From: Candidatus Kaiserbacteria bacterium | GTDB lineage: Bacteria > Patescibacteriota > Minisyncoccia > Phycocordibacterales > Phycocordibacteraceae | Length of the DNA stretch: 64,000 bases | NCBI GenBank assembly: GCA_016182485.1 | Contig: JACPGH010000003.1 | Span: 70,331 to 134,330 of the forward strand | Direction: 5' to 3' | Shown here: positions 1 through 64,000 of the stretch, piece after piece | Layout: each line of letters starts with the position of its first letter | Position numbering within the stretch: the stretch's first letter is position 1 | Notes under the pieces: generated by a model | Databases searched by the model: none | What the model was told of the DNA's origin: nothing | The model's input: only the letters and a program-made list of their open reading frames with translations | Position numbers and translations under genes: made by a program

Positions 1-251
1 TTAAGGAAGAAACAGGGCTAGATGTAGATGTCCTGACCCAATTGCCAGATAACACGTACATTCATAAAACAGGAAATAGAATCACGACCCACATGTACCT
101 TGTGCGATCAAAAGGAGATGACATTATTGCCGAACATCCAGAAGATAAAATCGAATGGGTCAATATGCGAGAGGTTACAGATCGATTCGCCTACGATAAT
201 CTGAAGGCTTATTTTAAAGATATTTTGCCAATTATAGAGCGAGCGGCATGA
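1..251 (+). CDS. NUDIX hydrolase, 5'-truncated by window edge
   Basis: Frame is open from window start; translation begins KEETGLDV (end of Nudix box REVxEETGL) and runs to stop at 251. Confidence 0.5.
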   Translation, partial: KEETGLDVDVLTQLPDNTYIHKTGNRITTHMYLVRSKGDDIIAEHPEDKIEWVNMREVTDRFAYDNLKAYFKDILPIIERAA

Positions 252-1047
252 GTGTCTTGTTCGTATGACGCTCGATCATTGCTGCTGAATGTTGCGCAAA
301 TACGGCCAGATGAGCCCTTGCTTTACCAGAATGGAATAATGCCGGAGCCGGATTTACGTCTATGCAAAAATATGAATGCCCACCTCGACCGACGAATATA
401 TCAGCCGAAAACACATCCAACTCAAGAAGGCGCGAGATATGTTTCAGGACTGTTTCAAGGTTACGTTCAGTAGTAAGGTTGTCATTTTTTGAATCGATAT
501 ATCCATCGACATAATAGAGTTTCTCAAGATGAAATTTCTCGAGGTCCACACTCTCTTCAACATAAAAGTCAGCCGAATCACTTCCTGACATTCTGGAATA
601 GAATTCTTCTACTATTTCTGCTCGCACAACAGTGCTGGCCTGCTTCTGACTCTTAATATATACGGGCAATCTTAGTTTCTCCAGCACTGTGTCGAGGGAT
701 TTCTCTGTTGGGATTGGCACACTCGCAGGAACCCGTACTCCTGCCGCACGTAAACGACTCTGCATTGAATACTTGGTGGTGTCGGATACCAAGAAATTCC
801 GATTGACCACCGTGGCCATGGCTGTCTGCGTAATACGGCTTATACAATTTGGTACGCTACTTGCATTGGTTAGAAAGTATACGACACATCCATTCGCTGC
901 GTGGTTAGTTATATCTGCCTCTGAGAGGACATCCTCCACATATCGAATATCGCAACCAATCCCTATAGATACACATGCTTCGTGAATTAGCATGGCCCCT
1001 TCGTAATACGGCTCAGTTCGAGAAATAATAATAAGTAGCATGTGCAT
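232..1047 (-). CDS. hypothetical protein, possibly ATP-grasp-like
   Basis: 271-aa ORF; weak resemblance to ATP-grasp ligases; no diagnostic motif verified. Confidence 0.3.
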   Translation of the reverse strand: MHMLLIIISRTEPYYEGAMLIHEACVSIGIGCDIRYVEDVLSEADITNHAANGCVVYFLTNASSVPNCISRITQTAMATVVNRNFLVSDTTKYSMQSRLRAAGVRVPASVPIPTEKSLDTVLEKLRLPVYIKSQKQASTVVRAEIVEEFYSRMSGSDSADFYVEESVDLEKFHLEKLYYVDGYIDSKNDNLTTERNLETVLKHISRLLELDVFSADIFVGRGGHSYFCIDVNPAPALFHSGKARAHLAVFAQHSAAMIERHTNKTLMPLAL

Positions 1048-1351
1048 GAGAGAATAACCAATCTTAATTAGATATCAATATCCTCGACCACAACACACCT
1101 CGCTTTCGTTGAGCTCCTTATGAACGACTAGTGGCATCTTTTCACATAGTATACTTTTAGAATGCTCACCAGGACCGAGCAGATAGGGAGCATCCTTGCC
1201 CGTCTTGAGACGTTTAAGAACGATCCGGCGTATGCGGACAAGCGATACGCGATTGAGGCGAATATCGCTTTTATCCGCCATCGGTATGGTGCATGAACAG
1301 AAAGAGGACTACGACAAAAAGTCCTCGGGCGGCTCATAGTATACTTAAGAT

Positions 1352-2938
1352 ATGAACATAGCCGCGCTGGTGCAAATCAATTTTGATTTGCTATTAGTCG
1401 GTATAGCAGTTGCAGGCATTGTTCTGCTGGGGAGCATTATTTTGCTGAATGACGCAAGAAGTGTAACAAACCGCTCGTTCTTTTATTTCGCGGTACTCAC
1501 GGCCGCATGGGGCATCTCGAATTATCTCGAGTATCGCTTCACGACAATTGAAACAACATTATGGGCTCTTCGTTTTCACCTGTTTTTTTCTACTCTGCAT
1601 GCTTTCTTCTTTTTTAGACTCGCCTATGTATTTCCGCGAAAGGAACTGACGTTTCCAAGCTGGTATTACTACGTGCTGATCCCGATCGTGGCCACCACGT
1701 GCATCCTTGTGCTCACGCCACTTGTATTTTCTGGCATAACGGCGCTCGCGCCCGCCGGACAAGTGACGAGAGGCGTTCCGGGCCCAGGTATCGCGGTGTT
1801 CATGTTCGTCGCGTTCGGCCTCTTGATATCAAGCTTAGTGATTCTGTTCCGGAGAGCGCGAAAGCAGACGGGAGTTGAGCGCCGTCAGGCGCTGGTACTT
1901 TTCTACGGGATGCTGCTCATGGCCATTCTCATTCTTACATTCAATGTGGTGTTGCCGAATGTCTTCTCGAATCGAAGTTTTATTCCGCTGGCGGCCCTGT
2001 TCATTCTTCCTTTTGTGGCGTTAACCTCATACGCTATTTATCGCCACCATCTCTTCAACCTGAAAGTCGCGACGACGGCGTTCCTCGGATTCATGGTGAC
2101 GGTTTTCACATTCGTGAACGTGCTGTATTCCACCGGCCCGAGCGCGGTGGTCCTAAATGCTACGGCGTTTCTGGTCGTCTTGTTCGGAAGTATCAAGATA
2201 GTCCAGGATACGCTAAGTCTTAAAACATTGACCGAAGAGCTCTCCGAGACGAACGAGCGGCAGGAGACCCTCATCCACTTCATCGGGCACGAGGTCAAAG
2301 GATTCCTCGCCAAAGACGAAGGCGCGTTAGCGGCGATCTCGCAGGGCGATTTCGGCGAGCCGCCGGACGGCATGAAGCCCTTCGTGGAGCATGCGCTCGC
2401 GGAATCGCGCCATGGCGCGGACTCGGTAGCGAACATCCTGAAGGCCTCCAATCTTAAGAAGGGAACCGTTACCTACACAAAGGAACCGTTTGATCTTAAA
2501 GAACTTGTCGCCGCGGCCGTCGAGCGCGAGAAGACGCGGGCGGAGGAGAAAAATCTTACACTCGATTTTAAGGCTGACGAGGACTCGTACCAGATAACCG
2601 GAGATAAGGCGCAGATAAACGACCATGTGCTCCGCAATCTTATCGATAATGCGATTAACTACACGCCCTCCGGGTCTATAGAGGTTTCTCTTCGTAACGA
2701 GAACGACAGATTGATTTTCGCCGTGAAAGACACCGGAGTCGGCATTGATGAAGAAGACAAGAGGCATCTCTTCACCGAAGGCGGGCACGGTAAGGAGTCG
2801 CAGCGGGTGAACGTCCATTCCACCGGCTACGGCCTCTACATAGCGAAGAAAATAGTTGATGCGCACGGCGGGACGATCCGGGCCGAATCCGAGGGTCCCG
2901 GCAAAGGTTCAACCTTTGTCGTTGAGTTTCCAGCGTAG
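1352..2938 (+). CDS. membrane sensor histidine kinase
   Basis: N-terminal multi-TM region; C-terminal HATPase_c motifs NLIDNAINYT, DTGVGID, GYGLYIAKKIVDAHGG. Confidence 0.75.
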   Translation: MNIAALVQINFDLLLVGIAVAGIVLLGSIILLNDARSVTNRSFFYFAVLTAAWGISNYLEYRFTTIETTLWALRFHLFFSTLHAFFFFRLAYVFPRKELTFPSWYYYVLIPIVATTCILVLTPLVFSGITALAPAGQVTRGVPGPGIAVFMFVAFGLLISSLVILFRRARKQTGVERRQALVLFYGMLLMAILILTFNVVLPNVFSNRSFIPLAALFILPFVALTSYAIYRHHLFNLKVATTAFLGFMVTVFTFVNVLYSTGPSAVVLNATAFLVVLFGSIKIVQDTLSLKTLTEELSETNERQETLIHFIGHEVKGFLAKDEGALAAISQGDFGEPPDGMKPFVEHALAESRHGADSVANILKASNLKKGTVTYTKEPFDLKELVAAAVEREKTRAEEKNLTLDFKADEDSYQITGDKAQINDHVLRNLIDNAINYTPSGSIEVSLRNENDRLIFAVKDTGVGIDEEDKRHLFTEGGHGKESQRVNVHSTGYGLYIAKKIVDAHGGTIRAESEGPGKGSTFVVEFPA

Positions 2939-2989
2939 TCTGATAGTGTTTTGGCATCGTCCGCCTTTGCCAAGGCTTCGGCGAGACAA

Positions 2990-3060
2990 GCCGGTATAGT
3001 TCAATGGTAGAACGAAGGACTCATAAGCCTTAAACAATGGTTCGATTCCATTTACCGGCA
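2990..3060 (+). tRNA. tRNA-Met (anticodon CAU, elongator-type acceptor)
   Basis: Cloverleaf: GCCGGTA acceptor, GTTC/GAAC D-stem, anticodon loop CTCATAA, T-loop TTCGATT, acceptor TACCGGC + A. Confidence 0.7.
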
Positions 3061-3118
3061 CCGCGACATTTTGATAGGATTTTGGTAGGATGAAATCGTC
3101 CGCATTAAGTTAGTACAT

Positions 3119-3190
3119 GCGGCTGTAGCTCAACGGTAGAGCGCCGCCCTGTCACGGCGGAGGTCGTGGGATCATCACCCATCAGCCGCG
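3119..3190 (+). tRNA. tRNA-Asp (anticodon GUC)
   Basis: GCGGCTG acceptor, GCTC/GAGC D-stem, anticodon stem CCGCC/GGCGG with loop CTGTCAC; unusual T-loop ATCATCA. Confidence 0.7.
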
Positions 3191-3197
3191 CAGTCAG

Positions 3198-3228
3198 CAA
3201 AATCCGGCGGTGAGCCGGATTTTGCTTT
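3198..3228 (+). terminator. rho-independent terminator after tRNA pair
   Basis: Perfect hairpin CAAAATCCGGC-ggtga-GCCGGATTTTG followed by CTTT. Confidence 0.7.
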
Positions 3229-3305
3229 AAAATCTGCGAGCGTCGGCGAGCAAATTATCCCGACCAAGCCCGTCCCTCGTACCCTGGTACTGCTATGCTA
3301 TCTCA

Positions 3306-4460
3306 ATGCGGTTAACCGATTTCCATAAGGTAGTGGCGATGAACACTCTGTCTGGAATTGGCACGGGACTCGTGGGCATTTTCATCCCCATTTACCTGCT
3401 TGAGCTGGGTTTTCCTCCCATCTCCGTCATTGCGTGGCTACTAGTTCATCACGTCTCGCTTCTCATAAGCTCGTTTCTTGTCGTATTTGCATCGAATAGG
3501 ATCGGGCTTGTGCGATGCTGGTACATTCGCATCCCGCTCGTCGCACTAGTATTTTCCGGCCTTTTATTACTGCCGACACAACCGTCTCTCTTGTTTGCAG
3601 TGGCTTTCATAAGCGGGCTGGAGGCGGCTTTTTTCTGGATTCCGTACAATATCTTTACGGTACGCACGACCGACGACAAAAGCATCGGCTCTTCTCTCGC
3701 ATTTATGTCGAATGTAGGTTCTGCCGCCGGAATCCTTGTTCCGGGAATCGCCGCTCTCCTAATCGTACTTTTAGGCTATCCGGTACTTTTTTCTGTGGCT
3801 TTCGGATTCATAGTCATTTCCGTGTTTCCTGTTTTATCGCTTAGGCAGGAAAAAACTAACTTCCAATTTTCATGGACCGCCATCAAAGGTATAGCTCGAA
3901 GATATAAACGATTTATTATTCCTGAAATTTTCGACAACCTCGGCCAAGACGCGCAGGTCATATGGTCGCTATTCATCTTCATAACAGCTCTCACCATTCT
4001 CGACATTGGCGCGCTAGGTGTTATCACAGGCATCGTCGGAATGCTCGTAACCTATCTAACAGGCATATCTATTGATACGCGGAACAAGAAGGCAATCATG
4101 CGCTTCGGCGCCGTAGCGACTTCGGTCATGTGGCTTGCCTCATACGCAGTCGCCACCATTGCTCCTGCGCCGGCATTCTTATACACGGTAACCGCACTTC
4201 GAGGTTTTGCGCTTGGGATTTTCGCAAGCGCATATGGAGCTGTCATGCTCAACCGGGCCCGCAGTTCGGACGCGCAATTCTTGGTCCTGCGGGAGATCCC
4301 GACTATCCTCGGGCGGGTCGTTGTTTTCCTACTCGCGATGTTCTTCGTCTCGATCGATCGGTTCGAGCTGACTTTTTTAGTCGTAGCCGTTCTCTCTTTC
4401 TATTTCTGGTTCAATGATACCGACCCACTTCTCGCTCCACCTGTCGAGGCCCAAACCTAA
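3306..4460 (+). CDS. MFS-type membrane transporter
   Basis: 384 aa, about 12 predicted hydrophobic helices, no soluble domain. Confidence 0.5.
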   Translation: MRLTDFHKVVAMNTLSGIGTGLVGIFIPIYLLELGFPPISVIAWLLVHHVSLLISSFLVVFASNRIGLVRCWYIRIPLVALVFSGLLLLPTQPSLLFAVAFISGLEAAFFWIPYNIFTVRTTDDKSIGSSLAFMSNVGSAAGILVPGIAALLIVLLGYPVLFSVAFGFIVISVFPVLSLRQEKTNFQFSWTAIKGIARRYKRFIIPEIFDNLGQDAQVIWSLFIFITALTILDIGALGVITGIVGMLVTYLTGISIDTRNKKAIMRFGAVATSVMWLASYAVATIAPAPAFLYTVTALRGFALGIFASAYGAVMLNRARSSDAQFLVLREIPTILGRVVVFLLAMFFVSIDRFELTFLVVAVLSFYFWFNDTDPLLAPPVEAQT

Positions 4461-4498
4461 TGACGGTTCTACCATAGTCCAATAGGCCGTACTTAGAT

Positions 4499-4930
4499 TC
4501 AGTCTGAATCAAAGTTAGTTAGATACTTCTCGATCGTGTTATGGATATTCTGCAGAACATTTTCTCGTGAAGAAGATTTGCTTCTCGCTATGCCAACGGC
4601 AAAATTATACAGGTTGTGTTGAGACATCGCGAGCCACTTATTGTTATTAGACAGAAAGACCAACAAAGTCATAATAGCTATTCTTTTGTTTCCGTTCTGG
4701 AATGGATGATTTTTGATCATCAGATAAAAAAGAATACTGGCTTTGCCTATTAATCCTCTGTAAAGATGCTTTCTGCTGAATTTCGTGAATGGAGTATTTA
4801 GGCAGCTCTCAAGAATGTTAGGGAATCGCGTTCCAAAGTCTGGAATAGGTTCACTATAGGCCATTAATTCCTTTGCCAGAGTGAAAGCTGTAAATTCAAC
4901 CTCTGCCAGTGTAATGATCTTAGTCCTCAT
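4499..4930 (-). CDS. doc: Doc/Fic-family toxin
   Basis: Motif HPFQNGNKRIA matches the Fic/Doc HxFx(D/N)GNKR core; overlaps upstream HTH gene by 4 nt. Confidence 0.75.
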   Translation of the reverse strand: MRTKIITLAEVEFTAFTLAKELMAYSEPIPDFGTRFPNILESCLNTPFTKFSRKHLYRGLIGKASILFYLMIKNHPFQNGNKRIAIMTLLVFLSNNNKWLAMSQHNLYNFAVGIARSKSSSRENVLQNIHNTIEKYLTNFDSD

Positions 4931-5181
4931 TCTTCGGCGAGTTTCTTAAAAGTCTTACCGTATTCCTTAACGGCCCTTTCAACGGCTCTCTCTATTTTTT
5001 GTTTCTTTAAGGGCCCAACTAATTGCCCCAGTGCTTCTAGAAGGGCGTTCTCGGCGATGACATAGTTCCTGCCGACCTTTTCGGCCTTTAATTTGCCCCT
5101 TTTTATCCTTCTAAACACTTCAATTCGGCTTATTTGCAGGATTTTAGCGGCTTCGATAGTGGAGTAAATTCTTTTATCCAT
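4927..5181 (-). CDS. excisionase-family HTH DNA-binding protein, putative antitoxin of Doc
   Basis: 84 aa; N-terminal HTH similar to excisionase/MerR-type; translationally coupled to doc. Confidence 0.55.
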   Translation of the reverse strand: MDKRIYSTIEAAKILQISRIEVFRRIKRGKLKAEKVGRNYVIAENALLEALGQLVGPLKKQKIERAVERAVKEYGKTFKKLAEE

Positions 5182-5187
5182 AATTTG

Positions 5188-5209
5188 TATAGTAACATAT
5201 GTTACTATA
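5188..5209. promoter_or_regulatory. perfect 22-bp palindrome, putative operator of HTH-doc operon
   Basis: TATAGTAACATATGTTACTATA lies 7 bp upstream of the HTH start codon. Confidence 0.5.
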
Positions 5210-5288
5210 CGGAAACAACAGTCTCTAGGCCATACATAATGAACCTGCTGAGCAGATTCATCTGGACCGGACTGCTACTATGTAGCAG

Positions 5289-6266
5289 ATGAATCCGAAT
5301 CACCTTGCCGTACTCCGGAAGGACTTCCGTCTCGGCGATGTCGTCTCGATTGCCGAAAGCACCGAAGGCGTTTTGAATAGAAACTATATCCTTGAAACGA
5401 GCGTAGGGAAGTTTTTCATAAAACAGGTTCGCGACAAGGCGAAAGACAGGCTCCCGGCCACGGCACTTGTCGAAGAGCTGATGCGCGAACGCGGTATTCC
5501 TGCTGTGTGCATGTGTGCGACGAAAGATGCTGAGAAGTTTGCCGTGTATGATGGTGTCGCCTATTCAGTCTATCCATTCATCGAGAGTGACCGGTCGCAT
5601 AAGTATTCTCTCGCGGATTATCGGAATATGGGCATTTTGCTTGGAGAAATTCACCGAGCCGGAAGCCAGAATATTCCAGACACGCTGACGAAGCGACGCC
5701 TCAAGGTTACACCGAAAGACGATATAGCTAAGGAGCTTGTCGAGTATAAGGCGCGGATACAGGAAATGCGGCATACGGAAAAGATCGATGAAGAATTTCT
5801 TGCGTATATCGATCTCAAGCGGGCTCTCATACCTGAAGTTGATTTGGGGACGAGTCTTGCAAACGAGACTTTGACGCACGGCGATTACCATGCGGGTAAT
5901 TTGCTCATTGACAAGAAGCGCAGAAATATTATCGAAGTATGTGATTGGGAGAAGGCTTGCATGGCGCCGCGAGCATATGAGCTTGGGAGGGCCATTCTGT
6001 ATATAAGCTTTTCAGAAGGCTACGCGGAACCGAGCGGCCGAGAATCCGCATGCGAAGTGATATCCGGATACACCTCTGTATGCCCGATGAGCAGGGATGA
6101 GATCCGCGAGGGGCTCCGAGCGCGCTTGCATCATTCGGTCTGTTCGGTTTGGCTCGAACGCCATCATTACGAATTGAAGGATCCGCGGGTCGATCACTTC
6201 GTAGCTCATGAGATCCAACTCATTCGCGATTTTATTCATGGAGATTTTGCGAGTAGATTGATTTAA
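5289..6266 (+). CDS. aminoglycoside/choline-kinase family phosphotransferase
   Basis: HGDYHAGNLLID and VCDWEKA motifs (APH-family catalytic loop and DFG-like). Confidence 0.6.
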   Translation: MNPNHLAVLRKDFRLGDVVSIAESTEGVLNRNYILETSVGKFFIKQVRDKAKDRLPATALVEELMRERGIPAVCMCATKDAEKFAVYDGVAYSVYPFIESDRSHKYSLADYRNMGILLGEIHRAGSQNIPDTLTKRRLKVTPKDDIAKELVEYKARIQEMRHTEKIDEEFLAYIDLKRALIPEVDLGTSLANETLTHGDYHAGNLLIDKKRRNIIEVCDWEKACMAPRAYELGRAILYISFSEGYAEPSGRESACEVISGYTSVCPMSRDEIREGLRARLHHSVCSVWLERHHYELKDPRVDHFVAHEIQLIRDFIHGDFASRLI

Positions 6267-6332
6267 ATGTTCGTTCTATTCCCGTGCACCGCTAAGCAAG
6301 ATTGAACAATTGTTAACACATTGATTTGAATG

Positions 6333-6348
6333 GTTAACATATGCTAAC
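6333..6348. promoter_or_regulatory. near-palindrome related to the doc-operon operator
   Basis: GTTAACATATGCTAAC shares the AACATATG core with the 5188-5209 palindrome; lies upstream of the paralogous HTH gene. Confidence 0.3.
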
Positions 6349-6357
6349 CTGTCTATA

Positions 6358-6546
6358 ATGCCTAAAAATAAGGCCGTTTTGCCAGACAAGCGCTTCTTTT
6401 CGGTGGCTGAACTTGCGCATACTCTCGGCGTGAGCCGGGTGGCGGTGTTTAGGAAAATCCGCTCCGGCGCCATTCATGCGGAAAAAGTAGGCCGCGCCTA
6501 TGTCATCCCGAGAGAGGAATTTGCGGCTGCGCTCGGCGACCAATGA
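6358..6546 (+). CDS. excisionase-family HTH protein (orphan paralog of the 4927-5181 antitoxin)
   Basis: 62 aa; FSVAELAHTLGVSRVAVFRKIRSG HTH similar to the other copy; no partner toxin ORF downstream. Confidence 0.5.
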   Translation: MPKNKAVLPDKRFFSVAELAHTLGVSRVAVFRKIRSGAIHAEKVGRAYVIPREEFAAALGDQ

Positions 6547-6713
6547 TGCTTTATACGAATTTTCCAAGGAAGTGGCTCGAAGTAACCCGGCTTTGAAACA
6601 CGCAGTCTTAAAAATGATCGAGGGTTTCATAATGAGCTCTAAAGTACGGAGATAATTCCTGTATCTCATTTTCAACTTCGGCCGCCGAACAAGGCTGGGT
6701 GCTATAATTCTTT

Positions 6714-8246
6714 ATGATCCTCGTACTCAATTTCGGGAGCCAGTTCGCCCATCTTATCGCGCGGCGTGTCAGGGATCTCGGCGTCAAGGCTGAGATTGTG
6801 CCGTTCGATACGCCGGCGCAGGAAATCGCGAAGCTCAAGCCGGCCGGCCTCATTCTTTCGGGCGGCCCCGCCTCGGTGCTGGAAAAAGGCAGCCCGCGTC
6901 CCGATAAAGAAATATTCACGCTCGGCATCCCAATCCTGGGCATTTGCTACGGGCATCAGGTCTTGGCGCAGATGCTCGGCGGCAAAGTGGAGAAGGGGAG
7001 AACGCGCGAGTTTGGGAAAGAAGCGCTCCTGCTTGGCGATAAACGCGGCCTGTTCTCGGGCCTTTCGCGGCGGCAAATTGTCTGGTTCTCGCATGGGGAT
7101 CAAGTCATAACATTGCCAAGCGGCTTCCAGAGAACGGCGGCAACCGCGTCCTGTCCGAACGCCGCTTTTGCAGATCGCAAAAGGAGTCTGTTCGGTATTC
7201 AGTTTCATCCGGAGGTTACGCATACCGCGAACGGGCCGCGAATGCTCAAGAATTTCCTATTTGCAGCCTGCAAGGCAAAGAAGAATTGGAGGATCGCCTC
7301 GGTCGCAAAAGACATCGTGGGTCAGATAAAGAGGGAAGTGGGCGATCAACATGTCGTCGTCGGCATTTCAGGCGGCGTCGATTCGCTCGTCGCCGCTACC
7401 CTTATTCATCGCGCGATCGGGAACCGCCTCCATGCCGTGTTCGTCGACACCGGTCTCTTGCGCCAAGGCGAGGTCGCGCAAGTTTCCGGATATTTAAGAA
7501 GGCACGGTTTCAAGAAGCTACATGTCGTCGATGCCAGCCGCGCGTTCCTCTCGCGCCTCAAGGGCGTAATCGATCCGGAACAAAAGAGAAAAATCATCGG
7601 CCATGCATTTATCGGGGCGTTTGAGAAAGCTATCCGCACCGAATTAAGGCGATACCCGATAGCCTATCTGGCGCAGGGAACCATTTATCCCGACCGCATC
7701 GAATCGGCCTCGACTTCGGGCGTTGCCGCGAAGATCAAGAGCCATCATAATCTCGCTCTGCCCGAGAAACTCGGCTTTCAGATCCTCGAGCCCCTCAAAG
7801 ATCTATACAAAGACGAAGTGCGCCGGGTCGGCCTCTCGCTCGGCCTGCCTCGCGAACTGCTCTTCCGCCATCCATTTCCCGGCCCCGGCCTCGCCATACG
7901 CATCGTGGGCGAGGTAACGGCGAAGCGCCTGCGCATAGCGCGCGAGGCGGATGCCGTCTTCCTCGCAGAACTGCATGCGGCGCGCGAGTATGAAAAGATC
8001 TGGATGGCATTTGCCGCGCTCTTGCCGGTAAAGACGACTGGCGTAATGGGGGACGCTCGAACGTACGAATATGCCATCGCGCTTCGCGCGGTAGATTCCG
8101 TCGACACCATGAGCGCGGATTGGCATAAAATTCCTGCGCCGCTGCTCGAGCGCATCTCGAGCGCAATAGTCAATAAAGTGCGAGGCGTTAACCGTGTTTT
8201 CTACGACATCACCCAGAAGCCGCCAGCTACGATGGAGTACGAATAG
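6714..8246 (+). CDS. guaA: GMP synthase (glutamine-hydrolysing)
   Basis: N-terminal class-I GATase (CYGHQ), ATP-PPase SGGVDS loop, conserved C-terminal dimerisation region ending ...MEYE. Confidence 0.9.
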   Translation: MILVLNFGSQFAHLIARRVRDLGVKAEIVPFDTPAQEIAKLKPAGLILSGGPASVLEKGSPRPDKEIFTLGIPILGICYGHQVLAQMLGGKVEKGRTREFGKEALLLGDKRGLFSGLSRRQIVWFSHGDQVITLPSGFQRTAATASCPNAAFADRKRSLFGIQFHPEVTHTANGPRMLKNFLFAACKAKKNWRIASVAKDIVGQIKREVGDQHVVVGISGGVDSLVAATLIHRAIGNRLHAVFVDTGLLRQGEVAQVSGYLRRHGFKKLHVVDASRAFLSRLKGVIDPEQKRKIIGHAFIGAFEKAIRTELRRYPIAYLAQGTIYPDRIESASTSGVAAKIKSHHNLALPEKLGFQILEPLKDLYKDEVRRVGLSLGLPRELLFRHPFPGPGLAIRIVGEVTAKRLRIAREADAVFLAELHAAREYEKIWMAFAALLPVKTTGVMGDARTYEYAIALRAVDSVDTMSADWHKIPAPLLERISSAIVNKVRGVNRVFYDITQKPPATMEYE

Positions 8247-8297
8247 CGGGTGGGCACGCATAACATAATTTTTCTCAGACTGAGATAAGCTGTAGCA

Positions 8298-8702
8298 ATG
8301 GAAGGCTTCAAGAAATTCATTCTGCGGGGGAATGTGGTGGATCTGGCGGTCGGCATCGCTATAGGCGCCGCCTTTAACGACATCGTGAACACGCTCGTAA
8401 AAGGCATAATCACGCCCCTTGTAGGCGCAATTTTTCAGGCTCCTGATTTTTCCACTTTTAAGGTTTCGGCGGGCGGCAGTACGTTCGCGATAGGGGATGT
8501 GATAAATGCGGCCGTTACGTTCCTTATCATTGCGCTCGTGATTTATTTCCTTATCGTACTGCCGATGAACAAGCTCACGGATATGCTGAAGCGGCGCCAG
8601 AAGCCAGCCGATCCCGCAAATAAAAAATGCCCGGAGTGCTTGAGCGAAATTCCTATCAAGGCGAAACGCTGCGCCTATTGCGGAGAGCCGCAACCGGCAT
8701 AA
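8298..8702 (+). CDS. mscL: large-conductance mechanosensitive channel with C-terminal C4 zinc ribbon
   Basis: MscL N-terminus MEGFKKFILRGNVVDLAVGIAIGAAF, two TM helices; C-terminus CPEC...CAYC. Confidence 0.8.
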   Translation: MEGFKKFILRGNVVDLAVGIAIGAAFNDIVNTLVKGIITPLVGAIFQAPDFSTFKVSAGGSTFAIGDVINAAVTFLIIALVIYFLIVLPMNKLTDMLKRRQKPADPANKKCPECLSEIPIKAKRCAYCGEPQPA

Positions 8703-8708
8703 AAAGGG

Positions 8709-8735
8709 TGAGAGCCGCGACTGGGTCGCGGCTCT
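8709..8735. terminator. GC-rich hairpin between convergent genes
   Basis: GAGAGCCGCGAC-tgg-GTCGCGGCTCTC perfect 12-bp stem. Confidence 0.5.
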
Positions 8736-8755
8736 CGGGAAGCGGAGGGGACGTG

Positions 8756-8974
8756 CTACCGAGCGAGATGGGCGATCAGGCCTTCGGGATAGTCGAGCTC
8801 GCCGAAGGCGAGCGCGGTCACCGGCACCTTCGGGCGGACGATGGGCGCCTTCTCCTCGCATGACTTGCAGCGCGTTGCGTCGGACACCGCATCGATCCTT
8901 TTCCGCGGGATCTCGATTCCGCACTCCAGGCACGTCCGAATTTCACACGCCATCTTCCATGCCTCGCTCTTCAA
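8756..8974 (-). CDS. DksA/TraR-family C4 zinc-finger protein
   Basis: CLECG...(17)...CKSC spacing typical of TraR/DksA C4 fingers; start may be the internal Met at aa 8. Confidence 0.45.
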   Translation of the reverse strand: MKSEAWKMACEIRTCLECGIEIPRKRIDAVSDATRCKSCEEKAPIVRPKVPVTALAFGELDYPEGLIAHLAR

Positions 8975-9061
8975 AGTGGGTTGCGGTTAAGCCGCGTTTC
9001 CCAAGGAACTTGGGCCGCAGGCATTCTAGCATTAATGCAAACTTAATGTAAGGCCCGTGCG

Positions 9062-9415
9062 TTATGCACGGTGATAACGGTCCGCGAGCCGTTTGATATC
9101 TTCTTCGTCGAATTCGCCGAAGGCGATTTCGAGAAGCATGATGCCGCCGGTGCCGCCGGTGACCCGGTGCGCGGTGTGACGTGGGCATGAGAAAGAATCG
9201 CCCTCGTGCGCCTCGCGCTCTGCTTCGCCGATGCGGATCGTGCCGGACCCTTTGAGCACGCGCCAAAATTCATCGCGGTTTTCGTGCGTCTGCAGGCTCC
9301 AAGCCTCCCCGGCGGCGATGGTATGTATCTTCACGGTGGTCTGCTCGTTCAGTGTGAACTGCTCGAATTCTCCCCACGGGCGCTTTACCTTTTCATGATG
9401 CGAAAGGATGTCCAT
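9062..9415 (-). CDS. cupin-domain protein
   Basis: 117 aa with cupin-like pattern (two His-containing motifs HENRDEFW...H..H). Confidence 0.5.
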   Translation of the reverse strand: MDILSHHEKVKRPWGEFEQFTLNEQTTVKIHTIAAGEAWSLQTHENRDEFWRVLKGSGTIRIGEAEREAHEGDSFSCPRHTAHRVTGGTGGIMLLEIAFGEFDEEDIKRLADRYHRA

Positions 9416-9585
9416 AAAGGAGAGTATACCTCTACTCCGAACAAAAATTGATAGAACGCGGGAATTTAGCTAGTATGCGTCTAGTGCTATTCGGGCCTGC
9501 CGCGATAAGCGTTGCTTGCACGCTTTTCTCTGGCTCGCTCGGAGAGCATAAACATGTGAGGACGCATATTTATGCTTCCTCGCTC

Positions 9586-9845
9586 GCCGAGATAGCTCAG
9601 CTGGTAGAGCAGCGCCATGGTGGGTCGCAAACCCTGCCCACGATTTTCGCAAGAAAATCGCGAATCCCGAATAACGGTCAATAGCTCCACGAGCCGAGAC
9701 CGTGGCCCGAGTCATTAGCGGGCCCGAACGACTGACAAGGGTGTCCCTTGCGGACAAAGATACAGTCTAGCCCTCTTTATGTGGTTAAAAAAAGAGGTGA
9801 AAGCGAAGGCGCAGGTCCCCGGTTCAATCCCGGGTCTCGGCTCCA
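9586..9845 (+). tRNA. tRNA-Thr (anticodon GGU) interrupted by a group I intron; encoded CCA
   Basis: 5' half GCCGAGA-TA-GCTC-AGCTGGTA-GAGC-A-GCGCC-ATGGT at 9586-9621; 3' half AA-GGCGC-AGGTC-CCCGG-TTCAATC-CCGGG-TCTCGGC-T-CCA at 9806-9845. The halves pair into a full cloverleaf only when 9622-9805 is removed. Confidence 0.6.
9622..9805 (+). ncRNA. putative group I self-splicing intron (184 nt) between anticodon positions 36 and 37
   Basis: 5' exon ends in U and the intron ends in G. Internal GACUG...AAAGAUACAGUCUAGCC resembles the group I P7/S elements (Tetrahymena AAGAUAUAGUC). No ORF inside. Confidence 0.5.
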
Positions 9846-9889
9846 AAATCAAACCCAAAGGAATTCCGCCGGCGGCAATGCAGATACAA

Positions 9890-11110
9890 CTACAATCCGA
9901 TGACCCGCATGAACTCTGCGGGAGTCGTGATGCCCTGCATCACTTTGTCTACCGCGATCTGACGCATGGCCGGATGCACTTTTGTTTTAAGCAGATCGCG
10001 CAGAGAAACAGCCGGATTGCTCTGCATCACATTCTCCTTTATCTCATCGTCGAAATGAACGACTTCGAATAGGCCGGTACGGCCGGCGTAGCCGGTACCG
10101 TGGCAAACTTCGCATCCTTTCCCGCGTTTGAGCATATATTCCCCTGCAGGCAATCCAAGAAGCTTTAGATCGCTTTCGATCGCAGGTACGTCTTCAGCGC
10201 AGGCGCTGCATATCTTGCGTACGAGCCGCGAAGAAATAACGCCGGTAAGCGCGTGCGAGACAACCGAGCGCGGGATGCCCATTTCTATCAGGCGGATGAT
10301 TATTCCGGGTATGTCAAAAGTATGGAATGTCGAGAAAACCAAACGGCCGGTCAATGCCGCCTGAAACGTCATCATTGCTGTTTCCGAATCGCGGATCTCG
10401 CCGAGCATTATGATGTCCGGATCTTGGCGCACGATTGCCCGCATGCCTTTTGCGAAACTCCACCCGATGGTCTCGTTAACTTGCATTTGGCGAAAGTCAG
10501 GAATTTGGTATTCGATCGGGTCTTCTAGTGTTATGATATTAAGCTGGGTATTATTGAGCGTTCGCAGGAATAGATACAATAGCGTCGTTTTGCCGCTCCC
10601 CATCGGCCCCGTGATGATAATAATCCCGTATGGGGAATAAATAATTTTCTTTACAGTTTCAAGCTGCTCCGGCGTAAAGCCAATGTTGTCCATAGTTTCT
10701 GCCACGCTGTTTCGATTCAACAGGCGTAGCACGACTGCCTCGCCATAAACCGTCGGAGTTGTCGACACGCGAAAGCCGACCACTTGATTGCTCTGCGGAT
10801 AGAGAAATTCGAAATGTCCGTCCTGCGGCATGCGTTTTTCGACGATATCCATCTTCGCCGAAACTTTGATAAGCGAGGTGACGGATTCGGGCGAGACTTT
10901 TTCGAACTGGCCGAGCGTGTACAGTAACCCATCGACGCGTATGCGTGCTACCATGCCGTTTGGAACCGGATCGAGATGAATGTCAGAGGCACCGAGCATC
11001 ACTGCCTGCTCTAAAATGCCTTCCAACACCGCGGAGGGATCATCGGAATGCAAGGTCATTGATTGTTCAGGTTGGGCGAGTGTAATTTCCATAGGGATAA
11101 ATGATACCAC
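9890..11110 (-). CDS. GspE/PilB-family secretion or pilus assembly ATPase
   Basis: Walker A GPMGSGKTT, Asp/His boxes, tetra-Cys motif CSAC...CEVCHGTG typical of GspE/PilB. Confidence 0.75.
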   Translation of the reverse strand: MVSFIPMEITLAQPEQSMTLHSDDPSAVLEGILEQAVMLGASDIHLDPVPNGMVARIRVDGLLYTLGQFEKVSPESVTSLIKVSAKMDIVEKRMPQDGHFEFLYPQSNQVVGFRVSTTPTVYGEAVVLRLLNRNSVAETMDNIGFTPEQLETVKKIIYSPYGIIIITGPMGSGKTTLLYLFLRTLNNTQLNIITLEDPIEYQIPDFRQMQVNETIGWSFAKGMRAIVRQDPDIIMLGEIRDSETAMMTFQAALTGRLVFSTFHTFDIPGIIIRLIEMGIPRSVVSHALTGVISSRLVRKICSACAEDVPAIESDLKLLGLPAGEYMLKRGKGCEVCHGTGYAGRTGLFEVVHFDDEIKENVMQSNPAVSLRDLLKTKVHPAMRQIAVDKVMQGITTPAEFMRVIGL

Positions 11111-11217
11111 TCAGAATAGCTGTTCCCGGTCAATCCACAGGCCTGGAATTCTGTGCAGCAATGGCCGTAATAGAAAGCACTTGCTCAATAATGATCTGTG
11201 TTATATTTTTGCAGTCC

Positions 11218-11293
11218 GCCGCCCTAGCTCAGATGGTAGAGCATCGCATTCGTAACGCGAAGGTCCGGAGTTCGATTCTCCGGGGCGGCTCCA
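11218..11293 (+). tRNA. tRNA-Thr (anticodon CGU) with encoded CCA
   Basis: GCCGCCC acceptor, GCTC/GAGC D-arm, anticodon loop TTCGTAA, T-arm CGGAG-TTCGATT-CTCCG, GGGCGGC-T-CCA. Confidence 0.7.
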
Positions 11294-11344
11294 AAATTCT
11301 ACGTATTAAAGCGAAATGCGGGCTGCAGCGGTCGAAACCGACTG

Positions 11345-11797
11345 TCAGCCCGCACTTTTGAGAGCCCGCGTGCCGCACCACCGCATCGCTTCGTCGATGA
11401 GAACTCGGTGCGGCTCGAGAACATCCTTCATGAGCCGGACAGCCTCATGTCCGAAGGTCGCGACGATGGTCGGCTGTCCGTCCTCATCACCTACGAGCGC
11501 GTGCTCGTTCAGCTTCTCTTCCGAGACGCAGGCGATGCATAGGAATGGCCGATATGCCGCTCCCCGTTGCTCCACTGAATGGAGGGTGAGTCCCGAGAGC
11601 TCAAGACCGGCTTCCTCAAGGACCTCACGGCGGGCGGCTTCGATAATGCTCTCCCCCTGAGAGACGGAGCCGCCGGGCAGCTTCCACATAGCCCCCGACC
11701 GGTGCGCTTCCTTCACGAGCAGAATGCGCGTCGGAGATAATACACAGGTCATGACTGCGCCGCGGTCGGGTCCGCGTGCGATTGCCATCTGGCTCAC
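11345..11797 (-). CDS. NUDIX hydrolase
   Basis: Nudix box GGSVSQGESIIEAARREVLEEAGL. Confidence 0.65.
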   Translation of the reverse strand: MSQMAIARGPDRGAVMTCVLSPTRILLVKEAHRSGAMWKLPGGSVSQGESIIEAARREVLEEAGLELSGLTLHSVEQRGAAYRPFLCIACVSEEKLNEHALVGDEDGQPTIVATFGHEAVRLMKDVLEPHRVLIDEAMRWCGTRALKSAG

Positions 11798-11877
11798 CTC
11801 CTCTCGATCGCACGAATGTACAGCCGATTATAATTATACTATCTGTCAATAAGATTGTCCACTATGTGCCAAAAACG

Positions 11878-11886
11878 TGGTATAAT
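11878..11886 (+). promoter_or_regulatory. extended -10 promoter element (TGgTATAAT) for prfB
   Basis: TGGTATAAT ends 8 nt upstream of the prfB ATG, implying a very short or absent leader. Confidence 0.35.
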
Positions 11887-11894
11887 CTAGGTCT

Positions 11895-12776
11895 ATGGCC
11901 AACAGGGAAGAGAGGCTCAAGGAGCTCGAAGCGATGATGGCGTCGCCCGATTTTTGGCTGGATAAAGGGACGGCACAGGCCCTCGTGCAGGAATACCAGA
12001 GCTTAAAGGCGGGTCCGCCGGCTGGCGGAGGCGACCCGCACGACAGCGGAAATGCGACTCTCGCTATCCTCGCTGGTGCCGGCGGCGACGATGCCGAGGA
12101 TTTCGCGCGGATGCTTCGGCGCATGTACGAAGGCTACGCGGGGAAGAAAGGGTGGCGGGTTCGGGAGCTACATGCCAACGAGAACGACCATGGCGGTTAT
12201 CGCAACTTGCTGCTTGAGATTTCGGGCGCCGGCGCCTACGGGCGTTTAAAGCACGAGGCGGGAGTGCATCGGCTCGTACGCCAGTCGCCATTCAATGCGA
12301 ACGCGAAGCGCCAGACTTCTTTCACGCTCGTCGAAGTGCTCCCTGAAGTGCTTCCAACAGAAAACATCCAACTACCAACAGAAGAACTTGAGATACAGTT
12401 CGCGCGCTCGGGCGGCGCGGGCGGCCAGAACGTCAATAAGCGCGAAACGGCGGTGCGCATCCTCCATAAGCCGACCAATGTCTCCGCGCATGTCTCGAGC
12501 GAGCGCAGTCAGCTCGCCAATCGCGAGAAGGCGCTTGAGCTTATCAAGGCTAAATTGTTCGCGCGCCGCGAAGCGGCGCGCGAAGCGGAGCAGAAGGGGC
12601 GCTCGGTGGCCGCGACCACAGCCAACGAGTGGGGCAGCCAGATCCGCTCCTACGTCCTCCATCCTTACAAAATGGTCAAGGACCACCGTACGGAGCACGA
12701 ATCGCACGATCCCGACTCGGTCCTCGCCGGCGATCTGGACGAATTTGTAGACGCCGCCGTGGCGGGTGCGTTATAA
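11895..12776 (+). CDS. prfB: peptide chain release factor 2 (short form, no frameshift site)
   Basis: SPF tripeptide (RF2-specific) and GGQ motif; 293 aa contiguous ORF, N-terminal domain shortened relative to E. coli RF2. Confidence 0.8.
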
Positions 12777-12832
12777 TCTAATTGCATGTTTTCTTTCCAG
12801 TCACTAGTCTCCGGCCTCTAGTTCTCTAGGGT

Positions 12833-13510
12833 ATGATCTATTTCGACAAGGTTACGAAGCGCTACGGAGACGCTATTGCGCTCGAGGACATTACTCTCTC
12901 GGTCGCCCCGAAGGAATTCGTCTCGATAGTCGGGCACTCCGGAGCGGGCAAAACAACGCTCCTGAAGCTTCTATTGGCCGAAGAACGCCCATCGGACGGC
13001 TCGGTATTTTTCGAGTCGATCAACGTGAACGACCTGCCATCGTCCGCCCTGCACCATTATCGCCGCAAGATAGGCATGGTATTTCAGGATTTCCGCCTCA
13101 TTCCGAACAAGACTGCCTACGAGAACATCGCATTCGCAATGGAGGCCATCGGTCGCACCGACGACGAGATCGCGAGCGACGTCCCGTACATCCTCGAGCT
13201 CGTCAATCTGGGCGACAAGGCCCGGCACTTCCCGGACCAGCTCTCGGGCGGCGAGAAGCAGCGCATCGCGATCGGGCGGGCCATCATCAACCAGCCGGAT
13301 CTGGTGGTGGCCGATGAGCCGACGGGCAACCTCGACCCCATCAACGCGTATGAGGTTGTGGAGATCCTGAAGAAGATAAACGAGCTCGGCACGACTATCA
13401 TCATCACTACGCACAATAAGGGCATCGTGGACGCAGTCGGCAAGCGCGTCGTCACCATGGATCGGGGGAAGGTAGTGCGCGATGATGCGAAAGGCAAGTA
13501 TGTCTTGTAG
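12833..13510 (+). CDS. ftsE: cell-division ABC ATPase FtsE
   Basis: Walker A GHSGAGKTT, ABC signature LSGGEKQR, Walker B LVVADEPTGNLD. Confidence 0.85.
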   Translation: MIYFDKVTKRYGDAIALEDITLSVAPKEFVSIVGHSGAGKTTLLKLLLAEERPSDGSVFFESINVNDLPSSALHHYRRKIGMVFQDFRLIPNKTAYENIAFAMEAIGRTDDEIASDVPYILELVNLGDKARHFPDQLSGGEKQRIAIGRAIINQPDLVVADEPTGNLDPINAYEVVEILKKINELGTTIIITTHNKGIVDAVGKRVVTMDRGKVVRDDAKGKYVL

Positions 13511-13520
13511 AATCAGCCTA

Positions 13521-13656
13521 TGCCCGGTAGGACAACATGGCATCGTATCTTCGCTCCCAGCAATTGTGGAAAGCACCAGTGGCCGGCTATTATTAGATGT
13601 AATGAGCATTGCCGAACAGTTGATACGAGGAGCAATGCCATGTTGTCCTAACCGGG
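13521..13656. repeat. long-range inverted repeat in the ftsE-ftsX spacer
   Basis: CCGGTAGGACAACATGGCAT at 13521-13541 pairs with ATGCCATGTTGTCCTAACCGG at 13634-13656 (about 20 bp stem, about 90-nt loop). Confidence 0.4.
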
Positions 13657-13657
13657 T

Positions 13658-14584
13658 ATGAACTGGATGGTGATGCGGCGCGTGCTGGGGAGCGGAGCGA
13701 AGAACTTCGCGCGCGGCGGCGCCGTCTCGGCGGCTACCGTACTAATCATGACCGTGACGCTCGGCATCATCGGTTCCCTGATCTTCCTCTCCGCCCTGCT
13801 CTCCTACACGCTAACCATCATCAAAGACAAGGTGGACGTGACTGCATATTTCATCACGACGGCGGCCGAAGGAGAGATCCTCGGAGTGAAAGAGCAGCTC
13901 GAGAAACTGCCGCAGGTGCGCAGCGTTTCTTACTCCTCCGCCGAAGAGAATCTCGCCTCCTTCCGCGCCCGGCACGCCACCGACCAGCTGACGCTCCAGG
14001 CCCTCGATGAGCTCGGCGGCAACCCGCTCTCCGCCTCGCTTGAGGTGCGCGCCAAGGATCCCTCCGAATACGAGAGCATCGTCAATTTTCTGGAAGCCTC
14101 GCCTACGCTCTCGGCGGGCGGAGCTTCGATCATCAGCCGCGTTAATTACTGGCAGAATAAGGAAGTTATCGATCGGCTCACGTTAGCTATTCGGGCGACC
14201 CGCGATATAGGATTCGCGGTGGTCACCCTCTTCGCCATAGCTTCGATCCTTATTGCCTTCGCGACCATCCGGCTCGCGATATATACCGCGCGCGATGAGA
14301 TCGCCGTCATGCGGCTCATGGGCGCCTCTAATTCCTACATTAGGGGGCCGTTCGTAGTCACAGGGGTCATCACGGGCGTAATCGCCTCAATTCTCATACT
14401 TATCATCTTCTGGCCTCTCTCCTGGTATGCCGGCGTAAAGACGTCTAACTGGTTCAACGGCTTCAATGTCGCGCAATATTACGGCAGACATTTCGTCCTC
14501 TTCTTCTCCGTGCTCGTAAGCTCGGGCATGGTACTCGGCGCGATCGCGTCGATATTTGCTATCCGCAAGTACCTGAAGGTTTGA
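13658..14584 (+). CDS. ftsX: cell-division permease-like protein FtsX
   Basis: Follows ftsE; N-terminal TM, periplasmic domain, three C-terminal TM helices. Confidence 0.7.
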   Translation: MNWMVMRRVLGSGAKNFARGGAVSAATVLIMTVTLGIIGSLIFLSALLSYTLTIIKDKVDVTAYFITTAAEGEILGVKEQLEKLPQVRSVSYSSAEENLASFRARHATDQLTLQALDELGGNPLSASLEVRAKDPSEYESIVNFLEASPTLSAGGASIISRVNYWQNKEVIDRLTLAIRATRDIGFAVVTLFAIASILIAFATIRLAIYTARDEIAVMRLMGASNSYIRGPFVVTGVITGVIASILILIIFWPLSWYAGVKTSNWFNGFNVAQYYGRHFVLFFSVLVSSGMVLGAIASIFAIRKYLKV

Positions 14585-16323
14585 GGGGTATGGCGCGCGA
14601 CGGACATAAGTACATATTCGTCTTAGGCGGGGTGATGAGCGGCGTAGGGAAGGGGGTCGCAGTCAGCTCGATCGGCCTGATTCTCGAGCAGAGCGGCCAC
14701 CCGGTAAATCTGGTGAAGATAGATCCCTATCTCAACGTAGACGCCGGCACGATGAATCCCACCGAGCACGGCGAAGTGTTCGTCTTAAAGAGCGGGCTCG
14801 AGACAGACCAGGACATGGGCAATTACGAGCGGTTTCTCGGCCGCGATCTCACGAACGACGACTACATGACGAGCGGCATGGTCTACCAGGCCGTTATCAA
14901 CCGCGAGCGCGCGCTGGGCTATGGTGGCAAATGCGTGGAGGCGATTCCGCACATCCGAGATGAGATCATCCGCCGCATCGAAGCGGCGGCTTCGTATAAC
15001 GGCAGTCGCATCTCGGTCATCGAGATCGGCGGAACGATCGGCGATTTCCAGAACGCGCTCTTTATCGAGGCGGCGCGGGTACTCAAAATGCAGCGCCCAG
15101 AGGACGTGTTGTTCGTCATGGTTTCGTATCTGCCGACCCCTGGCACTCTGGGAGAGATGAAAACGAAGCCGACGCAGACGGCCGTCCGGGATCTCAATTC
15201 CTACGGCGTACAGCCGGATTTCATTATCGCGCGCTCCAAGGAGCCGGTGGACGAGAAGCGCAAGGAGAAACTCGCGATCTGGTGCAACGTCCGCAAGGAT
15301 CATGTGATCTCGGCACCGGATATCAAGTCTATTTACGAGGCGCCGCTCAACTTCGAGAAGGACAAGATCGGCGAGATGTTACTCGAGGCGCTTCATTTAA
15401 ACAGCGCGAAGAAGCCGAATCTCTCCAAATGGAGCAAATTCGTGAAGGCGGCCATGAACAAGACTGCGCCGGAAGTCTCGATCGCGATAGTGGGAAAATA
15501 TTTTGATACGGGCGATTTCGTGCTCTCGGACGCGTACCTGTCGGTCATCGAGGCAATAAAATTCTCGGCCGCGGCGCTCGGCCAGCGAGCGAAGATAAGC
15601 TGGGTCAATTCAAAAGATATTGAAAAAGCCTGCCTGCCGGCAGGCAGGGGCGGCGCGAAGGCGCTCGCGGCACTGGCCGGCTATCACGGCATTATAGTGC
15701 CGGGCGGCTTCGGCGAGAGCGGGATAGAAGGGAAGATCAGGGCCATTCAATACGCGCGCGAGCACAAAATCCCTTACTTCGGCCTCTGCTACGGGATGCA
15801 GCTCATGGTGATCGAATATGCGCGCCATGTCCTCGGTTTGAAGCGCGCGCACACTACTGAAATCCAGAAAAATTCCGAAGATCCTATAGTAGACGTGATG
15901 CTCGAGCAGAAGAAGCATTTAGCCGATAACAAGTACGGCGGCACCATGCGGCTCGGCTCCTATCCGGCCTACCTCAAGAAGGGGACGATGGCGCGCGCGG
16001 CGTATAAGAAAGAGCTTATCGAAGAGCGACACCGCCATCGCTACGAGATCAATCCGGCCTATGTGAAAAAGCTCGAGGCGGCCGGCCTCGTCTTCTCCGG
16101 CACTTCACCGGACGGCGTACTCATGGAGATAGCGGAATTGCCGCGTGCGGAGCATCCCTTCATGCTCGGGACGCAATTCCACCCCGAGCTCCAGGCGCGC
16201 CCGCTCGCGCCGCACCCGCTCTTCACAGAATTCCTGAAAGCGGCAGTCGCGCAGAAAAAGAAAAAGCATTTGGTATCAGCAGTCGTTAGGAAAGCTGTCG
16301 GGAGACTTGCGAGAAAGAAATAA
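14581..16323 (+). CDS. pyrG: CTP synthase
   Basis: N-terminal KYIFVLGGVMSGVGKG, C-terminal GATase with GLCYGMQ; overlaps ftsX stop by 4 nt. Confidence 0.9.
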   Translation: MRGMARDGHKYIFVLGGVMSGVGKGVAVSSIGLILEQSGHPVNLVKIDPYLNVDAGTMNPTEHGEVFVLKSGLETDQDMGNYERFLGRDLTNDDYMTSGMVYQAVINRERALGYGGKCVEAIPHIRDEIIRRIEAAASYNGSRISVIEIGGTIGDFQNALFIEAARVLKMQRPEDVLFVMVSYLPTPGTLGEMKTKPTQTAVRDLNSYGVQPDFIIARSKEPVDEKRKEKLAIWCNVRKDHVISAPDIKSIYEAPLNFEKDKIGEMLLEALHLNSAKKPNLSKWSKFVKAAMNKTAPEVSIAIVGKYFDTGDFVLSDAYLSVIEAIKFSAAALGQRAKISWVNSKDIEKACLPAGRGGAKALAALAGYHGIIVPGGFGESGIEGKIRAIQYAREHKIPYFGLCYGMQLMVIEYARHVLGLKRAHTTEIQKNSEDPIVDVMLEQKKHLADNKYGGTMRLGSYPAYLKKGTMARAAYKKELIEERHRHRYEINPAYVKKLEAAGLVFSGTSPDGVLMEIAELPRAEHPFMLGTQFHPELQARPLAPHPLFTEFLKAAVAQKKKKHLVSAVVRKAVGRLARKK

Positions 16324-17272
16324 TCGTATCATGTATGATCCCTCGAAGCCCTATAAGCGCAAGATACTCCGATTGAACAAAAGTACCTGGCAAACGCCGT
16401 ACGTTTCGATACGCGCCGGCACCTACCCGGTCATTACTAAGAAATTCAAAGGTCCGGAAGTCCATCATTCCGATGGCATCGGAACAAAGGGCGTCTACCA
16501 CTGGCGCAAAAGAAGTTTCAAGAATGCGGTTATTGACGCGTTTGCAATGAACGCGAACGATATCGCGATGGCTGGAGCCATACCATACGGGCTCCAAGAC
16601 CACATTGTCGTGCCAGAGGTGGGGGAGCGGGCTATATTGGAGATTATTCGAGCGCTTACCGCACTGTGCCGCAAATATAAGGTCGCGATCACGGGCGGCG
16701 AGACATCCCATCATGACAATGTGGAGGCGCTTGATATCGGCATCGTTATGGCAAGCTTCCTTCCGAAGCCGCGAACCAATCGTTTTAAGCGCGGCGACGT
16801 TCTGATCGGTTTGGAAAGCTCCGGCCTTCATTCGAACGGCTTTACGAAAGTGCGCGGCCTATTCGGTAAGAATGAATGGCGCGCTGATTTTATCCGGCCG
16901 ACTAGCATCTATCTCGATACGATCCGCGGATTTCTCAAGAAATACGAGATACACGGCATGATGCATATCACCGGCGGGGCCTTCACGAAGCTCAAGGATT
17001 TGCTCAAAGACGCAGATGCCATTATAAGCCACCCGAGCAAACTTCAGCCCCACGCCATATTCCGCGAACTTTTCGAGCGGGGCGTTTCAGACAAGCAGAT
17101 GTACACGACCTTTAACTGTGGCATCGGTTTCGTGCTTTCAGTTCCCGAACGCGAAGCGGCAGAGATCATCATGAAAACAAGAAATGCGGCCGTGATCGGC
17201 AAGATAGTGTCAGGCAACGGCCTTGTTCGGATCCAATCGGCCTTCACGGGCAAGACAGTCATCATCTTGTGA
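16307..17272 (+). CDS. PurM-like (AIR synthase-related) protein
   Basis: DGIGTKG motif of the PurM N-domain; length 321 aa. Confidence 0.55.
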   Translation: MRERNNRIMYDPSKPYKRKILRLNKSTWQTPYVSIRAGTYPVITKKFKGPEVHHSDGIGTKGVYHWRKRSFKNAVIDAFAMNANDIAMAGAIPYGLQDHIVVPEVGERAILEIIRALTALCRKYKVAITGGETSHHDNVEALDIGIVMASFLPKPRTNRFKRGDVLIGLESSGLHSNGFTKVRGLFGKNEWRADFIRPTSIYLDTIRGFLKKYEIHGMMHITGGAFTKLKDLLKDADAIISHPSKLQPHAIFRELFERGVSDKQMYTTFNCGIGFVLSVPEREAAEIIMKTRNAAVIGKIVSGNGLVRIQSAFTGKTVIIL

Positions 17273-17294
17273 TCGCTTATAATATGATGGACTT

Positions 17295-17603
17295 ATGGCA
17301 CTCGAAGTAGAGGCAAAGTTCCTCCATATCGATCCGCAAGATATTTCGCAGAAGCTTGAGGCTAGAGGAGCAGAGTTTCTGGGGGAACAACTTTTCAGCT
17401 CGACCACGTTCGATTTTCCCGGTTTTCCGCTCGATAAAAAGGCGGCTTGGATTCGGTTGCGCAAGGAGGGCGATAGAGTGAAGCTCGCATATAAACAGCG
17501 CCTCGCGCGGCTCAAGAGCTGGGAATTGAACCGGCGAACAAGCACATCTGTTCGGCCACGCAAGTGTATGAGCTCGCCGGCATCCGCGATAAGGATTTTA
17601 TAA
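17295..17603 (+). CDS. CYTH-like domain fragment (possibly truncated)
   Basis: N-terminal LEVEAKF resembles the CYTH EXEXK start, but ORF is only 102 aa. Confidence 0.3.
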   Translation: MALEVEAKFLHIDPQDISQKLEARGAEFLGEQLFSSTTFDFPGFPLDKKAAWIRLRKEGDRVKLAYKQRLARLKSWELNRRTSTSVRPRKCMSSPASAIRIL

Positions 17604-18068
17604 AGATGACGTTCTCCGAGTGGGTTCTGCGCGAACCTTCGTAATCCTCGATACGTTCCTTACGGTGATCCAGGCGGACATCGCGCCGAAACCGGATTTG
17701 TCGATATCGAACGGCTTTACCGATCGCGAATTTTCTAAAAAGACAAGCAGACAGTATTTTTTATTCTTGAATCTCTCATAAAAACTCGAAAGACTTCTCC
17801 TCTCGAGCCCGTCTGCTTTGCCGTAAATTCTTAATATCTCTTTCACGCGCGCCGGTGTCAAGTCAGCAAATTGCAGCACTTTTTTGACCGTGCTTTTGAG
17901 AGTGATCGGTTCGCCGGAATTCTTGAAATAAACCGTATCTCCCGCTTTTATCCTATCCCACGGCGCGCAGCGCATGGCATACCACCTGGATTCTATCTTT
18001 TTCTCGCCTGATAGAATTTTTTCAGTAAGCCCCCAGGACTTACGCATGATCGCGATGTGTTTCATCAT
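17598..18068 (-). CDS. ASCH/PUA-like domain protein
   Basis: ILSGEKKIESRW motif resembles the ASCH GxKxxExR signature. Confidence 0.4.
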   Translation of the reverse strand: MMKHIAIMRKSWGLTEKILSGEKKIESRWYAMRCAPWDRIKAGDTVYFKNSGEPITLKSTVKKVLQFADLTPARVKEILRIYGKADGLERRSLSSFYERFKNKKYCLLVFLENSRSVKPFDIDKSGFGAMSAWITVRNVSRITKVRAEPTRRTSSL

Positions 18069-18104
18069 CCCTTATGATAATCTGCTTTTATAGGCGAACA
18101 TACC

Positions 18105-18650
18105 ATGGAGAAATTCAGACGAGAGTCATATATGGGGAAAAATATTGAGCCGCTCGGCGAAGGGAGGGAAAAGGAAGTGTTCGTCTCGCCGAACGATCCC
18201 GACAAGGTCGTGGGGATCATGAAAGAATCCGCAGAAAGCGCGGAAGAGGCGAAAGCGGAGTTTTATCTGACCAAGATATTGCATCTCCTGCATCCTGAGC
18301 TGGTGCCCGATATATCCGCACGAACGACGGAACCGAACGCCGTCGAGCGGGAGCGCGTGTTCGGAGGCGAGAGCACATTCAGGCAAAATGACGCCGTGAA
18401 AGACGGGCTCTTTGCGCTCGGCGTAAAGCTCGACAGTAAGCCAAGCAACTATATCGCCGAAGCGGATAAGCCGGCGCGTTACGTGGATACCGTTAAAACC
18501 TGGCTTAGGAACGGGGAGCGCAATTACGACCCGGATAAGATCAGAGAAGCTGTCGCCGCGCTTCCCGAGCCGGATAGGGCGGGCGCGCTCGCATATCTGG
18601 CAAGGCTCGAGGCCCTGCACGCCGCGCGATTTCCTGCGGATACAGTATGA
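18105..18650 (+). CDS. hypothetical protein
   Basis: 181-aa ORF with protein-like composition; overlapping minus-strand ORF is Arg-rich and judged spurious. Confidence 0.35.
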   Translation: MEKFRRESYMGKNIEPLGEGREKEVFVSPNDPDKVVGIMKESAESAEEAKAEFYLTKILHLLHPELVPDISARTTEPNAVERERVFGGESTFRQNDAVKDGLFALGVKLDSKPSNYIAEADKPARYVDTVKTWLRNGERNYDPDKIREAVAALPEPDRAGALAYLARLEALHAARFPADTV

Positions 18651-18685
18651 AAAACGGAAAAAAGAAAAGCGGATATGTTGCACAG

Positions 18686-18730
18686 ACATATCAAAGATAA
18701 TAGACGACCGTCGCGTATCTTTGATATGCA
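18686..18730. repeat. palindromic motif copy A (CATATCAAAGATA...TATCTTTGATATG)
   Basis: Perfect 13-bp inverted repeat around a GACGACCGTCG core; a related copy occurs at 53430-53476. Confidence 0.45.
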
Positions 18731-18771
18731 GTTTCCGGAAGTGGGGACTTAAAATATCCGTAAATTTGAAC

Positions 18772-18794
18772 CGCCCGCGCCGGAGGCGCGGGCG
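18772..18794. terminator. GC hairpin between convergent genes
   Basis: CGCCCGCGCC-gga-GGCGCGGGCG. Confidence 0.4.
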
Positions 18795-18808
18795 AGTGAA
18801 TCGGCCGG

Positions 18809-19225
18809 TCAGATCTTGTGCGGGCCGCCGAACGGCTGCGGCTGGTAATGCATCCCGAGCAACGGCAGAAGCACTTGCCGCCACTGGTCGATCGTGCCGT
18901 TCACGCCGTTGATCTCGAGCTTGTCCGTCGGCCGTCCGGTCGGGTCCGCGTCGGGTCGGATCTCGAGCTTCGCGATGCAGCAGCCGCATCTGATGGTGAT
19001 GCGCGGCGCGACGATACGACGCTGGCCTGTACGACGCGCCTTACGCCGCGTTACGCGCAACGCGGGTGCGTCGCTCAGGTGGTGGTCTTGGATCTTCTCG
19101 ACCCGCGGCTGCTTCTGACGCGCGGCCTTCTCATTGATCTCGTGTGCCCACTCAGACGCCCGGCGCACGATCTCTTCTCGAGACGGCTCCGGCAGCGGTC
19201 CCATTACAAACGGGTTGCAGGGCAT
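18809..19225 (-). CDS. hypothetical protein
   Basis: Protein-like ORF antisense to a spurious Arg-rich plus-strand ORF; no motif recognised. Confidence 0.25.
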   Translation of the reverse strand: MPCNPFVMGPLPEPSREEIVRRASEWAHEINEKAARQKQPRVEKIQDHHLSDAPALRVTRRKARRTGQRRIVAPRITIRCGCCIAKLEIRPDADPTGRPTDKLEINGVNGTIDQWRQVLLPLLGMHYQPQPFGGPHKI

Positions 19226-19334
19226 ATTGTGGCCTTTTTTCAACTTGAAACCTCCTTTCAGGATGACTTCTGGCCGCAACATACTACAGTATGTGGCTGG
19301 CGGCAACGTCCTGACAGCTTGCTATACTTTACCT

Positions 19335-20402
19335 ATGCAGAGCGAACGGCTCCGGCCCTACTTCTTTCTCTCCCTACTTATCGGAGCGATTGCCTTGACC
19401 GCTCTCATATTCAGGCCGTTTCTCGAGCCTTTAGCGCTCGCGGCGGTTTTTGCCGTCGTTTTGCGGGAGCCCTGCAAAAGAATTTCCAAGCTGCTCGGCG
19501 ATTGGCCGAGCGTTGCCGCGCTCATTACGGTAGTAGCGAGCGTCCTCGTCATCCTTCTGCCGCTCGCGCTCATCGGCGCGCTCGTTGCCAACGAGGCGCG
19601 CGATCTGTTCGTCTCGCTTGAGTCGCAGAGCGGGAGAAACGCCATCGCCGAGTTCTTTCTCCGGCTGAATGCGACTTATGGCGATCTCGTGCCAGGATTC
19701 GAGGACTTCTCTCGCACTGTGTCCGCGAATATCGATACGTACGCGAGAACGGCGCTCGAGTGGCTCGTGGAGCATGCGGGAGCGATATTCTCGGGAATTT
19801 CCGGATTCCTCCTTTCGCTCTTTATCTTCTTTATCGCGCTGTACTATCTTCTTAGAGACGGAACGCGGGTGCGCGAAGCTCTCGTCAAACTTTCGCCGCT
19901 CACGGACAGCGAGGACGAAGCGATCCTCGAGCATCTCTCTCGCGCGGTCAATTCGGTCGTCAAAGGCAGTTTGATGATAGCGCTTATTCAGGGCGCGCTC
20001 GCCGGGGTCGGTTTCGCTCTTTTCGGCGTGCCGCACGCCGCGCTTTGGGGGACAGTGACGGCGGTCGCCGCGCTTGTTCCCGGCATAGGGACCGCTCTCG
20101 TCTTCTTGCCCGCCGTCGCCTTCCTTTTCATTACCGGTTCGACCATTCCTGCGGTCGGACTGCTTGTCTGGGGGACGTTCGCAGTCGGACTTATTGATAA
20201 CCTGCTCGGCCCGAGGCTCATCGGGCGAGGGATGCGGCTGCACCCGCTCCTCATCCTGCTCGCGGTCCTGGGCGGCATACTTTTCTTCGGCCCGGTCGGC
20301 GTCTTGCTCGGCCCTCTGTCGCTCAGCCTTCTTTTCGCTCTTCTCACTATCTATGCCGGCGATTCGAAGGAGGATTCCGGATCCGTTTCGAATAGCGGTT
20401 GA
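19335..20402 (+). CDS. AI-2E family (PerM/UPF0118) transporter
   Basis: Multi-TM protein with conserved C-terminal block GTVTAVAALVPGIGTALVFLPAV; start chosen at Met preceding first TM. Confidence 0.6.
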   Translation: MQSERLRPYFFLSLLIGAIALTALIFRPFLEPLALAAVFAVVLREPCKRISKLLGDWPSVAALITVVASVLVILLPLALIGALVANEARDLFVSLESQSGRNAIAEFFLRLNATYGDLVPGFEDFSRTVSANIDTYARTALEWLVEHAGAIFSGISGFLLSLFIFFIALYYLLRDGTRVREALVKLSPLTDSEDEAILEHLSRAVNSVVKGSLMIALIQGALAGVGFALFGVPHAALWGTVTAVAALVPGIGTALVFLPAVAFLFITGSTIPAVGLLVWGTFAVGLIDNLLGPRLIGRGMRLHPLLILLAVLGGILFFGPVGVLLGPLSLSLLFALLTIYAGDSKEDSGSVSNSG

Positions 20403-20461
20403 TTGCGCGCTTGTCGGCTGTTTCAAGCGATATACTGAAGTAATAACAGCGCTATTATTAT

Positions 20462-20683
20462 ATGGACAAAAAATCACTGCTCATCCTAGCCGCCGCGCTC
20501 GTGCTAGTGCTGGTCGTCGCGGGCGCCTGGTATTTCTTCAGAACGCCGGAGACGCCGCCAGAGACGGCGGCGACACCGCCAGTTCAGTATGGAACGGAAA
20601 ACCCGCTTGAGAAGGCGCCGGACGTGAGCCCGACCGCCAAGACGAATCCTTTTACCAAAGTGAAGACTAATCCGTTCGAATAA
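20462..20683 (+). CDS. small secreted/membrane-anchored Pro-rich protein
   Basis: N-terminal TM/signal followed by Pro/Thr-rich tail. Confidence 0.4.
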   Translation: MDKKSLLILAAALVLVLVVAGAWYFFRTPETPPETAATPPVQYGTENPLEKAPDVSPTAKTNPFTKVKTNPFE

Positions 20684-20692
20684 TCCTCCGCC

Positions 20693-22342
20693 ATGACTAC
20701 CAAATATCTGAATACCGCGCTGGTTCTCGGCGCTTTCGTGTTCGCGCTTTCCGGGCTTGCCGCAAGAGCGCAGGTCAACGAAGCTGCCATTCAGTTTCCC
20801 GTCGCGGAGCTCGGCGGTTGCGGCAGCAAGGAGGAATGCAAGACCTATTGCGACGAGCCGGCGAACATGGAAGCCTGCATCGCGTTCGCCGAGAAGAATA
20901 ATCTGATGCCGCAAGAGGAGGTCCAGATGGCCAAAAAATTCATCGCCGCGGGCGCGAAGGGGCCGGGCGGCTGTACGGGCAAGGATTCCTGCGAATCGTA
21001 TTGCAACGATACGAGCCACATCGACGCCTGCATCTCTTTTGCAGAAGAAGCGGGCATGATGGCTCCGGACGAGCTCGCCGAGGCGAAGAAGGTGCAGGCC
21101 GCGATCAGGAACGGAGTCACGCCGCCGCCCTGCGGCGGGAAGAAAGCCTGCGATTCGTACTGCAGGGAGCCTCAGAACATGCCGGTGTGCATCACATTCG
21201 CCAAACAGGCGGGGCTCATGAGCGAGGAAGAGGCCGCGAACGCGGATAAAATGCTTGTGGCGATAAAGAACGGGGCGAAGCCGCCCGCCTGCGGCGGCAA
21301 AGAAGAGTGCGACGCGTACTGCTCTCAAGAAGAAAACTTCAATGAGTGCGTGGAGTTCGGCAGAGCGGCGGGCTTCATGTCTGAAAAAGATTACGAGATG
21401 GCCAAGAAAACGGGCGGGAAGGGACCGGGCGGCTGTCGCAGAGAAGAATGCGAGACTTTTTGTGAGAATCCGGAAAATCAAGAAATCTGCTTCAGCTTCG
21501 CCAAAGAGCACGGGCTCATATCAGAGGAAGATATGAAGAGAATGGAAGAGGGAGACAAAGGATTTCGCGAGAGCATTTCTAACGCGCCGCCCGAGGTAGC
21601 CGCGTGTCTTAAAGAAAAGCTCGGAGAAGAAAAGGCATCGCAGATCATGAGCGGCTCGGTGCGGCCGTCGCAGGAGATCGGCGAAACGATGAAAGCCTGC
21701 TTCGAACAAGTCATGAGCCAGCGACCGCAAGGCGAGCAGGGGATGCAAAGAGGCCCCGAGGGGCAGATGCCGCCGCAAGGATCCGGCGAAGACAGACCAA
21801 TGCCGCCCGAAGGTTATCAGGGACAAATGCCTCCGGAGGGATACCGAGGCCAAATGCCGCCCGAGGGGTATCAGAGACCTCCGGAAGGCACAATGCCCCC
21901 CGAAGGGTATCGGCCGCCGGAAGGAATGACTGGGCCGATGCCGTACGATGGCCAGCGTCCGCCGGAAGGCTATCAAGGCCAAATGCCGCCAGAGGGATAC
22001 CAAGGTCAAATGCCGCCAGAGGGCTACCAGATGCCTCCGCAAGAGGGTACGATGCCTCCGCCGACAACTGAATCCAGCTCGTCTGGCGGCGGCGAATCAA
22101 GTGGCGCGACAGCTCCCGCGCTTCCGGCCTCCGAGGCCGGAACCCCGACCGATAGCGGAGGGGCCGCACCTGCGCCGGCACTTCCGGCCTCCGAGGCCGG
22201 AACCCCGACCGATAGCGGAGGGGCTGCTCCGGCCCCCGCCCCGACCGATAGCGGAGGGGCCGCCCCAGAAACAAGCCTCCTCTCGCCGAGCTCTCTCATG
22301 GCCGCGGCCATCAACTTCTTCCGCCCCCTTTTCGTGAGATAA
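20693..22342 (+). CDS. secreted protein with six 4-Cys repeat modules and low-complexity PPEGYQGQM and APALPASEAGTPTDSGGAAP tail
   Basis: Signal peptide; six repeats of C-x4-C-x3-C-x(7-8)-C-I-x-F-(A/G)-x3-G-(L/M/F)-M each about 58 aa; degenerate Pro/Gly/Gln repeats. Confidence 0.6.
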   Translation: MTTKYLNTALVLGAFVFALSGLAARAQVNEAAIQFPVAELGGCGSKEECKTYCDEPANMEACIAFAEKNNLMPQEEVQMAKKFIAAGAKGPGGCTGKDSCESYCNDTSHIDACISFAEEAGMMAPDELAEAKKVQAAIRNGVTPPPCGGKKACDSYCREPQNMPVCITFAKQAGLMSEEEAANADKMLVAIKNGAKPPACGGKEECDAYCSQEENFNECVEFGRAAGFMSEKDYEMAKKTGGKGPGGCRREECETFCENPENQEICFSFAKEHGLISEEDMKRMEEGDKGFRESISNAPPEVAACLKEKLGEEKASQIMSGSVRPSQEIGETMKACFEQVMSQRPQGEQGMQRGPEGQMPPQGSGEDRPMPPEGYQGQMPPEGYRGQMPPEGYQRPPEGTMPPEGYRPPEGMTGPMPYDGQRPPEGYQGQMPPEGYQGQMPPEGYQMPPQEGTMPPPTTESSSSGGGESSGATAPALPASEAGTPTDSGGAAPAPALPASEAGTPTDSGGAAPAPAPTDSGGAAPETSLLSPSSLMAAAINFFRPLFVR

Positions 22343-22395
22343 ATCGAGCGCTCCGGCATTGAATTAACGCGCCCGATGGCGTATTCTCTGCCTAT

Positions 22396-22466
22396 TGCCG
22401 GCTCGTCTAAAGGTAGGACACATTCCTCTGGAGAATGTTATTGGGGTTCGAATCCCTGGCCGGCAG
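22396..22466 (+). tRNA. tRNA-Gln (anticodon CUG)
   Basis: U1:A72 pair and G73 discriminator (Gln hallmarks), D-stem GTCT/GGAC, anticodon loop CTCTGGA, T-loop TTCGAAT. Confidence 0.7.
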
Positions 22467-22678
22467 CAAGGAGCGAAGCGACGCAGTCCTGAGGAGTCTT
22501 CGACGAAGGGCATAGTGAGCGAAGCGACGCAGTCCTGAGGAGTCTTCGACGAAGGGCATAGTGAGCGAAGCGGACGAAGGGCATAGTGAGCGAAGCGACG
22601 CAGTCCTGAGGAGTCTTCGACGAAGGGCATAGTGAGCGAAGCGACGCAGTCCTGAGGAGTCTTCGACGAAGGGCGAGT
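22467..22678. repeat. 46-bp tandem repeat, about 4.5 copies, abutting tRNA-Gln 3' end
   Basis: Unit GAGCGAAGCGACGCAGTCCTGAGGAGTCTTCGACGAAGGGCATAGT repeated head-to-tail, one copy with internal deletion. Confidence 0.85.
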
Positions 22679-22715
22679 CTGAGCGTAGGTTAGAATAACC
22701 GAAGCCAAAGGGCGT

Positions 22716-22958
22716 ATGTATTTTGTCTATATCCTTGAATGCAAGAATGGTTCGTTGTACACGGGAATAACTACCGATGTCGCGAGGCGTTTTAAAGAGC
22801 ATTCCTCGGGCAGCGGCGGGCACTACACTAAATCACAGGAAGTCTCGCAGATAATCTACACCGAACAGCATCCGGATCGATCTTCAGCTTTAAAACGCGA
22901 AGCACAAATCAAGGGCTGGCGCCGCGAAAAGAAGCTGGCTCTGATAAAATCTAGCTAA
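22716..22958 (+). CDS. GIY-YIG nuclease-domain protein (YhbQ-like)
   Basis: N-terminus MYFVYILECKNGSLYTGITTDVARRFKEH matches GIY-YIG. Confidence 0.7.
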   Translation: MYFVYILECKNGSLYTGITTDVARRFKEHSSGSGGHYTKSQEVSQIIYTEQHPDRSSALKREAQIKGWRREKKLALIKSS

Positions 22959-22964
22959 AAAGCC

Positions 22965-23282
22965 ATGAACGATATACAGGAATTGACGAAGAAATGCAGG
23001 CAGGTAATGGACAAATATCAGATAGATTTTCCCGATGTAAAAATTGATCGAGATTACTTGCCATTCAAAATAGCAGAGGAGTTTGGAGAGCTGACGCAAA
23101 CGTATCTAATGCTCACCGATCGCGGACGGCAGAAGGGCAAGTCCAAAGAACAAATACAAGAAATGATGCGGGATGAATTCGCGGACATGTTCGCATATCT
23201 TCTGCTTTTTGCGGAGGATGAAGGAATCGATCCGGCAGAAGCGCTGGAAAAGAAGTGGTTTAAATATATCGAGAAAGCGTGA
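22965..23282 (+). CDS. MazG-like nucleotide pyrophosphohydrolase (small form)
   Basis: EEFGELTQ...DEFADMFAYL pattern of MazG/HisE all-alpha NTP-PPase. Confidence 0.55.
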   Translation: MNDIQELTKKCRQVMDKYQIDFPDVKIDRDYLPFKIAEEFGELTQTYLMLTDRGRQKGKSKEQIQEMMRDEFADMFAYLLLFAEDEGIDPAEALEKKWFKYIEKA

Positions 23283-23336
23283 TTCATATGAATGAAGTTA
23301 TCGTAGTGAACGAAAAAGACGAGGTCACAATAAACT

Positions 23337-23951
23337 ATGGAAAATATACTAATTAGGACAGAAACCCCACGAGAATACCGGGAAACGGAAAACGTGGTGC
23401 GGGAGGCCTTCTGGGATGTATACAAGCCCGGCTGTGATGAGCATTTGATCATTCATAAGCTCAGGCAATCTCCCGATTTTATTGCGGAGCTGGACTTTGT
23501 CGCTTGCGACGGAGACGACATTGTAGGAGTGGCGATCTGTCCGAAGGCGAAGATAATAAGCGACCAGGGTCAGGAATTCACTGTCTTGTCCATGCTCGTC
23601 GGCGTACTGCCATCCCATCAGAAGAAGGGAATCGGCTCAATGCTTATTAACCGGGTCATAGAAGCGGCGCGGTCTCTGGGACACAAGGGAATCGTCATAT
23701 TCGGCGACCCGAAGTACTATCCGCGGTTCGGATTCAGGAACGCGATGGACTACGGCATACAGACCTCCGACGGGCAAAACCTCGATCCGTTCATGGCTTT
23801 GGAGCTTGGAGAAAACAGTTTGGACGGCATCCGGGGCAGATTCCACGAGGCTCCAGCCTTCCAGCCGATACGCGATAGCGCCGAGCTCGCGGCGTTCGAC
23901 ATGCAGTTTCCGCCTAAAGAAAAGCACGTTACCGATACGCAATTGAAATAG
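23337..23951 (+). CDS. GNAT-family N-acetyltransferase (YhbS-like)
   Basis: Acetyl-CoA binding segment QKKGIGSMLINRVIEAARSLG. Confidence 0.6.
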   Translation: MENILIRTETPREYRETENVVREAFWDVYKPGCDEHLIIHKLRQSPDFIAELDFVACDGDDIVGVAICPKAKIISDQGQEFTVLSMLVGVLPSHQKKGIGSMLINRVIEAARSLGHKGIVIFGDPKYYPRFGFRNAMDYGIQTSDGQNLDPFMALELGENSLDGIRGRFHEAPAFQPIRDSAELAAFDMQFPPKEKHVTDTQLK

Positions 23952-23960
23952 TCAACTAGG

Positions 23961-24359
23961 TCAACAATACAGCGAATAATCCGGGTAGTTATCCCGGACT
24001 TCGCCTTTCCACCAATCGGTCTCCCGTGAACCGCTCACATCTCCTTTGCCGTAGACGAGCAGGACACGCACGAGTTTCTTGTCCTTATGGACCGCGATGA
24101 TGCACCGATTGCCGGAGCCGTGCCGGGATTCTTTCGTGCCGGCGACGCGGAACTCGGTCTTGCAAATCAAAATATTTTTTCTGTCCACGATCGTCTCGAC
24201 GTAGTTATTGATGCCGATAAGCGTTTCGATGCGTTTCAGCTCCTCCTCTACAGCGCGCCAGGTAATGTCCCACGCTCCTTTATATTTCTTACGGAAAGAG
24301 GAGATGAAATGGCGCTCGGCATATTTGGACACCTCGACGCCATAAGGGTCAGTAGACAT
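23961..24359 (-). CDS. putative toxin, RelE/ParE-superfamily-like
   Basis: C-terminal NRCIIAVHKDKKLVRVLLVYGKGD resembles the RelE/ParE YRLIYRV...VYILRVGHRKDVY core; downstream of and overlapping the HTH-Panacea gene. Confidence 0.35.
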   Translation of the reverse strand: MSTDPYGVEVSKYAERHFISSFRKKYKGAWDITWRAVEEELKRIETLIGINNYVETIVDRKNILICKTEFRVAGTKESRHGSGNRCIIAVHKDKKLVRVLLVYGKGDVSGSRETDWWKGEVRDNYPDYSLYC

Positions 24360-25116
24360 ACTCCGGATCTTGCTGGGTGATGAGCTCGTAGGGAATCACC
24401 TCGTCCGGAGCGCACAGTTTGTAAGGCAGCTGCTCGTGCGTGAAGTTCACGATTTCCTGCGTTCTCTTGCGCTTCCACTTCGTGCCGATTTTTTGGATAA
24501 GCTCCTTTTCGCCAGGTTCAAGCAGGCCCAATTTTTCTTGCTCTGCGCCTTCGCTTATCTGCACGAGAATCGCATCGCCTTTGTGATCGAGCGTTATTTT
24601 GCCGTCTTCTTCCAGTTCAGCAACGGCGCGAAAGTACGGATCGGGTACCGGCCCGTATGCGCGGCGAAGATACTGCATGCCGCTCATACTTTCCAAATTT
24701 TCGTAATACCACGCGAAGTCAGCGAGGTAGAGCAGTTTCGCGAGCTTCGTTTTCGGAATTTTCCCGTCGTCCGCCGAAGATTTCGCGGTACGCAGGAATG
24801 CAAGCACCATCTGCTTATACTTTTCGTAATTCGGAATAATCGCATTCGAAAACTCCTCAATTGAAATGCCAAGCAAAGAGCAGAGTCTTTTCGCTTCCGG
24901 CAGGGTCATGTCACGGGCGCCTCTCTCCACCGCCATATACGACTGGCGGGAAAGTCCGATTTTTTCGGCCGCTTCCGACTGCGACAGGCCGCGCTCAAGG
25001 CGCAGCGCCTTGATTAACGACCCGTATTTGGTGCTCATATCTCTATTGTGCATAAACTGTGTATAAAATGCAAACAGGATATGTTGATAATATAGACATA
25101 CGCATGATATAATCAT
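24349..25116 (-). CDS. XRE-HTH + Panacea (DUF4065) domain antitoxin-like protein
   Basis: N-terminal HTH_3 (LRLERGLSQSEAAEKIGLSRQSYMAVERG); C-terminal KLAKLLYLADF...YGPV matches the DUF4065/GepA signature. Confidence 0.65.
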   Translation of the reverse strand: MIISCVCLYYQHILFAFYTQFMHNRDMSTKYGSLIKALRLERGLSQSEAAEKIGLSRQSYMAVERGARDMTLPEAKRLCSLLGISIEEFSNAIIPNYEKYKQMVLAFLRTAKSSADDGKIPKTKLAKLLYLADFAWYYENLESMSGMQYLRRAYGPVPDPYFRAVAELEEDGKITLDHKGDAILVQISEGAEQEKLGLLEPGEKELIQKIGTKWKRKRTQEIVNFTHEQLPYKLCAPDEVIPYELITQQDPEYVY

Positions 25117-25278
25117 GAAACAGATTTAAGAAATAGGTAATAGCACGAGGCCGTAGGGCCGTTCAATAAATGTGAAGAAAGTGTTAAAGTGATGCTTTTC
25201 TCCACCCTTATTTTTCGCGGGGGATTCTTTTTGAAATGGAATGGGCGGAAAACGGGGCTCGGTCGGGCTATGTGCATT

Positions 25279-25315
25279 ATATTACACGATTGTAATATGT
25301 TGCAAGTTGCAATAT
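25279..25315. promoter_or_regulatory. clustered short palindromes in divergent promoter region (candidate operator)
   Basis: ATTACA-cga-TTGTAAT followed by TTGCAA-g-TTGCAA, 13 bp upstream of the XRE start. Confidence 0.3.
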
Positions 25316-25327
25316 ACTGCATAGCAT

Positions 25328-25531
25328 ATGGCGTCAGGAAAAAAATTAGGAGAAAATCTAAGAAAGCTCCGGCTGCGAAGGAAAATGTCGCAAGGAGACC
25401 TTGCGGCCGCCTTGAATGTGGATAGAGCATATATAAGCAATATTGAAAACGGTCGAATGAACCCCACGCTTTCAACCTTGGAAAAAATAGCTGGGGCCTT
25501 AGGAATTTCTAGTAGTGAATTGCTAAAATGA
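25328..25531 (+). CDS. small XRE-family HTH regulator (controller C-protein-like)
   Basis: 67 aa HTH_3; stop codon 1 nt before the start of the 1603-aa gene. Confidence 0.6.
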   Translation: MASGKKLGENLRKLRLRRKMSQGDLAAALNVDRAYISNIENGRMNPTLSTLEKIAGALGISSSELLK

Positions 25532-25532
25532 C

Positions 25533-28500
25533 ATGGCAAGATATCGCACACGATTTGACGCAAAAGCGTATTGGGCAACCAAACCTTGGTGCACAGTCTG
25601 CAAGAAGCACAAAGTTAAAGATGGTGCGGTGTGCTCTGAGTGTAAAAAAGAAGCTATGAAGCAACAACGCGAAATTAATAGAAATAAAGAATCAATCGCG
25701 GACATTCCAGCTGCAGTGGAAGTTCAGGTTTCAGAACCACGAAAAAAGCGCATTTCTAATCTTTCTGCTGAGGCGCAGAATAAAGTCATTCGACTCTTTA
25801 CATACTTGGAAAAAGCTCTCGCCATCGATGATTCCATCGTTCGAGATTTTCGTACTACTTCAGCAGCACCCTCACCATGGTGGCTCGCTGATTATCCAAC
25901 GGATCTTGAGAACCTGACCATCCGGCCTTTTGATACTGAAAAAACTCCTGAAGGAGTACAAGCAACTTCGTGGCTCAAGGTAGAAAAGAAAAACATCAAA
26001 GCTGCACCTGAATTGCCGGACCAACTTAAAGAATGGATTGATGACGTAAATCCACTGCAGGAACCGACTGTTAAAGAAAAGATTGATCGCAAAGTCCTAT
26101 TTACAGATTACAAGGATCGGGAGAAAGAATTCAGAAATTTCCGAAAAGATTATAGGCAAGGAGATGGTGTGCCTGAGAGCTTGAAAGATTGGGTGACGAT
26201 TTTGCCAAATAAGTTACCCGAAATTATCAGTGTGAGATATGAGCCCGATTATTGGGTAGGCCACACAGAACTTACAGAGTTACTTGATGGATACACCAAA
26301 AACGATTGGAAGCCATGGGCAGAGCAGGTGAAGAAAGTTTATAAAGCAAATCTTCTCTACGATCAGCTATACGCCCTCCGTCTTCTTTTGAAAAACGAGG
26401 GAGATAACTATGAATTACTCTTAGGCCAAGGCATCTTGACTTGGCAGCATCAGGGAGTGGGTACAATCTACACCCCAATTTTTCTTAGTCCTCTTACACT
26501 CGATTTTGACGCTTCAAAAAGAACGATTAAGATCAACCCCGACCCCATGTTCAGGAATTTCGTAGAGACATCAGCACTTTACGAGACAGACAATCCAGCT
26601 GAAATGGATCTCGTCACATGGGGAGACACAATCAACGCCAACCCTTTTGATTTTTGGCATCTTGAGACACTCAAAGGTCAGGCACGAACACTCATTAACT
26701 ATGTCTCTCCGTATGGCGAAGATAAGTTCACCGATCAAATTATCTCAGCTCCTACCGCGTCACAGAATCCGAGTATCTGGAATGCACCAGTGATATTTGC
26801 TCGAAAGCGAACAAACGATATGTGGTCAAAGTATGCGGCCACTATTCGCAAAGACATCGAACAGTACGGGATTGAAGCGACTGAGTTCATCACTGATCTT
26901 GTCGGCGAATATGACGAGGTTTCCGTTAAGCTTAACGGCGGATCTGGAGAGAAAATGGAAAGTGACAGCATATCTATCCCAGAATCAGAGCTCCATTTTC
27001 CATTGCCTTGGAATGATGAGCAGAAAAGGATCGCAGAAAGGCTAGATGCAAACTATGGTGTCGTAGTAAAGGGGCCGCCGGGAACTGGAAAAAGTCATAC
27101 CATCGCAAACTTAATTGCCCGCTTCTTAGCAGAAGGCAAGAGCGTTTTAGTCACATCTCAAACAAGTAAGGCTTTGGAGGTATTGCGTGACAAGCTACCC
27201 GAAAACATCAGAAGTCTTGCCGTATCTCAGTTACAACAATCTGCGAAGCGAGACGACATACTCCAACAGTCAATTGGTGAAATTAGTTCTAATCTTGGCG
27301 AACGTGACACTAAATTTAGTGAAGCTCGAGCGGAAAATATTCGTAGAGAACTAAAGAGAGTAAGAGAAGAAAAAGCTGCTCTCGCGGCAAAGATACGACA
27401 GTACATCCTAACCGATTCATCGGAAAAGTTGATTATTGAGGGAGAAGAGATTAAACCTATCGATGCTGCAAAGTTTGTCGATAAGAACAAAAACCATAAG
27501 GCAATCGCCTGGTTTACTGATAAGGTCCCATTCGACGCCGATCCTAAATTTACTGAGGAAGATTTGCAGGAGCTATATGATATCGCTCGAGCTGTAGAGG
27601 CCGTAGATCGTACTCTCTATAAGGAAGACTTACCTGATCCATCGATCCTTCCAAATGAGGACGTGGTACTTAGCGCCTTTGCCTCGTATCGCGATTTCAG
27701 CGCGAAATCAAAATATTCAACAAATGGAGCGTTCAGCGAAGCGAAGATTGATCAAGAAAAACTTGGTCAACTGTGGGAACTTCTACATAAAGCCAAAAAG
27801 GTGTTGATGTCGATCAATAAAAATTACGAACAGGAAATATTTAACGCGTGTGCAATTAGTCAGAATGAGCGTGAGAAGTGGTCGTCTATCCTCTCAAAAA
27901 TCTCAGAGAAAATTCGGATCACTGCTAAAGGAAAAAACAGCACGATTGGTCACGTCATCTCTGGTCAGTCAAACCTTTCCATACATGATCTGCGGGAGGC
28001 GGCAGAAGCTTTGTATGCAAAAACATCAAAGGGCCAGCTGGGAACGTTCAGTAGAATGCTCCTATCTGGAAACGCAAAACGAATCCTTGAGACCTATAAA
28101 GTTGATGGGGTTGAACCTGATAACCCAGAGAGGGCAGAAATTCTGCGAAATTCTATACTTGTTGAAGAAGCAGAACGTGATATTAAGATTCTTCTCGAAC
28201 AGGGCCTTTCAACTATCAAGAACCAGCCTGAAATCGATGTCGATCATCTCGATATGATTCAGCTCGAAGTATTTGTTTCAGGTCTTCAGAGATTGGTAAA
28301 TTACCACGCCGACTTTTCAGCTATTGATTCTTGCTTTAATGAAGTGAAGGAACTTTCCGACTTCTCATTCACGAAGAAAGAAGAGATTGAAACTGCTATT
28401 GAACTAACTGCATCACATGCGGCTTCTTTCGAGCTCAAGAACCTAGAGAAGTCATTCACTGAATGGGAAGACTCAATCCGATCATCTGTGAATTTCCGTA

Positions 28501-30344
28501 TACAGCATGCTATCGTTGATGATCTTACTCAGGCAATCGCAAAACGTAACTCTACGGGATGGAAAAACTGTGTCGAGGAGCTTGATTTGCTTGTCGCGAA
28601 GAAAGAAAAGGCAATCAGACTTAGTGAGTTGTGCGATAAGCTTAGAAAGCAAGTACCTCGGCTTTGTGAGGAGATTATTGAGCTTGCCGATCAGAAACAG
28701 AGATTTGATTGCCCGGAAAATCTACTCGTTGCATGGAAAGTTGCTCGACTTGAATCGTGGCTCGACAGCATTCATGACCATGACGACATTGATACTTTGC
28801 AGGACCAGCTTGAACGTCTAAGCAAAAAGGAATTCGAGCTTAATTCCGAGCTTGTAACTGTGCTTGCTTGGCAGCGTCAAATCGACAAAGTTACCAAACG
28901 CCAACGCGATGCTTTGATGGCTTGGTCTGACGCAATGAAAAAGTACGGTAAGGGACTCGGAAAATACGCGAACAAATGGCTCAACTCGGCTCAACAGTCC
29001 CTCAAGGAAGCAAAAAATGCAGTTCCAGTTTGGATCATGCCCTTGCACCGGGCAGCTCAGATGTTCTCGGATCCTACTCCGGGTATGTTCGACGTAGTGA
29101 TTTTCGACGAGGCGAGTCAGTGTGATATTCGTGGTCTAACTATCGGATATCTCGGTAAGAAATTACTCGTTGTGGGCGATGATGATCAAATTAGTCCAGC
29201 TGGAATCTTTCAGGATCTAGAAAAGACATTCGAGCTCATTTCTCGATTCCTCTTCGATATTCCTCATAAAGACAATTTTTCAATTACCTCAAGTCTATTT
29301 GATCTCGCAAAAATCCGCATGCCGAACCTGATTCAACTAAATGAGCATTTCAGATGTGTTCCGGACATCATTGGTTTTAGTAATCACTATATTCCAGGAT
29401 ATAACCACAAAATTCAGCCGCTCCGTCATCCTAATCCAAAAGGTCTTCTTAAGCCTGCGCTTGTGCCAAAATTAGTAGAAGGTGGGTATCAAAACACCAA
29501 TAACAAAGTAAACGAACCTGAAGCAAAGGCGATTGTCGAGAAGCTTGTAGAGCTTCTTGAAGATCCGAATTACCAGAAGCGGCCGGATGGCCGTCTCTGC
29601 ACCTTTGGGATTATTTCTTTGCTTGCAGAGGACCAAGCAAAATACATCAAAGATTTAATTTTGAAGCATCCGAAGATCGGAGAGAAGATAATCGAAGAGA
29701 GAAAGATTATCTGTGGAGATGCATATGCCTTCCAAGGCGATGAGCGTGACGTAATGCTTTTGTCTATGGTAAGAGCGCTTGACCCGAACAATCTGAATGA
29801 TACAGTTGCACCTCTTATCGACAAAGGGGCAGCACAGCGCTTCAATGTGGCAGCTACTCGCGCACGCGATCAAGTATTTCTCTTTCATTCCATTCCTTTG
29901 GAACAATTCCGAAATCAAAACGATTGGCGCTTCAAGCTCCTCAATTGGTACTACGATCCAAAGAAAGAAGAAATTAAAGCGGGTCGTGAAGCGCTCAAGA
30001 GAGAATTCGATTCAGGTAGAGCGTCACAATTCTCGTACGAAGTCGGGAATCTTATCCTGGATAAAGGCTATCGGGTCTTGCCTGAGTATCCGCTGATTGG
30101 TTACCGTATTGATCTTGTTGTGCAGGGTGCCGAAGCTCGTCTTGCGGTCGAATGTGACGGGGATCAATATCACACGCTCGAAAATTGGGAAGAGGATCAA
30201 ACACGTGAACGTCAGCTACGTCGTGCTGGTTGGGAATTCTGGCGCGTAACCGGCAGTTCCTTCTATCGCCATAAAGAAAAAGCACTCTATAGTCTTTGGA
30301 AAAAGCTCGATGAACTTGGGATCAAGCCGATAATTGATTCTTAA
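25533..30344 (+). CDS. DUF4011 + superfamily-1 (Upf1-like) helicase + C-terminal DUF559/Vsr-like endonuclease, Hhe-like defence protein
   Basis: N-terminal Cys4 ribbon CTVCKK...CSECKK; DUF4011-like LLLGQGILTW block; Walker A GPPGTGKSHT; Walker B VIFDEASQ; C-terminal GYRIDLVV...ECDGDQYH DUF559 motif. Confidence 0.8.
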   Translation: MARYRTRFDAKAYWATKPWCTVCKKHKVKDGAVCSECKKEAMKQQREINRNKESIADIPAAVEVQVSEPRKKRISNLSAEAQNKVIRLFTYLEKALAIDDSIVRDFRTTSAAPSPWWLADYPTDLENLTIRPFDTEKTPEGVQATSWLKVEKKNIKAAPELPDQLKEWIDDVNPLQEPTVKEKIDRKVLFTDYKDREKEFRNFRKDYRQGDGVPESLKDWVTILPNKLPEIISVRYEPDYWVGHTELTELLDGYTKNDWKPWAEQVKKVYKANLLYDQLYALRLLLKNEGDNYELLLGQGILTWQHQGVGTIYTPIFLSPLTLDFDASKRTIKINPDPMFRNFVETSALYETDNPAEMDLVTWGDTINANPFDFWHLETLKGQARTLINYVSPYGEDKFTDQIISAPTASQNPSIWNAPVIFARKRTNDMWSKYAATIRKDIEQYGIEATEFITDLVGEYDEVSVKLNGGSGEKMESDSISIPESELHFPLPWNDEQKRIAERLDANYGVVVKGPPGTGKSHTIANLIARFLAEGKSVLVTSQTSKALEVLRDKLPENIRSLAVSQLQQSAKRDDILQQSIGEISSNLGERDTKFSEARAENIRRELKRVREEKAALAAKIRQYILTDSSEKLIIEGEEIKPIDAAKFVDKNKNHKAIAWFTDKVPFDADPKFTEEDLQELYDIARAVEAVDRTLYKEDLPDPSILPNEDVVLSAFASYRDFSAKSKYSTNGAFSEAKIDQEKLGQLWELLHKAKKVLMSINKNYEQEIFNACAISQNEREKWSSILSKISEKIRITAKGKNSTIGHVISGQSNLSIHDLREAAEALYAKTSKGQLGTFSRMLLSGNAKRILETYKVDGVEPDNPERAEILRNSILVEEAERDIKILLEQGLSTIKNQPEIDVDHLDMIQLEVFVSGLQRLVNYHADFSAIDSCFNEVKELSDFSFTKKEEIETAIELTASHAASFELKNLEKSFTEWEDSIRSSVNFRIQHAIVDDLTQAIAKRNSTGWKNCVEELDLLVAKKEKAIRLSELCDKLRKQVPRLCEEIIELADQKQRFDCPENLLVAWKVARLESWLDSIHDHDDIDTLQDQLERLSKKEFELNSELVTVLAWQRQIDKVTKRQRDALMAWSDAMKKYGKGLGKYANKWLNSAQQSLKEAKNAVPVWIMPLHRAAQMFSDPTPGMFDVVIFDEASQCDIRGLTIGYLGKKLLVVGDDDQISPAGIFQDLEKTFELISRFLFDIPHKDNFSITSSLFDLAKIRMPNLIQLNEHFRCVPDIIGFSNHYIPGYNHKIQPLRHPNPKGLLKPALVPKLVEGGYQNTNNKVNEPEAKAIVEKLVELLEDPNYQKRPDGRLCTFGIISLLAEDQAKYIKDLILKHPKIGEKIIEERKIICGDAYAFQGDERDVMLLSMVRALDPNNLNDTVAPLIDKGAAQRFNVAATRARDQVFLFHSIPLEQFRNQNDWRFKLLNWYYDPKKEEIKAGREALKREFDSGRASQFSYEVGNLILDKGYRVLPEYPLIGYRIDLVVQGAEARLAVECDGDQYHTLENWEEDQTRERQLRRAGWEFWRVTGSSFYRHKEKALYSLWKKLDELGIKPIIDS

Positions 30345-30348
30345 GGAT

Positions 30349-31902
30349 ATGCTAATTTCGAAAACTTTTTTTCAGCACTGCTTACATTGTCCAAAAGACG
30401 CGTGGCTGAAATTACACAAACCTGAGTTACGAGGCCATTTTGTACCATCTGAATTTGAGCTACACCTGATGGAGCAAGGGAATGAAGTAGAATCGTACGC
30501 CCGCAACTTATTCCTGGGAGGTATTGAAGTCTCGACCACGGGCAAACATGCAGTCGAAGATACCGTACGGCTTATGGCAGAACATATACCAGTAATTTTC
30601 CAAGCTACTTTTATTGTTGATGGATTTATTGTTCGCAATGATGCGTTGAAATGGAACCCAGAGACTAATCTTTGGGATTTGTACGAAGTCAAGGGGACCA
30701 ACTCAATGAGACTCGACCAGAAGGAACGCGACCATGTAACCGATATTGCCTTTCAAGCTTCAGTGATGCGACACGCTCGCGTACCTCTCGGGCATTGCTA
30801 TTTAGTACATTTAAATAAAGAGTATGTTCGTGCCGGTGATCTCGATATCGAGTCTCTTTTCTCCATAGACGATGTGACCGATGCTGTGAATGTTCGTATA
30901 CCCGAAATTGAGCCGAAGATGGAGGCTGCAAAGGAATATTTAAATCGAGTGACTGAACCGCCCGGAGGCTGTGAGTGCGTATATTCCACTCGACGTAATC
31001 ACTGCACCACGTTTCAGTATTCAAACGGGCACGTTCCAGAATACTCCGTCCACGACATTTCCCGCATTCACAAGACCAAGCTCGCTAATTTGATCGAGCA
31101 AAATATTTTTGCCCTTGATGGTGTTGATCCAGAATTGCATCAACTCTCAGAGAAGCAGGGCAACCAAGTGCGTGCCCATCAAACGCAGAAGCCCGTCATT
31201 GATGCAGATGAGATATCTCAGTTTCTCGAATCTTTACAATTTCCACTCTATTTTTTCGACTACGAAGCGTATGCGCCAGCTATACCCGCGTTCAATGGGT
31301 ATAGCCCTTACAAATTTATTCCGTTTCAATTCTCTCTACATATCCTTCGTGAGCCTGGTGGCGAACTCGAGCATGTAGAATTCCTACATGAGGAATTTTC
31401 AGATCCATCAGAGGCCGTTGCTTTAAAGTTGAGAGAAATCTATTCCGAAGGCTCAGTTATCGTTTGGCACGAGACGTTTGAAAAGACGTTTATAAATGCG
31501 AATATAGCTCAACGACTGCCACATCATGCTGAGTTCTTCGAGAAGTTTAACGGTGCTATGGCTGATTTAGAGAAACTCTTTGTTGCTCAGCATTACATTC
31601 ATCATGGGTTTCGGGGGAGAACCTCAATCAAAAATGTCTTGCCCGTGCTTGCGCCAGGATTCTCATATGCCGAACTGGAAATCCATGAAGGTGGTCAAGC
31701 CTCGAATGAATGGTGGCGCATGATAGCACCGATAACTTCGCTGGAGGAGAAAAAGGAAATTGCAAAAAACCTTAAGGAATATTGCGGCTTAGATACTAAG
31801 GCCATGTATGCTATTTGGAAGCACTTGTTTGCTCTGGTGAATCAGATTGTTGAGATGCCAAGCGGAGCTAGCACAGAGTTGTCAAAATCGTCAAAGGTGT
31901 AA
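30349..31902 (+). CDS. DUF2779-like protein (predicted PD-(D/E)xK nuclease fold)
   Basis: N-terminus LISKTFFQHCLHCPKDAWLKLH resembles DUF2779 start; SD AAGGA 6 nt upstream; start 4 nt after helicase stop. Confidence 0.55.
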   Translation: MLISKTFFQHCLHCPKDAWLKLHKPELRGHFVPSEFELHLMEQGNEVESYARNLFLGGIEVSTTGKHAVEDTVRLMAEHIPVIFQATFIVDGFIVRNDALKWNPETNLWDLYEVKGTNSMRLDQKERDHVTDIAFQASVMRHARVPLGHCYLVHLNKEYVRAGDLDIESLFSIDDVTDAVNVRIPEIEPKMEAAKEYLNRVTEPPGGCECVYSTRRNHCTTFQYSNGHVPEYSVHDISRIHKTKLANLIEQNIFALDGVDPELHQLSEKQGNQVRAHQTQKPVIDADEISQFLESLQFPLYFFDYEAYAPAIPAFNGYSPYKFIPFQFSLHILREPGGELEHVEFLHEEFSDPSEAVALKLREIYSEGSVIVWHETFEKTFINANIAQRLPHHAEFFEKFNGAMADLEKLFVAQHYIHHGFRGRTSIKNVLPVLAPGFSYAELEIHEGGQASNEWWRMIAPITSLEEKKEIAKNLKEYCGLDTKAMYAIWKHLFALVNQIVEMPSGASTELSKSSKV

Positions 31903-31983
31903 ACCTATTTACAACTTTGACATGGATCATTGTAGTGGCGCGCTGCCGTTTGAAAAATGAAGATTTTATGAGATTATTGAATT

Positions 31984-34900
31984 ATGTCCAGGAAGGCAGT
32001 TGAAACCTACATTTCCAGCGTTGACGAGAAATTAAAGACAGGGCAAGCTCGCGAACATGCCTATCGCCCGTGTTTTGAAGCTTTAATTCATGCACTTGAT
32101 CCAAAACTCAAAATCGTAAACGATCCCTCGCGTAGCGAGCACGGCAACCCCGATTTTGTCTTTTTACGCGGAGATATCACAGCAGGGTATGCGGAGACGA
32201 AGGATCTCAACGATGATCTTGATAAAACTGAGAAATCGGAACAAATGAAACGCTACCTCGGCTACTCGAATCTCATTTTGACCGATTATCTCGAATTTCG
32301 GTTTTTCAGAAACGGCTCACGCTACGGCGAGCCGATTCGTATCGCAACTGTATCCGGCGGAAAACTCGAAGAGAGGACAGAAACATACGACGAACTTGCA
32401 ACTGCGCTCGCCGACTTTCTCGCTGGTACTCCCGAGCCGATCAAGAACGGAAAGCGTCTTGCCGAGATCATGGGCGGTAAAGCGCGGCGCATTCGTGACA
32501 ATGTACATCGTTTTCTCACAGATAAAGCCGACAGCGATACTGACCTTCTACGAATATATGAGTCGATCAAGAAAATGCTCGTCCACGACCTCCCGCTTGA
32601 GGCGTTTGCCGATATGTACGCGCAAACGCTCGTCTACGGTCTTTTTGTCGCACGCTATCACGACGACTCCGTCGATACATTCTCTCGCTCCGAGGCACGC
32701 GACCTCGTGCCGGAATCGAATCCTTTTTTGCGTCAATTCTTCAACCACATTGCTGGACCGGACTTCAACAAACGCCTGCGCTATATCGTGGACGAATTGT
32801 GCGTGGTGTTCGCCACGGCGAATGTGCGTGAATTGATGGAGCAATATTTCAAGCTGGATTTATGGGGAAAGGAACATGGGGGGCCAGATCCAGTTATTCA
32901 TTTCTACGAGGATTTCCTCAAAGAGTACGACGCGGAGCTGCGCAAGAAAATGGGCGCGTACTACACACCACTCCCGGTTGTGCGCTTTATCGTTCGCGCT
33001 ATAGATCATGTGCTCAAGACGGATTTCGGACTTGGGGATGGCCTCGCCGATACAACCAAACTCTCCGATGGAAGGCACAAGGTGCAAGTGCTCGATCCGG
33101 CCGTCGGCACCGGCACGTTCATCAGCGCTGTCATTCGCAACATCTACGAGCGATTTGTGAAGCAGGGTCAAAAGGGCCGATGGCCGACCTATGTCCACTA
33201 CGACCTCCTGCCGCGCATCCACGGCTTCGAGCTAATGATGACCGCCTACACCATCGCGCACTTGAAGCTCTCCATCGCGTTCAAACAAACAGGCTTCACC
33301 ATTTTTAACAAGCGGCTTGGCATCTATCTCACTAACTCGCTCGAAGAAGCGGGACCGCAAACCGACATGTTCTCACTCGGCTTCGCGCAGAGCATCGCGG
33401 AGGAAGCAAAGCAGGCGGCGGTTATTAAGAACGAGACTCCAATCATGGTTGTCCTCGGTAACCCGCCGTATTCAGGAGAATCGAGTAACGCATTTTACAA
33501 GGAACACGATGCTTACAAGATCGAGCCCACGGGCGGCAAGCTCAAGGAGCGCAACAGTAAATGGATCAATGATGATTATGTAAAATTCATTCGGCTTGCA
33601 GAAAGTTTGGTAGAGAAGAACGGCGAGGGTGTGGTCGCAATGATAACAGCACACGGCTATCTCGATAATCCTACATTCCGCGGAATGCGTTGGCATCTAA
33701 TGCAGACGTTCGAGAAAATTTACGTACTCGATTTGCACGGAAACGCAAACAAAAAGGAAAAGGCCCCTGATGGAAGCGAAGACAAGAATGTCTTTGACAT
33801 TATGACTGGTGTCTCTATTTTGATCGGAGTAAAGCACAAGAAATCCGCGGATAATCTTGCAACTGTCTTTCGCGCCGATTGTTTTGGCGCTCGAAAATTA
33901 AAGATAGATTTTTTGGAATCAAATTCGCTCGATACAATTTCTTGGCAAAAACTCAGACCATCCGCTCCCAATTATGAATGGGCAGCAAATGACGGCGAAG
34001 TAAGTGACGAGTATAAAAGAGGATTCTCTGTAACTGAACTCTTCACAGTTTCTAGTGTCGGTATCGTCACGTCGCGAGACGATTTTGTCATAGATATGGA
34101 CAAGCATACCCTCAGCAGACGAATTGAGGGATTTTTACAATCTGCAACGACCCAAGAAGCTCTCTCGAAATATGGTCTTAAAGAAAACCTGAAGTGGAAG
34201 GCAGTACAGGCTCTCAAACATAAGTACGACGAAGCACGCGTTATTCCAGTGAGTTACCGTCCCTTTGATTCTCGCTTCATCTACTACCATGACGATTTCA
34301 TTGAGAGACCGCGCGGAGAGGTAATGCAGTATTTTGTCGGTCACGAAAACATAGGTCTTGTCACAAACAAACGCATTGAAGGACCTCGCAAGTTTGCAGA
34401 TGCATTTTTATCCGATTGCGTTACTGATGCACGACGCGTTTCTTTAAAAGAGACGAACTATATTTTCCCACTTTATCTCTATGCAGAGGACGGTACGCGG
34501 GTATCAAATTTGAGCCAGGGCATCATGACACAGATCGCGAATTCGCTTGGTAGCGAACCGTCTCCGGAGAATATCTTTTATTATGTTTACGCAGGCCTTC
34601 ACTCACCGTCGTATCGAGAGAAACACAACGATTTTTTGAAAGCCACTTTCCCGCGCGTTCCTTATCCTAAAGACAAAAATCAATTTATGGGGCTGGCAGC
34701 GTTGGGCAAGGAATTACGCGAGCTTCACTTGCTCGAATCGCAGAAGGTGCGCAAGTACATAACATCATATCCTGAAAGCGGCTCGAATGTCGTCGAAAAG
34801 ATTGCTCGCAAGGGCGACGGAGTATATATCAACGAAACGCAACACTTCGGCGGTGTGCCGGATATTGCATGGAACTTCTATATTGGCAGCTACCAGCCTG

Positions 34901-35028
34901 CTCAGAAATGGCTCAAAGACCGCAAAGGTCGCACGCTCACGAACGAGAACATCGAGCACTACCAAAAAATCATCGTCGCCCTTGTCGAGACAGATCGAAT
35001 AATGAAAGAAATAGACAAAGCAGTATGA
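31984..35028 (+). CDS. MmeI-like Type IIG/IIL restriction-modification enzyme (nuclease + N6-adenine MTase + TRD)
   Basis: N-terminal PD...E-x-K (GNPDFVF...GYAETKD); MTase motif I DPAVGTGTF; motif IV NPPY (VVLGNPPYSG); about 350-aa C-terminal region. Confidence 0.7.
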   Translation: MSRKAVETYISSVDEKLKTGQAREHAYRPCFEALIHALDPKLKIVNDPSRSEHGNPDFVFLRGDITAGYAETKDLNDDLDKTEKSEQMKRYLGYSNLILTDYLEFRFFRNGSRYGEPIRIATVSGGKLEERTETYDELATALADFLAGTPEPIKNGKRLAEIMGGKARRIRDNVHRFLTDKADSDTDLLRIYESIKKMLVHDLPLEAFADMYAQTLVYGLFVARYHDDSVDTFSRSEARDLVPESNPFLRQFFNHIAGPDFNKRLRYIVDELCVVFATANVRELMEQYFKLDLWGKEHGGPDPVIHFYEDFLKEYDAELRKKMGAYYTPLPVVRFIVRAIDHVLKTDFGLGDGLADTTKLSDGRHKVQVLDPAVGTGTFISAVIRNIYERFVKQGQKGRWPTYVHYDLLPRIHGFELMMTAYTIAHLKLSIAFKQTGFTIFNKRLGIYLTNSLEEAGPQTDMFSLGFAQSIAEEAKQAAVIKNETPIMVVLGNPPYSGESSNAFYKEHDAYKIEPTGGKLKERNSKWINDDYVKFIRLAESLVEKNGEGVVAMITAHGYLDNPTFRGMRWHLMQTFEKIYVLDLHGNANKKEKAPDGSEDKNVFDIMTGVSILIGVKHKKSADNLATVFRADCFGARKLKIDFLESNSLDTISWQKLRPSAPNYEWAANDGEVSDEYKRGFSVTELFTVSSVGIVTSRDDFVIDMDKHTLSRRIEGFLQSATTQEALSKYGLKENLKWKAVQALKHKYDEARVIPVSYRPFDSRFIYYHDDFIERPRGEVMQYFVGHENIGLVTNKRIEGPRKFADAFLSDCVTDARRVSLKETNYIFPLYLYAEDGTRVSNLSQGIMTQIANSLGSEPSPENIFYYVYAGLHSPSYREKHNDFLKATFPRVPYPKDKNQFMGLAALGKELRELHLLESQKVRKYITSYPESGSNVVEKIARKGDGVYINETQHFGGVPDIAWNFYIGSYQPAQKWLKDRKGRTLTNENIEHYQKIIVALVETDRIMKEIDKAV

Positions 35029-35474
35029 TTGATTACGCACTTATCATAGGTGTCGTCTCAACAGGAGCGGCTGCGGTGGCCGCCTATTATGCCTACAAAG
35101 CGTACATAACAAACAATAGTCCGAAGCTAGTGGTCGAGGCACCATTCAATAGCTCGCTTCAACTCCGCAATGTGGGAACTGATGCTGCGAAAAACATCAA
35201 GGAACCGACCGGTATGTTTCGAGATATGCCGAGTGAGATATGGAATTTTACCGGCCCGATTGATTATTTGAGAGTTAAAAGTCCAGGTATTTCCCGGCAA
35301 ATAGATTTTCACGATGAGAAAAGAATCAAGCCATCGGACTCATCGATTGTTCGATTTGAATACGAAAATTCGGACGGAACCAGATTCTTTTCTGAAATCA
35401 AAGTCGAGCGAGGGCCTGCAACACAGCAGCTTTGGTTTGCAACACCAGTCCTAGTGAATTGGGGTAAATGCTAG
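35025..35474 (+). CDS. small membrane-anchored protein, last gene of cassette
   Basis: ATGA start/stop overlap with the MTase gene; single N-terminal TM helix (IIGVVSTGAAAVAAYYAY). Confidence 0.4.
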   Translation: MIDYALIIGVVSTGAAAVAAYYAYKAYITNNSPKLVVEAPFNSSLQLRNVGTDAAKNIKEPTGMFRDMPSEIWNFTGPIDYLRVKSPGISRQIDFHDEKRIKPSDSSIVRFEYENSDGTRFFSEIKVERGPATQQLWFATPVLVNWGKC

Positions 35475-35754
35475 GAGTCTACGCGTCCCCTTTGCCTTTA
35501 TTGGCGGGATGTGCGCGCACGGGCTGGGGCAAGCACATATGGATTTGAGGCCTCGGGCATTTCCGCGACGGGATCTGGCCCACTGGTGAGCGCCGCCGCT
35601 CTCTTGCAAGTCTAAAAGCGCGTTTTTATACACTTTCGTGATTGCATTGCACGAAGAATCTTGTTACTTTATATGCACAATGCAACGGAGGAACTTTAGA
35701 TAGCCGCCGCGAAGCCTGCTCGCAAGAGTGGGTATTCGTGGCGGCTTTTCTATT

Positions 35755-35825
35755 GCCTCCTTAGCTCAATGGTAGAGCACGCCTCTGAAAAGGGCGAGAA
35801 AGAGGTCCGATTCCTCTCGGAGGCA
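35755..35825 (+). tRNA. tRNA-Phe (anticodon GAA)
   Basis: GCTC/GAGC D-arm, anticodon stem CGCCT/GGGCG, loop CTGAAAA; one mismatch at acceptor 7:66. Confidence 0.7.
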
Positions 35826-35828
35826 CCC

Positions 35829-35900
35829 GCCCTCGTAAGCTAATGGATAAACTGTCGGGCTTCTATCCCGATCTTGGAGGTTCGAATCCTCCCGAGGGCA
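35829..35900 (+). tRNA. tRNA-Arg (anticodon UCU)
   Basis: GCCCTCG/CGAGGGC acceptor, anticodon stem TCGGG/CCCGA, loop CTTCTAT, T-arm GGAGG-TTCGAAT-CCTCC. Confidence 0.7.
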
Positions 35901-35956
35901 CAGTCCCATCGCAAACGAATTAGGACAGAAACCACATGACTACATGAAAGTCAGTC

Positions 35957-36035
35957 CCCTCTAATCTCTAATTCGCGCGCCGTGCCCGCCGAAGCTTATG
36001 CGGAGGCGGGAATAGTAGAATAGTTTGCTGGCAGC
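35957..36035 (+). repeat. intergenic repeat element copy 1 (about 75 bp, GC hairpin + AATAGTAGAATAGTT)
   Basis: TCTCTAATTCGCGCGCCGTGCCCGCCGAAGCTTATGCGGAGGCGGGAATAGTAGAATAGTT. Confidence 0.6.
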
Positions 36036-36141
36036 AGCCGGGGAGGCGGATTTGGTACAATTGATGCAGGATGCTCGATTCGAAACATAAGAAATTGCTC
36101 GTTGCGGTTATCGGACTAGCCTTATCGGCGGTGCGTTTTTC

Positions 36142-36489
36142 GTGCTCAAGTCGGATTCCGGTGACAAAGAACGAGAGGGCGGCATAACGGGCGTCGCAAT
36201 GCTCGGGCCCACGTGTCCGGTAATGCAAGATCCGCCCGATCCGCAGTGCGCCGACAAACCATACAAGACAGCGCTCGTGATAACTACCGACGACGAAGCG
36301 CGCGTGCTCAAGACTATCTATACCGACGTGAATGGCGCGTTCCGCGCCGAATTGCCGCCCGGTACCTATGCCATTCGCTCCGCCGCGGCGGCGAACATCC
36401 TGCCATACTGCTCGACCCAAGGTCCTGTGACGGTCGCGGCGGGAGCATTTTCCAACGTCGCGGTTTCCTGCGACACCGGAATCCGCTAA
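36142..36489 (+). CDS. hypothetical small protein (GTG start)
   Basis: 115-aa ORF downstream of repeat copy 1; no recognised domain. Confidence 0.3.
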   Translation: MLKSDSGDKEREGGITGVAMLGPTCPVMQDPPDPQCADKPYKTALVITTDDEARVLKTIYTDVNGAFRAELPPGTYAIRSAAAANILPYCSTQGPVTVAAGAFSNVAVSCDTGIR

Positions 36490-36497
36490 CCATCCCG

Positions 36498-36576
36498 CTA
36501 TCTTCTCTAATTCGCATGCCGCGCCCGTCCGTAGCTGAAAGCGAAGGAGGGAATGGTAGAATAGTTGGCTCGCAGC
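36498..36576 (+). repeat. intergenic repeat element copy 2
   Basis: CTATCTTCTCTAATTCGCATGCCGCGCCCGTCCGTAGCTGAAAGCGAAGGAGGGAATGGTAGAATAGTT. Confidence 0.6.
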
Positions 36577-36605
36577 CTCGTGATTATTTGCTGCAGTAGT
36601 CCCGT

Positions 36606-36680
36606 GTATCTTCTCTAATTCGCACGTCGTGCCCGTCCGTAGCTTCAAGCGAAGGAGGGAATAGGCGAATAGTTGCAGAG
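36606..36680 (+). repeat. intergenic repeat element copy 3
   Basis: GTATCTTCTCTAATTCGCACGTCGTGCCCGTCCGTAGCTTCAAGCGAAGGAGGGAATAGGCGAATAGTT. Confidence 0.6.
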
Positions 36681-36706
36681 AAAATGCGAGGCATGGTGGT
36701 AGAATA

Positions 36707-37342
36707 TTGTTAATGAAAGCCGTCGCTTTTATTGATGCTTCGAATCTGTCATATGGCGGCCAGAAGTCGTTAGGGTGGAGTATTGACTATGCGAAGCTCA
36801 GGGAGTATCTGACTGAAAAATATGGGATTGAGAAGGCATATTACTTCGGAGGAATTGAAATTCATGGACACCCGTTCGATTATTTGAAGTATGATTCTGT
36901 GCCAATAAGCCAAATCGAGAGATATCTTTCTGATTTGATAACGCGTGCCGGGCCAAAAATGACTGAAGCACAATTGGTTCTCGCCGACAGGCATCTCAAA
37001 AGAGTTCGCTTCTATAGGAAGCTAGCGGAATTTGGATATCGTCTGGTGTTAAAACCAGTAAAGTCTTATGAAGACGATGATGGGAACAGGCGCCGGAAAG
37101 CAAATTGCGATGTGGATATGGCTTTCTACATGATGAAAGAAATTGACTCTTATAATAGAGCCGTTGTTTTATCAGGCGATGGAGATTTTTTGCCAGTACT
37201 AAAACACCTGAGATCAATCGGTAAAGAAGTAATCATTCTCGCTCGAAGTCCCCGGACTGCGAAAGAAATAAAGCAATTTGCGGGAGCCGATTTTAGGGAT
37301 TTTGAATATTTAAGGGAACGTATCAAGCAGAAAGACGTGTAA
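36707..37342 (+). CDS. NYN/LabA-like (PIN-related) domain protein
   Basis: AFIDASNL N-terminus, NCDVDMAF and VLSGDGDF acidic motifs characteristic of LabA/NYN. Confidence 0.65.
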   Translation: MLMKAVAFIDASNLSYGGQKSLGWSIDYAKLREYLTEKYGIEKAYYFGGIEIHGHPFDYLKYDSVPISQIERYLSDLITRAGPKMTEAQLVLADRHLKRVRFYRKLAEFGYRLVLKPVKSYEDDDGNRRRKANCDVDMAFYMMKEIDSYNRAVVLSGDGDFLPVLKHLRSIGKEVIILARSPRTAKEIKQFAGADFRDFEYLRERIKQKDV

Positions 37343-37510
37343 ACAGCGAGCGGCACCCGTTTAGGATGCCGCTCAAGTCTGGTGTGCCTATTATAATCCG
37401 CTTATCGTTAATAATCAATGGTTGATGTTAATTACATTAATCATTGATTGCTGTCAAGCCCCCATCCTTTTTAGTGGGCAGGTGGAATATAAACACGTCT
37501 TCATTGAAAT

Positions 37511-37524
37511 AGTACGAACGTACT
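37511..37524. promoter_or_regulatory. putative LexA operator (AGTACG-AA-CGTACT)
   Basis: 6-2-6 inverted repeat 14 bp upstream of the lexA start codon. Confidence 0.45.
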
Positions 37525-37537
37525 ATATACTGGCGGT

Positions 37538-38107
37538 ATGAAAGACGGCCGGGCAAAGGTGCTGGAATTCTATCGGCAGAGGCGGCGCATGCCCTCCTAC
37601 CGCGAGATCATGCGGCTTATGGGCTACCGCTCGCTCGCGTCGGCGCAGTGGCTCGTGAAGAGTCTCGCAGAAGCCGGGGTGGTGGCCAAAGATAGGGCGG
37701 GCAAGCTTATCCCGAAGCATCCGTTCGGAGAAACGAAACTGCTCGGCGTTGTGGAAGCGGGGTTCCCCTCCGCGGCTGAAGAAGAATTGCTCGACACCAT
37801 CAGCTTCGACGAATATCTCACGCCGAATAAGGAAGCGAGCTACATCTTGAAAGTGAAGGGCGACTCGATGCAGGAGGCCGGCATTTGCGAAGGCGACATG
37901 GTGATCGTCGAGCGGCGTCAGACCTTCAAGCCGGGGCAGATCGTCGTCGCGTCGATTGACGACGAGTACACGATGAAATATCTGCGCAAGAATCAGCGCG
38001 GCTATTATCTCGAACCGGCGAACGCGAAGTACCAGCCGATCTATCCCAAAGACGGCGAGACGCTCGCTGTGGAAGCGGTGGTCACGGCCGTGGTGCGCAA
38101 ATATTAG
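37538..38107 (+). CDS. lexA: LexA repressor
   Basis: N-terminal wHTH, S24 peptidase motifs VKGDSM and catalytic K in IVERRQ...; 189 aa. Confidence 0.85.
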   Translation: MKDGRAKVLEFYRQRRRMPSYREIMRLMGYRSLASAQWLVKSLAEAGVVAKDRAGKLIPKHPFGETKLLGVVEAGFPSAAEEELLDTISFDEYLTPNKEASYILKVKGDSMQEAGICEGDMVIVERRQTFKPGQIVVASIDDEYTMKYLRKNQRGYYLEPANAKYQPIYPKDGETLAVEAVVTAVVRKY

Positions 38108-38109
38108 AC

Positions 38110-39417
38110 ATGGCGTGGGGCAGTGTACAGGCGTATCCCCGGGCGATCCTCCACATAGACGGAGACGCTTTCTTTGCCGCTTGCGAGGTCGCCAAGGACC
38201 CAGCGCTGCGCGGCCGGCCGGTCATCACCGGCAAGGAGCGCGGGATAGTCTCCGCCGCGACCTACGAGGCGAAGGCTCGCGGCGTCACGCGCGGCATGAC
38301 TCTCTCGGAGGTAAAGAAAGTTTGCCCGGACGCTGTCATCCTGCCCTCCGACTACGAGACGTACAGCCTATTCTCCAATCGGATGTACGCAATCGTGCGG
38401 CGCTACACGCCCGCGGTAGAGGAGTACAGCATTGACGAGTGCTTCGCTGACCTCACCGGCTTGCGCCGCTCTTTGCGCTTGTCCTACCCGCAGATGGCCG
38501 AACGGATAAAGCTCGAATTGGATAGCGAGCTCGGCATGACCTTCTCTCTCGGCCTCTCGGCGACCAAGACGCTAGCCAAGATCGGCTCGAAATGGAAGAA
38601 GCCTTCGGGCCTGACGCTTATCCCGCTCTCCGCCGCTGAGAGCTATCTCAAGCAGTTGTCGGTCGAGAAAGTCTGGGGCATCGGCCCGAACACCACGGCT
38701 TTTCTCAATAAGCACGGCGTGAGAACGGCCGCCGATTTCGCCAAGCGGGACGAAACGTGGGTACGGGGGCAGCTCTCGAAGCCGTTTTATGAGACGTGGC
38801 GGGAACTGCGCGGGGAAGTCGTCTTCGAGCTCGACGCGATCGGCCGGGAGAGCTACCAATCGATCAGTAAGACGAAGACCTTCACGCCGCCCTCGACCGA
38901 CCCGGCCTTTGTGCTCTCGCAACTATCGAAGAACATCGAGAACGCGTGCATCAAGGCGCGCCGCTGGAATCTAGTTACCTCCCAAGTGGCGTTTTTCTTA
39001 AAAACGCAGGATCTCAAATATTATGGCTATGAGCTTGCGCTCTCGCACCCGACGAACGTGCCGCAGGATGTGCTCAAGGTTGTCTCCGAATATTTCAGAA
39101 AAGTTTTTAAAAAGAATACGCAGTATCGGGCGACGGGCATCACGCTCTTGAAGCTCGCTGAGAATCAGTCGCCGCAACTCGATCTCTTCGGGGCGGTAGA
39201 GGCGACGGGCAAGATCCAGAGAGTCCTCGAGAGCGTGGACGCGATATCCGAGCGATACGGGAAGCACGCGGTCTTTCTCGGTTCCTCCTTTCAAGCAATG
39301 ACGCACACGGCTCATCTCGGCGACCGCGGCGACACGGCCAAGCGCGTCACCGATCTCTTCAAGGGCGAGACCCGCCGCCAGCGCCTCGCCATCCCCATGC
39401 TCGGCGAGGTAAAATAA
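38110..39417 (+). CDS. dinB: DNA polymerase IV (Y-family)
   Basis: ILHIDGDAFFAACE catalytic start, SIDECFAD motif; immediately follows lexA. Confidence 0.85.
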   Translation: MAWGSVQAYPRAILHIDGDAFFAACEVAKDPALRGRPVITGKERGIVSAATYEAKARGVTRGMTLSEVKKVCPDAVILPSDYETYSLFSNRMYAIVRRYTPAVEEYSIDECFADLTGLRRSLRLSYPQMAERIKLELDSELGMTFSLGLSATKTLAKIGSKWKKPSGLTLIPLSAAESYLKQLSVEKVWGIGPNTTAFLNKHGVRTAADFAKRDETWVRGQLSKPFYETWRELRGEVVFELDAIGRESYQSISKTKTFTPPSTDPAFVLSQLSKNIENACIKARRWNLVTSQVAFFLKTQDLKYYGYELALSHPTNVPQDVLKVVSEYFRKVFKKNTQYRATGITLLKLAENQSPQLDLFGAVEATGKIQRVLESVDAISERYGKHAVFLGSSFQAMTHTAHLGDRGDTAKRVTDLFKGETRRQRLAIPMLGEVK

Positions 39418-39422
39418 GTGGG

Positions 39423-40151
39423 ATGGATTCACTGACTTCATTCGACCGATTTGCCGAAGAATACGATAATGAAATGGGCGATTCGGGAGATTATTCCCAT
39501 AAGAACACTATTGATGGATGCCTTTTGGATTTAGTAGGCGATGTAAACGGCTTGGTGATTTATGATTTGGCTTGCGGCAACGGCTACATGGCCCGCCGTT
39601 TCGTAAAAGAAGGAGCTAAAGAAGTTTGGGCGTCCGATATTTCCGAAAGGCTCATTGATTTCGCTAAAAATAAATACAACGCAAGCGGAATAAAATATTT
39701 CGTTCGGAGCGCGGATGACTTTACCGATATTCCAGAAAATCATTTCGACCTGATTACCATGCATATGGCGCTGTTCTATATTGAGGACCTGGGCAAGCTC
39801 TTTCAGAATATTCACACGAGTCTCAAAACAGATGGCAGATTCGTTTTCACCTATGATCATCCCCTGCGCCTATTGGCCTATAAAGTGATGGGAATTGACG
39901 TGGATCTAGAGACAGAATATGAGGAATACTTGAACGAAGGCTTGAAAAAGAACTTCAACAATTGGACGAAGAAACAAGACGATTTATGGATCTATCGCCG
40001 TCCGCTCGGGAGCATAATAAACGCTCTCGGCCGAAATAAGTTGCTGGTAAAAGCGATGACTGAACCTAAAACAAAGACAATGTACATGGATAAACAGTTT
40101 GAAAGCGCCATTCCTTTCAAAATGGGATTTGAAGCGGTAAAAGTAACGTGA
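39423..40151 (+). CDS. class I SAM-dependent methyltransferase
   Basis: Motif I VIYDLACGNGYMARRF. Confidence 0.55.
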   Translation: MDSLTSFDRFAEEYDNEMGDSGDYSHKNTIDGCLLDLVGDVNGLVIYDLACGNGYMARRFVKEGAKEVWASDISERLIDFAKNKYNASGIKYFVRSADDFTDIPENHFDLITMHMALFYIEDLGKLFQNIHTSLKTDGRFVFTYDHPLRLLAYKVMGIDVDLETEYEEYLNEGLKKNFNNWTKKQDDLWIYRRPLGSIINALGRNKLLVKAMTEPKTKTMYMDKQFESAIPFKMGFEAVKVT

Positions 40152-40675
40152 TTTCCATGAATGTACTTAAGACAATCAGGGATACGGATGTTGGAAGTAC
40201 AGCGCCGGCACCGGAAAAGTATGTCGAACGGAGGGCCGCGCGAGCGGTCGTGCTCGATCCAGAAGGGAAGGTAGCGCTCCTGCATGCGACGAATAAGTCC
40301 TATCACAAACTGCCGGGCGGAGGCATTGAAGAAGGTGAAGATATAGAGACAGCCCTAGGGCGCGAGCTTCTTGAAGAAATAGGGTGCTCGGTCAAAAATG
40401 TCCGAGAACTGGGGGCTATAGAAGAATATCGAAACGAGTATGAAATGCACCAAATTTCATACTGCTATATTGCGGATCTGGCCGGAGAAAAGGGCGAGCC
40501 GAATCTGATGGAAGATGAACTGGCGGACGGCTTTCAGCCCGAATGGTTACGTCTTTCGGACGCCATCCAAGCGCTTGAAAACGAGTCGCATATAGAGCAT
40601 TACGAAGGGAAATTTATTCGACTGCGCGACGCGACGTTTCTTAAAGAAACGGCAAAATTTTTTGAAACGCAATGA
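40148..40675 (+). CDS. NUDIX hydrolase
   Basis: Nudix box LPGGGIEEGEDIETALGRELLEEIGC. Confidence 0.65.
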   Translation: MISMNVLKTIRDTDVGSTAPAPEKYVERRAARAVVLDPEGKVALLHATNKSYHKLPGGGIEEGEDIETALGRELLEEIGCSVKNVRELGAIEEYRNEYEMHQISYCYIADLAGEKGEPNLMEDELADGFQPEWLRLSDAIQALENESHIEHYEGKFIRLRDATFLKETAKFFETQ

Positions 40676-40800
40676 CCGGCGCACGTAAAGGAACCACGGA
40701 GAGGCTTAAGCGTATCGCGACAGAAGTACGGAAAGATTTTGAAAATAGAGTAATTGATAAAATTCAACTGCAGGAACTCTATAGCAATTATCATCCCGAG

Positions 40801-40843
40801 CGAAGGAGGGAATGGTAGAATAAGTCTATTGAAGCTAGATCGT
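40801..40843 (+). repeat. intergenic repeat element, partial copy 4 (3' half)
   Basis: CATCCCGAGCGAAGGAGGGAATGGTAGAATAAGT. Confidence 0.5.
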
Positions 40844-40986
40844 GCGCGCGACTTTTTGATGGTACTGTTGTGGGAATGGAAATCTCAATGCGAGAATTGA
40901 GGACTACGCGGTACACTGAAATAGTTCTCTACAGCGGCGAGATGCACGAAGAATCCCACGAATCGACTTCATAGTGCAGAGATAGT

Positions 40987-41727
40987 ATGAGCGACACACA
41001 ACAACAGGCGTATAGGGATGATTTTGAAAAATTTCTTTCTCACACAAACGAGAAGGAAATATTATTTGGCGAAATTATTAAAGAGGCAGAGAAAAGGAAC
41101 GCTCAATCGCTGCTGGATATTGGTGCTGGGAACGGCCTTCTCAGTATCCCGCTCGCAACCCATATGGCCCGCTATCTCGCCGTTGAACAAAAAGACAGTT
41201 TTGTAGATAAATTGCGAGCGGCCGGCCTCGACACTTTGCATGATTCATTCCCGACTCACATAGAAGAACGATTCGATATTGTGCTCTTTTCGCATTCCCT
41301 CTCGTATGGCAGGAAGACTCGGATGGATTTCGAGCCATTCATACGTGCCGCATGGGATTTAGTCGCTCCGAGCGGAGAACTGCTCATTGTTACATATAAA
41401 GGACAAGAGGATGACTGGACTCATTTGATGGAGCGCGTGGGCGAAAATCCCATTGACTCAAATCGAGTCGGTTACAATACGTTAATTATGCTTCTGAATA
41501 CTCTGGGAGAGGTTAAAGTTCATAAGGTTAAGAGTATCGTAAAGACGGGCACTCTTGAAGAAATGTTATACGCGCTTTCCTTTGTTGCGAGCGACGGGGA
41601 GCCTGTAAAGAAAGAAAAGTTCTTGGAGAAACGAGTCAGAGTGGAGAAAATATTGAATTCAGAGTACCAGGTCGCAGGCGGCATTGAGTTTCCGTTCTGG
41701 CATTATTTGATTTCCACATATAAGTAA
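40987..41727 (+). CDS. SAM-dependent methyltransferase-like protein
   Basis: Motif I LLDIGAGNGLLSIPLA. Confidence 0.45.
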   Translation: MSDTQQQAYRDDFEKFLSHTNEKEILFGEIIKEAEKRNAQSLLDIGAGNGLLSIPLATHMARYLAVEQKDSFVDKLRAAGLDTLHDSFPTHIEERFDIVLFSHSLSYGRKTRMDFEPFIRAAWDLVAPSGELLIVTYKGQEDDWTHLMERVGENPIDSNRVGYNTLIMLLNTLGEVKVHKVKSIVKTGTLEEMLYALSFVASDGEPVKKEKFLEKRVRVEKILNSEYQVAGGIEFPFWHYLISTYK

Positions 41728-41751
41728 AAAACGTTCGGCAAAGCTATAGGA

Positions 41752-41859
41752 CTTATCTTCTCTAATTCGCGCGCTGCGCCCGTCCGTAGCTTTATGCGAA
41801 GGAGGGCGGTGCCCTTCCGTAGCGTTAAGCGGTGGAGGGAATGGTGGAATATGCTCTTG
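41752..41859 (+). repeat. intergenic repeat element copy 5 with internally duplicated hairpin
   Basis: CTTATCTTCTCTAATTCGCGCGCTGCGCCCGTCCGTAGCTTTATGCGAAGGAGGG + CGGTGCCCTTCCGTAGCGTTAAGCGGTGGAGGGAATGGTGGAATATG. Confidence 0.6.
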
Positions 41860-41896
41860 TAAACAGGAGTGCTAATTCGGGTGATATTCTATTTGG

Positions 41897-42622
41897 ATGA
41901 AAGTAATCCTCTTCGATACGGAAACGACAGGGAACGGGGATGCGGACCGGCTGTGCCAACTCGCGGTTAAGGAGCGGTATGTGGACGAGCCGCTCGTAAA
42001 CGCTCTCTACAAACCGCCAGTGCCGATCTCGATCGAATCGATGGCGATACATCACATCACCGAGCGGATGGTGGTGGGGAAGCCGGCGTTCAAAGAATCG
42101 CCCGAATATGCCGGTTTGAAGGATCTTTTCGAGAGCGGGGAGACGATCGCAGTCGCGCACAATGCCGCCTTCGATGTCGCGATGCTCGCGCGCGAGGGCA
42201 TCGTCCCGAAGCAGGTCATCTGCACGCACAAGCTCGCGTATGAACTCGACCCGAACGATACGGTGCCTAATTATCGGCTCCAATATCTGCGCTACCTGCT
42301 CGATCTCGATGTCGAGGCCGAGGCGCACGACGCATGGGGAGACGTGCTCGTGCTCGAAGCGCTCTTCGAGCGGCTCGCGAAGAAGATGGTCGCGCGGCAC
42401 GGAACCGAGGAGGCCGCGCTTGCCGCGATGCTCGCGATATCGACGCGCCCGCTCCTTTTCTCGACTATCCGCTTCGGCAAATACAAAGGCACGCGGCTCG
42501 AAGAAGTGGCGCGCCTCGACAGGAAATATCTGGAATGGCTCCTCGCGCAGAAGGAGCAGGATCCATCCGGCGAAACGGACTGGATTTATTCACTGAAGCA
42601 TTATTTGGGCGCTGCGCGATGA
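41897..42622 (+). CDS. DnaQ-like 3'-5' exonuclease with ExoX-type C-terminal domain
   Basis: Exo I LFDTETTG, DEDDh layout; C-terminal FGKYKGTRLEEV...YLEWLL resembles the ExoX C-terminal domain. Confidence 0.6.
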   Translation: MKVILFDTETTGNGDADRLCQLAVKERYVDEPLVNALYKPPVPISIESMAIHHITERMVVGKPAFKESPEYAGLKDLFESGETIAVAHNAAFDVAMLAREGIVPKQVICTHKLAYELDPNDTVPNYRLQYLRYLLDLDVEAEAHDAWGDVLVLEALFERLAKKMVARHGTEEAALAAMLAISTRPLLFSTIRFGKYKGTRLEEVARLDRKYLEWLLAQKEQDPSGETDWIYSLKHYLGAAR

Positions 42623-42631
42623 TATCTTGGT

Positions 42632-43171
42632 ATGAAATCTGAAATAGAAGTGAAGGCGCGGGTGAGAGACGCGGAGGCAGTGGTCGCGAAGCTCGCGGAC
42701 CTTGGCTGTGCGCTGTCTGAACCTATTACTCAAGATGATTTTGTTTATAACAAGATCGGCGTCGACCCAAAGGACCATAGCCACGGCACGCCCGTGCTGC
42801 GCATCAGGGTACAGGGCGAACGGACGATCTTCACGCTGAAAAAGAACCGCAGCAATGAGCTCGACTGCATCGAGAAAGAGATCGATGTGAGCGACAAAGA
42901 TATCCTCGCAGATATTTTCGAGCTGCTCGGATACGAGAAAACGATCGAGGTTCACAAGATGCGGCGAAAAGGTGCCATCAATGGCTATGAAGTCTGTCTT
43001 GATGAGGTGCGAGATCTTGGGACGTTTATTGAAGTAGAAAAGATGTCTGACGAAGACGGTGCCGTTGTCCAAAAGGAACTTTTCGACTTTTTGGCGCAGT
43101 TCGGGATCCGCGAAGAAGACAGGGTTCTCATAGGGTACGATACCCAACTTTGGCTCAAACATAATCAATAG
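42632..43171 (+). CDS. CYTH-domain protein (class IV adenylyl cyclase / triphosphatase fold)
   Basis: N-terminal EIEVKARV (ExExK) and downstream acidic residues. Confidence 0.55.
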   Translation: MKSEIEVKARVRDAEAVVAKLADLGCALSEPITQDDFVYNKIGVDPKDHSHGTPVLRIRVQGERTIFTLKKNRSNELDCIEKEIDVSDKDILADIFELLGYEKTIEVHKMRRKGAINGYEVCLDEVRDLGTFIEVEKMSDEDGAVVQKELFDFLAQFGIREEDRVLIGYDTQLWLKHNQ

Positions 43172-43359
43172 ATTTCACAACTAGTCCTCTTTGCCGAGGC
43201 GGGGTAAGATAGTCAGATGAAAGAAAGAAACAAAGCGATTCCTGCGGCGTTTTGCACAGGGCAAATTTCAATCATTCGGTCGACCGGCCGATGATTTTCA
43301 CATGTGGCCAGTGAGACCGCCATAATCGGGGTGATACCCACGTATTGTAGAATAGGCGG

Positions 43360-43983
43360 ATGTCCATACGCCGCATTATTATACTGTTTGTAGGTTTAGC
43401 GGCGCTCGCACTCGGTTACTATTTCTTCTTTCAACAGGAAGAGGCGGCGATTACTAATTATCCCTCGGCAGGCGCTGACATCATCGCCTTCGGCGACAGT
43501 CTCGTATCAGGCAGCGGGGCCACGCCGGGAAAGGATTTCGTCTCTCTGCTCTCCGCACGAGTGGGCGAGTCCATCGTCAACCTCGGCGTACCAGGCGACA
43601 CGACCGCCGACGGTCTGGCCCGCATAGAAGCGCTCGACCGCTACAAGCCCAAGGTGGTCCTGCTTCTCTTAGGCGGGAACGATTATTTGCGGCGGGTGCC
43701 GCGGGAGACTATTTTTGCCAATCTTGGGAAAATTATCGAGGAGATACACGCGCGCGGAGCGGTCGTGATCCTGCTCGGAGTCAAAGGAAGCCTATTTGGC
43801 GATGCCTTTGAACAGCAATTTGAAACCTTGCGCGATCGGTACGGCACCGCTTATGTCCCCAATGTTCTCGACGGAGTTTTCGCCGACTCGCGATACATGG
43901 CCGATGCCATCCACCCGAATGATGCAGGCAATCAGATCATCGCGAACCGTATCTATCCCATTCTCGCCACGCTCTTGTACTGA
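43360..43983 (+). CDS. SGNH/GDSL hydrolase (secreted or membrane-anchored)
   Basis: Block I FGDSLVSG, block V DAIHPND; N-terminal TM/signal. Confidence 0.7.
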   Translation: MSIRRIIILFVGLAALALGYYFFFQQEEAAITNYPSAGADIIAFGDSLVSGSGATPGKDFVSLLSARVGESIVNLGVPGDTTADGLARIEALDRYKPKVVLLLLGGNDYLRRVPRETIFANLGKIIEEIHARGAVVILLGVKGSLFGDAFEQQFETLRDRYGTAYVPNVLDGVFADSRYMADAIHPNDAGNQIIANRIYPILATLLY

Positions 43984-44099
43984 TTACCGCCGGAAGTCGG
44001 AGACGGCCCAAAAAATGTAACTCATGAGAGTATCTCTGACGCAGTTCTTCATCGGTATTTCACCGCACATCGTCTTTACTGTCATGACTTTACACAGCC

Positions 44100-44897
44100 A
44101 TGAACAGAATTGGCATCGTGTGGCTTGCAGGCATTGCGATCGTAGTCATAGCGATAGCGCTCTTGGTGGGGCGCGGCTCGTTCGCAATCGATAATACCCG
44201 CGGAAGCGATCCGGCCGGCACGGTCGCGTATTACGGCAACGCGAAGGGGTATTTGGCTTTGCCCGCTACAGGAGCGGACAATGCGAAACGTCCCGCCGTC
44301 ATCCTCATTCACGAGTGGTGGGGTTTGAATGAAGATATGAAAATGCTCGCGGACCGTTTCGCCGCGCAGGGTTATGTCGCGCTCGCGGCGGACCTCTACG
44401 GCGAGGGCAAGGTGGCGGCGACGACTACCGAGGCGCAGGCGTTCGCGGGCGCGGTCCGCGACAACACTGACGAGGCTTTCAAGAACCTTGAGGCGGCGGT
44501 CGCATACCTCACGGCGAGGCTGGACGTGGACGGCGAGAGGCTCGCGTCGGTAGGATGGTGCTTCGGCGGCGGGTGGGCCTACCAAATGGCGGTCAACGAC
44601 CTTGGCACGAAGGCCTCCGTCATGTATTACGGCCAATTCGATCCCGAGGACGATTTCGAAAACATGCGCGCGCATATTCTCGGGCATTTCGGCGAGGACG
44701 ACGCCTCCATAAAGGTAGACACGGTGCGAGAATTCCGGGCGGCTCTCGCAAGAGCGAGCGGCGAGCACGAGGTATACATTTATCCGGACGCAGGCCACGG
44801 CTTCGCGAACGAGCGCGGCGGAAACAATCCGGCCTACAAAAAAGAAGCCTCAGATCTCTTGGCAAAGAACGAGCGCGTTTTTATCGGAAGTGTTTGA
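44100..44897 (+). CDS. dienelactone hydrolase-family protein
   Basis: VILIHEWWGLNEDMKMLADRFAAQGY, nucleophile elbow GWCFGG, C-terminal His in DAGHGF. Confidence 0.65.
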   Translation: MNRIGIVWLAGIAIVVIAIALLVGRGSFAIDNTRGSDPAGTVAYYGNAKGYLALPATGADNAKRPAVILIHEWWGLNEDMKMLADRFAAQGYVALAADLYGEGKVAATTTEAQAFAGAVRDNTDEAFKNLEAAVAYLTARLDVDGERLASVGWCFGGGWAYQMAVNDLGTKASVMYYGQFDPEDDFENMRAHILGHFGEDDASIKVDTVREFRAALARASGEHEVYIYPDAGHGFANERGGNNPAYKKEASDLLAKNERVFIGSV

Positions 44898-44919
44898 AAA
44901 GTAAGCGCTGTCCCGTCAG

Positions 44920-45339
44920 CTAAACCATAGCGACGACGGACATCGGCTCCATTTTCATTCCCAGCTCTTCAAGCTCGGCATTGTCCAGAAAATTTTCGGC
45001 TTGGGGTAGGATCTCGTTCTCTTCCATGAGCGCATGTGCTCCGACCGTATCCATTATCGCCATGATCCGCTCCGTACGGTCGCCGGGGAGGGCGCGCGCG
45101 GCAAGTACTTGAGCCTCAAGCTTCTTCTGCTCGGCGAGCAAACCGAGGTCGTCCTTGGCGCCCATCTTCTTACGCAGCGCCTTGTAAAAATGCTTGTCCT
45201 CCATGCGCTCGTGCCTGGCCAGCGCATCGAAGATCAGCTTTTCCATAGCCTCTCGCTTTTCCATCGGCGCCTCCTGGAATTCTTCGAACAACTCCTCTAC
45301 CGCTCTATGATCTCGCTTAATTACATCGGTGGCTTTCAT
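44920..45339 (-). CDS. hemerythrin-like (HHE cation-binding) domain protein
   Basis: IKRDHRAVEELF and HERMEDKHFY His/Glu pattern. Confidence 0.5.
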   Translation of the reverse strand: MKATDVIKRDHRAVEELFEEFQEAPMEKREAMEKLIFDALARHERMEDKHFYKALRKKMGAKDDLGLLAEQKKLEAQVLAARALPGDRTERIMAIMDTVGAHALMEENEILPQAENFLDNAELEELGMKMEPMSVVAMV

Positions 45340-45404
45340 ATGGCGCTATTCTAAGCCGACCCTGTAAATCTGCGGTTAAGGAAAGACGAGTATACTTAAT
45401 ACAT

Positions 45405-46181
45405 ATGAAACCTATGACAACGGTCATTAGCGTGCTGATCTTGCTAATCCTCATTGCGGGCGGGTGGTATTTCTGGGCAGGGCGGGGAAATCCGGGACCA
45501 GTGTCTCCGGGAGCGGATGGCGGGCAAAGCGGCGATCTCATCACGCTTGCCTTGGGTCAGAGAGGCTCGTTAAACGGCGTAACGATAACGCCGCGCGAGG
45601 TCGTCGAGGACAGCCGGTGTCCGCGCGATGTGCAGTGCATTCAGGCGGGCCGCGTGCGAGTGCGCGCGACGCTTGTGAGCGGCCTCGGAACGGCCAATCA
45701 GATATTCCTGGTCGGCGAACCGATCACGACCGAAGCTGAAGCAGTCACGCTTACGCAAGTGGAGCCCGACAAAATTTCGACTCGGACCATTAATGCAAGC
45801 GAGTACCGATTCACCTTCAAAGTCGTCAAACAGAGCGTTACATATAAGAATGCTTCGCGCGATCAAATCGAAGTGGGCACGCCATTCCCGGGCGCCGTGG
45901 TCGGCAAGACGTTCAAGGTTATGGGACAGGCGCGCGGCAATTGGTATTTCGAAGCCTCGTTCCCGGTGATCGTGCTCGACAAAGACGGCAATAGGCTCGC
46001 GGCCGTCCCCGCGCAGGCGCAGGGAGAATGGATGACTACGGAATTCGTTCCGTATATCGCCGATGTTTCGATCCAGGGAGATTACATCGGCCCTGCGACG
46101 CTCGTCTTGCAGAAGGACAACGCCTCGGGGCTCCCTGAGCACGACGCGTCCGCCTCGTATCCGATAACGATCGAGTACTAG
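45405..46181 (+). CDS. secreted hypothetical protein (possible GerMN/Ig-like C-terminal domain)
   Basis: N-terminal TM/signal; beta-rich C-terminal half. Confidence 0.35.
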   Translation: MKPMTTVISVLILLILIAGGWYFWAGRGNPGPVSPGADGGQSGDLITLALGQRGSLNGVTITPREVVEDSRCPRDVQCIQAGRVRVRATLVSGLGTANQIFLVGEPITTEAEAVTLTQVEPDKISTRTINASEYRFTFKVVKQSVTYKNASRDQIEVGTPFPGAVVGKTFKVMGQARGNWYFEASFPVIVLDKDGNRLAAVPAQAQGEWMTTEFVPYIADVSIQGDYIGPATLVLQKDNASGLPEHDASASYPITIEY

Positions 46182-46214
46182 TCTTCACATATTTGTCTGC
46201 GTCTCCCGCGTACA

Positions 46215-46586
46215 ATGTCCGCATTATTTCTAATCATGCGGACTATGGAAAAATTCTTGGTGTTGTACAAAGCGAGAGCAGCCGAAATGGAGAAAATGAT
46301 GAGAGACACGACCCCTGAAGAGCGAGAAAAGGGGATGGGAGAATGGAATACGTGGTTCGAAACGCACAAGAAAGAAGTTGCCGAGATGGGCGCGCCGCTC
46401 GGTGAAGCTAAGCGCGTGGATCCGAGCGGGACTACAGACGGCAAGAACGAGATCGGCGGCTATTCGATCGTGCAGGCCGGATCTCTGGACGCAGCGGCAA
46501 AGCTCTTTAGCAGGGAGCATCCGCACTTCAGCATGCCGAGCGCCTGGATCGAAGTCATCCAAATCATGCCGACTCCGGAGATGTAA
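46215..46586 (+). CDS. hypothetical protein
   Basis: 123-aa ORF; true start may be Met at 46249; no motif recognised. Confidence 0.3.
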   Translation: MSALFLIMRTMEKFLVLYKARAAEMEKMMRDTTPEEREKGMGEWNTWFETHKKEVAEMGAPLGEAKRVDPSGTTDGKNEIGGYSIVQAGSLDAAAKLFSREHPHFSMPSAWIEVIQIMPTPEM

Positions 46587-46630
46587 ACATTTGCTCCCAA
46601 CGTCGCTCCGTCCCGCGCTATACTTTATCT

Positions 46631-46801
46631 ATGTCCAAACATGGTGGCGGGGGCGTCGTGTACGGGCTCGGGTTTATCGGGGCGGCTATCTATTACATCC
46701 AAAATGCTGCGACTTTCTGGGACGGGGTCATTGGCATCTTGAAGGCGCTCGTCTGGCCGGCATTTCTTGTCTACCACGCGCTGGCGTATTTTCAGATATA
46801 A
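46631..46801 (+). CDS. small hydrophobic protein (56 aa, two predicted TM segments)
   Basis: ATG...TAA ORF read directly from sequence (below the 60-aa cutoff of the ORF track): MSKHGGGGVVYGLGFIGAAIYYIQNAATFWDGVIGILKALVWPAFLVYHALAYFQI. Confidence 0.3.
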   Translation: MSKHGGGGVVYGLGFIGAAIYYIQNAATFWDGVIGILKALVWPAFLVYHALAYFQI

Positions 46802-46899
46802 AGCGCGATCTCGCGAAAAGCCGCAAAATTACTCTAATCTGAATTCAAAAAAACGCGAAAACCGCCAGCAGGGCGGTTTTCGCAATTTGTCTGCCTGTT

Positions 46900-48021
46900 T
46901 TACGGCGTTACCGTTATTGCCGCTTGCGCCCTCGTCCCGGAATTTTGGCCGATGAAGATATACGTGTGGCTTCCCGGTGCCGGCACCGCCATCGACCCGG
47001 TCGAGAAGCTGCCATCGCGGTTAGTGAAGGCCGTACCGACCGATGTTTCCTCATGCATGACGGTCACGCGTTCTTCACATCCGAAGTCGTGCCCGCCGAA
47101 ATCTATGTTCGTGCCTGCGCGCACGGATGCGCCATTCTGGTCGATGTGGCCGGTGCCTGAAGGAGCGGCGGTGCAGAGATCCGGGCCGCTCATTAGGCCG
47201 CTGGTTGTCGTGCCCATCCCTCCTACTCCGCGCATCATCTGCTCCATATGCGCCATGAGCATGCTCATCTGCTGCTTAAGCAGCGCGATATCCGCCGCGA
47301 GGCGCAAGAGTTCATTTTGAAGCGACGTCATATCGGTGCTAGTGGCGGTAGTTGTTGCTACCGTGCTCGTGGCCGCCGGCTGGACGAAGAAAGTGTTCGT
47401 CGCCACGCGGCCGCTCGTGCCGCCGGTCGCCGATATAGGGATGCTGCCGCTCGCGACCGAAGGAATGAACAGGGTCGTTGAGAAACTGCCGTTCGTATCT
47501 GTGGTGATATCCGTTATCGCCCCGCTGAAGTCGATCGTTATCGGCTCCGACGGCCCGAAATTCGTCCCGACGGCGATGACTGATGCGCCCGGCATGCCGC
47601 TGAAGATAGAGAGATTAAGGAAGGCCGCTGTGCTGGTCGCTCCCGCGCTCGGCGTGCTCGAGAATGGCGCGGTCGTGAACAACTGATGGCTGGACATCGT
47701 CGTACTCCCTAAAGCATCAGTTGAAATCACAGCGAAGTGATATGTCGTGCTCGCGATTAGATCGGAAAGCGCTACCATATGGTTCGTTACCAGCCCCGAA
47801 TCGAGGGTCGTACTCGCCGTTAGATCCATAGACGTCCCGTACATGACTTGCGAAGTCGCCGGCACGTCGGTCGTCCAATTGATTATCGCGGTCGTGTCTG
47901 TCGGCGTTGCTGTGATCGACGAGAGGACCGGTTCTCGAGCGCTCGCTACTGCGCCGGCGGCCAACAGTATTGCCGCTACAACCGGGACTAGCGGAATTTT
48001 GGATTTTATATACTGTCCCAT
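46900..48021 (-). CDS. secreted protein with fibronectin-type-III-like domain and Thr/Ser-rich repeats
   Basis: Signal peptide after Met at aa 59 of the ORF; ATPTDTTAIINWTTDVPATSQVMYGTS...TYHFAVIS FN3-like block; coiled-coil segment. Confidence 0.45.
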   Translation of the reverse strand: MGQYIKSKIPLVPVVAAILLAAGAVASAREPVLSSITATPTDTTAIINWTTDVPATSQVMYGTSMDLTASTTLDSGLVTNHMVALSDLIASTTYHFAVISTDALGSTTMSSHQLFTTAPFSSTPSAGATSTAAFLNLSIFSGMPGASVIAVGTNFGPSEPITIDFSGAITDITTDTNGSFSTTLFIPSVASGSIPISATGGTSGRVATNTFFVQPAATSTVATTTATSTDMTSLQNELLRLAADIALLKQQMSMLMAHMEQMMRGVGGMGTTTSGLMSGPDLCTAAPSGTGHIDQNGASVRAGTNIDFGGHDFGCEERVTVMHEETSVGTAFTNRDGSFSTGSMAVPAPGSHTYIFIGQNSGTRAQAAITVTP

Positions 48022-48431
48022 AATTGCAAACGTTATTTGTAATGAGCCTGCCGAGCTGGTATCGCGGGTGAGATATTCGCCACGGGGCGTCACGCGCAAG
48101 AATACGCCGGAAGCCGTGAAGCAGGCGTGAACCGAAAAGAGATAGCGCCGCTCGCGAGATTCATCGGCATTTAACACGAGTAAGCATATGCTCACTTAGT
48201 GAGGGCTTATGCTTGTCACTTTCGCAACCATTCTAATCATTCTTTGGCTTCTCGGGATCGTTACGGGATACACGCTCGGGTATTTTATTCATATCCTGCT
48301 CGTGGTGGCTATTATTTTGTTCCTCATACGCATCATTCAGGGTAGGAATCCCATCGAGTAGGTTTTGACACTACGACACACGGCCGGCCACTAGTTGGTC
48401 GGCCGTGTGTCGTTCAAACCGGTCCGCGAAC

Positions 48432-49013
48432 TCATCGCACACCACGGGTAAGTGTCCAGTCGCGCACGAGCGTGGCATCGATCGTGAGCGGCTCTCCGGG
48501 CGCCACCGTACCGATGAGGCCGATAAAGTCACCCGTGGTTATTCCTGCCGGAAGGCCTGAGGGGCCGATGATATTCCCCAAGCCGGCGGGCAGGACCTGC
48601 GTCCCGGCGGACATCCTCACGGTCCACATGCCGCCCCAGCTATTTACTGTGAAGGCGGATGTGGTCGCCGTCGTTGCGGAGGACGTGGCCATCGGCATCG
48701 CGATCCCGCGCAGGAGTACGCTTCCAGTCCTGTCTATCGATACGATCATCGGCGGAAAGTTGCCTTGCGGGACGCCGGGTATGTTCTGCGACAAATTGGC
48801 TTGCGGAGCCGCAGGGACCCCGAGTGGCGAGATCGGACTCTGATTGGAAGGCGAAACATTCTGGTTCGGACCAAACGTTCCTGGGGGCATGTTCACGGAG
48901 GGGGTGCCCGGATCATACTGGGCGTACGCAAGCGAAGTCGCCGCTAACAGCGCTGCGGCTCCGAATATCGCTGAGACTACTATCGGTCGCGTAGCGGACA
49001 TTTTTGATTTCAT
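48432..49013 (-). CDS. secreted hypothetical protein
   Basis: Signal peptide MKSKMSATRPIVVSAIFGAAALLAATSLAYA followed by Pro/Gly-rich mature region. Confidence 0.4.
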   Translation of the reverse strand: MKSKMSATRPIVVSAIFGAAALLAATSLAYAQYDPGTPSVNMPPGTFGPNQNVSPSNQSPISPLGVPAAPQANLSQNIPGVPQGNFPPMIVSIDRTGSVLLRGIAMPMATSSATTATTSAFTVNSWGGMWTVRMSAGTQVLPAGLGNIIGPSGLPAGITTGDFIGLIGTVAPGEPLTIDATLVRDWTLTRGVR

Positions 49014-49110
49014 ACTGCTTGTACGTCGTTTAGTTTTGGTTCTGATAAAGCCTTACGCCCTTCGCGGCGAGGGTAACATCCGAGCTATGAATTTCGAGTT
49101 AATGGTCCAA

Positions 49111-51588
49111 TTACGGCTTCCGAATGTTCGAAAAATAAATTTTCGTTAACAGATACATGACGAGACCGCTAAGGACGCCGATGCCGACAGCGGCGAAAGC
49201 CGCCGGGCGCGAGAGGGGAGCGACGCCGAAGAAGTATTGCGCGAAGGGAATGCGCAGCGCGTAGAAAAGGCCGATCCCTGCGAGCCCGCCGATGGTCCAG
49301 AGCGCCAGCCGCCTCGCCCGCGAGAGCCCGCCGCTTGCGACTTCAGACGCGAGCGCGAAGAAGAGGAAGCCCGTAACGACGATGTGCGCGATAAGCAGAG
49401 AAGGGAGCGGGTCATTCGGGAAATAGAGCTGGCCGGATAAATACGTCGCTATAGCGCCGAGAGTCTGGATCATCGAGAGCGCCAGCGGCAGCGGCAGGAC
49501 GCGTTCGAGGAACGGCTGTACCGAAGCCGGCGTCGTGCGCTCGGGCGGAGTGATCGCCCAATATGAGATAAGCAGTCCGTAGACTCCCACGGTGAAATAG
49601 TTCAAGAAGGTTATATGGAGAGGCGAGAGCGGGAATGGGTCGCCGATGACCGCGAGGGAAAGGAAGAAGAAGAATTGCAAGAACGTGGAGTTCATGAAAA
49701 TGGCGCCGAATATCTCTATGTTCTCTATCATGCTGTCCGCAAGCCGCACGCCTGCCGGCAGCTCGACGAAACTATTTCGCATGAGCACGACTGCGGCGAT
49801 CTGGCGGGTCGCGGTCGCTCCGTCGTAAATCGCAATGCCTAGATCCGCCTTCTTGACCGAAAGAGCGTCATTGGCGCCGTCCCCGATCATGGCGGTGAAT
49901 CCGTTAAGCTTGAACGCTTCGATAAGACGCTCCTTTTGCTCGGGCTCAATACGGGCGAAAAGCGTGTACCGGGGCGCGGTATGCGCATAGTCCGCGGCAT
50001 CCCACGCTTTCATCTCCGGGCCGGTAATCAGGGCCTCGGTGTTCTTGATGCCCGCTTTAGCAGCGATGGCACGCACCGTGGAGGGATGATCGCCCGAGAG
50101 AATTCGTATCGTCACGCCCCGGTTCTGAAAGAAGTTCACCGCGTCCTGCACGCCTTCGCGGAGCTGATTCGTCAATATGAATACTCCGGCCAAAGAAAGA
50201 CCTCTCGAAAGCTCGTGCGGGACACTGGCCGCTTCAGCGCGGACCATGCAGAGAGCGCGCTTTCCGAGAGCCACCGCGCTCTCGGTGTGTTCTGTGAGCC
50301 AGGCGCGCTCAGTCTCGCTCACGTGCGGAGAAAATATCTCCGGGGCGCCGACGAGCACCGCCGTTCCTGAGCTATTGCCTGCGACGGCGATGCCGCCGTA
50401 ATGCCGCCAGGAAGAGAACGAGAGAACATCCAGCACGGCGCGCTCGGGCGCGGGGCCGATATAGGATTCGACTGCTTTGATCGTCTGCGAAGAGTCGCCG
50501 GAATGACGGACGTACAGAGCTGCCAGGTCGCGCGCTTCCGAATGGTCTCCGGCCGGGGGTACGAGGAATTGTTCGACCGCGAGCTCGTTCTCGGTAAGCG
50601 TGCCCGTCTTGTCCATGCAGAGATTTTTCACGCGGCCGAATTTCTCCGTAGCGTTTATTTCCTGCAGGAGGACGTGCCGGTTGTAGAAATGGCCGGCGCC
50701 GTACGTGAAAAGGAGAGTCGTCGCGACCACGAGCCCTTGCGGGACGAGCACGCTCGCGAGCGCCCCGATCTGCTCCACTATGCGGGCCGCCGCCTGTTCT
50801 TGAAGCACGCCTCGCGCAATGACAAATAGCGCCACGGCCAGCAGAACGAGCACGGTGTAACGGATGATAGTCTCCACCGACTGCTGTATCGGGCTCGGAT
50901 TGGCGGAATACCGCGCGAGTCCGCGCGCCATGGCGGCCATGCGGCTCTCGGCGAATGCCGTGTCGGCACGCATGACTCCGGTTCCCGCGGTAACGACGCT
51001 GCCGGCGAGCATGCCTGCTCCCTCGCCTCGGGGAAAGGAATCGGATTCGCCCGTTATCAGCCCCTCGTTCACTTCCAGACTCGTGCTTGAAACAACGATG
51101 CCGTCAGTGGGCGCTTGGTCGCCGAGCTTGAGCGCCAAAAGATCTCCCTTGCTCACGGATTCTATTGCGATCTCGCTTCTTTCGCCGTCCGCGCTGACGC
51201 GCGTGATCTTCGGCAGGGTGAGGAGCTGCAGCCGTTCAAGAAGGAGCCAGGCGCGCAGATCCTGGCCGAAGCCGAGGAGGATATTGATGAGGACGATGGT
51301 CCCGAGGAAAAGCCCCTCGCGCGTCTCTCCGAACATGATGAGCAGAAGCACGACCGCGAAGATGATCGCGTTGATCGGCAGGGCGATATGACGCAAGGCG
51401 ATTAGAACGATCTCGCGCGAAGTGCGGCGCGCGCGGATGAGAAAAGCCATGGGAATTAGTATAGCCCACATGCGAACGTTGCGGTTCGGGCTGTAGGCGT
51501 TATGGTAAAGAGCGGACAATGTTCCTGTGGTCGGAGCCTTTCCCCGAGGAGGAGGAAGACATGGAGGAAGTAGCGCATAGTGTCGCAT
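49111..51588 (-). CDS. P-type cation-transporting ATPase (P2-type)
   Basis: DKTGTLT phosphorylation site, MIGDGANDALSVKKADLGIAI hinge motif, TGES-like actuator; true start may be the internal Met (MWAILIP...). Confidence 0.85.
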   Translation of the reverse strand: MRHYALLPPCLPPPRGKAPTTGTLSALYHNAYSPNRNVRMWAILIPMAFLIRARRTSREIVLIALRHIALPINAIIFAVVLLLIMFGETREGLFLGTIVLINILLGFGQDLRAWLLLERLQLLTLPKITRVSADGERSEIAIESVSKGDLLALKLGDQAPTDGIVVSSTSLEVNEGLITGESDSFPRGEGAGMLAGSVVTAGTGVMRADTAFAESRMAAMARGLARYSANPSPIQQSVETIIRYTVLVLLAVALFVIARGVLQEQAAARIVEQIGALASVLVPQGLVVATTLLFTYGAGHFYNRHVLLQEINATEKFGRVKNLCMDKTGTLTENELAVEQFLVPPAGDHSEARDLAALYVRHSGDSSQTIKAVESYIGPAPERAVLDVLSFSSWRHYGGIAVAGNSSGTAVLVGAPEIFSPHVSETERAWLTEHTESAVALGKRALCMVRAEAASVPHELSRGLSLAGVFILTNQLREGVQDAVNFFQNRGVTIRILSGDHPSTVRAIAAKAGIKNTEALITGPEMKAWDAADYAHTAPRYTLFARIEPEQKERLIEAFKLNGFTAMIGDGANDALSVKKADLGIAIYDGATATRQIAAVVLMRNSFVELPAGVRLADSMIENIEIFGAIFMNSTFLQFFFFLSLAVIGDPFPLSPLHITFLNYFTVGVYGLLISYWAITPPERTTPASVQPFLERVLPLPLALSMIQTLGAIATYLSGQLYFPNDPLPSLLIAHIVVTGFLFFALASEVASGGLSRARRLALWTIGGLAGIGLFYALRIPFAQYFFGVAPLSRPAAFAAVGIGVLSGLVMYLLTKIYFSNIRKP

Positions 51589-52003
51589 TTCATAGGAGCG
51601 GGAATAGTGATTCTCAACTATTTCTTCGCGGCGAAAGCCCCAGGAGGGACGCTCATGACTAAGCTCCTCATTGTCCTCTTAGCGGTTGCGGCCTTGTACG
51701 CGGAGCCGTCGATTATCCTATTCCTCGGGATCCCGGCAGTTCTCGGAACAGTCCTCTGCATCGGGATCGCTGTCGTTCGTTCGCTGCTCCACTCAGGAGA
51801 TCCGTGTAACGATCTGGAGCCGGAGCGGCTCAATCGGCGGGAGATCACTCGAGTGCAATGAAAATCCGGCGGCTCGCTCTGCGAGCCGCCCTCCCCTGAG
51901 TTCGGGAATCATTCCTGAATTCGGGGTAGGGGAAAGCTCGCCTGCCTGCTCGCCTCGCTGCATTTCCGGTGAAGCGGGTAGGCAGGCGGGGTATGATAGG
52001 GCA

Positions 52004-53377
52004 ATGAACAAGGGCGCGTTGGAGAAAGAAATCGAAAAGGCTTTCGAAGCGCCCGCGCAGTTATTGGAAGAAGCGGTCGACAGGGTACGGGAGAACGAAA
52101 AGAAACTGATCAGCAAAGCGCCGTTCAAGCGGGCAGAGGAGTACTGGAACACGCTCGGCCCAGGGCTCACGACCGGCGCGGCCGACGATGACCCCTCCGG
52201 CATCGCGACGTATTCGCAGGCGGGCGCGCGCTACGGATTCCAACTGATCTGGACGTCGTTCTTCACCTTTCCGCTCATGGCGGTTGTGCAGGAGATGTGC
52301 GCGCGCATCGGGATCGTGTCCGGGCAGGGACTCGCCGCCAATATCCGGAGCCATTATCCCGCCCGCATCCTATACGCGGTAACGGCTCTGCTCTTCGCGG
52401 TGAACGCATTCACCATTGCCGCGAACTTGGGCGCTATGGCGGCCGCCACCAGGCTCCTCTTGCCAGCCGCCAGCTCGGAGATGCTCGTTATCTTCTTCGC
52501 CCTCTTCTCCCTCTTCCTGCAGATATTCACCACCTATGCGCGATACGCGAAATATCTGAAATATCTGGCGCTCGGGCTCCTTTCATACGTAGCGGTCGCC
52601 CTCTCCTTGGGACTCGATTGGGGCGACGTATTCCGGCACCTCGTCCTCCCTTCCATAACCGCTTCCAAAGAGCAGTTCTTCTTGCTCGCCGCCATTCTCG
52701 GCACCACCATTTCTCCCTATCTCTTTTTCTGGCAAACCTCGCAGGAAGTAGAGGAGCGCATCGCCCAAGGCGGGGCAACCGTCGTGTACCGCTCTGAAAT
52801 AAACAATAAGACCATGCGCCGCATGCGGATTGACGTATGGAGCGGCATGTTTTTCTCCAATCTCATCACCTTCTTTATTTTCGCGGCAACGGCCGGGACG
52901 CTGTATGCGTACGGGATACGGGATATCGTTACGGTCGAACAGGCGGCTTTAGCGCTGCGCCCCTTTGGAGAATTCGCGTTCTGGCTCTTCGCGGCCGGCA
53001 TCGTGGGGACGGGCCTGCTCTCCGTGCCGGTACTTGCGGGCTCGGCGGCGTACGCGCTCGCGGAAAGCTTCAAATGGAAGTACGGCCTTTATCTGAAATT
53101 AAAGCAAGCCCGCGCCTTTTACGGCGTCATAATCGTTTCGATGCTGCTCGGGATCGCGGCTAATTTCATCGGGCTCGATCCCATCCGCGGGCTGATATAT
53201 GCCGCAGTCGGCAACGCGCTGATCGCGCCGTTCGTTCTCTTCTTTGTCGTGCGCATAGCAGGCAGGAAGAGCATCATGGGCCGGTATGCGAGCCATCCGC
53301 TCATCTCGTTCGCCGGCTGGTTCACTATCCTCGTCATGGCGGCCTCGGGCGCGGCCGCCATATGGGCGGTGGTTTAA
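52004..53377 (+). CDS. mntH: NRAMP-family divalent metal (Mn/Fe) transporter
   Basis: GPGLTTGAADDDPSGIATYSQAGA consensus segment; 11-12 TM; start chosen at MNKGALEK. Confidence 0.8.
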   Translation: MNKGALEKEIEKAFEAPAQLLEEAVDRVRENEKKLISKAPFKRAEEYWNTLGPGLTTGAADDDPSGIATYSQAGARYGFQLIWTSFFTFPLMAVVQEMCARIGIVSGQGLAANIRSHYPARILYAVTALLFAVNAFTIAANLGAMAAATRLLLPAASSEMLVIFFALFSLFLQIFTTYARYAKYLKYLALGLLSYVAVALSLGLDWGDVFRHLVLPSITASKEQFFLLAAILGTTISPYLFFWQTSQEVEERIAQGGATVVYRSEINNKTMRRMRIDVWSGMFFSNLITFFIFAATAGTLYAYGIRDIVTVEQAALALRPFGEFAFWLFAAGIVGTGLLSVPVLAGSAAYALAESFKWKYGLYLKLKQARAFYGVIIVSMLLGIAANFIGLDPIRGLIYAAVGNALIAPFVLFFVVRIAGRKSIMGRYASHPLISFAGWFTILVMAASGAAAIWAVV

Positions 53378-53385
53378 ATGTAGCA

Positions 53386-53420
53386 AGTGTGCAACGCCAA
53401 AGTGTGCAACGCCAGGCGTT
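53386..53420. repeat. GTGTGCAACGCC direct repeat x2 plus inverted copy
   Basis: GTGTGCAACGCC-aaa-GTGTGCAACGCC-a-GGCGTTGCACA immediately after mntH stop. Confidence 0.4.
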
Positions 53421-53429
53421 GCACAAGTT

Positions 53430-53476
53430 CGCATATCAAAGATATTGGACGGTCGGCGAGAATCGTTGATATCTTT
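53430..53476. repeat. palindromic motif copy B (CATATCAAAGATAT...GATATCTTTCG)
   Basis: Shares CATATCAAAGATA and GACGGTCG core with copy A at 18686-18730. Confidence 0.45.
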
Positions 53477-53496
53477 CGTGCAAAAACAAAGCGCCC

Positions 53497-53526
53497 CGAG
53501 CCGAAGGCTCGGGGCGCAAGAATGCT
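53497..53526. terminator. GC hairpin terminator between convergent genes
   Basis: GCGCCCCGAGCC-gaa-GGCTCGGGGCGC perfect stem. Confidence 0.5.
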
Positions 53527-53663
53527 GCTACGGTTGACCTCCACCGCCAGGAGCGTTCGTTTCGCGTAGATTGTCGCAGGGCTCTGCGCTGGGTGTCCGC
53601 ACAGAACCGAAAGAGCTGCAACCGGCGCGGCGGGGAGGCGAAGCCTTCCCGCCGCGTTTCAAG

Positions 53664-53948
53664 CTAGATTTCCCGCACTTCGGCCATGGCGACGCGGATC
53701 GCGTCGCCGATGCTGCCGATGCTCCACGGCTCGGTGACGCTCCGGTCGAAATACCGGAACGCCACCAGCATCTCCTGCGCCGGCCCATAGTGGCTTAAGG
53801 CCACCACATCGAGCCGAGCGCCGCTAACAGCGCTGATCTCGACCTGCTCGTACGTCCCGATCGAGACCAGTGTTGAAGAAAGATGCTCGCGCAGCGTGGT
53901 GGTCGCAGTCTCAGGGCCGCCTTCGTTGACCATTGCCATGACGTTCAT
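53664..53948 (-). CDS. small protein, possibly YbjQ/UPF0145-like
   Basis: About 95 aa from Met MNVMAM; weak resemblance only. Confidence 0.25.
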   Translation of the reverse strand: MNVMAMVNEGGPETATTTLREHLSSTLVSIGTYEQVEISAVSGARLDVVALSHYGPAQEMLVAFRYFDRSVTEPWSIGSIGDAIRVAMAEVREI

Positions 53949-54247
53949 TCCTATCTCCTCACGCGCAGCTTCGAACGTTTCGCAGTTTGCCCCCATGGCT
54001 CGCCGCCGAACTGTTCCCATAAGGGAATTGTGTCCGCAAAGGCCTTTTTAAGGGCAATGCTCCGTTGGAGCTTGCAGTGCGGACTATGAGTCTGTCAGAG
54101 AGCCACTTGCTTGTTGCTAAGTTAGCATGTTTAGATAGATTTGTCAAGCCCCTATCGGGAAGCGTCAAAATGGCTTATAAATAAAGGGTTTTATGGACCC
54201 CATTAGAAAGCTCGCTTCGCTCGCGTTCTAACGGGGCAAGGATACGT

Positions 54248-56140
54248 ATGGAAATAAGAAATATAGCTATCATCGCGCATGTGGACCACGGGAAAACGGC
54301 CTTGACCGACGCCATTTTGAAGCAAACTGGCGCGGTCGCGCCCGGCTTCTCGATGGACACGAACGCGCTCGAACGCGAGCGCGGCATCACTATCTATTCC
54401 AAAAACGCCGCGGTCGAATATCCCTCGAAGGACTCGGGACGTCCCGTCACCAAAATCAATATCGTAGATACGCCGGGACACGCCGACTTCGGCAGCGAAG
54501 TCGAGCGTGTTTTGCGTTCCATTGATTCGGTTCTGCTCGTAGTGGATGCGGCCGAAGGGCCGATGCCGCAGACGCGCTTCGTCTTAAAGAAATCGCTCGA
54601 ACTCGGTTTGAGGCCCATAGTCGTAATTAATAAAGTGGACAAGCCGGCGGCCGATCCCGCGCGCACCGAGGAACAAGTGCTTGAGCTCTTTTTCGAGCTC
54701 GGGGCCACGGACGAGCAGTCCGATTTTCCGGTAATCTACGCGATCGGGCGCGACGGAGTCGCCGCGCGGTCACTCGACGATCTGCCGAATCGGGGCGGTT
54801 CGGTGAACGACCTCTCGCAGCTGCTCGATCTTATCCTTGAAAAGGTCCCCGCGGCCAATGAGGGACATACGATGTCCATCAATTCGGACGCGCTCATGGC
54901 GCAGCCGTTCAACCTCGCCTACGATAATTTCCTCGGTCGGCTGGCGATCGTCCGCATTTATTCGGGAATATTGCGGGCGAATCAGTCTGTATTCGTGAAG
55001 AAGCCGGGCGGCCTGCCTGCGCAGGCAGGCGAGACCCGTTCCGGGCGCACGACAAAGATCTTCACCTTCAAAGGACTCGAACGGGTCGAGGTGCTAGAAG
55101 CCTCGGCGGGCGATATCGCGCTCGTCGCGGGTCTCCCGGATATTTACATCGGGGAAACCATAACCACCGATGAGAATGCGGCGCCGCTGCCCGCGATCGC
55201 GGTCGACGAGCCGACGATCGCCCTCAACTTCCTCGTCAATAATTCTCCGTTCGCCGGCCGGGAAGGGAAGTATGTCACGGGCCGCCAGATCCGAGAGCGT
55301 CTCGAAAAAGAACTTGAGGTTAACGTGGGGCTTAAAATTGATTTCAGTAATGCCGAGGTGCTGCGAGTTTCGGGACGCGGCGAGCTGCATGTTGCCATAC
55401 TTCTCGAGAATATGCGCCGCGAAGGCTACGAACTGCAGGTATCCCAGCCGCAAGTGATCTTTCACGTAGCCGAAGGTGGCGAGCGTAGCGAGCCGTTTGA
55501 GGAATTGATCATCGACACCCCGGCAGAATTCCAAGGCGCTATCATTGAGAAGCTCGGGCCGCGCGGATTTGTGCTTTCAGATGTCCGTCTAGCTTCCAAC
55601 ACCCAACAACCAGCAACCAGCAACTTGCCCCCAGCCTCCAGTGTCCGGCTCACGCTCGAAGGCCCGACGCGCGGATTGCTTGGATACAAGAATATGTTCG
55701 TCATCGACACGCGCGGAGAGGGAATTCTGTCGTCGCGCGTACTGGGATTCCGGCCGTATGCCGGGGAAATTAAGAAACGGCAGGTCGGTTCGATGATCTC
55801 GATGGCCAGCGGCAAGGCGCTCGGCTTCTCGCTCTGGAATTTGCAGGAACGCGGCCAGCTCTATATCAAGCCTGCGACGGAAGTGTACGAAGGTATGGTG
55901 ATCGGCAACACGTCGAAGGGCGAGGAGATGATGGTGAATCCGACGAAGGGCAAGAATTTGACGAACGTTCGAGCCTCTGCGAGCGACGAAGCCATCACGC
56001 TCGTGCCGACCTTCGACCTCTCCATCGAGCGCGGGCTCGAGATTATGGCGGACGACGAATATCTCGAGATAACTCCCGCCTCAGTGCGTTTGCGCAAACA
56101 ATATCTGACTGAAAACGAGCGCGCGAAAGCACGGCGCTGA
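54248..56140 (+). CDS. typA: translational GTPase TypA/BipA
   Basis: G1 AHVDHGKT, G3 DTPGHADF, G4 NKVD; EF-G-like domain order; 630 aa. Confidence 0.85.
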
Positions 56141-56458
56141 TTCAGATAAAAGAGAAGCCCGCGTGAGTCCCGACGGTCGGGACTCACGCGGGCTTGGTTC
56201 CGCGCTTGACGGCACCGCGCGCAATCTTCTTGAAGATGGCGCGGCATTGCCGGCAGCTTCCGATGTGCGTATAGACTGATACGAACACTTCGGAGGAAAG
56301 ATGCAGGCGAGCAAACTTTGCCAGCACATGACGATCGGGATGCTGTGCCATACTACCTCCTCTTCGCAAGGATCGTTTGAGCTAACCTAGTATAACGTAA
56401 TTTAATAAATGATGAGGCCGCCTCGCCGAAGGCGGGCGGCCTGTGAATTGAGGATTGA

Positions 56459-57223
56459 TCACCTCATCGCGTAGTCCGCGATATACGCGGTGATCTCGAG
56501 GCGCAGCTTTGGATCAATCCGACCGCACTCGACGTAGAGGTCGAGCAGGTCGGCGATCGTGAAGACTGTGTGGAGCTCGCAGCCGTGCCTGGCGAGCTCT
56601 TCTCGGCCGCCCTGCTCGCGATCGACGAGCACGACGACGTCGGTGACTGCAAGGCCCGCATCCCGCAGGACCTTGATCGCTTCCAGCTTCGAATCAGCCT
56701 TGGTGATCATGTCATCTACCAACAGTGCCGTTTGCCCTACTGCCGCCAGGGCGCTCCTATGAGGTGCGATGGACCGCGTCCCGCCGTTCTCCTCCTTTGC
56801 AAGCGAGCACCACGCGGCGACGGCGAGCCCGGCGATCACCTTGGCGAATGGATCTCCCGCGCGGGGCACACCAACGACGACGTCGATGTCGAACGCGGAG
56901 TCCGAGTCCTCCATGACGAGCGAGCTCCACATGCACTCCGCCGCGTGCTCGACAAGCTCGGGTGTGAGCGGGCCGGGCGTCGGGCTGTACGGCGTGCGCA
57001 GGTTGAGGAAGAACGGCGAGAGCGGATCGGACGGATTCTTCTCATGATGCTTGAGCAGGAAGCCCCGCTCGGGACCTGTCGGCCCTTGGCGCTCGATGAC
57101 GCGCGGATGGTCGGAAGCGGAGGTCAGTACCGATCCCACATCCATGAGCGCGAGACCGAGGGACCGTAGCTTACCGTATGCGGATAACACGTTACTCCTC
57201 CTTCCTGGTTGATACCAAGGTGC
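56459..57223 (-). CDS. pyrE: orotate phosphoribosyltransferase-like (type I PRTase)
   Basis: PRPP-binding loop ALLVDDMITKADS; FFLNLRTPYS resembles the PyrE N-region; start set at Met MAPWYQ. Confidence 0.5.
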   Translation of the reverse strand, partial: APWYQPGRRSNVLSAYGKLRSLGLALMDVGSVLTSASDHPRVIERQGPTGPERGFLLKHHEKNPSDPLSPFFLNLRTPYSPTPGPLTPELVEHAAECMWSSLVMEDSDSAFDIDVVVGVPRAGDPFAKVIAGLAVAAWCSLAKEENGGTRSIAPHRSALAAVGQTALLVDDMITKADSKLEAIKVLRDAGLAVTDVVVLVDREQGGREELARHGCELHTVFTIADLLDLYVECGRIDPKLRLEITAYIADYAMR

Positions 57224-57304
57224 CATATTCGCCGGACCGTTCCGGCGATTCCGGGCGCATAGTAGCAAAAGAAACGGGCGTCGGCCATTGGCCGACGCCC
57301 GCTG

Positions 57305-57751
57305 CTATCTGCTCGCGCAGACACGCGCGATGAGGCCCGTCTTGATCTCGGCGGCGAGCTTCTGCGCCGCGGCGACGGGGTCCGGCGCCGCCGTGATACT
57401 CGCCCCGACGAGGACGTAATCCGCGCCATTGCGGATCGCTTCTCCCGCCGTCCGATCCCCAGACACGACCCGAGCGCCAGCCGAGATCCTGAGCCTGGCA
57501 GGCTCTCTTGTGTCGAGCTGGCCGCCCCAAAATTCCTTGCCGCCCAGCCGGGCGAACAGCTCGTTGATCTTGGAAAGGTTATAGGACGAGACGTCCGGAG
57601 GAATTCCGAGCGACTCCAGCATAGTGCGGATCAGTTCGGCGCCGATCTTGAATCCGCCGACATGCGGCGCGAGCAGTCTGACGAGCGCGAGCGCTCTGTC
57701 TACGGAGTCCACATCTAGAACGACGATGATCCTGTCCTTTGCCTCTCCCAT
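57305..57751 (-). CDS. pyrF: orotidine-5'-phosphate decarboxylase-like (short)
   Basis: IIVVLDV...FKIG N-terminal block and ADYVLVGASI C-terminal block; shorter than canonical PyrF. Confidence 0.4.
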   Translation of the reverse strand: MGEAKDRIIVVLDVDSVDRALALVRLLAPHVGGFKIGAELIRTMLESLGIPPDVSSYNLSKINELFARLGGKEFWGGQLDTREPARLRISAGARVVSGDRTAGEAIRNGADYVLVGASITAAPDPVAAAQKLAAEIKTGLIARVCASR

Positions 57752-57851
57752 CCGTGTAGTCTCCTTCGCTAAAGTAATGCGCATTCGCCGGACCGTTCCG
57801 ACGAGTCCGCAGGCATGCTAGCACCGGCGGATGTACGGATGCATTAACGGT

Positions 57852-58520
57852 CTACTGACTCGCCCCGTTAGAAATCAGATTTCTAACGGGGCTCACAAAA
57901 GGATTGTCTTTGATATAAAAGCGCCAGGGAAGCTCCGCGCCGTTTTTCACTCCGATACGGGTCGAAATTCCAATCGCGCTTTTCGGCATGCTGGTATGAT
58001 ATATCATACCACTTGAAGATTCGTACGGTTCGATCACTTCGAATATGCCGAAGAGCTCATTTAGAGGCAGGCCGTTCTCCTTGCCGGTGATGCCGAAGGC
58101 TTGGCAGAACTTCGCTGGACCCGAGCAGAGCGCGCGAGTAGGGAGGTTTAACCTCCCTACTCGCGTATTGCTTGTGCTGCGTAGCTTTAGCGAAGCAGTA
58201 CGGCGCCGTTGCATGTGCGCGAGTCCTTCTACGGGCTCGACGGCGCGTATCAATATCGCGCCCGCGCTCCCTTTGTTCGTCGTGACGTTGGCGCACCAAT
58301 GCATTCCGTACGTGAAATATACGTACCAATGGCCGTAAGTATCGCGCATCGCCCGGCTCCTCGGAGTGATGCGAAACGCGTGCGAGCCCGGGTCCGTCGT
58401 GTATGCTTCTGTCTCGACGATTATTCCGGCGCAGCCGTTAAACCGCACGATTTTTCCGAGCAATTTCGGCGCCAATTCAATGGCGCTGCCGGTGAACCAC
58501 GAGCCAGAGAGTCGCTTCAT
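57852..58520 (-). CDS. mpg: 3-methyladenine DNA glycosylase (Mpg/AAG family)
   Basis: IVETEAY...DPGSHA...YVYFTYGMHWCANV conserved AAG-family blocks. Confidence 0.75.
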   Translation of the reverse strand: MKRLSGSWFTGSAIELAPKLLGKIVRFNGCAGIIVETEAYTTDPGSHAFRITPRSRAMRDTYGHWYVYFTYGMHWCANVTTNKGSAGAILIRAVEPVEGLAHMQRRRTASLKLRSTSNTRVGRLNLPTRALCSGPAKFCQAFGITGKENGLPLNELFGIFEVIEPYESSSGMIYHTSMPKSAIGISTRIGVKNGAELPWRFYIKDNPFVSPVRNLISNGASQ

Positions 58521-58559
58521 GCGCTCAGGATACCTGCCATATGCAAAAATGGAATCGGT

Positions 58560-59102
58560 CTAGACCTGAACCGTATAGATCTCGACATTAGTCGCCCCCT
58601 CTTCTTCCAGGCATTTCGCTACGTCGGTTTTCTCGTCGGCATGGACGGCGACTAGTATATCGCCCGCCTCTACGCGATCCGCGTATTTCTTCGCGGCCGG
58701 CTCGCTTATTCCCCAAGAAACGAGCGCGCCGATAAGTCCTCCGGCCGCAGCGCCCGTGATCGCGCCCGCGGCGGCTGTCCCGAGCGCGCCGGCGCCTAGT
58801 CCGAGAGCGGCCGCAAGGGGCCCTGCGACGAAGATTGGGCCGATAACGGGAAGCGCCCCTGCTACCGTCGCGAGACCGATACCCGCTCCGATGGCCCCGC
58901 CCCATGCCGCTCCAGTCTTTGCGCCCTCCGCGGGCGTAGAACGGCTCACTTCTTCGGGGTCGACTTCTTTCACTTGACCATGAACATCTTTGTAAACATA
59001 AGAAATCTCGGATGTCGGAACATCGACCTCCTTATGAAGGCGGTTAACCGCCTTCTCCGCGTTTTCCCTCGTTGCGAACGTCGCGATAGTCAGCTTTTTC
59101 AT
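58560..59102 (-). CDS. Gly-zipper membrane protein (DUF1269/general stress protein-like)
   Basis: Central GxxxG-rich hydrophobic segment flanked by soluble ends. Confidence 0.4.
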   Translation of the reverse strand: MKKLTIATFATRENAEKAVNRLHKEVDVPTSEISYVYKDVHGQVKEVDPEEVSRSTPAEGAKTGAAWGGAIGAGIGLATVAGALPVIGPIFVAGPLAAALGLGAGALGTAAAGAITGAAAGGLIGALVSWGISEPAAKKYADRVEAGDILVAVHADEKTDVAKCLEEEGATNVEIYTVQV

Positions 59103-59176
59103 GATTTTCGTATGGTTACTGCCGCTCTATAGCATCACGATAGTACGAGCCCCCTTAGGTTGGGGTTAAGGAGAAT

Positions 59177-60520
59177 CTATCGGAGAATGAATTCTTCCGA
59201 ATGTATTCGATCTCTGCGGACGCCTAAGCTCTCGAACTGGGTCCGCAAAGCGGTCATGAATCCCTGCGGTCCGCACAGAAATATTTCCATATCGGATACA
59301 TCCTTATCTCCGGCCACAACATGGGCAGAAAGCCGGCCGCGCTCCTCTGAGGCATGCACGTGGAATCTGAAGCGGGACTCTTTTCTCGCCAACTCTTCGA
59401 TTTCAGGGGCGTAAGCCGCCTCTTCCCGAGTCTTGACCGAATACCATAATTCTATTTCGTATCCGTTCAGGATGCTCATATTCTGCTTGATCCATCGGAC
59501 CATGGAGACGAACGGGGTGATGCCGATCCCTCCCGCGAGCCACAGCTGCTTTTTGCCGGGAACTTTATTGAAGGAGAAGGCTCCGAAGGGGCCTTCGAGC
59601 CGGCTCGTTGTGCCCGGCTTGACGTCGCTAAGAAGAGAAGTAAAGTCTCCCAGTTTTTTCACTCCCATGGACAGCTTGGCGTCATTCGGACTGGAAGTGA
59701 GCGAGAAGGGATGCGACTGCGAAAGCGTTCCGCCGGTTTCGAATCGCAGGAAAACGAATTGGCCCGGCGAGAAGCGCATTTTCCGTCCGAGCGGAGCGAG
59801 CACGAGCTCGGCGACGTCCGCACTAACTTTCCTCACCTCTTTCACTGCGTAGCGGTATTCTCGCGCTTTATAGAGAGAGAATACTGTTCGGTACGCATAC
59901 GCGAGCCCGCCGGCAGTCGCGAGCGCGAGGAGGTAATATCTCAGGACTATATTCGCAGTAACGTCGGTCGGCATGAGAAGTACGTGTATTGTCCCGAGTA
60001 TCAGGACGACGCCGAGAAATTTGTGCGTCGCTTTCCAGTTCTCATACTTGAATTTCAAATAAAGCGTTATCACCATGAGTACGATGAAGGATGCGAGCGC
60101 GAGCTCTCCGAGCACGACCCCCGTATCAGTGAACGAGAAGAGGAATGCGAAAGCGGCGGCTGGCGAGAAGAATAGGTACTGAAGAGTAAGGAAAAGCGGA
60201 TGGAGAAGTATGAGCGAGAACGCGAGCACTCCCACCGAGTGATGCTTCACATACGCTTTGTTTAGGCCGGTAAAAATCTTGTCGAGGAAGGGGAGCCGGG
60301 CCGAGAGCACGAAATTGAGCGAGAGAAGCGCAAAACCGAGCAGTCCGGCGGCTTGCCCCGCGCTCCGGAGAGTGGTAGGCACGGAGGCGAAGCGCGGCCC
60401 GATCGGCTTGATGAAAAGCCATATGACTATCGGAATTATCGCAAGAATCGCGATCGCTATACCGTCCGCATTGCGTTTCAGAAAGGCTTTCATACCAGTT
60501 GGAGAAATGGGGCCTTTCAT
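59177..60520 (-). CDS. ferric reductase/NOX-like membrane oxidoreductase (TM heme domain + FAD/NAD(P) binding)
   Basis: Six N-terminal TM helices with paired His; HPFSLTSS FAD motif; GGIGITPF NAD(P) motif. Confidence 0.7.
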   Translation of the reverse strand: MKGPISPTGMKAFLKRNADGIAIAILAIIPIVIWLFIKPIGPRFASVPTTLRSAGQAAGLLGFALLSLNFVLSARLPFLDKIFTGLNKAYVKHHSVGVLAFSLILLHPLFLTLQYLFFSPAAAFAFLFSFTDTGVVLGELALASFIVLMVITLYLKFKYENWKATHKFLGVVLILGTIHVLLMPTDVTANIVLRYYLLALATAGGLAYAYRTVFSLYKAREYRYAVKEVRKVSADVAELVLAPLGRKMRFSPGQFVFLRFETGGTLSQSHPFSLTSSPNDAKLSMGVKKLGDFTSLLSDVKPGTTSRLEGPFGAFSFNKVPGKKQLWLAGGIGITPFVSMVRWIKQNMSILNGYEIELWYSVKTREEAAYAPEIEELARKESRFRFHVHASEERGRLSAHVVAGDKDVSDMEIFLCGPQGFMTALRTQFESLGVRRDRIHSEEFILR

Positions 60521-60753
60521 ACCAAGTGTTTATTCGCGAAAGCAAAGCCAGAACCTTGTTTCAGGTATTTTTCAAACGCGAGCGCCTTTGCTTTGTTTTT
60601 GAATGCGGAATAAAAAGTTAGCCTCATATCATCGGCATTTTTGGTTGTCTTTACACTTCTTGATTGGTGAGCACTAAATCTCGCTCTCAGGTCTTCACTG
60701 AAGCCGATATATTTTCTGCCGCCGGAGTTTGTGAGAATATAGACGTAGTACAT
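60517..60753 (-). CDS. GIY-YIG nuclease-domain protein (YhbQ-like), second copy
   Basis: MYYVYILTNSGGRKYIGFSEDLRARFSAH; lies directly 3' of ssrA; start overlaps NOX-like gene stop (ATGA). Confidence 0.7.
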   Translation of the reverse strand: MYYVYILTNSGGRKYIGFSEDLRARFSAHQSRSVKTTKNADDMRLTFYSAFKNKAKALAFEKYLKQGSGFAFANKHLV

Positions 60754-60901
60754 GCAGAAATAATACGCCCTACTTCGCTCATTTAGGACAATGAGCTTCG
60801 AAGGGCACTGCTTCGCTTAAAAACACAAAAACCACCCGCGAGAGTGGTTTTGCGTCAGTGCCGTGCACTGCGTAGCTCGGCGTAATCGACGAGCGAAGCA
60901 G

Positions 60902-61300
60902 TGGAGGTGTCGAGAGTCGAACTCGAGTCCGAATCTGATGTTGAAAGCGCTTCTACGACGCGTAGTCGGCGTTAGGTTTAAGGCAGGATGCGAGGAACGT
61001 AGACGAAACCATTCCTGCCCGATCCCTTATCTCGATGCGCCGGGCGGGAGGCCGGACATCCATTCTGCAGATAATTCCGCCCAGTCCTCCGACTGCAAAA
61101 ACTCGAGAGGATGAACGTCGCCCGGTTAGGCCGAAGCCGTAACGTGGGAGAACGCGAAATCACCCATACCGAAGTACGGAGACTTCACGCTTGCAAGAGT
61201 GTTCTTGGCAAGTTTGGTTCCCGCCGGATTTACGTGGCGAACGGGAGTGCACTGCGTCGCGCGTCTTTCAAAGTACAGACCGTCTAAGCCGGTCACCCCC
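60902..61300 (-). ncRNA. ssrA: tmRNA (ssrA)
   Basis: 5' GGGGGUGACCGGCUUAGACGG (compare E. coli GGGGCUGAUUCUGGAUUCGACGG); 3' T-arm CUCGAGUUCGACUCUCGAG + acceptor CACCUCC pairing with 5' end incl. G3:U70; smpB directly upstream; no encoded CCA. Confidence 0.75.
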
Positions 61301-61457
61301 CTAAAATGCATTGTATCAAAATGCGCTTTAGGCGATTGGCTGGCAAATGCGGCAAAGCCCTGCGGGCGGATACACTCGTTTTTCTGCTGAAAAACTGCGC
61401 TCTCTCCTCGGCGCCGTCGCTCCTGCGGCAGTCCGTCCTCGGACTCTGCCGCATTTG

Positions 61458-61901
61458 CTACTTTGTTTTCAATAGCCGGTCGCGTTCGCGAAGGGCTTCT
61501 CGCTTCTTCAGGTCCTCGCGGCGGTCGGACTTGCCTTTACCGCGCACTATCGCGATAGCCGCTTTCACGAACCGCTTATTACTATATATCTCAAGAGGCA
61601 CTATTGTCAAGCCTTTTTTCGATTCGGCGTCGGCTAATTCGGCGATTTCCTTCTTAGTGAGGAGAAGCCGGCGCGGCCGCTCGGCGTCATAACCCTTGGG
61701 CATATTGGCCGCCTGGTAGGGAGGAATGGTCATGCCGACCAGATATGCCTCCCCGCCGCGCACCAGCACCCGCGCGCCCTCGAGCGAGCCGAGCTTACTG
61801 CGCAGAGCTTTCACTTCGGGGCCCAGAAGCTCGATTCCCGCCGAAAAGCGCGCGAGCGGCGCGTACTTTATTAATGCTTTCTTATATTCGACGAGGACCA
61901 T
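61458..61901 (-). CDS. smpB: SsrA-binding protein
   Basis: 148 aa from MVLVEYKK...; conserved SmpB core and basic C-terminal tail. Confidence 0.85.
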   Translation of the reverse strand: MVLVEYKKALIKYAPLARFSAGIELLGPEVKALRSKLGSLEGARVLVRGGEAYLVGMTIPPYQAANMPKGYDAERPRRLLLTKKEIAELADAESKKGLTIVPLEIYSNKRFVKAAIAIVRGKGKSDRREDLKKREALRERDRLLKTK

Positions 61902-61922
61902 ACTAGAGAGTATAGTACGTTT

Positions 61923-63890
<1,968 letters not shown>

Positions 63891-63914
63891 ATAAGGTAGG
63901 ATTAGAAGGGCATT

Positions 63915-63987
63915 GCGCGCATAGCTCAATGGTTAGAGCTTTCGGCTTATATCCGAAAGGTTCCAGGTTCGAGTCCTGGTGCGCGCA
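63915..63987 (+). tRNA. tRNA with anticodon UAU (Ile, AUA-decoding)
   Basis: GCGCGCA acceptor, GCTC/GAGC D-arm, anticodon stem TTCGG/CCGAA, loop CTTATAT, T-arm CCAGG-TTCGAGT-CCTGG. Confidence 0.55.
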
Positions 63988-64000
63988 CAGCGGAGTTAAC

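Follow-up and report, generated by a model that had tools for sequence, protein, structure and literature searches.

Our analysis strongly indicates that the 64-kb stretch of Patescibacteria DNA studied here (the window) carries a functional tRNA-Thr(GGU) gene that is interrupted between U36 and A37 by a compact group I intron of 184 nt, and this intron is predicted to splice itself, very probably, out of the transcript. The gene occupies positions 9586-9845 on the plus strand, to which all coordinates below refer, and the insert between anticodon base 36 and A37 extends from 9622 to 9805 (GGGTCG...AAAGCG). The 5' exon (9586-9621; GCCGAGA-TA-GCTC-AGCTGGTA-GAGC-A-GCGCC-ATGGT) comprises the 5' strand of the acceptor, the D-arm, the 5' strand of the anticodon stem (9612-9616) and the loop residues A32, U33, G34, G35 and U36, the last base of the exon being U36 (9621). 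The 3' exon (9806-9845; AA-GGCGC-AGGTC-CCCGG-TTCAATC-CCGGG-TCTCGGC-T-CCA) contributes A37 and A38, the 3' strand of the anticodon stem (9808-9812), the variable loop, the T-arm, the 3' strand of the acceptor, the discriminator U and a gene-encoded CCA end (9843-9845). The first-pass annotation had described two intact tRNA halves around a 184-nt insert, which proved correct to the base, and its assignment of the host to tRNA-Thr(GGU) is borne out by ARAGORN, which calls the joined exons, a 76-nt sequence with a canonical cloverleaf, tRNA-Thr(ggt). The proposed insertion site at 36/37 likewise stands, as this is the only boundary which gives a U at position -1 plus a terminal G, here U9621 and G9805, the two nucleotides that had been named as the ends of the 5' exon and the insert. 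A generic pattern for a split tRNA-Thr(GGU) matched once in the window as compared to 0.00 matches in 100 shuffles.

The window further carries guaA, a gene for a PilB/GspE ATPase, prfB, ftsE/ftsX and pyrG, and seven ordinary tRNAs as well as a tmRNA were identified by default ARAGORN and Rfam. The named relatives of the PilB protein all belong to the Parcubacteria/CPR, the first being from Doudnabacteria (61% identity), followed by Paceibacterota, Liptonbacteria and Taylorbacteria. From this gene content and these relatives, the window is chromosomal DNA of a bacterium that belongs to the Patescibacteria. On contigs with PilB homologues, the nearest relatives were about 64% identical, gene order was not conserved, and no tRNA-Thr was located near by. 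The same strain is present in three Logan assemblies (SRR12113420, SRR12113422 and SRR12113385). A promoter scan yielded one site where 0.5 were expected.

The fold of the insert was derived from the window sequence together with a MAFFT alignment, from which a covariance model (R1) was built and used to re-align the homologues. The result is a complete group I structure with P1 to P9, a P3/P7 pseudoknot and P9.0. In an alignment of 20 sequences, 92.4% of the pair cells hold standard pairs, as compared to 71.6% in shuffles and 31-43% with slid partners, and 45 of the 61 pairs display compensatory changes; with 100 distinct sequences, 92.5% are paired and the number of pairs with compensatory changes rises to 53 of 61. 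None of 500 shuffles of the 100-sequence alignment equalled the observed value on any measure. Thus, the earlier description of the insert as a group I-like intron is upheld by a full, strongly covarying fold that includes the P3-P7 core.

At the 5' splice site, P1 (9619-9638) is formed by the exon residues G34, G35 and U36 (9619-9621) and the internal guide GCC (9636-9638). U9621 and G9636 form the wobble at the splice site, and this pair is U·G in 99 of 99 sequences; the two exon-guide pairs beside it are G-C in 96-97 sequences, and in other host sites both sides change. P1 is extended by pairing of GGGU (9622-9625) with ACCC (9631-9634) around the loop CGCAA, U9635 being bulged, and the pairs of this extension occur as G-C, A-U, G-U and U-A variants. 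The adjacent P2 hairpin (9639-9662) has ten pairs, one A·C mismatch and a GNRA tetraloop, GCAA (9649-9652); all ten pairs are compensatory across the 100 sequences, and L2 is GNRA-like in nearly all members.

P3 consists of only three base pairs, CCC (9666-9668) with GGG (9739-9741), which cross P7 and thereby create the pseudoknot. It is paired in 99%, with C-G replaced by U-A in one and five sequences and U·G in four. A longer P3 by way of 9665/9742 was considered and rejected upon inspection of the alignment by eye; the partners at these positions (U/U, A/G, G/A, U/A) do not pair consistently, and P3 was therefore kept at 3 bp. J3/4 (GAAUA, 9669-9673) is A-rich and nearly invariant in alignment A1, and, from what is generally known of group I introns, a role in a triple helix may be assigned to it. 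P4 (9674-9703) pairs ACGGUC (9674-9679) with GACCGU (9698-9703) and encloses J4/5 (AAUA), P5 (GCUC-CAC-GAGC, 9684-9694) and J5/4 (CGA). P4 is 100% paired, its outer pair A-U being U-A in five sequences, the phage copies described below; P5 is 93.8% paired with compensatory changes at four of four pairs. The P6 hairpin (9704-9724; GGCCCG/CGGGCC with a 9-nt loop) shows such changes at all six pairs and has 88.8% of its cells paired.

The segment at 9725-9734 comprises J6/7 (CGAAC) and the 5' strand of P7 and reads C, G, A, A9728, the bulged C9729, G9730, A, C, U and G9734. P7 is composed of GACUG/CAGUC plus an extra A-U pair across the bulged C; it is 100% paired, with the outer pair A-U in 97 and G-C in three sequences and the inner pair G-C in 98 and A-U in two. 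After the P8 hairpin (9742-9756; UGUCC-CUUGC-GGACA), a plain helix with a CC:GG step in which five of five pairs covary, the segment at 9757-9768 provides J8/7 (AAAGAUA, 9757-9762 plus A) and the 3' strand of P7 (CAGUCU, 9763-9768). This J8/7-P7 segment is invariant in the family and corresponds to what, in canonical introns, is aligned by RF00028 as AAGAUAUAGUC; the joining segments conserved across the family are J8/7 (AAGAUA) and the A-rich J3/4 and J4/5. Accordingly, the motif GACTG...AAAGATACAGTCTAGCC, which had been taken for a group I core, corresponds at 9730-9773 to the 5' strand of P7 and, further downstream, to J8/7, the 3' strand of P7 and P9.0. By analogy with the canonical group I layout, G9730-C9767 next to the bulged C9729 is predicted to be the guanosine-binding pair. 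The layout of this site (A9728-U9768, bulged C9729, G9730-C9767 and J8/7 AAAGAUA) is near-invariant and therefore beyond the reach of covariation, and as P7 and J8/7 are almost invariant, the same applies to most of the catalytic core.

At the 3' end, the two base pairs of P9.0 are formed by GC at 9770-9771 and GC at 9803-9804, the latter being followed by the terminal guanosine (ωG) at 9805. P9.0 is 98% paired and occurs in four to five pair types overall: the first pair is G-C in 51, A-U in 36, U-A in six and C-G in four sequences, the second U-A in 47, C-G in 43 and U-G in seven. This covariation fixes the 3' register of the intron. The intervening P9 hairpin (9772-9797; CCUCUUU/AAAGAGG with a 12-nt loop) is compensatory at seven of seven pairs, although the innermost of them is no true pair in the majority of sequences.

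A contact between L2 and P8 is known from small group I introns of bacteria, and the two elements vary together also in this family. Of the 61 members with an L2 of GAAA, UAAA or AAAA, 47 have an internal loop in P8 that resembles a receptor (xGCUAAG...UAUGCx), whereas such a loop is absent from all 39 members with another GNRA L2, their P8 being a plain helix with CC:GG steps. The motif was defined after inspection of the data and the counts ignore phylogeny. The intron of the window combines a GCAA L2 with a plain P8, which presumably serves as the docking site for the tetraloop. The co-variation of L2 and P8 is what a tetraloop-receptor contact predicts and, at the level of sequence, indicates a folded tertiary structure.

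Based on this structure, the following course of splicing may be proposed. Upon folding of the transcript, G34, G35 and U36 would pair with the internal guide GCC to form P1, placing the U·G wobble where cleavage is to occur, and an exogenous guanosine, held in P7 by G9730-C9767 beside the bulged C9729, would attack the bond after U36. The two base pairs of P9.0 would then place the terminal G9805 in the same pocket, and the freed 3'-OH of U36 could attack after G9805, ligating the exons to a mature 76-nt tRNA with the anticodon loop AUGGUAA. In this process, the anticodon stem would keep the exons together and replace a long P10. The exon-intron boundaries, the covarying fold and the homology to a recognized group I intron are demonstrated by the present data; catalysis by the intron RNA, its dependence on guanosine and its independence of proteins are predicted from the pathway that group I introns generally follow.

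The last of these points might be questioned. A group I-derived intron may have lost its autonomy and require a host or chaperone protein for splicing in the cell, and with a P3 of 3 bp, a stripped core without peripheral domains and members as short as 169 nt, the RNA might fold or catalyze only weakly by itself. That the family is not recognized by RF00028 would fit with this as well. These features leave some room for a need for cellular factors. However, all canonical helices and the co-variation between L2 and P8 have been retained, the intron contains no ORF, the proteomes of Patescibacteria are reduced, and introns of the size of that of Azoarcus are robust ribozymes. The published in vitro splicing assays were confined to two introns at 35/36, those of Asn and Asp, but these related introns do self-splice (Nakagawa et al. 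2026, mSystems; PMC13011429). We therefore regard a dependence on proteins as unlikely and favor an intron that splices autonomously.

Neither the tRNA nor the intron was found at this locus by default ARAGORN or by Rfam at the gathering threshold, so that the locus appears unannotated, and a more permissive Rfam search of positions 9500-9900 (401 bases) at E<=10 likewise gave no match, RF00028 included. In addition, RF00028 at the gathering threshold matched none of 18 homologues from GTDB genomes. As a positive control, the intron in the tRNA-Thr(GGU) of a Magnetovibrio MAG (L026), which is of the IC3 type, scored 39.5 bits (E=1e-8) with RF00028. Since the same kind of search readily scores this control, the failure of RF00028 is specific to the Thr-intron lineage: the model is blind to this lineage, and the group I fold is present nonetheless. 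A link to recognized introns is provided by a second intron in L121 (7667-7868), which lies 4 kb from the Thr gene and apparently interrupts a different tRNA in its anticodon loop. This element is matched both by R1 (29.4 bits, E=2e-7) and by RF00028 (34.6 bits, E=2.8e-7) and has a P4, AUAACGGU...ACCGU, in common with the Thr family. It thus forms a bridge from the Thr family to recognized group I introns, in agreement with the published phylogeny (PMC13011429). A covariance-model match, which had been suggested as a check on the first-pass annotation, was therefore not obtained with RF00028 at E<=10, while the family model R1 does match an intron that RF00028 recognizes. The reading of the Rfam negatives as evidence against a group I intron was dropped following the L026 control and the L121 element.

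A scan of GTDB species genomes, which used exclusively the exon features of tRNA-Thr(GGU) at a spacing of 165-225 nt, yielded at least 18 clear homologues of the insert among the matches listed, along with many false positives that arose from adjacent tRNAs. These homologues are 176-213 nt long among the matches listed, are all preceded by UGGU and all end in G, and they stem from MAGs labeled as Kaiserbacteria, Taylorbacteria, Komeilibacteria, Paceibacterota, Parcubacteria, Saccharibacteria and 'Patescibacteria group'. The closest intron and exons among the matches listed are those of a Kaiserbacteria genome (L125). Among the matches listed were also two introns outside the CPR, the IC3-looking intron of the Magnetovibrio MAG, which occupies the identical site, and another one from a MAG of the Bacillaceae (L048). 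At several loci of Patescibacteria (L052, L076 and L081), the tRNA-Thr(GGU) is intron-less, and the presence of the intron is thus patchy. Metagenomes were scanned with the invariant core CGAACGACTGACAAGNG...ATACAGTCTA, and the identical pattern was applied to viral contigs; a split tRNA-Thr(GGU) at 36/37 was confirmed automatically in at least 115 of the 127 core matches listed from the two scans. Taken together, more than 110 homologous inserts at the identical site were collected from Patescibacteria genomes and metagenomes, with lengths of 169-271 nt among the matches listed, and every family member collected ends in G. Members smaller than that of the window comprise 176 nt in a Taylorbacteria MAG (L023) and 169 nt in L145 and L155, and all helices are retained in the shortest ones. 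The intron of the window is therefore indeed among the smallest, as had been claimed at first, but with members of 169-176 nt it is not the smallest.

In its intron mode, ARAGORN does recover the gene in two parts, with the exact ends [9586,9845] and an intron of 184 nt, but it names the tRNA Arg(gcg) i(35,184), the intron following position 35 of the gene. Accordingly, the gene might be a tRNA-Arg(GCG) with an intron at 34/35 or, equivalently, 33/34, a parsing that is possible because the intron begins with GG and ends with GCG. Several lines of evidence render this very improbable. [quoted passage not shown] Furthermore, the two bases preceding the terminal G vary among homologues (GC, AC, GU, AU) in step with their P9.0 partners, so that an Arg-type 'anticodon' would flip between GCG and GUG while GGU remains constant; the variation of these two bases is explained by the covariation of P9.0, and the boundary chosen by ARAGORN reads them as part of an anticodon. 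In a comparison with 403 tRNAs from fetched loci, a Thr-enriched set, the exon body without the anticodon loop was closest to intron-less tRNA-Thr with a score of 38, as opposed to 29 for Gly and 20 for Arg. Position 20 of the tRNA is a U, while A20 is the mark of bacterial tRNA-Arg. Finally, exactly the same mis-call has been documented by Nakagawa et al., where ARAGORN assigned two of three published Thr genes to Arg(GCG) 34/35 (PMC13011429).

A pseudogene, in which the tRNA is broken either by what is left of a dead intron or by some unrelated insertion which always stays in place, is to be regarded as even more improbable. It could be argued that standard annotation of tRNAs and RNA families fails at this locus and that the 64-kb window represents a part of the genome, so that the remainder of the genome could contain another Thr(GGU) gene. 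However, the exons are perfect, both splice-site nucleotides are invariant, and in many classes of Patescibacteria the insert is conserved at one and the same site, with compensatory changes throughout that indicate selection on the RNA fold. An archaeal-type bulge-helix-bulge intron was rejected, as the insertion lies at 36/37 instead of 37/38, the host, whose window includes a tmRNA, is a bacterium, and the fold is that of group I.

The reading as a tRNA-Thr(GGU) gene with a group I intron is further consistent with the recent survey of bacterial tRNA introns by Nakagawa et al., who reported tRNA-Thr(GGU) 36/37 introns in three complete Patescibacteria genomes (GCA_001029635.1, GCA_016700375.1 and GCA_030583745.1). 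These introns were missed by RF00028 and found by the custom gpI_bact_tRNA model of tFind, and they were described as 'divergent group I introns' on a long branch with the IA-type tRNA introns of Patescibacteria (PMC13011429). The tFind preprint, in the text examined, contained nothing specific on Thr introns. The intron of the window shares with the published Thr introns the phylum, the host tRNA, the insertion site, the failure of RF00028 and the mis-call as Arg(GCG) 34/35, and its 184 nt equal the minimum of the survey, in which 333 bacterial tRNA introns ranged from 184 to 894 nt (PMC13011429). Based on the identity of host, site, phylum, detection behavior and length, we infer that it belongs to the published family, from which it differs in its genome and in the structure-level covariation that is added here and that the paper does not give for the Thr introns. 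Hence, the first-pass annotation was right in that Thr is not among the classic hosts, while the same family at the same site and in the same phylum has already been published (PMC13011429). The compact family was first reported in 2025-26, and the window adds a member to it, not a new kind of intron.

The 35/36 tRNA introns of Patescibacteria described in 2026 share phylum and anticodon loop with the Thr introns and are grouped with them in the phylogeny of that study, and the L121 element, which both models match, is of this general type. The properties that set the 35/36 introns apart from the Thr family are recognition by RF00028, HNH endonuclease genes in some of them, and demonstrated self-splicing. 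[quoted passage not shown] In contrast to IC3 introns, the Thr family was grouped with IA (PMC13011429), has a much shorter P3 of 3 bp, and has a core that has diverged enough to be missed by RF00028, which recognizes the IC3-type intron at the same site in Magnetovibrio.

Apart from tRNA genes, the core pattern occurs in seven IMG/VR contigs (L250-L256), in which none of the copies resides in a tRNA. The lineage of the Thr introns is thus not confined to tRNA genes. The catalytic core of these phage copies is near-identical to that of the Thr family, R1 scores range from 84 to 140 bits, and the guide fits the respective exon; they differ from the Thr family in their protein-coding host, a putative major capsid gene, and in the outer pair of P4, which is U-A rather than A-U. 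One contig, L253, the sequence of which was also recovered as metagenome contig L136, harbors three copies within 1.5 kb (R1 121-127 bits), and all three recur in L256, identically arranged. Excision from L253 at the model-predicted U/G boundaries (6280-6469, 6746-6935 and 7569-7752) results in a single frame of 447 codons; that the frame is restored in this way supports the predicted boundaries as real splice sites. The 447-codon frame has a weak match (E=1e-5) to the PHROG 'major head protein' which spans the first two junctions, and the capsid-like gene is flanked by a portal/adaptor gene on one side and a major tail gene on the other. In L255, the intron interrupts a related capsid gene elsewhere in its sequence, and in L254 it resides in another capsid-like ORF. 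A search of the viral contigs for the exact 17-mer of J8/7-P7 gave no match, as this pattern includes variable P9.0 bases and is too specific, and a BLAST search with the whole locus against phage genomes matched only in the tRNA exon segments. It might tentatively be proposed, with somewhat less than even confidence, that the Thr(GGU) introns constitute a distinct minimal group I lineage, characterized by 169-271 nt, a 3-bp P3, the lack of peripheral domains and invisibility to RF00028, with a near-identical core in tRNA genes of Patescibacteria and structural genes of phages.

This gene is missed by default tRNA finders and Rfam, and intron-aware ARAGORN assigns Arg instead of Thr, so that for CPR genomes both the inventory of tRNAs and the estimated completeness are distorted. 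The alignment now comprises more than 100 natural variants and is accompanied by a secondary structure that is backed by covariation, and with many members of 169-184 nt the family ranks with the smallest group I introns found in nature and is a candidate for a minimal ribozyme. What remains of interest in the intron of the window itself is its extreme smallness, its relatives in phage genes and its predicted splicing. If the introns indeed form a distinct minimal lineage, they would provide a ribozyme scaffold smaller than that of Azoarcus, and if this lineage is shared between Patescibacteria and phages, it would imply an ongoing exchange of introns between phages and CPR hosts in the absence of an intron-encoded homing endonuclease. 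The occurrence of the core in phage capsid genes bears on the question of how ORF-less introns spread and persist in reduced genomes.

The introns homologous to that of the window, the compact Patescibacteria tRNA-Thr(GGU) introns at position 36/37 (the Thr family), also occur outside tRNA genes. On the IMG/VR contig L253 (IMGVR_UViG_3300020570_000137; the same sequence is also present among the metagenome contigs as L136), three of them lie within one phage gene (6280-6469, 6746-6935 and 7569-7752), scoring 121-127 bits with R1, the covariance model built from the Thr family. Excision of all three at the predicted U/G boundaries regains a 447-codon ORF. The similarity of this ORF to a PHROG major head protein is weak; a portal gene is located on one side of it and a major-tail gene on the other. 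The guide sequence differs from copy to copy, each fitting its own exon, and the same three introns are found in a further contig, L256. Five other IMG/VR contigs carry non-tRNA introns with a Thr-family core. The intron at L255:1867-2070 (minus strand) splits a capsid gene that is homologous to the one in L253, at a site different from those used there, that at L254:8330-8534 (minus strand) interrupts another capsid-like ORF, and a further copy is located at L251:3091-3289. Those at L250:4401-4605 and L252:2503-2712 (the latter on the minus strand) each adjoin an ORF with endonuclease-like motifs, which, judged by eye from the translations, resemble GIY-YIG and LAGLIDADG.

Within Patescibacteria, weaker R1 matches of 23-34 bits are located a few kb away from the Thr introns on three contigs (L121:7667-7868 and L181:7079-7293, minus strand; L219:792-995, plus strand). 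The first, which is also matched by the Rfam group I intron model RF00028 (34.6 bits), appears to be a group I intron that splits the anticodon loop of a different tRNA; the surrounding loop reads CUGU before and AAA after the intron, and the host is possibly tRNA-Tyr(GUA), with the intron at 35/36. In L092, part of an 805-kb chromosome, the Thr(GGU) intron lies 1.4 kb from a 23S rRNA gene (2771-6122, minus strand), whose match is 3352 nt long compared to 2925 model positions, indicating about 400 nt of inserted sequence. Insertions are common in CPR rRNA genes.

In L025, from a Saccharibacteria-labelled MAG, the Thr-family intron and the 3' exon are intact. The expected place of the 5' acceptor and D-arm upstream of the intron (~7962-7990, minus strand) is occupied by …GGTGGGCGGGTGAAGCAGAGC, which does not appear tRNA-like; this could be due to misassembly or to decay of this copy. 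L043, assigned to an 'uncultured Pedobacter' bin, holds a typical 207-nt member in tRNA-Thr(GGU). With a length of 1378 nt, this contig is probably Patescibacteria sequence placed in the wrong bin and not evidence of a Thr intron in Bacteroidota.

The window further encodes a standard tmRNA (60899-61300, minus strand; 90.7 bits). ARAGORN in intron mode additionally calls a 'tRNA-Pro(cgg)' at 60901-61773 (minus strand), whose intron would measure 795 nt; the call overlaps the tmRNA gene and is probably a ghost derived from the tRNA-like end of the tmRNA. A tRNA-Ile with anticodon UAU is located at 63915-63988 (plus strand; 74.6 bits). AUA codons are usually read by the CAU/lysidine tRNA-Ile2, and decoding them with tRNA-Ile(UAU) is uncommon among bacteria.

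Outside Patescibacteria, tRNA-Thr(GGU) is likewise split at 36/37 in a Magnetovibrio MAG (L026:6308-6536, plus strand) and a Bacillaceae MAG (L048:4071-4305, plus strand). Both introns differ from those of the Patescibacteria Thr(GGU) genes, the Magnetovibrio intron being IC3-like (RF00028, 39.5 bits). Thus, more than one group I lineage has colonised the 36/37 site of tRNA-Thr(GGU).

Follow-up and report, generated by a model that had tools for sequence, protein, structure and literature searches.

A panA–panT locus of Candidatus Kaiserbacteria pairs an HTH-Panacea antitoxin with a predicted RelE/HigB2-like toxin

The founding member of the SocA/Panacea proteins comes from the SocAB system of Caulobacter, in which SocA is a ClpXP adaptor and SocB is an unrelated toxin directed against the replication clamp; SocA and the PanA protein described here both have a SocA_Panacea domain. 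Panacea antitoxins (PanA) have been reported to form complexes with, and to neutralise, their toxins, and the accessible part of Dataset S1 of the same survey includes RelE/ParE/HigB-like Panacea partners, i.e. clusters T14, T28 and T59 and one further cluster (Kurata et al. 2022, PNAS, PMC8832971). The suggestion, made in a sequence-only reading of the present locus, that its toxin represents an undescribed subfamily is therefore too strong, even judged against that part of the dataset. Of these clusters T14 (pT15), a predicted PanT cluster there marked 'notest', is listed with no CDD match and with 99.7% to HigB-2 by HHpred (PMC8832971). For the RelE-type toxin HigB2 of Vibrio cholerae, alanine substitutions of R64, Y82 and K84 lower activity 350- to 3000-fold (PMC5416850). 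The panA–panT pair is a sound toxin-antitoxin (TA) call, and the kind of TA system to which it belongs has already been catalogued by computation.

The window, i.e. the whole 64,000-nt stretch of Candidatus Kaiserbacteria contig JACPGH010000003.1 that was analysed, has both genes on its reverse strand (Table 1). The open reading frames reported earlier at 24349-25116(-) and 23961-24359(-) are both present, and their overlap, previously put at ~10 nt, is exactly 11 nt; across related loci the estimated panA–panT overlap is 3-14 nt in 80 of 80. The earlier length of 255 aa for PanA does not stand, the true start being almost certainly the ATG at 25038, which gives a protein of 229 aa. This start is preferred because it is the one chosen by gene callers on four identical contigs, because, for most of the 80 loci, the alignment of the PanA homologue begins at residue 1 or 2 of this shorter form (in 2 of the loci the homologue is cut by a contig end), and because the 26 extra codons of the 255-codon ORF (25039-25116) span a promoter/operator region that is conserved in 65 loci.

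Table 1. Features of the panA–panT locus, in window coordinates, with the evidence for each
Feature	Position	Strand	Basis
panA, HTH-Panacea antitoxin, 229 aa plus stop	24349..25038	(-)	Pfam matches, gene-caller start, homologue alignments
panT, 132-aa RelE/HigB2-like predicted toxin	23961..24359	(-)	AlphaFold fold, Foldseek, family profile
panA stop/panT start overlap, 11 nt, ATGTCTACTGA	24349..24359	(-)	Direct sequence reading
XRE-type HTH_3 domain, PanA residues 9-63 of 229 aa	24850..25014	(-)	HTH_3, E 2.2e-13
Panacea (SocA_Panacea, former DUF4065) domain, PanA residues 99-206	24421..24744	(-)	PF13274
Conserved PanA C-terminal tail, 23 residues	24352-24420	(-)	Follows Panacea domain
Predicted PanT catalytic core: K67, R71, S78, H80, SGNR85, Y103, K105	24045..24161	(-)	Conservation, HigB2 alignment
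E113-T114, start of PanT C-terminal helix, family-specific motif	24021..24026	(-)	Conservation
Operator-like box O1, TGTCTATATTATCAACA (TGT-N11-ACA)	25082..25098	(-)	65-sequence upstream alignment
Operator-like box O2, TGTTTGCATTTTATACA, overlapping the -35 hexamer	25060..25076	(-)	Upstream alignment, pattern count
-35 hexamer TTGCAT	25068-25073	(-)	Overlapped by O2
-10 hexamer CACAAT (consensus TATACT), ending 6 nt before the panA ATG	25045..25050	(-)	Upstream alignment

The assignment of an N-terminal XRE HTH and a C-terminal Panacea/DUF4065 domain to PanA is borne out by Pfam matches that are both above their cut-offs. The domain coordinates in Table 1 were converted from the numbering of the 255-codon ORF, in which HTH_3 (E 2.2e-13) covers residues 35-89 and SocA_Panacea PF13274 (E 2.7e-11, 44.8 bits versus a gathering cut-off of 25.7) covers residues 125-232, the latter match spanning profile positions 1-112 of 113. 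Precomputed Pfam matches on homologous contigs agree with the Panacea assignment. In the tail that follows the Panacea domain, residues Q222 and P225 are invariant (n=28 paired PanA-PanT sequences).

The region immediately upstream of panA has the appearance of a promoter with an embedded operator. In an alignment of 65 panA upstream sequences the TGT and ACA columns of the two operator-like boxes are nearly invariant; the double TGT-N11-ACA pattern occurs once in the window versus 0 expected, and in 31 loci it occurs exactly once, immediately upstream of panA. An HTH_3 domain together with palindromic boxes at its own promoter would fit an autoregulator of the XRE type, operator binding by PanA being suggested by this conservation. 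The TA...T columns of the -10 element are likewise conserved, and the ATG follows 6-8 nt later in the majority of these 65 sequences. Since the -10 element ends only 6 nt before the ATG, the panA mRNA is probably leaderless, the transcription start being placed by conservation. A sigma-70 scan of the window did not flag the panA promoter, because its -10 element is degenerate, and it was recognised solely through the multi-locus alignment; an Rfam scan of 21500-26000 gave a tRNA-Gln as its only match.

The case for PanT as a toxin starts with its modelled fold. Two AlphaFold models from independent alignments (pLDDT 88.1 and 92.1, pTM 0.84 each) have a β-α-α-β4-α topology, i.e. the predicted structure is of the RelE/ParE superfamily fold, with an N-terminal strand, two helices, an antiparallel sheet and a C-terminal helix. 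On comparison with the PDB using Foldseek, ranks 1-25 (model 1) and 1-23 (model 2) are all TA-system toxins, chiefly RelE, HigB2, HigB and YoeB at probabilities of 0.95-1.0, and no fold other than that of the RelE/ParE superfamily appears among the top 23 matches of the models. The E-values are weak (1e-3 to 1e-2), the best match being the archaeal RelE 1wmi_A (E 1.4e-3, probability 1.0, rmsd 2.8 Å), for which the TM score normalised to the target is 0.70-0.78 across the PanT models, with 0.78 for this best match. The earlier proposal of a RelE/ParE-superfamily partner for an HTH-Panacea protein thus agrees with structure prediction. The ~40-aa N-terminal extension ascribed to PanT at the same time does not, as residues 1-47 are modelled as the canonical β1-α1-α2 of the fold. 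PanT is ~35-40 residues longer than RelE and has extra C-terminal helices; in the models the surplus length lies in an added β-hairpin strand, a long HigB2-like β-β loop and longer C-terminal helices.

At the level of sequence the similarity of PanT to RelE and HigB2 is weak. Pfam, NCBIfam, PADLOC and PHROG gave no match to the 132-aa protein, and Pfam models of the RelE/ParE clan (PF05016, PF06296, PF05015 and others) gave none to PanT plus 38 close relatives; when 101 PanT representatives were compared with Pfam, a single one matched PF06296 (RelE) at E 0.014, below threshold. A profile built from the 101 sequences finds HigB-2 chains at E 0.017 over the segment 'SGNRcI...LLvYsKnd', and hhalign of the PanT profile against a single E. 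coli RelE sequence (identical to 4v7k) gives a probability of ~1% (E 0.05). The weak hhalign alignment pairs the SGNR of PanT with SGYR of E. coli RelE.

The profile alignment places PanT R85, Y103 and K105 onto HigB2 R64, Y82 and K84, the three V. cholerae residues at which alanine substitution lowers activity. The C-terminal motif picked out in the sequence-only reading (an R-hydrophobic run, then VLLVYGKGD) accordingly coincides with the predicted catalytic core and aligns to HigB2 R64...Y82-G-K84. Conservation among the PanT representatives is high for K67 (100/101), S78 (98/101), R85 (100/101), Y103 (99/101) and K105 (100/101). R71 aligns to HigB2 R51, at a position that is basic in just 52/101 representatives; K67, in 100/101, lies on the same strand. 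The conservation of these putative catalytic residues points to a place for PanT in the RelE/HigB2 RNase branch rather than in the ParE branch.

We consider it likely that panA–panT is a type II TA operon of the PanAT kind, with PanT a RelE/HigB2-like mRNA-cleaving toxin. On such a scheme PanA dimers would bind both TGT-N11-ACA boxes over the -35 element and spacer of their own promoter, so repressing it; the mRNA would be leaderless or nearly so, and translation of panT may be coupled to that of panA via the 11-nt overlap. PanA would also bind PanT directly, keeping it off the ribosome. If PanA were lost, or if the Panacea domain were to sense a trigger such as phage infection, PanT would be freed, could enter the ribosomal A site and could cleave mRNA by way of R85, Y103 and K105, with K67 and R71, so that translation and growth would stop. 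A more far-reaching version, which we regard as rather unlikely, is that PanT belongs to a distinct, Patescibacteria-centred RelE branch for which the target or chemistry may differ, with Panacea possibly acting as a phage sensor; were it true, the module would be among the commonest abortive-infection modules of ultra-small episymbiotic bacteria.

Nearly on a par with that version, and also unlikely, is the proposal that PanT has the RelE fold with another activity, e.g. that of a ribosome-independent RNase or of an rRNA/tRNA nuclease, carried out by a family-specific site including E113-T114 and K24. E113 alone is strictly invariant (101/101; T114 is present in 93/101), and E113, T114 and K24 are all outside the HigB2/RelE catalytic set; the greater length and extra C-terminal helices of PanT are in keeping with this proposal, as is the general point that a conserved fold does not guarantee a conserved function (PMC10440598). 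However, the HigB2-type residues are equally conserved in the family, the E113-T114 pair may be structural or may contact the antitoxin, and no positive sign of another PanT substrate was found. The mechanisms of RelE and HigB2 include nothing that corresponds to the E113-T114 pair.

Because RelE and ParE have one common fold, PanT might instead be a ParE-like toxin, poisoning DNA gyrase rather than cleaving mRNA, and ParE domains are known Panacea partners. ParE-type chains (ParE2 5czf_D and PrpT 7ycs_A) do occur in the PanT Foldseek lists, but low, at probabilities of 0.47-0.57 versus 0.95-1.0 for RelE and HigB2. The sole sequence-profile match of the family is to the RNase HigB-2, and R85, Y103 and K105, all near-invariant, fall on catalytic residues of HigB2, whereas, to our knowledge, ParE toxins are without the RNase-type catalytic Arg/Tyr/Lys residues. 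We therefore regard a gyrase poison as improbable.

The distribution of the pair bears on its nature as a TA module. PanT homologues number 489 at E <= 0.01, the family falls into 217 representative clusters when grouped at 50% identity, and 144 matches were confirmed across 185,579 species-representative genomes. In 80 of 80 GTDB loci an HTH-Panacea gene lies directly upstream of panT, on the same strand and overlapping it. For distant relatives with a readable upstream gene, a Panacea gene is present there in 4/5 (ENA, JGI and Logan contigs), and some distant PanT members adjoin a Panacea protein without a detected HTH. Searches with two peripheral PanT members led to termite-gut Firmicutes MAGs and to Peregrinibacteria/Gracilibacteria; IMG/VR contained no PanT relative, and in PHROG distant members gave only weak phrog_5869 matches. 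Beyond the pair there is no conserved third gene, 142 flanking ORFs matching 140 different Pfam families; the flanks are unrelated between loci and the neighbours in the window are not conserved elsewhere. In the window itself, the description of the setting as a defence island is supported by the neighbours, which comprise an HTH resembling C proteins, a helicase-nuclease similar to PDC-S37 (E 4e-57) and a Type IIG restriction-modification enzyme (E 2e-286). The PanAT module is autonomous, and is scattered in variable, often restriction-modification-rich regions, mainly of Patescibacteria. That the pair is not a TA system at all, the 132-aa protein being a non-toxic partner, such as a co-regulator for the HTH protein, or a RelE-fold protein that has degenerated, is least probable of all: eight predicted PanTs were non-toxic in E. 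coli (Kurata et al., PMC8832971), but relatives of ~30% identity show strong conservation of the putative active site, a strictly kept order of two overlapping genes amid unrelated surroundings is what TA systems typically show, and the toxin is disrupted in just 1/80 loci (L048).

The growth control and phage resistance of Patescibacteria are little understood, because their genomes are tiny and they are hard to culture, and the PanA-PanT pair is both widespread and strictly conserved among them. The clear catalytic-site prediction and the defined candidate operator make it an easy candidate for testing in E. coli. If validated, PanT would, as far as the literature covered shows, be the first RelE-type Panacea partner to be confirmed, and there would be grounds for a new Pfam or NCBIfam model naming these 'hypothetical proteins'; the current understanding of TA systems is unchanged by panA–panT.

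Compared with described systems, nothing at panA–panT suggests a mechanism of the SocAB type. With the ParDE systems PanT has its superfamily fold in common, and differs in that the structural matches to ParDE are weaker and that RNase-type residues are conserved in PanT. The best structural matches of PanT are in RelBE (E. coli RelE, 4fxh/4v7j; Pyrococcus horikoshii aRelE, 1wmi), which, like panA–panT, is antitoxin-first with an autoregulated operon (predicted here), and in which RelE has the activity predicted for PanT, i.e. ribosome-dependent mRNA cleavage. By contrast, RelB is a ribbon-helix-helix protein whereas PanA is an HTH-Panacea protein, and RelE Y87 is located on helix α3, whereas the Tyr of PanT is on the last strand, as in HigB2.

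The V. cholerae HigB2-HigA2 system (PDB 5ja8, 8a0x; Hadzi et al. 2017, PMC5416850) resembles panA–panT in several respects, i.e. the RelE-type fold of the toxin, a long basic loop ahead of the Arg-bearing strand, an antitoxin that carries an HTH, and a G-x-R-(I/C)-I...L-L-x-x-Y-x-K motif with the catalytic (in PanT, predicted) Arg, Tyr and Lys. However, the core alone of PanT and HigB2 aligns, with ~16-18% identity, and PanT differs from HigB2 in an additional strand, in the greater length of its C-terminal helices and in the E113-T114 pair. HigBA2 is also toxin-first, and HigA2 consists of a disordered N-terminal segment and an HTH, without a Panacea domain.

Panacea systems overall are 78% toxin-first, unlike panA–panT, which is antitoxin-first. 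In the accessible part of Dataset S1, T14 has the same arrangement as panA–panT, with an HTH-Panacea antitoxin, antitoxin-first order and a spacing of -11 nt, in Candidatus Saccharimonas aalborgensis and a TM7 genome, the likeness of PanT to T14 (accessions WP_015641600.1 and WP_129619247.1) being one of architecture and description. Archaeal members of T14 in the same part of the dataset have a Panacea partner without a detected HTH, as do some distant PanT relatives. The survey has, in that part, few Patescibacteria entries, including two Saccharibacteria rows, whereas the PanT family is overwhelmingly one of Patescibacteria.

The downstream protein of the panA–panT pair, PanT (132 aa; identical to 'hypothetical protein HYV30_01395 [Candidatus Kaiserbacteria bacterium]'), is, judged from its predicted structure, a RelE-superfamily protein. 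It matches no model in Pfam, NCBIfam, PADLOC or PHROGs; 38 close and 101 diverse relatives, scanned singly, likewise matched no curated family model, the best RelE-clan match being to PF06296 (E 0.014, a single member). Homologues number 489 at E <= 0.01, and a search of 1.84 billion proteins gives 217 representative clusters at 50% identity. Two AlphaFold2 models, made from alignments of 38 and 101 sequences, are concordant (pLDDT 88.1 and 92.1, pTM 0.84). In Foldseek comparisons with the PDB, the first 25 hits for one model and the first 23 for the other are all toxins of toxin–antitoxin (TA) systems, chiefly RelE, HigB2, HigB and YoeB, with archaeal RelE 1wmi_A at the top (E 1.4e-3, probability 1.0, target-normalised TM 0.78, rmsd 2.8 A). 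The models and Foldseek matches thus support the RelE/ParE fold proposed in the sequence-only reading; the residues considered there to be an N-terminal extension of ~40 aa instead form β1-α1-α2 of the RelE fold in the models.

With respect to catalysis, PanT is most likely a RelE/HigB2-like ribosome-dependent mRNase, as predicted from conserved residues. A profile of 101 PanT representatives matches Vibrio cholerae HigB-2 chains (E 0.017), the sole meaningful PDB sequence matches, with the segment 'iagtkeSaksSgnRcIvlvde..kiLlvYsKnd' aligned to HigB-2 'VA-SKGKGKRGGSRIIYYFLDEKRRFYLLTIYGKNE'; the chain numbering agrees with that of Hadzi et al. 2017 (loop A53-S63, 65-IIYY-68). The HigB2 active site comprises R51, R64, Y82 and K84, alanine substitutions of which lower activity 170- to 3000-fold (Hadzi et al. 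2017, PMC5416850). The PanT equivalents of R64 and K84, i.e. R85 and K105, are each kept in 100 of the 101 representatives, and that of Y82, Y103, in 99; the position of R71, equivalent to R51, is basic in 52, and K67, which shares a strand face with R71, is present in 100. Other conserved positions in this set are S78, a basic residue at 80, and S82-G83-N84. Foldseek places ParE-type chains low in its ranking (probability ~0.5), which, together with the HigB-2 match and the conserved catalytic residues, favours a RelE/HigB2-like mRNase over a ParE-type toxin. A caveat to this prediction is that the sole strictly invariant residue, E113, is, like T114, not among the known catalytic residues.

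PanT is encoded by the second of two overlapping minus-strand ORFs (24349-25116, 255 codons counted from the first ATG, and 23961-24359). Pfam identifies HTH_3 (E 2.2e-13) and SocA_Panacea (PF13274, former DUF4065; E 2.7e-11, nearly full model covered) in the upstream protein, PanA, as expected from the sequence-only reading, the latter at 44.8 bits (gathering score 25.7); NCBIfam and PADLOC scans recognise the HTH alone. The gene overlap, earlier put at ~10 nt, is 11 nt. On four contigs with an identical gene, gene callers place the PanA start at the ATG at 25038 (229 aa), and homologue alignments begin at residue 1 or 2 of this form in most of 80 related loci. Given these observations and the conserved region upstream, the 255-aa start is almost certainly not the real one, so that the 26 extra N-terminal codons correspond to promoter/operator. 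The PanA C-terminal tail (residues 207-229) extends beyond the Pfam Panacea model and is strongly conserved, with the pattern E.IPYELITQ[EQ]DP..VY and invariant Q222 and P225 in 28 sequences; by analogy with the linear, Phd-C-type neutralisation known from other PanAs (Ernits et al. 2023), it may be the element that neutralises the toxin.

Features of the panA–panT region (window positions) and predicted PanT secondary structure (residues)
Feature	Position	Strand	Remark
panA stop/panT ATG overlap	24349-24359	-	ATGTCTACTGA
PanA C-terminal tail	24352-24420		
Candidate operator box O1	25082-25098	-	TGT-N11-ACA, multi-locus alignment
Candidate operator box O2	25060-25076	-	TGT-N11-ACA, multi-locus alignment; overlaps TTGAC-type -35
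Sigma-70-like site	25084-25113	+	TTGATA-18-TATAAT, 11/12, TG extension; overlaps O1
Island	22396-35901		13 kb
tRNA-Gln	22396-22467		island boundary
Tandem repeats	22471-22674		46-nt unit (GAGCGAAGCGACGCAGTCCTGAGGAGTCTTCGACGAAGGGCATAGT) and partial copies
Near-palindromes	25273-25321		14 nt, TGCAnTATAnTnCA, three copies
C-protein-like HTH gene, 67 aa	25328-25531		divergent
AAA_11/AAA_12 helicase with MTES_1575 nuclease domain, 1603 aa	25533-30344		PADLOC PDC-S37, E 4e-57
tRNA-Phe/tRNA-Arg	35754-35901		island boundary
PanT strands	7-10, 54-59, 63-70, 84-91, 96-104		AlphaFold2
PanT helices	12-26, 28-42, 113-124, 126-131		AlphaFold2

Flanking genes differ from locus to locus without being related, yet an alignment of 65 sequences shows conservation of the 65 nt preceding the panA start codon (consensus ATGTCAAnnTTATCAACACnnnATGTTTGAnTTTTTTACATAnnTnTATATACTnnAnnTATG). 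Two TGT-N11-ACA boxes, together with the TA...T of a -10 hexamer, make up its nearly invariant columns. The distance from the -10 end to the ATG is 6-8 nt in most of these sequences, and the panA mRNA appears to be leaderless or near-leaderless, which would explain the absent Shine-Dalgarno sequence. Within the 64-kb window the double-box pattern is found once (0 expected by chance), and each of 31 fetched loci likewise has exactly one copy, in every case a short way upstream of panA; box spacing differs in other loci. The PanA HTH may repress its own operon, as in classical type II systems. On the opposite strand there is a strong sigma-70-like site, which may serve divergent transcription toward the HTH/helicase genes or may simply have arisen by chance from the AT-rich palindrome.

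Scanning a single genome for each GTDB species yielded 144 confirmed matches, 80 of whose loci were fetched; all 80 have a PanA homologue immediately upstream on the same strand (E 1e-14 to 1e-112), with an estimated overlap of 3-14 nt. The window's other neighbour genes show no conservation in these loci, the 142 nearest flanking ORFs giving 140 different Pfam families, most commonly restriction-type helicases/methylases (ResIII 7, MmeI_Mtase 3, Type_ISP_C 3), NYN (5) and TypA (4-5). Such strict overlapping pairing amid unrelated flanks is the sequence signature of a two-gene TA unit that is autonomous and spreads horizontally. In one locus, L048 (3947-4396), the sole such case among the 80, the toxin ORF is in two pieces with panA intact, probably a toxin pseudogene.

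The pairing is kept in distant subfamilies (~30% identity): in termite-gut Firmicutes MAGs an HTH_3 plus Panacea gene overlaps a PanT relative by 23 nt, and two further members have an HTH-Panacea gene upstream. Another is partnered by a Panacea protein of 197 aa with no detected HTH; of the two remaining short contigs, one has its upstream gene on the opposite strand without a Pfam record, and in the other the upstream gene is cut by the contig end. The pair of a distant Firmicutes-type member, L086 (536-1980), adjoins an AbiEi/AbiEii abortive-infection pair. Record titles of PanT-family matches are overwhelmingly Patescibacteria, there is also a Peregrinibacteria/Gracilibacteria subfamily, and no relative was found in IMG/VR. 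Family members P0227, P0228, P0235 and P0265 (L091:2001-2408) have in-frame TGA codons at conserved-glycine positions, e.g. S*NRC for SGNRC, which fits UGA=Gly (genetic code 25) of Gracilibacteria/Absconditabacteria; the database proteins, translated with the wrong code, show W at these positions (G83 column: G 91, W 8).

In the window, panA–panT lies in an island between tRNA genes that also encodes GIY-YIG, MazG-like, GNAT and DUF2779 proteins. Its location 'at the edge of a defence island' is a fair description, given the PDC-S37-like helicase-nuclease and a Type IIG restriction-modification enzyme (E 2e-286) in the same stretch. In loci L014, L024, L035, L039, L073, L074 and L091, too, the flanks of the module contain Type IIG/ISP-like methylases or DUF2779. 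The tandem repeats directly after tRNA-Gln match no Rfam family; at this edge of the island they may be the scar of an integration event or an array with a regulatory role. Just upstream of the C-protein-like HTH gene, which precedes the helicase-nuclease gene, near-palindromes overlap promoter-like sites on both strands; they resemble an operator at which a controller protein would regulate the PDC-S37-like defence gene, distinct from that of panA.

The TA assignment of panA–panT is sound, the antitoxin being a predicted autoregulating HTH-Panacea protein. Panacea was defined by Kurata et al. 2022 (PMC8832971), who found 343 PanAs with an N-terminal HTH domain and named ParE as one of the toxin domains paired with Panacea; none of their nine validated PanAT pairs is described there as RelE-type. 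Panacea can neutralise a toxin directly, or, in multidomain antitoxins, may instead serve as a sensor (Ernits et al. 2023, PMC10440598). Overall, 78% of Panacea systems are toxin-first (Ernits et al. 2023), whereas the panA–panT family is antitoxin-first. In Dataset S1 of Kurata et al., several clusters, at least T14, T28, T59 and one more, have RelE/ParE/HigB-like HHpred or CDD matches. T14 (pT15), there without a CDD match, gives HigB-2 at 99.73% by HHpred, and its entries are all flagged 'notest'. Like panA–panT, its Candidatus Saccharimonas aalborgensis and TM7 entries have an HTH, antitoxin-then-toxin order and -11 nt spacing; it also covers Pedobacter, Flexibacter and Cryosericum entries with, and Methanobacteria entries without, an HTH. 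The PanT family is probably T14, as compared by architecture and description. The suggestion in the sequence-only reading of an undescribed toxin subfamily goes too far: the family has no curated model, but RelE/HigB-like partners of Panacea, T14 included, are already catalogued. The pair is a new Patescibacteria-rich member of that computationally catalogued kind, to which the present analysis adds a predicted catalytic-site mapping, a corrected start codon, and a conserved pair of candidate operator boxes at a promoter that is probably leaderless.

Follow-up and report, generated by a model that had tools for sequence, protein, structure and literature searches.

Five genes packed on the plus strand at 25328-35474 of the window (the whole 64,000-nt stretch of DNA that was analysed) raise the question of whether they make up one defence system or several neighbours. 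An earlier note had taken them for a single composite system. All five open reading frames were reproduced, with stop/start gaps of 1, 4, 81 and -4 nt; Pfam and PADLOC profiles matched P1-P4 and left P5 unmatched, most of the note's domain calls were correct and all genes are of defence type. We suggest, with a probability of roughly 65%, that the cassette is a horizontally acquired mosaic defence island in a metagenome-assembled genome (MAG) of Candidatus Kaiserbacteria, in which three modules, each circulating on its own in the tiny bacteria of the candidate phyla radiation (CPR), are packed head to tail. The features are as follows.

25270..25327, plus strand: putative promoter/operator region of P1-P2, with a palindrome and a direct repeat over sigma-70-like hexamers
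25328..25531, plus strand: P1, XRE-type HTH protein of 67 aa (HTH_3, 2.8e-19; PADLOC Control_protein, 3.4e-18)
25533..30344, plus strand: P2, helicase-nuclease of 1603 aa (Pfam AAA_11/AAA_12 SF1 helicase; MTES_1575, 4.5e-26; DUF559, 9e-4)
30349..31902, plus strand: P3, DUF2779 protein of 517 aa from its ATG (Pfam DUF2779, 1.8e-32)
31903..31983, plus strand: 81-nt spacer between P3 and P4, a module junction with a TG-extended promoter-like site, TTGAAA-16-GATTAT
31984..35028, plus strand: P4, predicted Type IIL/IIG single-chain restriction-modification (RM) enzyme of 1014 aa (Pfam, PADLOC, PDB and AlphaFold)
35025..35474, plus strand: P5, 149 aa with one N-terminal hydrophobic helix, its start overlapping the P4 stop (ATGA)

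Base composition bears out the AT-rich island described earlier. Between 25 and 35 kb GC falls to 0.42-0.50, where the backbone has 0.55-0.61; the cassette genes have GC3 values of 0.38-0.54, native genes 0.69-0.78. P1-P3 share GC3 values of 0.38-0.44, and the step up to P4 is from 0.44 (P3) to 0.54. The modules are read as separate because the stretches of DNA shared with other genomes end at gene borders: homology covers 25270-30338 in helicase loci, only 30348-31827 in four DUF2779 loci without a helicase (L033, L001, L008 and L009), and about 32023-35006 in a solitary relative of P4 (L031).

Synteny was examined in 19 distinct helicase loci with flanks fetched up to 8-10 kb, 18 of them with a visible downstream flank; the sample came from metagenomes and from collections biased to mobile elements. 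A single five-gene system, in which P2 and P3 would assist the Type IIL enzyme P4 in restriction, is suggested by the tight packing on one strand and by the recovery of an identical block in several sequencing runs, although these all represent the same organism. It is largely refuted by the neighbourhoods. No P4-family gene lies beside the helicase in any of the 19 loci, and the two closest relatives of P4 (L031 and L032, 71% and 68% identical) are solitary among unrelated neighbours, with neither a helicase nor DUF2779 gene adjoining them. Relatives of P5 are absent from every fetched locus, including those two, P4 is structurally complete by itself, and the homology borders and GC3 shift also count against the five-gene unit. 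One distant locus, L052, does have genes for an HTH protein, a P4-like enzyme and DUF2779 in the same orientation, the latter two 2.7 kb apart, so that P4 and P3 show some linkage. On balance we regard a five-gene system as highly improbable: the links from HTH to helicase and from helicase to DUF2779 stood up to the synteny check proposed earlier, and those to P4 and P5 did not.

The domains of P4 point the same way. The chain begins with a PD-ExK nuclease (D57, E71, K73). Behind it comes an N6-adenine methyltransferase of the gamma class, with DPAVGTGTF (motif I) at 371 and NPPY at 493-496, and aa 685-1009 make up the C-terminal target-recognition domain, Type_ISP_C. The assignment draws on residues invariant in an alignment of 43 sequences. 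Profile matches were to N6_Mtase and Type_ISP_C (2.5e-83) in Pfam and to REase_MTase_IIG in PADLOC (951 bits). A sequence search of the PDB matched 7lo5 at 1.4e-48, and the AlphaFold model (pLDDT 83) matched the DrdV chains 7lo5/7lvv over its full length (E=3e-44). By its parts and its predicted fold, P4 is probably a DrdV-like Type IIL enzyme, complete as a single chain. It shares with DrdV (7LO5/7LVV) the length class (1014 aa against ~1013-1029 aa), domain order and whole-chain fold, but identity is only ~21%, so that the recognition sequence is not transferable. Likeness to the Type ISP enzymes LlaGI and LlaBIII is looser and confined to the methyltransferase-TRD half; P4 has no SF2 motor and is thus not Type ISP. 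The PD-ExK, N6-adenine methyltransferase and Type IIL calls made earlier hold, but the closest kin are DrdV and the Type ISP methyltransferase-TRD half rather than MmeI: among the Pfam domains that we take to be MmeI-specific, P4 matched the methyltransferase one only, and marginally (28.2 bits against a cutoff of 27). The module formed by P4, perhaps with P5, would be self-sufficient, methylating host sites and cutting unmodified DNA at a fixed distance. P5, from a rare family without an assigned function, found no match in Pfam, PADLOC or NCBIfam. Clustering at 90% identity leaves it a singleton, and just 14 clusters related to it turned up when 1.84 billion representative proteins were searched.

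The helicase of P2 is of the SF1B, Upf1-like type; an insertion of ~670 aa parts its Walker A motif (K520) from its Walker B motif (D1192/E1193), and the C-terminus carries a Vsr/DUF559-like MTES_1575 nuclease (aa 1500-1592; D1527, E1540, D1542). The SF1 helicase and Vsr/DUF559 nuclease recognized earlier are upheld by the AAA_11/AAA_12, MTES_1575 and DUF559 matches. The DUF4011 domain also proposed for P2 found no match even at E<=5; the N-terminal ~480-490 aa match no profile and no solved fold, and a zinc ribbon (CxxC...CxxC, aa 20-39) appears there as no more than a hint in the profile search. Defence models gave matches that were strong though partial: PADLOC gave PDC-S37 (4.4e-57), where MkoC and Hhe also matched in part, and NCBIfam gave ProA at 221.6 bits (cutoff 1500; 1.5e-65) and Hhe at 100.8 bits (cutoff 2000; 3.9e-29); a sequence search of the PDB returned weak Sen1/Upf1 matches only. 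PDC-S37 (a PADLOC candidate), ProA (the NCBIfam 'anti-phage protein ProA') and Hhe (DUF4011-helicase-Vsr) are helicase-nuclease defence proteins encoded by a single gene. All three share with P2 an SF1 Upf1-like helicase, a long insertion and then a C-terminal Vsr/DUF559-type nuclease, and their profile matches span the helicase-nuclease two-thirds of P2. P2 differs in scoring far under the ProA and Hhe cutoffs, in having no detectable DUF4011, and in belonging to a helicase clade from CPR bacteria whose usual neighbours are an HTH regulator and a large serine recombinase. P2 itself is uncharacterised and a sister to these three proteins. Its family spans CPR lineages at 62-90% identity; distant homologues stand alone on plasmids, one of them after brxL (BREX). 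By analogy, P2 may be a stand-alone, ATP-driven, DNA-targeting defence protein of this kind, whose motor would track on foreign DNA and whose C-terminal nuclease would cut it.

The small gene in front belongs with the helicase. A homologous XRE HTH lies directly 5' of the helicase in six loci (L012, L013, L017, L020, L022 and L027), with a partial copy in L035, and a small HTH regulator is immediately ahead of the helicase in at least nine other lineages. An HTH regulator followed by a 1600-aa SF1 helicase with a Vsr-like nuclease is thus a recurring sub-module. Because the HTH recurs directly ahead of the helicase, P1 is read as the regulator of the helicase here and not as the controller of a restriction gene. 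The C-protein label given to P1 earlier stands for its XRE HTH and control-protein match but fails for restriction-gene control. Like the C proteins of RM systems, P1 has an XRE HTH, a Control_protein match and a palindromic operator-like site upstream, ends 1 nt ahead of its presumed target gene, and has a 44%-identical counterpart in front of the P4-like enzyme of L052. Unlike them, it fronts a helicase-nuclease in the window and at least seven related loci, and P4 has no HTH of its own. The putative operator comprises the palindrome ATATTACA-N4-TGTAATAT (about 25279-25298) and a direct repeat, GTTGCAA GTTGCAA, both overlapping sigma-70-like hexamers. Promoter-like matches lie at 25290-25318 (plus) and 25305-25276 (minus), and such calls are weak evidence, as CPR promoters are poorly known. 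The palindrome is kept in L017, whose HTH is 82% identical to P1 and whose DNA homology with the window begins at 25270. Through this palindrome P1 would act as an autoregulator that keeps P1-P2 expression low.

P3 carries two nuclease domains, read here after published work (PMC13621843, PMC3985635). Its N-terminal half is a Cas4-like Fe-S nuclease of the PD-(D/E)xK kind (D98, E113, K115) with conserved cysteines C14, C208, C210 and C219, and its C-terminal half resembles a DEDDy-type 3'-5' exonuclease (D304, E306, E378, D406, Y478, D482). These residues are invariant columns of a 27-sequence alignment, and both catalytic sites are invariant in helicase-linked copies too. The three nuclease modules counted earlier are all present, but the total is four nuclease domains, since P3 has two. 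The last ~75 nt of P3 (a C-terminal tail of ~17-20 aa) have no counterpart in relatives. The MMSYN1_0389 (JCVI-syn3.0)/UU173 family shares the Cas4-like and DEDD-type exonuclease domains and their catalytic residues; P3 differs in having all four Cas4-type cluster cysteines, which MMSYN1_0389 is without, and in sitting in a foreign island beside defence genes.

Alternatively, P1-P3 might be a dedicated system in which the double nuclease is an obligate helicase partner, for example processing unwound or nicked DNA, with P4-P5 a separate neighbour. A DUF2779 gene does follow the helicase immediately, on the same strand and after 3-26 nt, both here and in 7 of the 18 loci with a visible flank, each from a different lineage. 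In one further lineage (L025/L026), separate Cas4-like and 3'-5' exonuclease genes occupy its place; the L025 pair has no BLASTP similarity to P3, and such replacement by an analogue pair usually signals functional coupling, which counts against separate modules. DUF2130, another PD-(D/E)xK family (PMC3424549), takes the equivalent place in L019, L020 and L027. The 4-nt gap between P2 and P3 (an overlap if P3 starts at the alternative upstream TTG at 30334), together with their matching GC3, suggests co-transcription and possibly joint acquisition, again counting against separate modules, and the invariance of both P3 catalytic sites in helicase-linked copies is also as expected of a partner. 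Against this, the helicase and DUF2779 trees are discordant. Behind the nearest helicase (L035, 90%) comes a DUF2779 protein just 45% identical to P3, and P3 clusters at 75-81% with DUF2779 genes of other neighbours (L033, L001, L008 and L009). At least five helicase lineages (L011, L012, L015, L017 and L024) have no downstream nuclease partner, no DUF2779 gene adjoins the distant plasmid helicase homologues, and searches gave 224 helicase matches against more than 1900 for DUF2779, most of them without a helicase. The defence cargo ahead of DUF2779, moreover, is of eight or more unrelated kinds. Helicase and DUF2779 thus seem to be paired by position or promiscuously, not inherited together, and an obligate three-gene system seems unlikely to us.

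In the mosaic reading that we favour, P2 would be one cargo of a slot upstream of P3, a slot often closed on its far side by a large serine recombinase, which flanks the helicase in 12 of the 19 loci. Elsewhere the slot 5' of DUF2779 holds Type I, IIS, IIG, III or IV restriction, or Gabija-like, genes:

L033: SNF2/MTase/ResIII
L001: Alw26I RM system
L043: Type I HsdR
L044 and L046: GmrSD
L048: Type III-like Mod/Res pair and PIF1
L049: D12 MTase, AlwI REase and DUF2130
L051: Eco57I-like IIG enzyme, OLD-type ATPase and UvrD
L052: HTH and P4-like IIG enzyme

On plasmids of other phyla, DUF2779 follows a ResIII helicase with HATPase, a KaiC/DnaB-like ATPase with PDDEXK_4, or a ClpB-like AAA+ protein, and DUF2779 genes also occur on IMG/VR contigs. 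With so many unrelated systems in the slot, DUF2779 therefore appears to mark a defence-cargo hotspot in CPR genomes and mobile elements, a reading based on ~30 loci rather than a census. Hotspots with conserved flanks are familiar from P2/P4 phages and satellites and from SCC elements. As in the core defence hotspots of Pseudomonas aeruginosa (PMC10250203), a conserved anchor brackets varied, unrelated systems; a site-specific recombinase is often at the edge, and close anchors carry other cargo or none. The DUF2779 slot differs in that its anchor is a nuclease gene, itself mobile and of foreign GC in the window, that its hosts are CPR bacteria, and that no att sites were found. P3 may trim DNA ends produced by the upstream system.

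A role of P2 and P3 in DNA repair or recombination of the host or a mobile element, as a helicase working with an exonuclease (compare MrfAB and AddAB), instead of immunity, seems very unlikely. In its favour, the DUF2779 protein of JCVI-syn3.0 is quasi-essential, the C-terminal domain of DUF2779 is similar to the repair exonuclease MrfB, the L008 and L009 copies lie amid housekeeping genes, and Vsr is a fold of repair nucleases (PMC3424549). Yet the base composition of P1-P3 is foreign, the best profile matches of the helicase are defence models, and it shares its slot with restriction systems. Its distribution is patchy, and its neighbours elsewhere are serine recombinases, an Ltp-type exclusion protein, AbiV, Fic and ParB-methylase genes.

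Last, the flanks named earlier (tRNA-Gln, tandem repeat, tRNA-Phe/tRNA-Arg, GIY-YIG and MazG-like genes) were all recovered. On the left are tRNA-Gln at 22396 and a perfect tandem repeat at 22471-22674; GIY-YIG, MazG-like and HTH-Panacea genes, the last with a 132-aa partner, lie alongside the cassette. The other edge features are:

23351..23366, plus strand: left one of two exact copies of the 16-mer AATTAGGACAGAAACC (88% over 25 nt), in the 5'-terminal part of a GNAT gene
35754..35901, plus strand: tRNA-Phe(GAA) and tRNA-Arg(TCT), abutting without a spacer, at the right island edge
35918..35933, plus strand: right copy of the 16-mer, 17 nt past tRNA-Arg

The 16-mer occurs twice in the window against 0.02 copies expected by chance, and the two copies may delimit an inserted segment of 12.57 kb.

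Five consecutive plus-strand genes, P1–P5, lie in the window with gaps of 1, 4, 81 and −4 nt, in the positions and spacings that the earlier note had assigned to them, and an exact-sequence look-up identified their products as MBI2409681-85 of a Candidatus Kaiserbacteria MAG. That note suggested that the five genes may form one composite defence system or a helicase-assisted restriction module. Tight packing on one strand is by itself no proof of a single system, and the gene neighbourhoods in related genomes split the cassette.

Features of the cassette and its flanks (window positions).
22396–22467: tRNA-Gln
22471–22674: perfect tandem repeats with 46-nt and 71-nt units (100% matches), starting 4 nt past tRNA-Gln
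25328–25531, plus strand: P1, 67-aa XRE HTH protein
25533–30344, plus strand: P2, SF1B helicase with a Vsr-type nuclease
30349–31902, plus strand: P3, DUF2779 protein; an alternative TTG start at 30334 would overlap P2
31984–35028, plus strand: P4, single-chain restriction-modification (RM) enzyme
35025–35474, plus strand: P5, protein with one N-terminal hydrophobic helix
35754–35901: tRNA-Phe(GAA) and tRNA-Arg(TCT), predicted genes that abut with zero spacer

For P2, 22 loci with relatives were collected, and removal of three duplicates left 19 distinct lineages, none of which carried a P4-family gene in the fetched flanks. The nearest relatives of P4, at 71% and 68% identity, are two solitary genes among unrelated neighbours, with neither a helicase nor a DUF2779 gene beside them (0/2 loci), and the gene downstream of each is not P5. 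DNA homology between the window and other loci ends at gene borders, covering 25270–30338 for helicase loci, 30348–31827 for DUF2779 loci without the helicase and 32023–35006 for a solitary P4 relative, and a promoter-like site lies within the 81-nt gap 5′ of P4. The lack of P4 beside the helicase, the solitary P4 relatives, the homology borders and the promoter-like site together indicate that P1–P5 are juxtaposed modules and not a conserved system. The proposed co-occurrence of helicase, DUF2779 and P4 therefore survives for the first two only: a DUF2779 gene directly follows the helicase in 7 of the 18 lineages whose downstream flank is visible, and lies 1.6 kb away in an eighth. In three lineages the downstream gene is instead DUF2130, another PD-(D/E)xK family (PMC3424549). 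Apart from L025, described below, the remaining lineages have unrelated genes at this position (Ltp, SNase, DUF5677 or a convergent recombinase). The Ltp-type surface lipoprotein gene (L017, 9296–9850), whose family includes a protein of phage superinfection exclusion, and a DUF3800 + AbiV pair that also follows a helicase (L022, 7094–8436) fit a prophage or defence-island setting. P5 received no family assignment in profile searches, and its relatives form only 14 clusters among 1.84 billion representatives.

Judged from its sequence and predicted model, P4 has all the parts of a Type IIL enzyme in a single chain. Its N-terminal PD-(D/E)xK nuclease motif (D57, E71, K73) is invariant in 43 homologues, and is followed by a gamma-class N6-adenine methyltransferase (N6_Mtase, 1.2e-11; Eco57I, 1.3e-6) with motif I DPAVGTGTF at 371 and an NPPY motif (493–496) that is invariant in the alignment, and by a C-terminal target-recognition domain in the same chain (Type_ISP_C, 2.5e-83). 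The nearest solved relative by sequence is 7lo5, the DrdV–DNA complex, which the P4 model (pLDDT 83) also matched in Foldseek over the whole chain (E=3.1e-44; ~1120 aligned columns), so that the nuclease motif, the gamma methyltransferase, the C-terminal recognition domain and the overall fold are common to both enzymes. By analogy with DrdV, P4 would act independently, methylating its own site and cleaving unmodified DNA nearby; an enzyme of this kind would be expected to modify a single strand and to cut at a constant distance from the site. The label ‘MmeI-like’ needs correction, as P4 is nearer DrdV than MmeI: it matches MmeI_Mtase only (28.2 bits; cutoff, 27), the Pfam profile search reported none of the MmeI-specific N-terminal, helical, TRD and C-terminal domains, and MmeI is absent from the top 50 structural matches. 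Of the Type ISP enzymes LlaGI and LlaBIII, P4 matches only the MTase–TRD parts and lacks their SF2 helicase-like motor, the Pfam search having found no helicase or ATPase domain in P4, whereas these enzymes have one between nuclease and methyltransferase. Matches to PglX of BREX were weak (19.9 bits in PADLOC; 16.9 and 16.7 bits in NCBIfam) and no further BREX or DISARM component was matched in either collection (PglZ, BrxC, BrxL, DrmA, DrmB, DrmC and DrmMI were sought). P4 is an added member of an already known kind of enzyme, and its family numbers at least 7989 matches.

P2 is an SF1B, Upf1/Sen1-like helicase (Pfam AAA_11, AAA_12 and MTES_1575) in which the motifs are intact: Walker A GPPGTGKS at 514 (K520), DEASQ at 1192 (Walker B, D1192/E1193) and VAATRARD at 1439, with a ~670-aa insertion between Walker A and Walker B. 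The C-terminus is a Vsr-type nuclease (MTES_1575/DUF559) with a D...ExD motif formed by D1527, E1540 and D1542, and the first ~480 residues hold a CxxC...CxxC zinc ribbon. The earlier description of P2 as a Hhe-like DUF4011–helicase–Vsr protein is thus right as to the helicase and the Vsr/DUF559 nuclease, but DUF4011 gave no match even at E≤5. The best profile matches are all limited to the helicase–nuclease part: PADLOC PDC-S37 (E=4.4e-57; profile positions 298–1340 of 1550, the N-terminal 300 unmatched; no curated cutoff), NCBIfam ProA (221.6 bits against a cutoff of 1500; residues 481–1594) and NCBIfam Hhe (100.8 bits against a cutoff of 2000; C-terminal part). A Hhe protein would be expected to show DUF4011 and a full-length match, both of which P2 lacks, and a ProA protein a full-length match above the cutoff, whereas that of P2 is partial and below it. 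Because the scores miss both membership cutoffs, P2 lies outside the Hhe and ProA families; it belongs to an uncharacterised clade inside the known helicase–Vsr defence architecture. A literature search on ProA and PDC-S37 returned no usable paper, the ‘ProA’ matches being E. coli genotype strings. In its proposed action, P2 would move along DNA using ATP and cut with the Vsr-like domain, and its N-terminal region without a profile match is a candidate sensor.

Members of the P2 family are 62–90% identical across several lineages of the candidate phyla radiation (CPR). Helicase relatives were not found in IMG/VR, and GenBank phages gave weak partial matches only. Distant homologues (27–34% identical) occur as solitary genes on the plasmids of many phyla, and one of these lies directly 3′ of brxL. 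In 12 of the 19 lineages the helicase has a large serine recombinase (Resolvase + Recombinase + Zn_ribbon_recom) beside it, usually upstream and divergent (upstream in L010, L011, L013, L014, L017, L020, L021, L022, L025 and L027; downstream in L015 and L018); the window itself contains none. Two recombinase copies in L017, 75% identical and ~13 kb apart, are arranged as if in tandem elements. A scan of L010, L013, L014 and L033 for the att sites of these cassettes yielded only short, chance-level repeats.

P1 is an HTH protein (HTH_3, 2.8e-19) that also matches the PADLOC Control_protein profile (3.4e-18). A palindrome, ATATTACA-N4-TGTAATAT, lies ~49 nt upstream of the P1 start and is common to the window and L017. 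The C proteins of RM systems are small HTH proteins that act through a C-box on a restriction endonuclease gene directly downstream, whereas the gene downstream of P1 is the helicase-nuclease P2 and not P4. A small HTH gene stands directly 5′ of the helicase elsewhere too, of XRE type in L012, L013, L017, L020, L022 and L027 (with a partial copy in L035) and of MerR type in L011 and L021. We therefore rejected P1 as the C protein of P4, since P1-type HTHs accompany the helicase in related loci. Bound to the palindrome, P1 would limit transcription of P1–P2 and probably of P3 too.

P3 matches Pfam PF11074 (DUF2779) at 1.8e-32 (112.7 bits against a cutoff of 23.3). According to published descriptions (PMC13621843, PMC3985635), the family joins a Cas4-like nuclease to an exonuclease of the DEDD type with an RNase H fold. 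It is widespread, and quasi-essential in the minimal Mycoplasma genome. In a 27-sequence alignment of P3, residues C14, D98, E113, K115, C208, C210, C219, D304, E306, E378, D406, Y478 and D482 are invariant, so that the Cas4-type motif (D98/E113/K115 and four cysteines) and the DEDD-type acidic residues are both kept. P3 would accordingly be expected to attack DNA ends with a Cas4-type nuclease and a 3′–5′ exonuclease. Its last ~75 nt (31828–31902) encode a C-terminal tail that is missing from its 497–501-aa relatives, to which DNA homology stops at ~31827; it was probably created where P3 and the P4 module meet.

The pairing of helicase and DUF2779 is itself probably positional, because the two protein trees are discordant: in L035, the nearest helicase relative, the helicase is 90% identical and the DUF2779 protein only 45% identical to P3, and P3 clusters at 75–81% with DUF2779 genes that have other neighbours. 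Among these, the gene in L033 comes after a serine recombinase, a MerR regulator, a SNF2 helicase, a methylase and a ResIII/TnsA-like protein, that in L001 after an Alw26I-type RM system, and those in L008 and L009 lie among housekeeping genes. Room for true cooperation of P2 and P3 is left by the 4-nt spacing, by the GC3 common to P1–P3 and, most of all, by L025 (12840–14295, identical in L026), where genes for a 250-aa PDDEXK_1/Cas4-type nuclease and a 236-aa DNA_pol_B_exo2/RNase_H_2 exonuclease directly follow the helicase. Together the two genes are an analogue, in two parts, of DUF2779 with its two domains; homology to P3 was rejected, as BLASTP found no similarity between them. We regard such cooperation as the less likely reading.

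Scanning IMG/VR with the DUF2779 alignment brought up 12 loci. The same-strand gene just upstream is a Type I HsdR in one case and GmrSD in two; other upstream neighbours are a Type III-like Mod/Res pair with PIF1, a D12 methylase with an AlwI endonuclease and DUF2130, an Eco57I-like enzyme with an OLD-type ATPase and a UvrD helicase (Gabija-like by domain content), and T5orf172 with a 1581-aa protein without assignment. In L052 (2007–9485), an XRE HTH gene (44% identical to P1) lies directly 5′ of a P4-like Type IIL enzyme (53%, full length), followed on one strand by three small ORFs and a DUF2779 gene; among the loci fetched, this is the only other site that unites the P4 and DUF2779 families. 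Five of the IMG/VR loci also have a serine recombinase, and DUF2779 likewise stands behind helicase or ATPase genes on cyanobacterial and epsilonproteobacterial plasmids. Across L043–L054, L033 and L001, the slot 5′ of DUF2779 holds Type I, IIS, IIG, III-like or IV (GmrSD) genes, OLD-ATPase + UvrD, or the helicase-nuclease. An early reading of DUF2779 as a housekeeping gene unrelated to the cassette, taken from L008 and L009, was dropped, as the gene follows the helicase in seven lineages and many other defence systems besides.

Most simply interpreted, DUF2779 flags one edge of a defence-cargo hotspot, with P2 among the cargoes; this counts as good circumstantial evidence for P2 as a defence gene. 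The layout (serine recombinase, cargo, DUF2779) is similar to that of known defence hotspots, and the searchable literature yielded no description of it in CPR bacteria, whose defence repertoire is poorly charted. The P2 family is highly conserved. Its association with large serine recombinases, and its place in a slot that classical restriction systems also fill, make it a promising candidate for a new defence of one or two genes. DUF2779, in turn, is given a concrete setting as the conserved gene behind this hotspot, from which testable ideas on its role follow. One such idea, to which we give a probability of about 0.2, is that it serves as a shared second-stage nuclease for whichever DNA-cutting defence system sits upstream in CPR mobile elements, that is, Types I to IV restriction, Gabija-like pairs or a P2-type helicase-nuclease. 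The upstream system would nick or break the DNA first, and the Cas4-like and DEDD exonuclease heads would then destroy the ends or feed fragments to other processes. RecBCD acts after restriction in E. coli, and the role of DUF2779 would be like it. Were this so, the unit of serine recombinase, cargo and DUF2779 would act as an immunity cassette that is portable and exchangeable, and P2, P3 and P4 in the window would cooperate via P3.

The AT-rich island around the cassette was confirmed, with a GC content of 0.42–0.50 at 25–35 kb against 0.55–0.61 across most of the window, and GC3 values of 0.38, 0.42, 0.44, 0.54 and 0.45 for P1–P5 against 0.69–0.78 for native-looking genes. A housekeeping role for P2 and P3 in DNA repair is unlikely given this foreign composition and the mobile-element company of the genes. 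The flanks are also as claimed, with tRNA-Gln and the tandem repeat on one side, the tRNA-Phe/tRNA-Arg pair on the other, and GIY-YIG, MazG-like and GNAT genes and an HTH–Panacea antitoxin with a 132-aa partner alongside. An identical Logan contig (L004) begins within the repeat region 22471–22674, and the repeat may therefore break assemblies. On the minus strand, divergent from P1, a 255-aa HTH + SocA/Panacea protein overlaps a family-less 132-aa ORF (23961–25116), and the two are probably a Panacea-type toxin–antitoxin pair.

An exact 16-mer, AATTAGGACAGAAACC (25 nt at 88%), occurs at 23351–23366, within the 5′ end of the GNAT gene, and at 35918–35933, 17 nt past tRNA-Arg (two copies in the window against 0.02 expected). 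Ahead of the left copy stands ACGAGGTCACA, similar to the tRNA-Arg 3′ end. The copies enclose 12,567 bp with the GNAT gene, the toxin–antitoxin pair, P1–P5 and both tRNAs, a segment in which no integrase was found; they may stem from target duplication or be left over from a GNAT 5′ end. Farther on, at 37538–39417, a gene for a LexA/UmuD-like S24 peptidase (189 aa) is followed after 2 nt by one for a Y-family polymerase (IMS, 435 aa), and this pair, with a native-high GC3 of 0.78, is flanked by low-GC NYN and methyltransferase genes.

Follow-up and report, generated by a model that had tools for sequence, protein, structure and literature searches.

Organisation of the locus

The window, a stretch of 64,000 nucleotides of a Candidatus Kaiserbacteria contig, carries on its plus strand an open reading frame for a protein of 1603 amino acids. 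The frame is real, and all motifs quoted in an earlier sequence-only reading of this DNA were found in its translation. The layout proposed there, an N-terminal module followed by an Upf1-like SF1 helicase and a Vsr-fold endonuclease, was confirmed by Pfam matches and motifs. The gene is also not solitary, as had been stated: it is directly preceded by a gene for a helix-turn-helix (HTH) protein and followed by two genes of nuclease type, one encoding a DUF2779 protein and the other a Type IIG/IIL enzyme that contains PD...ExK (Table 1).

Table 1: Features at the helicase-nuclease locus (window positions).
Feature	Position	Strand	Details
Divergent pair: HTH + SocA/Panacea protein (24349-25116) overlapping a 132-aa ORF (23961-24359)	23961..25116	-	Same low-GC island
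Operator-like palindromes upstream of the HTH gene	25279..25312	+	ATATTACAcgatTGTAATAT (25279-25298), TTGCAAgTTGCAA (25300-25312); palindrome scan
67-aa HTH_3 regulator, C-protein-like	25328..25531	+	Pfam HTH_3 2.8e-19; PADLOC Control_protein 3.4e-18
Helicase-nuclease gene	25533..30344	+	ATG start, 1603 aa; NCBI MBI2409682.1, labelled 'AAA family ATPase'
Cys4 zinc-ribbon leader	25590..25643	+	C20, C23, C34, C37, inside conserved leader aa 1-47
N-terminal domain, aa ~80-470	25770..26942	+	No Pfam model
Helicase domain 1A, first half	27012..27332	+	Walker A GPPGTGKS aa 514-521, motif Ia; AAA_11, AAA_30, AAA_19 matches
All-helical insertion of ~550 aa between Walker A and Walker B	27333..28982	+	Motif positions, AF2
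Helicase motifs II-VI	28983..29972	+	DEASQ (1192-1196), GDDDQISP, LNEHFRC, GDAYAFQGDERD, NVAATRAR; AAA_12 1e-11
Vsr-fold PD-(D/E)XK endonuclease (MTES_1575)	30030..30308	+	D1527, E1540, D1542, H1547
517-aa DUF2779 protein	30349..31902	+	MBI2409683.1; Pfam DUF2779 1.8e-32
Type IIL/IIG restriction-modification enzyme, 1014 aa, single-chain	31984..35028	+	N-terminal PD...ExK, N6 methyltransferase, Type_ISP_C target-recognition domain

Homologues with 60-90% identity occur in metagenome-assembled genomes (MAGs) labelled Kaiserbacteria, Saccharibacteria, Levybacteria, Woesebacteria, Paceibacterota and Spechtbacterales, and also in one Flavobacteriales MAG. The closest relatives (L001, L004, L005 and L008) show 85-87% identity, followed by L003 and L006-L010 with 65-67%. 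The family to which the 1603-aa protein belongs is unnamed and is passed among CPR bacteria by mobile islands.

Helicase motor and C-terminal nuclease

The assignment to Upf1-like SF1 helicases held, with Pfam AAA_11 matching aa 494-773 (8e-10) and AAA_12 matching aa 1254-1450. The Walker A motif expected near aa 513 begins at aa 514, Walker B (VVIFDEASQ) lies at aa 1188-1196 and the motif quoted for the C-terminal half of the helicase at aa 1395-1406. All Upf1-like SF1B motifs, namely I, Ia, II (DEAxQ), III (GDxxQ), IV, V and VI (TRAr), are present and conserved. The first half of domain 1A is invariant in 120 homologues and is matched there by PDB profiles of Dna2 and IGHMBP2; the region of motifs II-VI likewise contains invariant columns, and its best PDB relatives are Sen1 (5mzn, 1.1e-9) and Upf1. 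Judged by its motifs, the motor is an intact SF1B ATPase of the Upf1/Sen1/Dna2-like type. SF1B enzymes translocate 5'->3' on a single strand, and from the helicase family we infer this polarity for the motor described here.

Sen1, Upf1, IGHMBP2 and Dna2 are the nearest solved structures by sequence and share all seven motifs with the protein, although identity is very low and in none of them is domain 1A split by a helical insertion of 550 aa. Dna2 also joins an SF1B motor to a PD-(D/E)XK nuclease, but that nuclease is N-terminal and RecB-like, whereas here it is C-terminal and of the Vsr fold. Sen1 and Upf1 act on RNA, which we counted against the reading as a defence effector preferred below.

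The insertion, which places Walker A and Walker B 665 aa apart, is the least conserved stretch of the protein in the homologue alignment. It is helical in the AF2 model over aa ~639-1079 (pLDDT about 80-90), and a structural match in the PDB was not found for it. In the model of aa 480-1603 (mean pLDDT 54), this insertion alone was confident, with motor and nuclease below 50, and a Foldseek search of the model against the PDB gave no match with E<0.04. The claims on motor and nuclease therefore rest on HMMs and motifs.

The C-terminal segment had been read as a Vsr-like nuclease of the DUF559 type. Its Vsr character stood, as Pfam MTES_1575 matched aa 1500-1592 significantly (E 4.5e-26, 91.2 bits against a cutoff of 38.2), but DUF559 itself remained below its cutoff (19.5 versus 20.6 bits). 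The Vsr-fold assignment derives from the definition of the MTES_1575 family as 'Novel Vsr-REase' (PMC3710099). Both terminal motifs were located (GYRIDLVV at aa 1523-1530, VECDGDQYH at aa 1539-1547), and the acidic and histidine residues D1527, E1540, D1542 and H1547 proved to be invariant in 120/120 homologues.

The kinship of the motor raises the question of RNA as the target. In a Mokosh- or Upf1-like manner, the motor might unwind or scan phage transcripts, leading to RNA-guided or RNA-triggered nuclease action or to abortive infection. This is suggested by the PADLOC models MkoC (5e-30) and MkoA (7e-21), by the score of TIGR00376 (IGHMBP2 family, 1.4e-17) and by the fact that the nearest solved helicases are RNA helicases. 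The effector, however, is a Vsr-fold DNA endonuclease domain, its usual partners are DNA nucleases (Cas4-like, DEDD exonuclease, PD-(D/E)XK), the PLD nuclease of Mokosh is absent, and DNA is a substrate of SF1B helicases in the same clade too, for instance of Dna2 and IGHMBP2. We thus consider RNA targeting quite unlikely.

N-terminal module

The protein starts with a leader containing the two CxxC pairs that had been taken for a Cys4 ribbon. Both pairs (C20xxC23 and C34xxC37) are present, but they are kept in just 89 of the 120 homologues. AF2 models aa 11-40 with a pLDDT of 83-85. The leader is 70% identical to the head of P0147, an otherwise different DUF4011 helicase, and it is missing from all 63 long members of the wider family to which the following domain belongs.

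For this domain of about 400 aa, the sequence-only reading had proposed a DUF4011-like block. The block itself (LLLGQGILTWQH...IFLSPLTLD) is present at about aa 295-323, but membership in DUF4011 failed. A Pfam search of aa 1-500, in which lack of a significant DUF4011 match had been set in advance as refuting the assignment, yielded zero matches even at E<=10, and an iterated HMM built from 35 DUF4011-type regions never retrieved the protein; with both searches empty, DUF4011 membership was rejected. Instead, the N-terminal ~400 aa constitute a large separate family with 913 representatives at E<=0.001 and the core YDQLYALRLLLKNEGDxYELLLGxGxLTW...PxFLxPLxLDFD. DUF4011 was carried by none of 28 sampled members of this family. 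Comparison of the N-terminal domain with DUF4011 by hhalign gave weak signals (P 0.0023 at 12% probability, P 4e-4 at 34%), and on the level of sequence profiles the domain is possibly a very distant DUF4011 relative. The winged-helix-like inserts of P0080 and P0100 were without a Pfam match.

Comparison with named defence proteins

Hhe, with which the protein had been compared, was reportedly presented by Gao et al. in 2020 as a single-gene system. It has the same construction as a single large polypeptide, in which an N-terminal module is followed by an AAA_11/AAA_12 SF1 helicase and a Vsr-fold nuclease. Searches with the defence HMM sets PADLOC-DB v2.0.0 and NCBIfam release 20.0 supported the comparison for the C-terminal third, which aligns with Hhe; membership in Hhe failed, and the N-terminal part was unmatched. 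The NCBIfam equivalog NF042953 ('DUF4011 domain-containing anti-phage protein Hhe') has a cutoff of 2000 bits but gave 100.8, confined to two stretches of aa 1151-1595, and the PADLOC model PDLC02194 aligned aa 1165-1595 only, to model positions 1361-1783 of 1911, so that the homology to Hhe (E 3e-27) covers helicase motifs II-VI and the nuclease. On the same models, the DUF4011-type Hhe/ProA relatives L053, L062 and L063 reached 896-1368 bits, about ten times the score of our protein, and these also stay under the equivalog cutoffs. Further differences are that the protein is without Pfam DUF4011, the name-giving domain of Hhe, is about 200-300 aa shorter and has no C-terminal extension past the nuclease. 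Unlike Hhe, it has the Cys4 leader, and its gene usually shares an operon with an HTH gene and a gene for another nuclease. Hhe is reported to be active against lambda, T3, T7 and PhiV-1, and the nuclease mutation E1731A abolishes defence (bioRxiv 10.1101/2022.06.16.496414).

The best-scoring named models were ProA and PDC-S37, which cover the protein from Walker A through the long insertion to motifs II-VI and the nuclease but leave its N-terminal third unaligned. ProA (NF058533) reached 221.6 bits (E 1.5e-65) against a cutoff of 1500, aligning aa 481-1594 to positions 638-1705 of 1903. The PADLOC model of PDC-S37 (PDLC05009) reached 191.8 bits (E 4.4e-57), aligning aa 497-1594 to positions 298-1340 of 1550 and thereby omitting the C-terminal 210 positions of the model as well. 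A full-length match to any named defence model was not found in the two HMM sets, nor was a published description of ProA or PDC-S37 in the literature searched.

Upstream regulator and putative operator

Coupling of the gene to a C-protein-like gene, also part of the earlier reading, was verified: a single nucleotide separates the TGA of the HTH gene (25529-25531) from the helicase ATG (TGAcATG). The HTH gene was found in about half of the loci. The same stop-1 nt-ATG junction occurs in six of seven loci (window, L001, L006, L007, L018 and L020), with a distance of 3 nt in L015. Of the two palindromes upstream of the HTH gene, the first reappears as TATATTACActgtTGTAATATA in L001, and L015 and L018 carry different palindromes at the same distance. 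A weak promoter-like site (TTGTAA-17-TATACT, 25290-25318), with 9/12 matches, overlaps the palindromes of the window, the counts of such sites being no higher than in shuffled sequences. We infer that these palindromes may act as a C-box. Restriction-modification operons controlled by C proteins likewise have a small HTH_3 gene immediately upstream of, and coupled to, the nuclease gene, with palindromes ahead; unlike them, the conserved module described here is without a cognate methyltransferase, and its operator is putative.

Downstream nuclease genes

The ATG of the DUF2779 gene is located 4 nt past the TAA of the helicase gene, with an AAGGA spanning the stop codon. This ATG (30349) was preferred to a TTG at 30334 as it agrees with the NCBI protein and with how far homology reaches; a Logan version of 477 aa was discarded as too short. 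Following the domain interpretation of PMC13621843 and PMC3985635, the N-terminal part is a Cas4-like PD-(D/E)XK nuclease (D98, E113-x-K115; Cys14, Cys208, Cys210, Cys219) and the C-terminal part a DEDD-type exonuclease (D303-x-E305). These motifs are conserved across eight helicase-linked orthologues. Solo-Cas4/DUF2779 proteins such as MMSYN1_0389 are likewise built from these two nucleases and share the conserved D/E/K residues (PMC13621843), but here DUF2779 is linked to a helicase-nuclease gene, and all four Cas4-type cysteines are conserved as against two kept in the Mycoplasma protein.

A DUF2779 gene follows the helicase gene within 12 nt in L004, L007, L008, L010, L020 and L022, and in 11 of 17 non-redundant loci the gene directly after the helicase encodes a nuclease of PD-(D/E)XK type (DUF2779, DUF2130 or PDDEXK_1). 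The partner is variable and missing in 5-6 of the 17. Together with the occurrence of the HTH gene in part of the loci, this indicates that neither gene is obligatory.

These partners might point to a machine for DNA end resection or repair, acting in the manner of AddAB, AdnAB or Dna2 with an Fe-S Cas4/AddB-like DUF2779 protein and serving recombination or replication of the element or double-strand-break repair of the host. DUF2779 has the pattern of 1+3 cysteines and the D...ExK typical of Cas4/AddB plus a DEDD exonuclease (PMC13621843), Dna2 is among the PDB relatives of the motor, the next gene in L022 encodes the large subunit of exonuclease VII, and serine recombinases adjoin the gene. 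An interchangeable or missing partner nuclease, however, is a poor fit to a fixed two-subunit repair enzyme. The patchy distribution, the location in a low-GC island among defence genes, an HTH control of the C-protein type typical of toxic restriction genes, and the strongest profile matches being defence-protein models also argue against repair, which we regard as unlikely.

The second downstream gene encodes an enzyme of 1014 aa that resembles REase_MTase_IIG models over its full length (PADLOC REase_MTase_IIG 951 bits; Pfam Type_ISP_C 2.5e-83). Its best PDB match is 7lo5, an adenine methyltransferase of 1029 aa in one chain (1.4e-48), followed by LlaBIII and LlaGI, and its nuclease motif reads P56-D57...E71-T-K73. 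As the two genes adjoin on the same strand, 82 nt apart, the helicase-nuclease could supply translocation and cleavage in a composite Type ISP/Type I-like restriction system, and its neighbour methylation and specificity, with methylation protecting self and unmodified DNA being cut. Homologous Type_ISP_C methyltransferases are also present upstream of two distant members, L036 and L050. Restriction-modification genes, however, are the commonest residents of defence islands, and three co-occurrences in about 40 loci are therefore unremarkable. The Type IIL gene is missing beside the closest helicase relatives, no methyltransferase being found beside any member of the 85-87% and 65-67% identity groups. 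With the linkage not conserved and the Type IIL enzyme complete in itself, we rejected the composite system as very unlikely. The 1014-aa enzyme is a separate, independent defence system within the same island.

Genomic island and mobility

The genes lie in an island bounded by tRNA-Gln and tRNA-Phe/Arg genes; its GC content is 0.43-0.46, compared to 0.55-0.60 in the sequence on either side. The divergent Panacea-HTH gene and the 132-aa ORF in this island look like a toxin-antitoxin pair. Neighbours in the relatives include AbiV, DUF3800, TerB_N, reverse transcriptase, Ltp lipoprotein and Type_ISP_C methyltransferase genes. A large serine recombinase adjoins the gene in eight loci (L001, L004, L005, L007, L008, L009, L015 and L018); in the island of the window, the ORFs scanned from 22.7 to 37.3 kb included none. 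This gene context favours a mobile defence module, although genes associated in MAG contigs are weak evidence and the missing recombinase in the window counts against it. Among 2.9 million viral contigs (IMG/VR), just two distant relatives were detected. The gene is hence no typical phage gene, and a phage origin was rejected on this basis.

Proposed function

Sequence evidence leads us to regard the single-polypeptide helicase-nuclease as probably an anti-phage or anti-mobile-element effector, carried as cargo of small mobile islands among CPR/Patescibacteria. This reading is based on the invariant catalytic residues and the homology of the helicase and nuclease regions to models of known or candidate defence proteins (PDC-S37, ProA, MkoC and Hhe), as well as on the low-GC foreign DNA, the defence-gene neighbours, the serine recombinases and the tight operon. 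In such an effector, the N-terminal module would recognise a feature of the invading nucleic acid, for example the end of a DNA molecule or an intermediate of replication, the motor would translocate 5'->3' along a single strand, and the Vsr-fold domain would nick or cut the DNA. The presumably co-transcribed DUF2779 protein, with its Cas4-like nuclease carrying a four-cysteine cluster and its DEDD 3'-5' exonuclease, might then process or degrade the resulting ends. Like the C proteins of restriction-modification systems, the 67-aa HTH protein would autoregulate the operon via the palindromic operators, which would keep toxicity low on arrival of the island in a new host.

More tentatively, and at somewhat less than even chances, the cassette of HTH gene, helicase-Vsr gene and DUF2779 (or other PD-(D/E)XK) gene could form a so far unnamed defence system, in which the new N-terminal domain family with more than 900 sequence clusters would be the sensor and which would have spread recently across very different CPR/Patescibacteria lineages on serine-recombinase islands.

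If the cassette works in defence, it would add a distinct branch to the class of helicases with a Vsr nuclease, of which Hhe is the member with published phage-protection data; the new branch would differ by its N-terminal sensing domain and its habitual second nuclease. The label 'AAA family ATPase' and the partial HMM matches make it likely that the family is overlooked in defence censuses, and the profile of the N-terminal domain (913 representatives) could be the starting point of a proper family model. To our knowledge, the immune repertoires of CPR bacteria are little explored. With a working defence cassette, the identity of 60-90% across MAGs labelled as different candidate phyla would show that these bacteria exchange a highly conserved defence module, and the cassette, if confirmed as such, would be one of few defence modules characteristic of reduced-genome CPR episymbionts.

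Motor, nuclease and their relation to named defence proteins

The helicase-nuclease gene is an uninterrupted ORF of 1603 codons with an ATG start, and all strings quoted in the sequence-only reading were found in its translation (see table). An identical entry is already public under an uninformative name (MBI2409682.1, 'AAA family ATPase', from a 150-kb contig of a Candidatus Kaiserbacteria MAG). The proposed Upf1-like SF1 helicase was confirmed by the AAA_11 and AAA_12 matches; every Upf1-type motif is invariant in the homologue alignment, and among proteins of solved structure Sen1, Dna2, Upf1 and IGHMBP2 are nearest in sequence. The distance from Walker A to Walker B is 665 residues, and the ~550 aa between them, where conservation within the protein is lowest, are confidently predicted to form an all-helical domain, for which no PDB counterpart was found. 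DUF559 scored 19.5 bits in Pfam, just under its cutoff of 20.6. PMC3710099 defines MTES_1575 as a 'Novel Vsr-REase' occurring in fusion with SF1 helicases, and the term Vsr-like endonuclease was therefore right; the catalytic motif is intact, with D1527, E1540, D1542 and H1547 unchanged in 120/120 homologues.

Features, positions and model matches (aa, residues of the helicase-nuclease; nt, positions in the window or, where named, in a locus carrying a relative)
Feature	Position	Sequence, score or content	Cutoff
Helicase-nuclease gene	nt 25533..30344 (+)
Cys4 pairs		C20xxC23, C34xxC37
N-terminal block	about aa 294-325	ELLLGQGILTWQH...PIFLSPLTLDFD
Walker A	aa 514-521	GPPGTGKS
Walker B	aa 1188-1196	VVIFDEASQ
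C-terminal helicase-half motif	aa 1395-1406	GDAYAFQGDERD
Nuclease segment	aa 1523-1547	GYRIDLVV...VECDGDQYH
AAA_11 (Pfam)	aa 494-773	E 8e-10
AAA_12 (Pfam)	aa 1254-1450	E 1e-11
MTES_1575 (Pfam)	aa 1500-1592	E 4.5e-26
PDC-S37 (PADLOC)	aa 497-1594	E 4e-57	none given
MkoC (PADLOC)	aa 926-1483	E 5e-30	none given
Hhe (PADLOC)	aa 1165-1595	E 3e-27	none given
ProA (NCBIfam)	aa 481-1594	222 bits	1500
Hhe (NCBIfam)	aa 1151-1595	101 bits	2000
549-aa ORF	nt 20693-22342	60-nt tandem repeats at 22105-22266, GC 0.59-0.64
tRNA-Gln	nt 22396-22467
46-nt repeat array	nt 22471-22674	~4.5 tandem copies of GAGCGAAGCGACGCAGTCCTGAGGAGTCTTCGACGAAGGGCATAGT
25-nt direct repeat	nt 23348-23372, 35915-35939	22/25 identical
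HTH + SocA/Panacea gene and 132-aa ORF	nt 23961-25116 (-)	11-nt overlap
DUF2779 gene, ATG	nt 30349
NYN, S24 peptidase, DNA polymerase IV genes	nt 36707-39417
Large serine recombinases	L001 2536-3858, 15800-17101	74% identical
~106-aa ORF	L004 7676-7996, L008 2724-3125
Regions with distant family members and their neighbours	L036 91-12022, L050 261-12184

The name Hhe-like held in part: the motor-plus-nuclease homology stood, but the NCBIfam score is far below cutoff and covers the C-terminal part only. DUF4011-type proteins (L053, L062, L063) reach 900-1400 bits against the Hhe and ProA models. The motor-plus-nuclease module is thus common to this group and the protein, which is however no member of MkoC, Hhe or ProA and probably none of PDC-S37; no named family accepts it over its full length. 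An RNA-directed, Mokosh-like action, for which the MkoC match would speak and against which the Vsr-type nuclease speaks, appears improbable. From known helicase plus Vsr-nuclease defence proteins it differs in its N-terminal domain and its habitual second nuclease.

A distinct N-terminal domain

The N-terminus had been assigned to DUF4011. However, aa 1-500 gave no Pfam match even at E<=10, and an HMM of 35 DUF4011-type N-terminal regions from more distant helicase-nucleases recovered neither the query nor any member of its N-domain family. That family is large: an exhaustive search with a profile of aa 78-470 returned 913 representative proteins at E<=0.001. In a sample of 28 of these, AAA_11, AAA_12 and MTES_1575 were present throughout, DUF3320 in two and DUF4011 in none. 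Profile-profile comparison aligned the query core ELLLGxGxLTW...PxFLxPLxL with the DUF4011 core LyLaxGxLxW...APLlLxPvxL at weak support (P 0.0023, 12% probability; with deeper alignments P 4e-4, 34% probability). The N-terminus thus does not belong to DUF4011, and a likeness is plausible only as very distant homology of two domains in the same architectural position.

The Cys4 leader (aa 1-47) is carried by 89 of 120 close homologues and by none of the 63 long members of the wider N-domain family. A copy with 70% identity heads P0147, a 630-aa fragment from an ENA metagenome with a bona fide DUF4011 domain and an otherwise unrelated helicase. This recurrence, with the absence from the wider family, suggests that a small zinc-ribbon module is exchanged between defence-type helicases; the leader looks like a shuffled module. 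Two homologues, P0080 and P0100, contain an extra ~65-aa segment (e.g. ILKEIIDFLKINPGVKARKISSFLNYEKRYVNKLLYEYSG) within the N-terminal ~100-150 aa, following or replacing the zinc ribbon; it had no Pfam match and resembles a winged-helix or Z-alpha-type domain.

Island and operon partners

The gene is embedded in DNA of foreign composition (GC 0.43-0.46 against 0.55-0.60 for the background) flanked by tRNA-Gln and tRNA-Phe/Arg. No recombinase gene was found in this island; in eight loci a large serine recombinase adjoins the helicase-nuclease gene. IMG/VR contains two distant relatives only. The imperfect 25-nt repeat on either side of the island, one copy (35915-35939) 14 nt past tRNA-Arg, may be an att remnant. 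In L001 two recombinases surround a ~13-kb segment with an HTH-helicase pair, an Ltp-type lipoprotein, a ParB-N6_N4 methyltransferase, a nucleoside deoxyribosyltransferase and a MazG-like gene, which looks like a discrete mobile island.

The upstream neighbour is a C-protein-like gene: it encodes a 67-aa HTH_3 protein matching PADLOC 'Control_protein', with 1 nt between its end and the helicase ATG, a junction likewise present in five of six other HTH-carrying loci. Palindromes occur ~50 nt upstream of the HTH gene start, one being common to the window and L001. In L004 and L008 a conserved ~106-aa ORF takes the place of the HTH gene, ending 1-4 nt ahead of the helicase ATG.

Two further nuclease-type genes follow downstream, as had been noted. 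The first, DUF2779, starts 4 nt past the helicase stop. In its product D98/E113-x-K115 is conserved, as are four cysteines arranged as in Cas4, and an exonuclease motif D303-x-E305 is present, a layout consistent with published family analyses (PMC13621843, PMC3985635). Of 17 non-redundant close loci whose downstream sequence was available, seven have DUF2779 as the following gene (the window, L004, L007, L008, L010, L020, L022), three have DUF2130, a PD-(D/E)XK family (PMC3424549; L003, L016, L018), and one has a PDDEXK_1 pair (L019); L015 has DUF3800 and AbiV, then DUF2779, and the rest have unrelated genes. The Cas4-type DUF2779 partner and the kinship to Dna2 would favour a repair or end-resection enzyme serving element or host, the partial homology to defence-protein models speaks against it, and this reading is unlikely.

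The second is a 1014-aa gene (PADLOC 951 bits; Type_ISP_C 2.5e-83; in the PDB 7lo5 matches best, followed by LlaBIII and LlaGI) with an N-terminal P56-D57...E71-T-K73 motif; judged by these matches it encodes a Type IIL/IIG restriction-modification enzyme, complete in a single chain. Related Type_ISP_C methyltransferases accompany two distant members of the family (L036, L050), and no linkage to the closest helicase relatives was seen; a composite restriction system of both genes is very unlikely, and we treat the enzyme as a separate system of the same island. The distant members lie downstream of these methyltransferases. L036 also has an SF2 helicase, a methyltransferase-S24 peptidase fusion and a UDG-family protein, and L050, in a tight same-strand run, a methyltransferase, an HSP70-TPR protein and a UvrD-like protein; both may be larger composite defence loci.

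Several other features lie in or around the island. The 46-nt array directly follows tRNA-Gln and precedes a small GIY-YIG gene. The 255-aa HTH + SocA/Panacea protein and the overlapping 132-aa ORF, which had no Pfam match, look like a Panacea-type toxin-antitoxin pair. Just beyond the island, after the NYN-domain gene, an S24 peptidase (LexA/UmuD-like) and DNA polymerase IV, 2 nt apart, form an SOS-mutagenesis-type pair. The 549-aa ORF has a weak collagen-like/Gly-rich match.

Proposed function

We consider it probable that the helicase-nuclease is an anti-phage or anti-mobile-element effector: the N-terminal module would sense invader nucleic acid, the SF1B motor would translocate 5'->3', the Vsr-fold domain would cut DNA and DUF2779 would process the ends, with C-protein-like autoregulation by the HTH gene. 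On the mechanism side nothing here is surprising. The source MAGs of the close homologues (~1600 aa, 60-90% identical along their full length) carry the labels Saccharibacteria, Paceibacterota, Levybacteria, Woesebacteria and Spechtbacterales, with one Flavobacteriales MAG among them. Two points are worth following: the large N-domain family, as yet unmodelled, and this conserved spread over CPR lineages.
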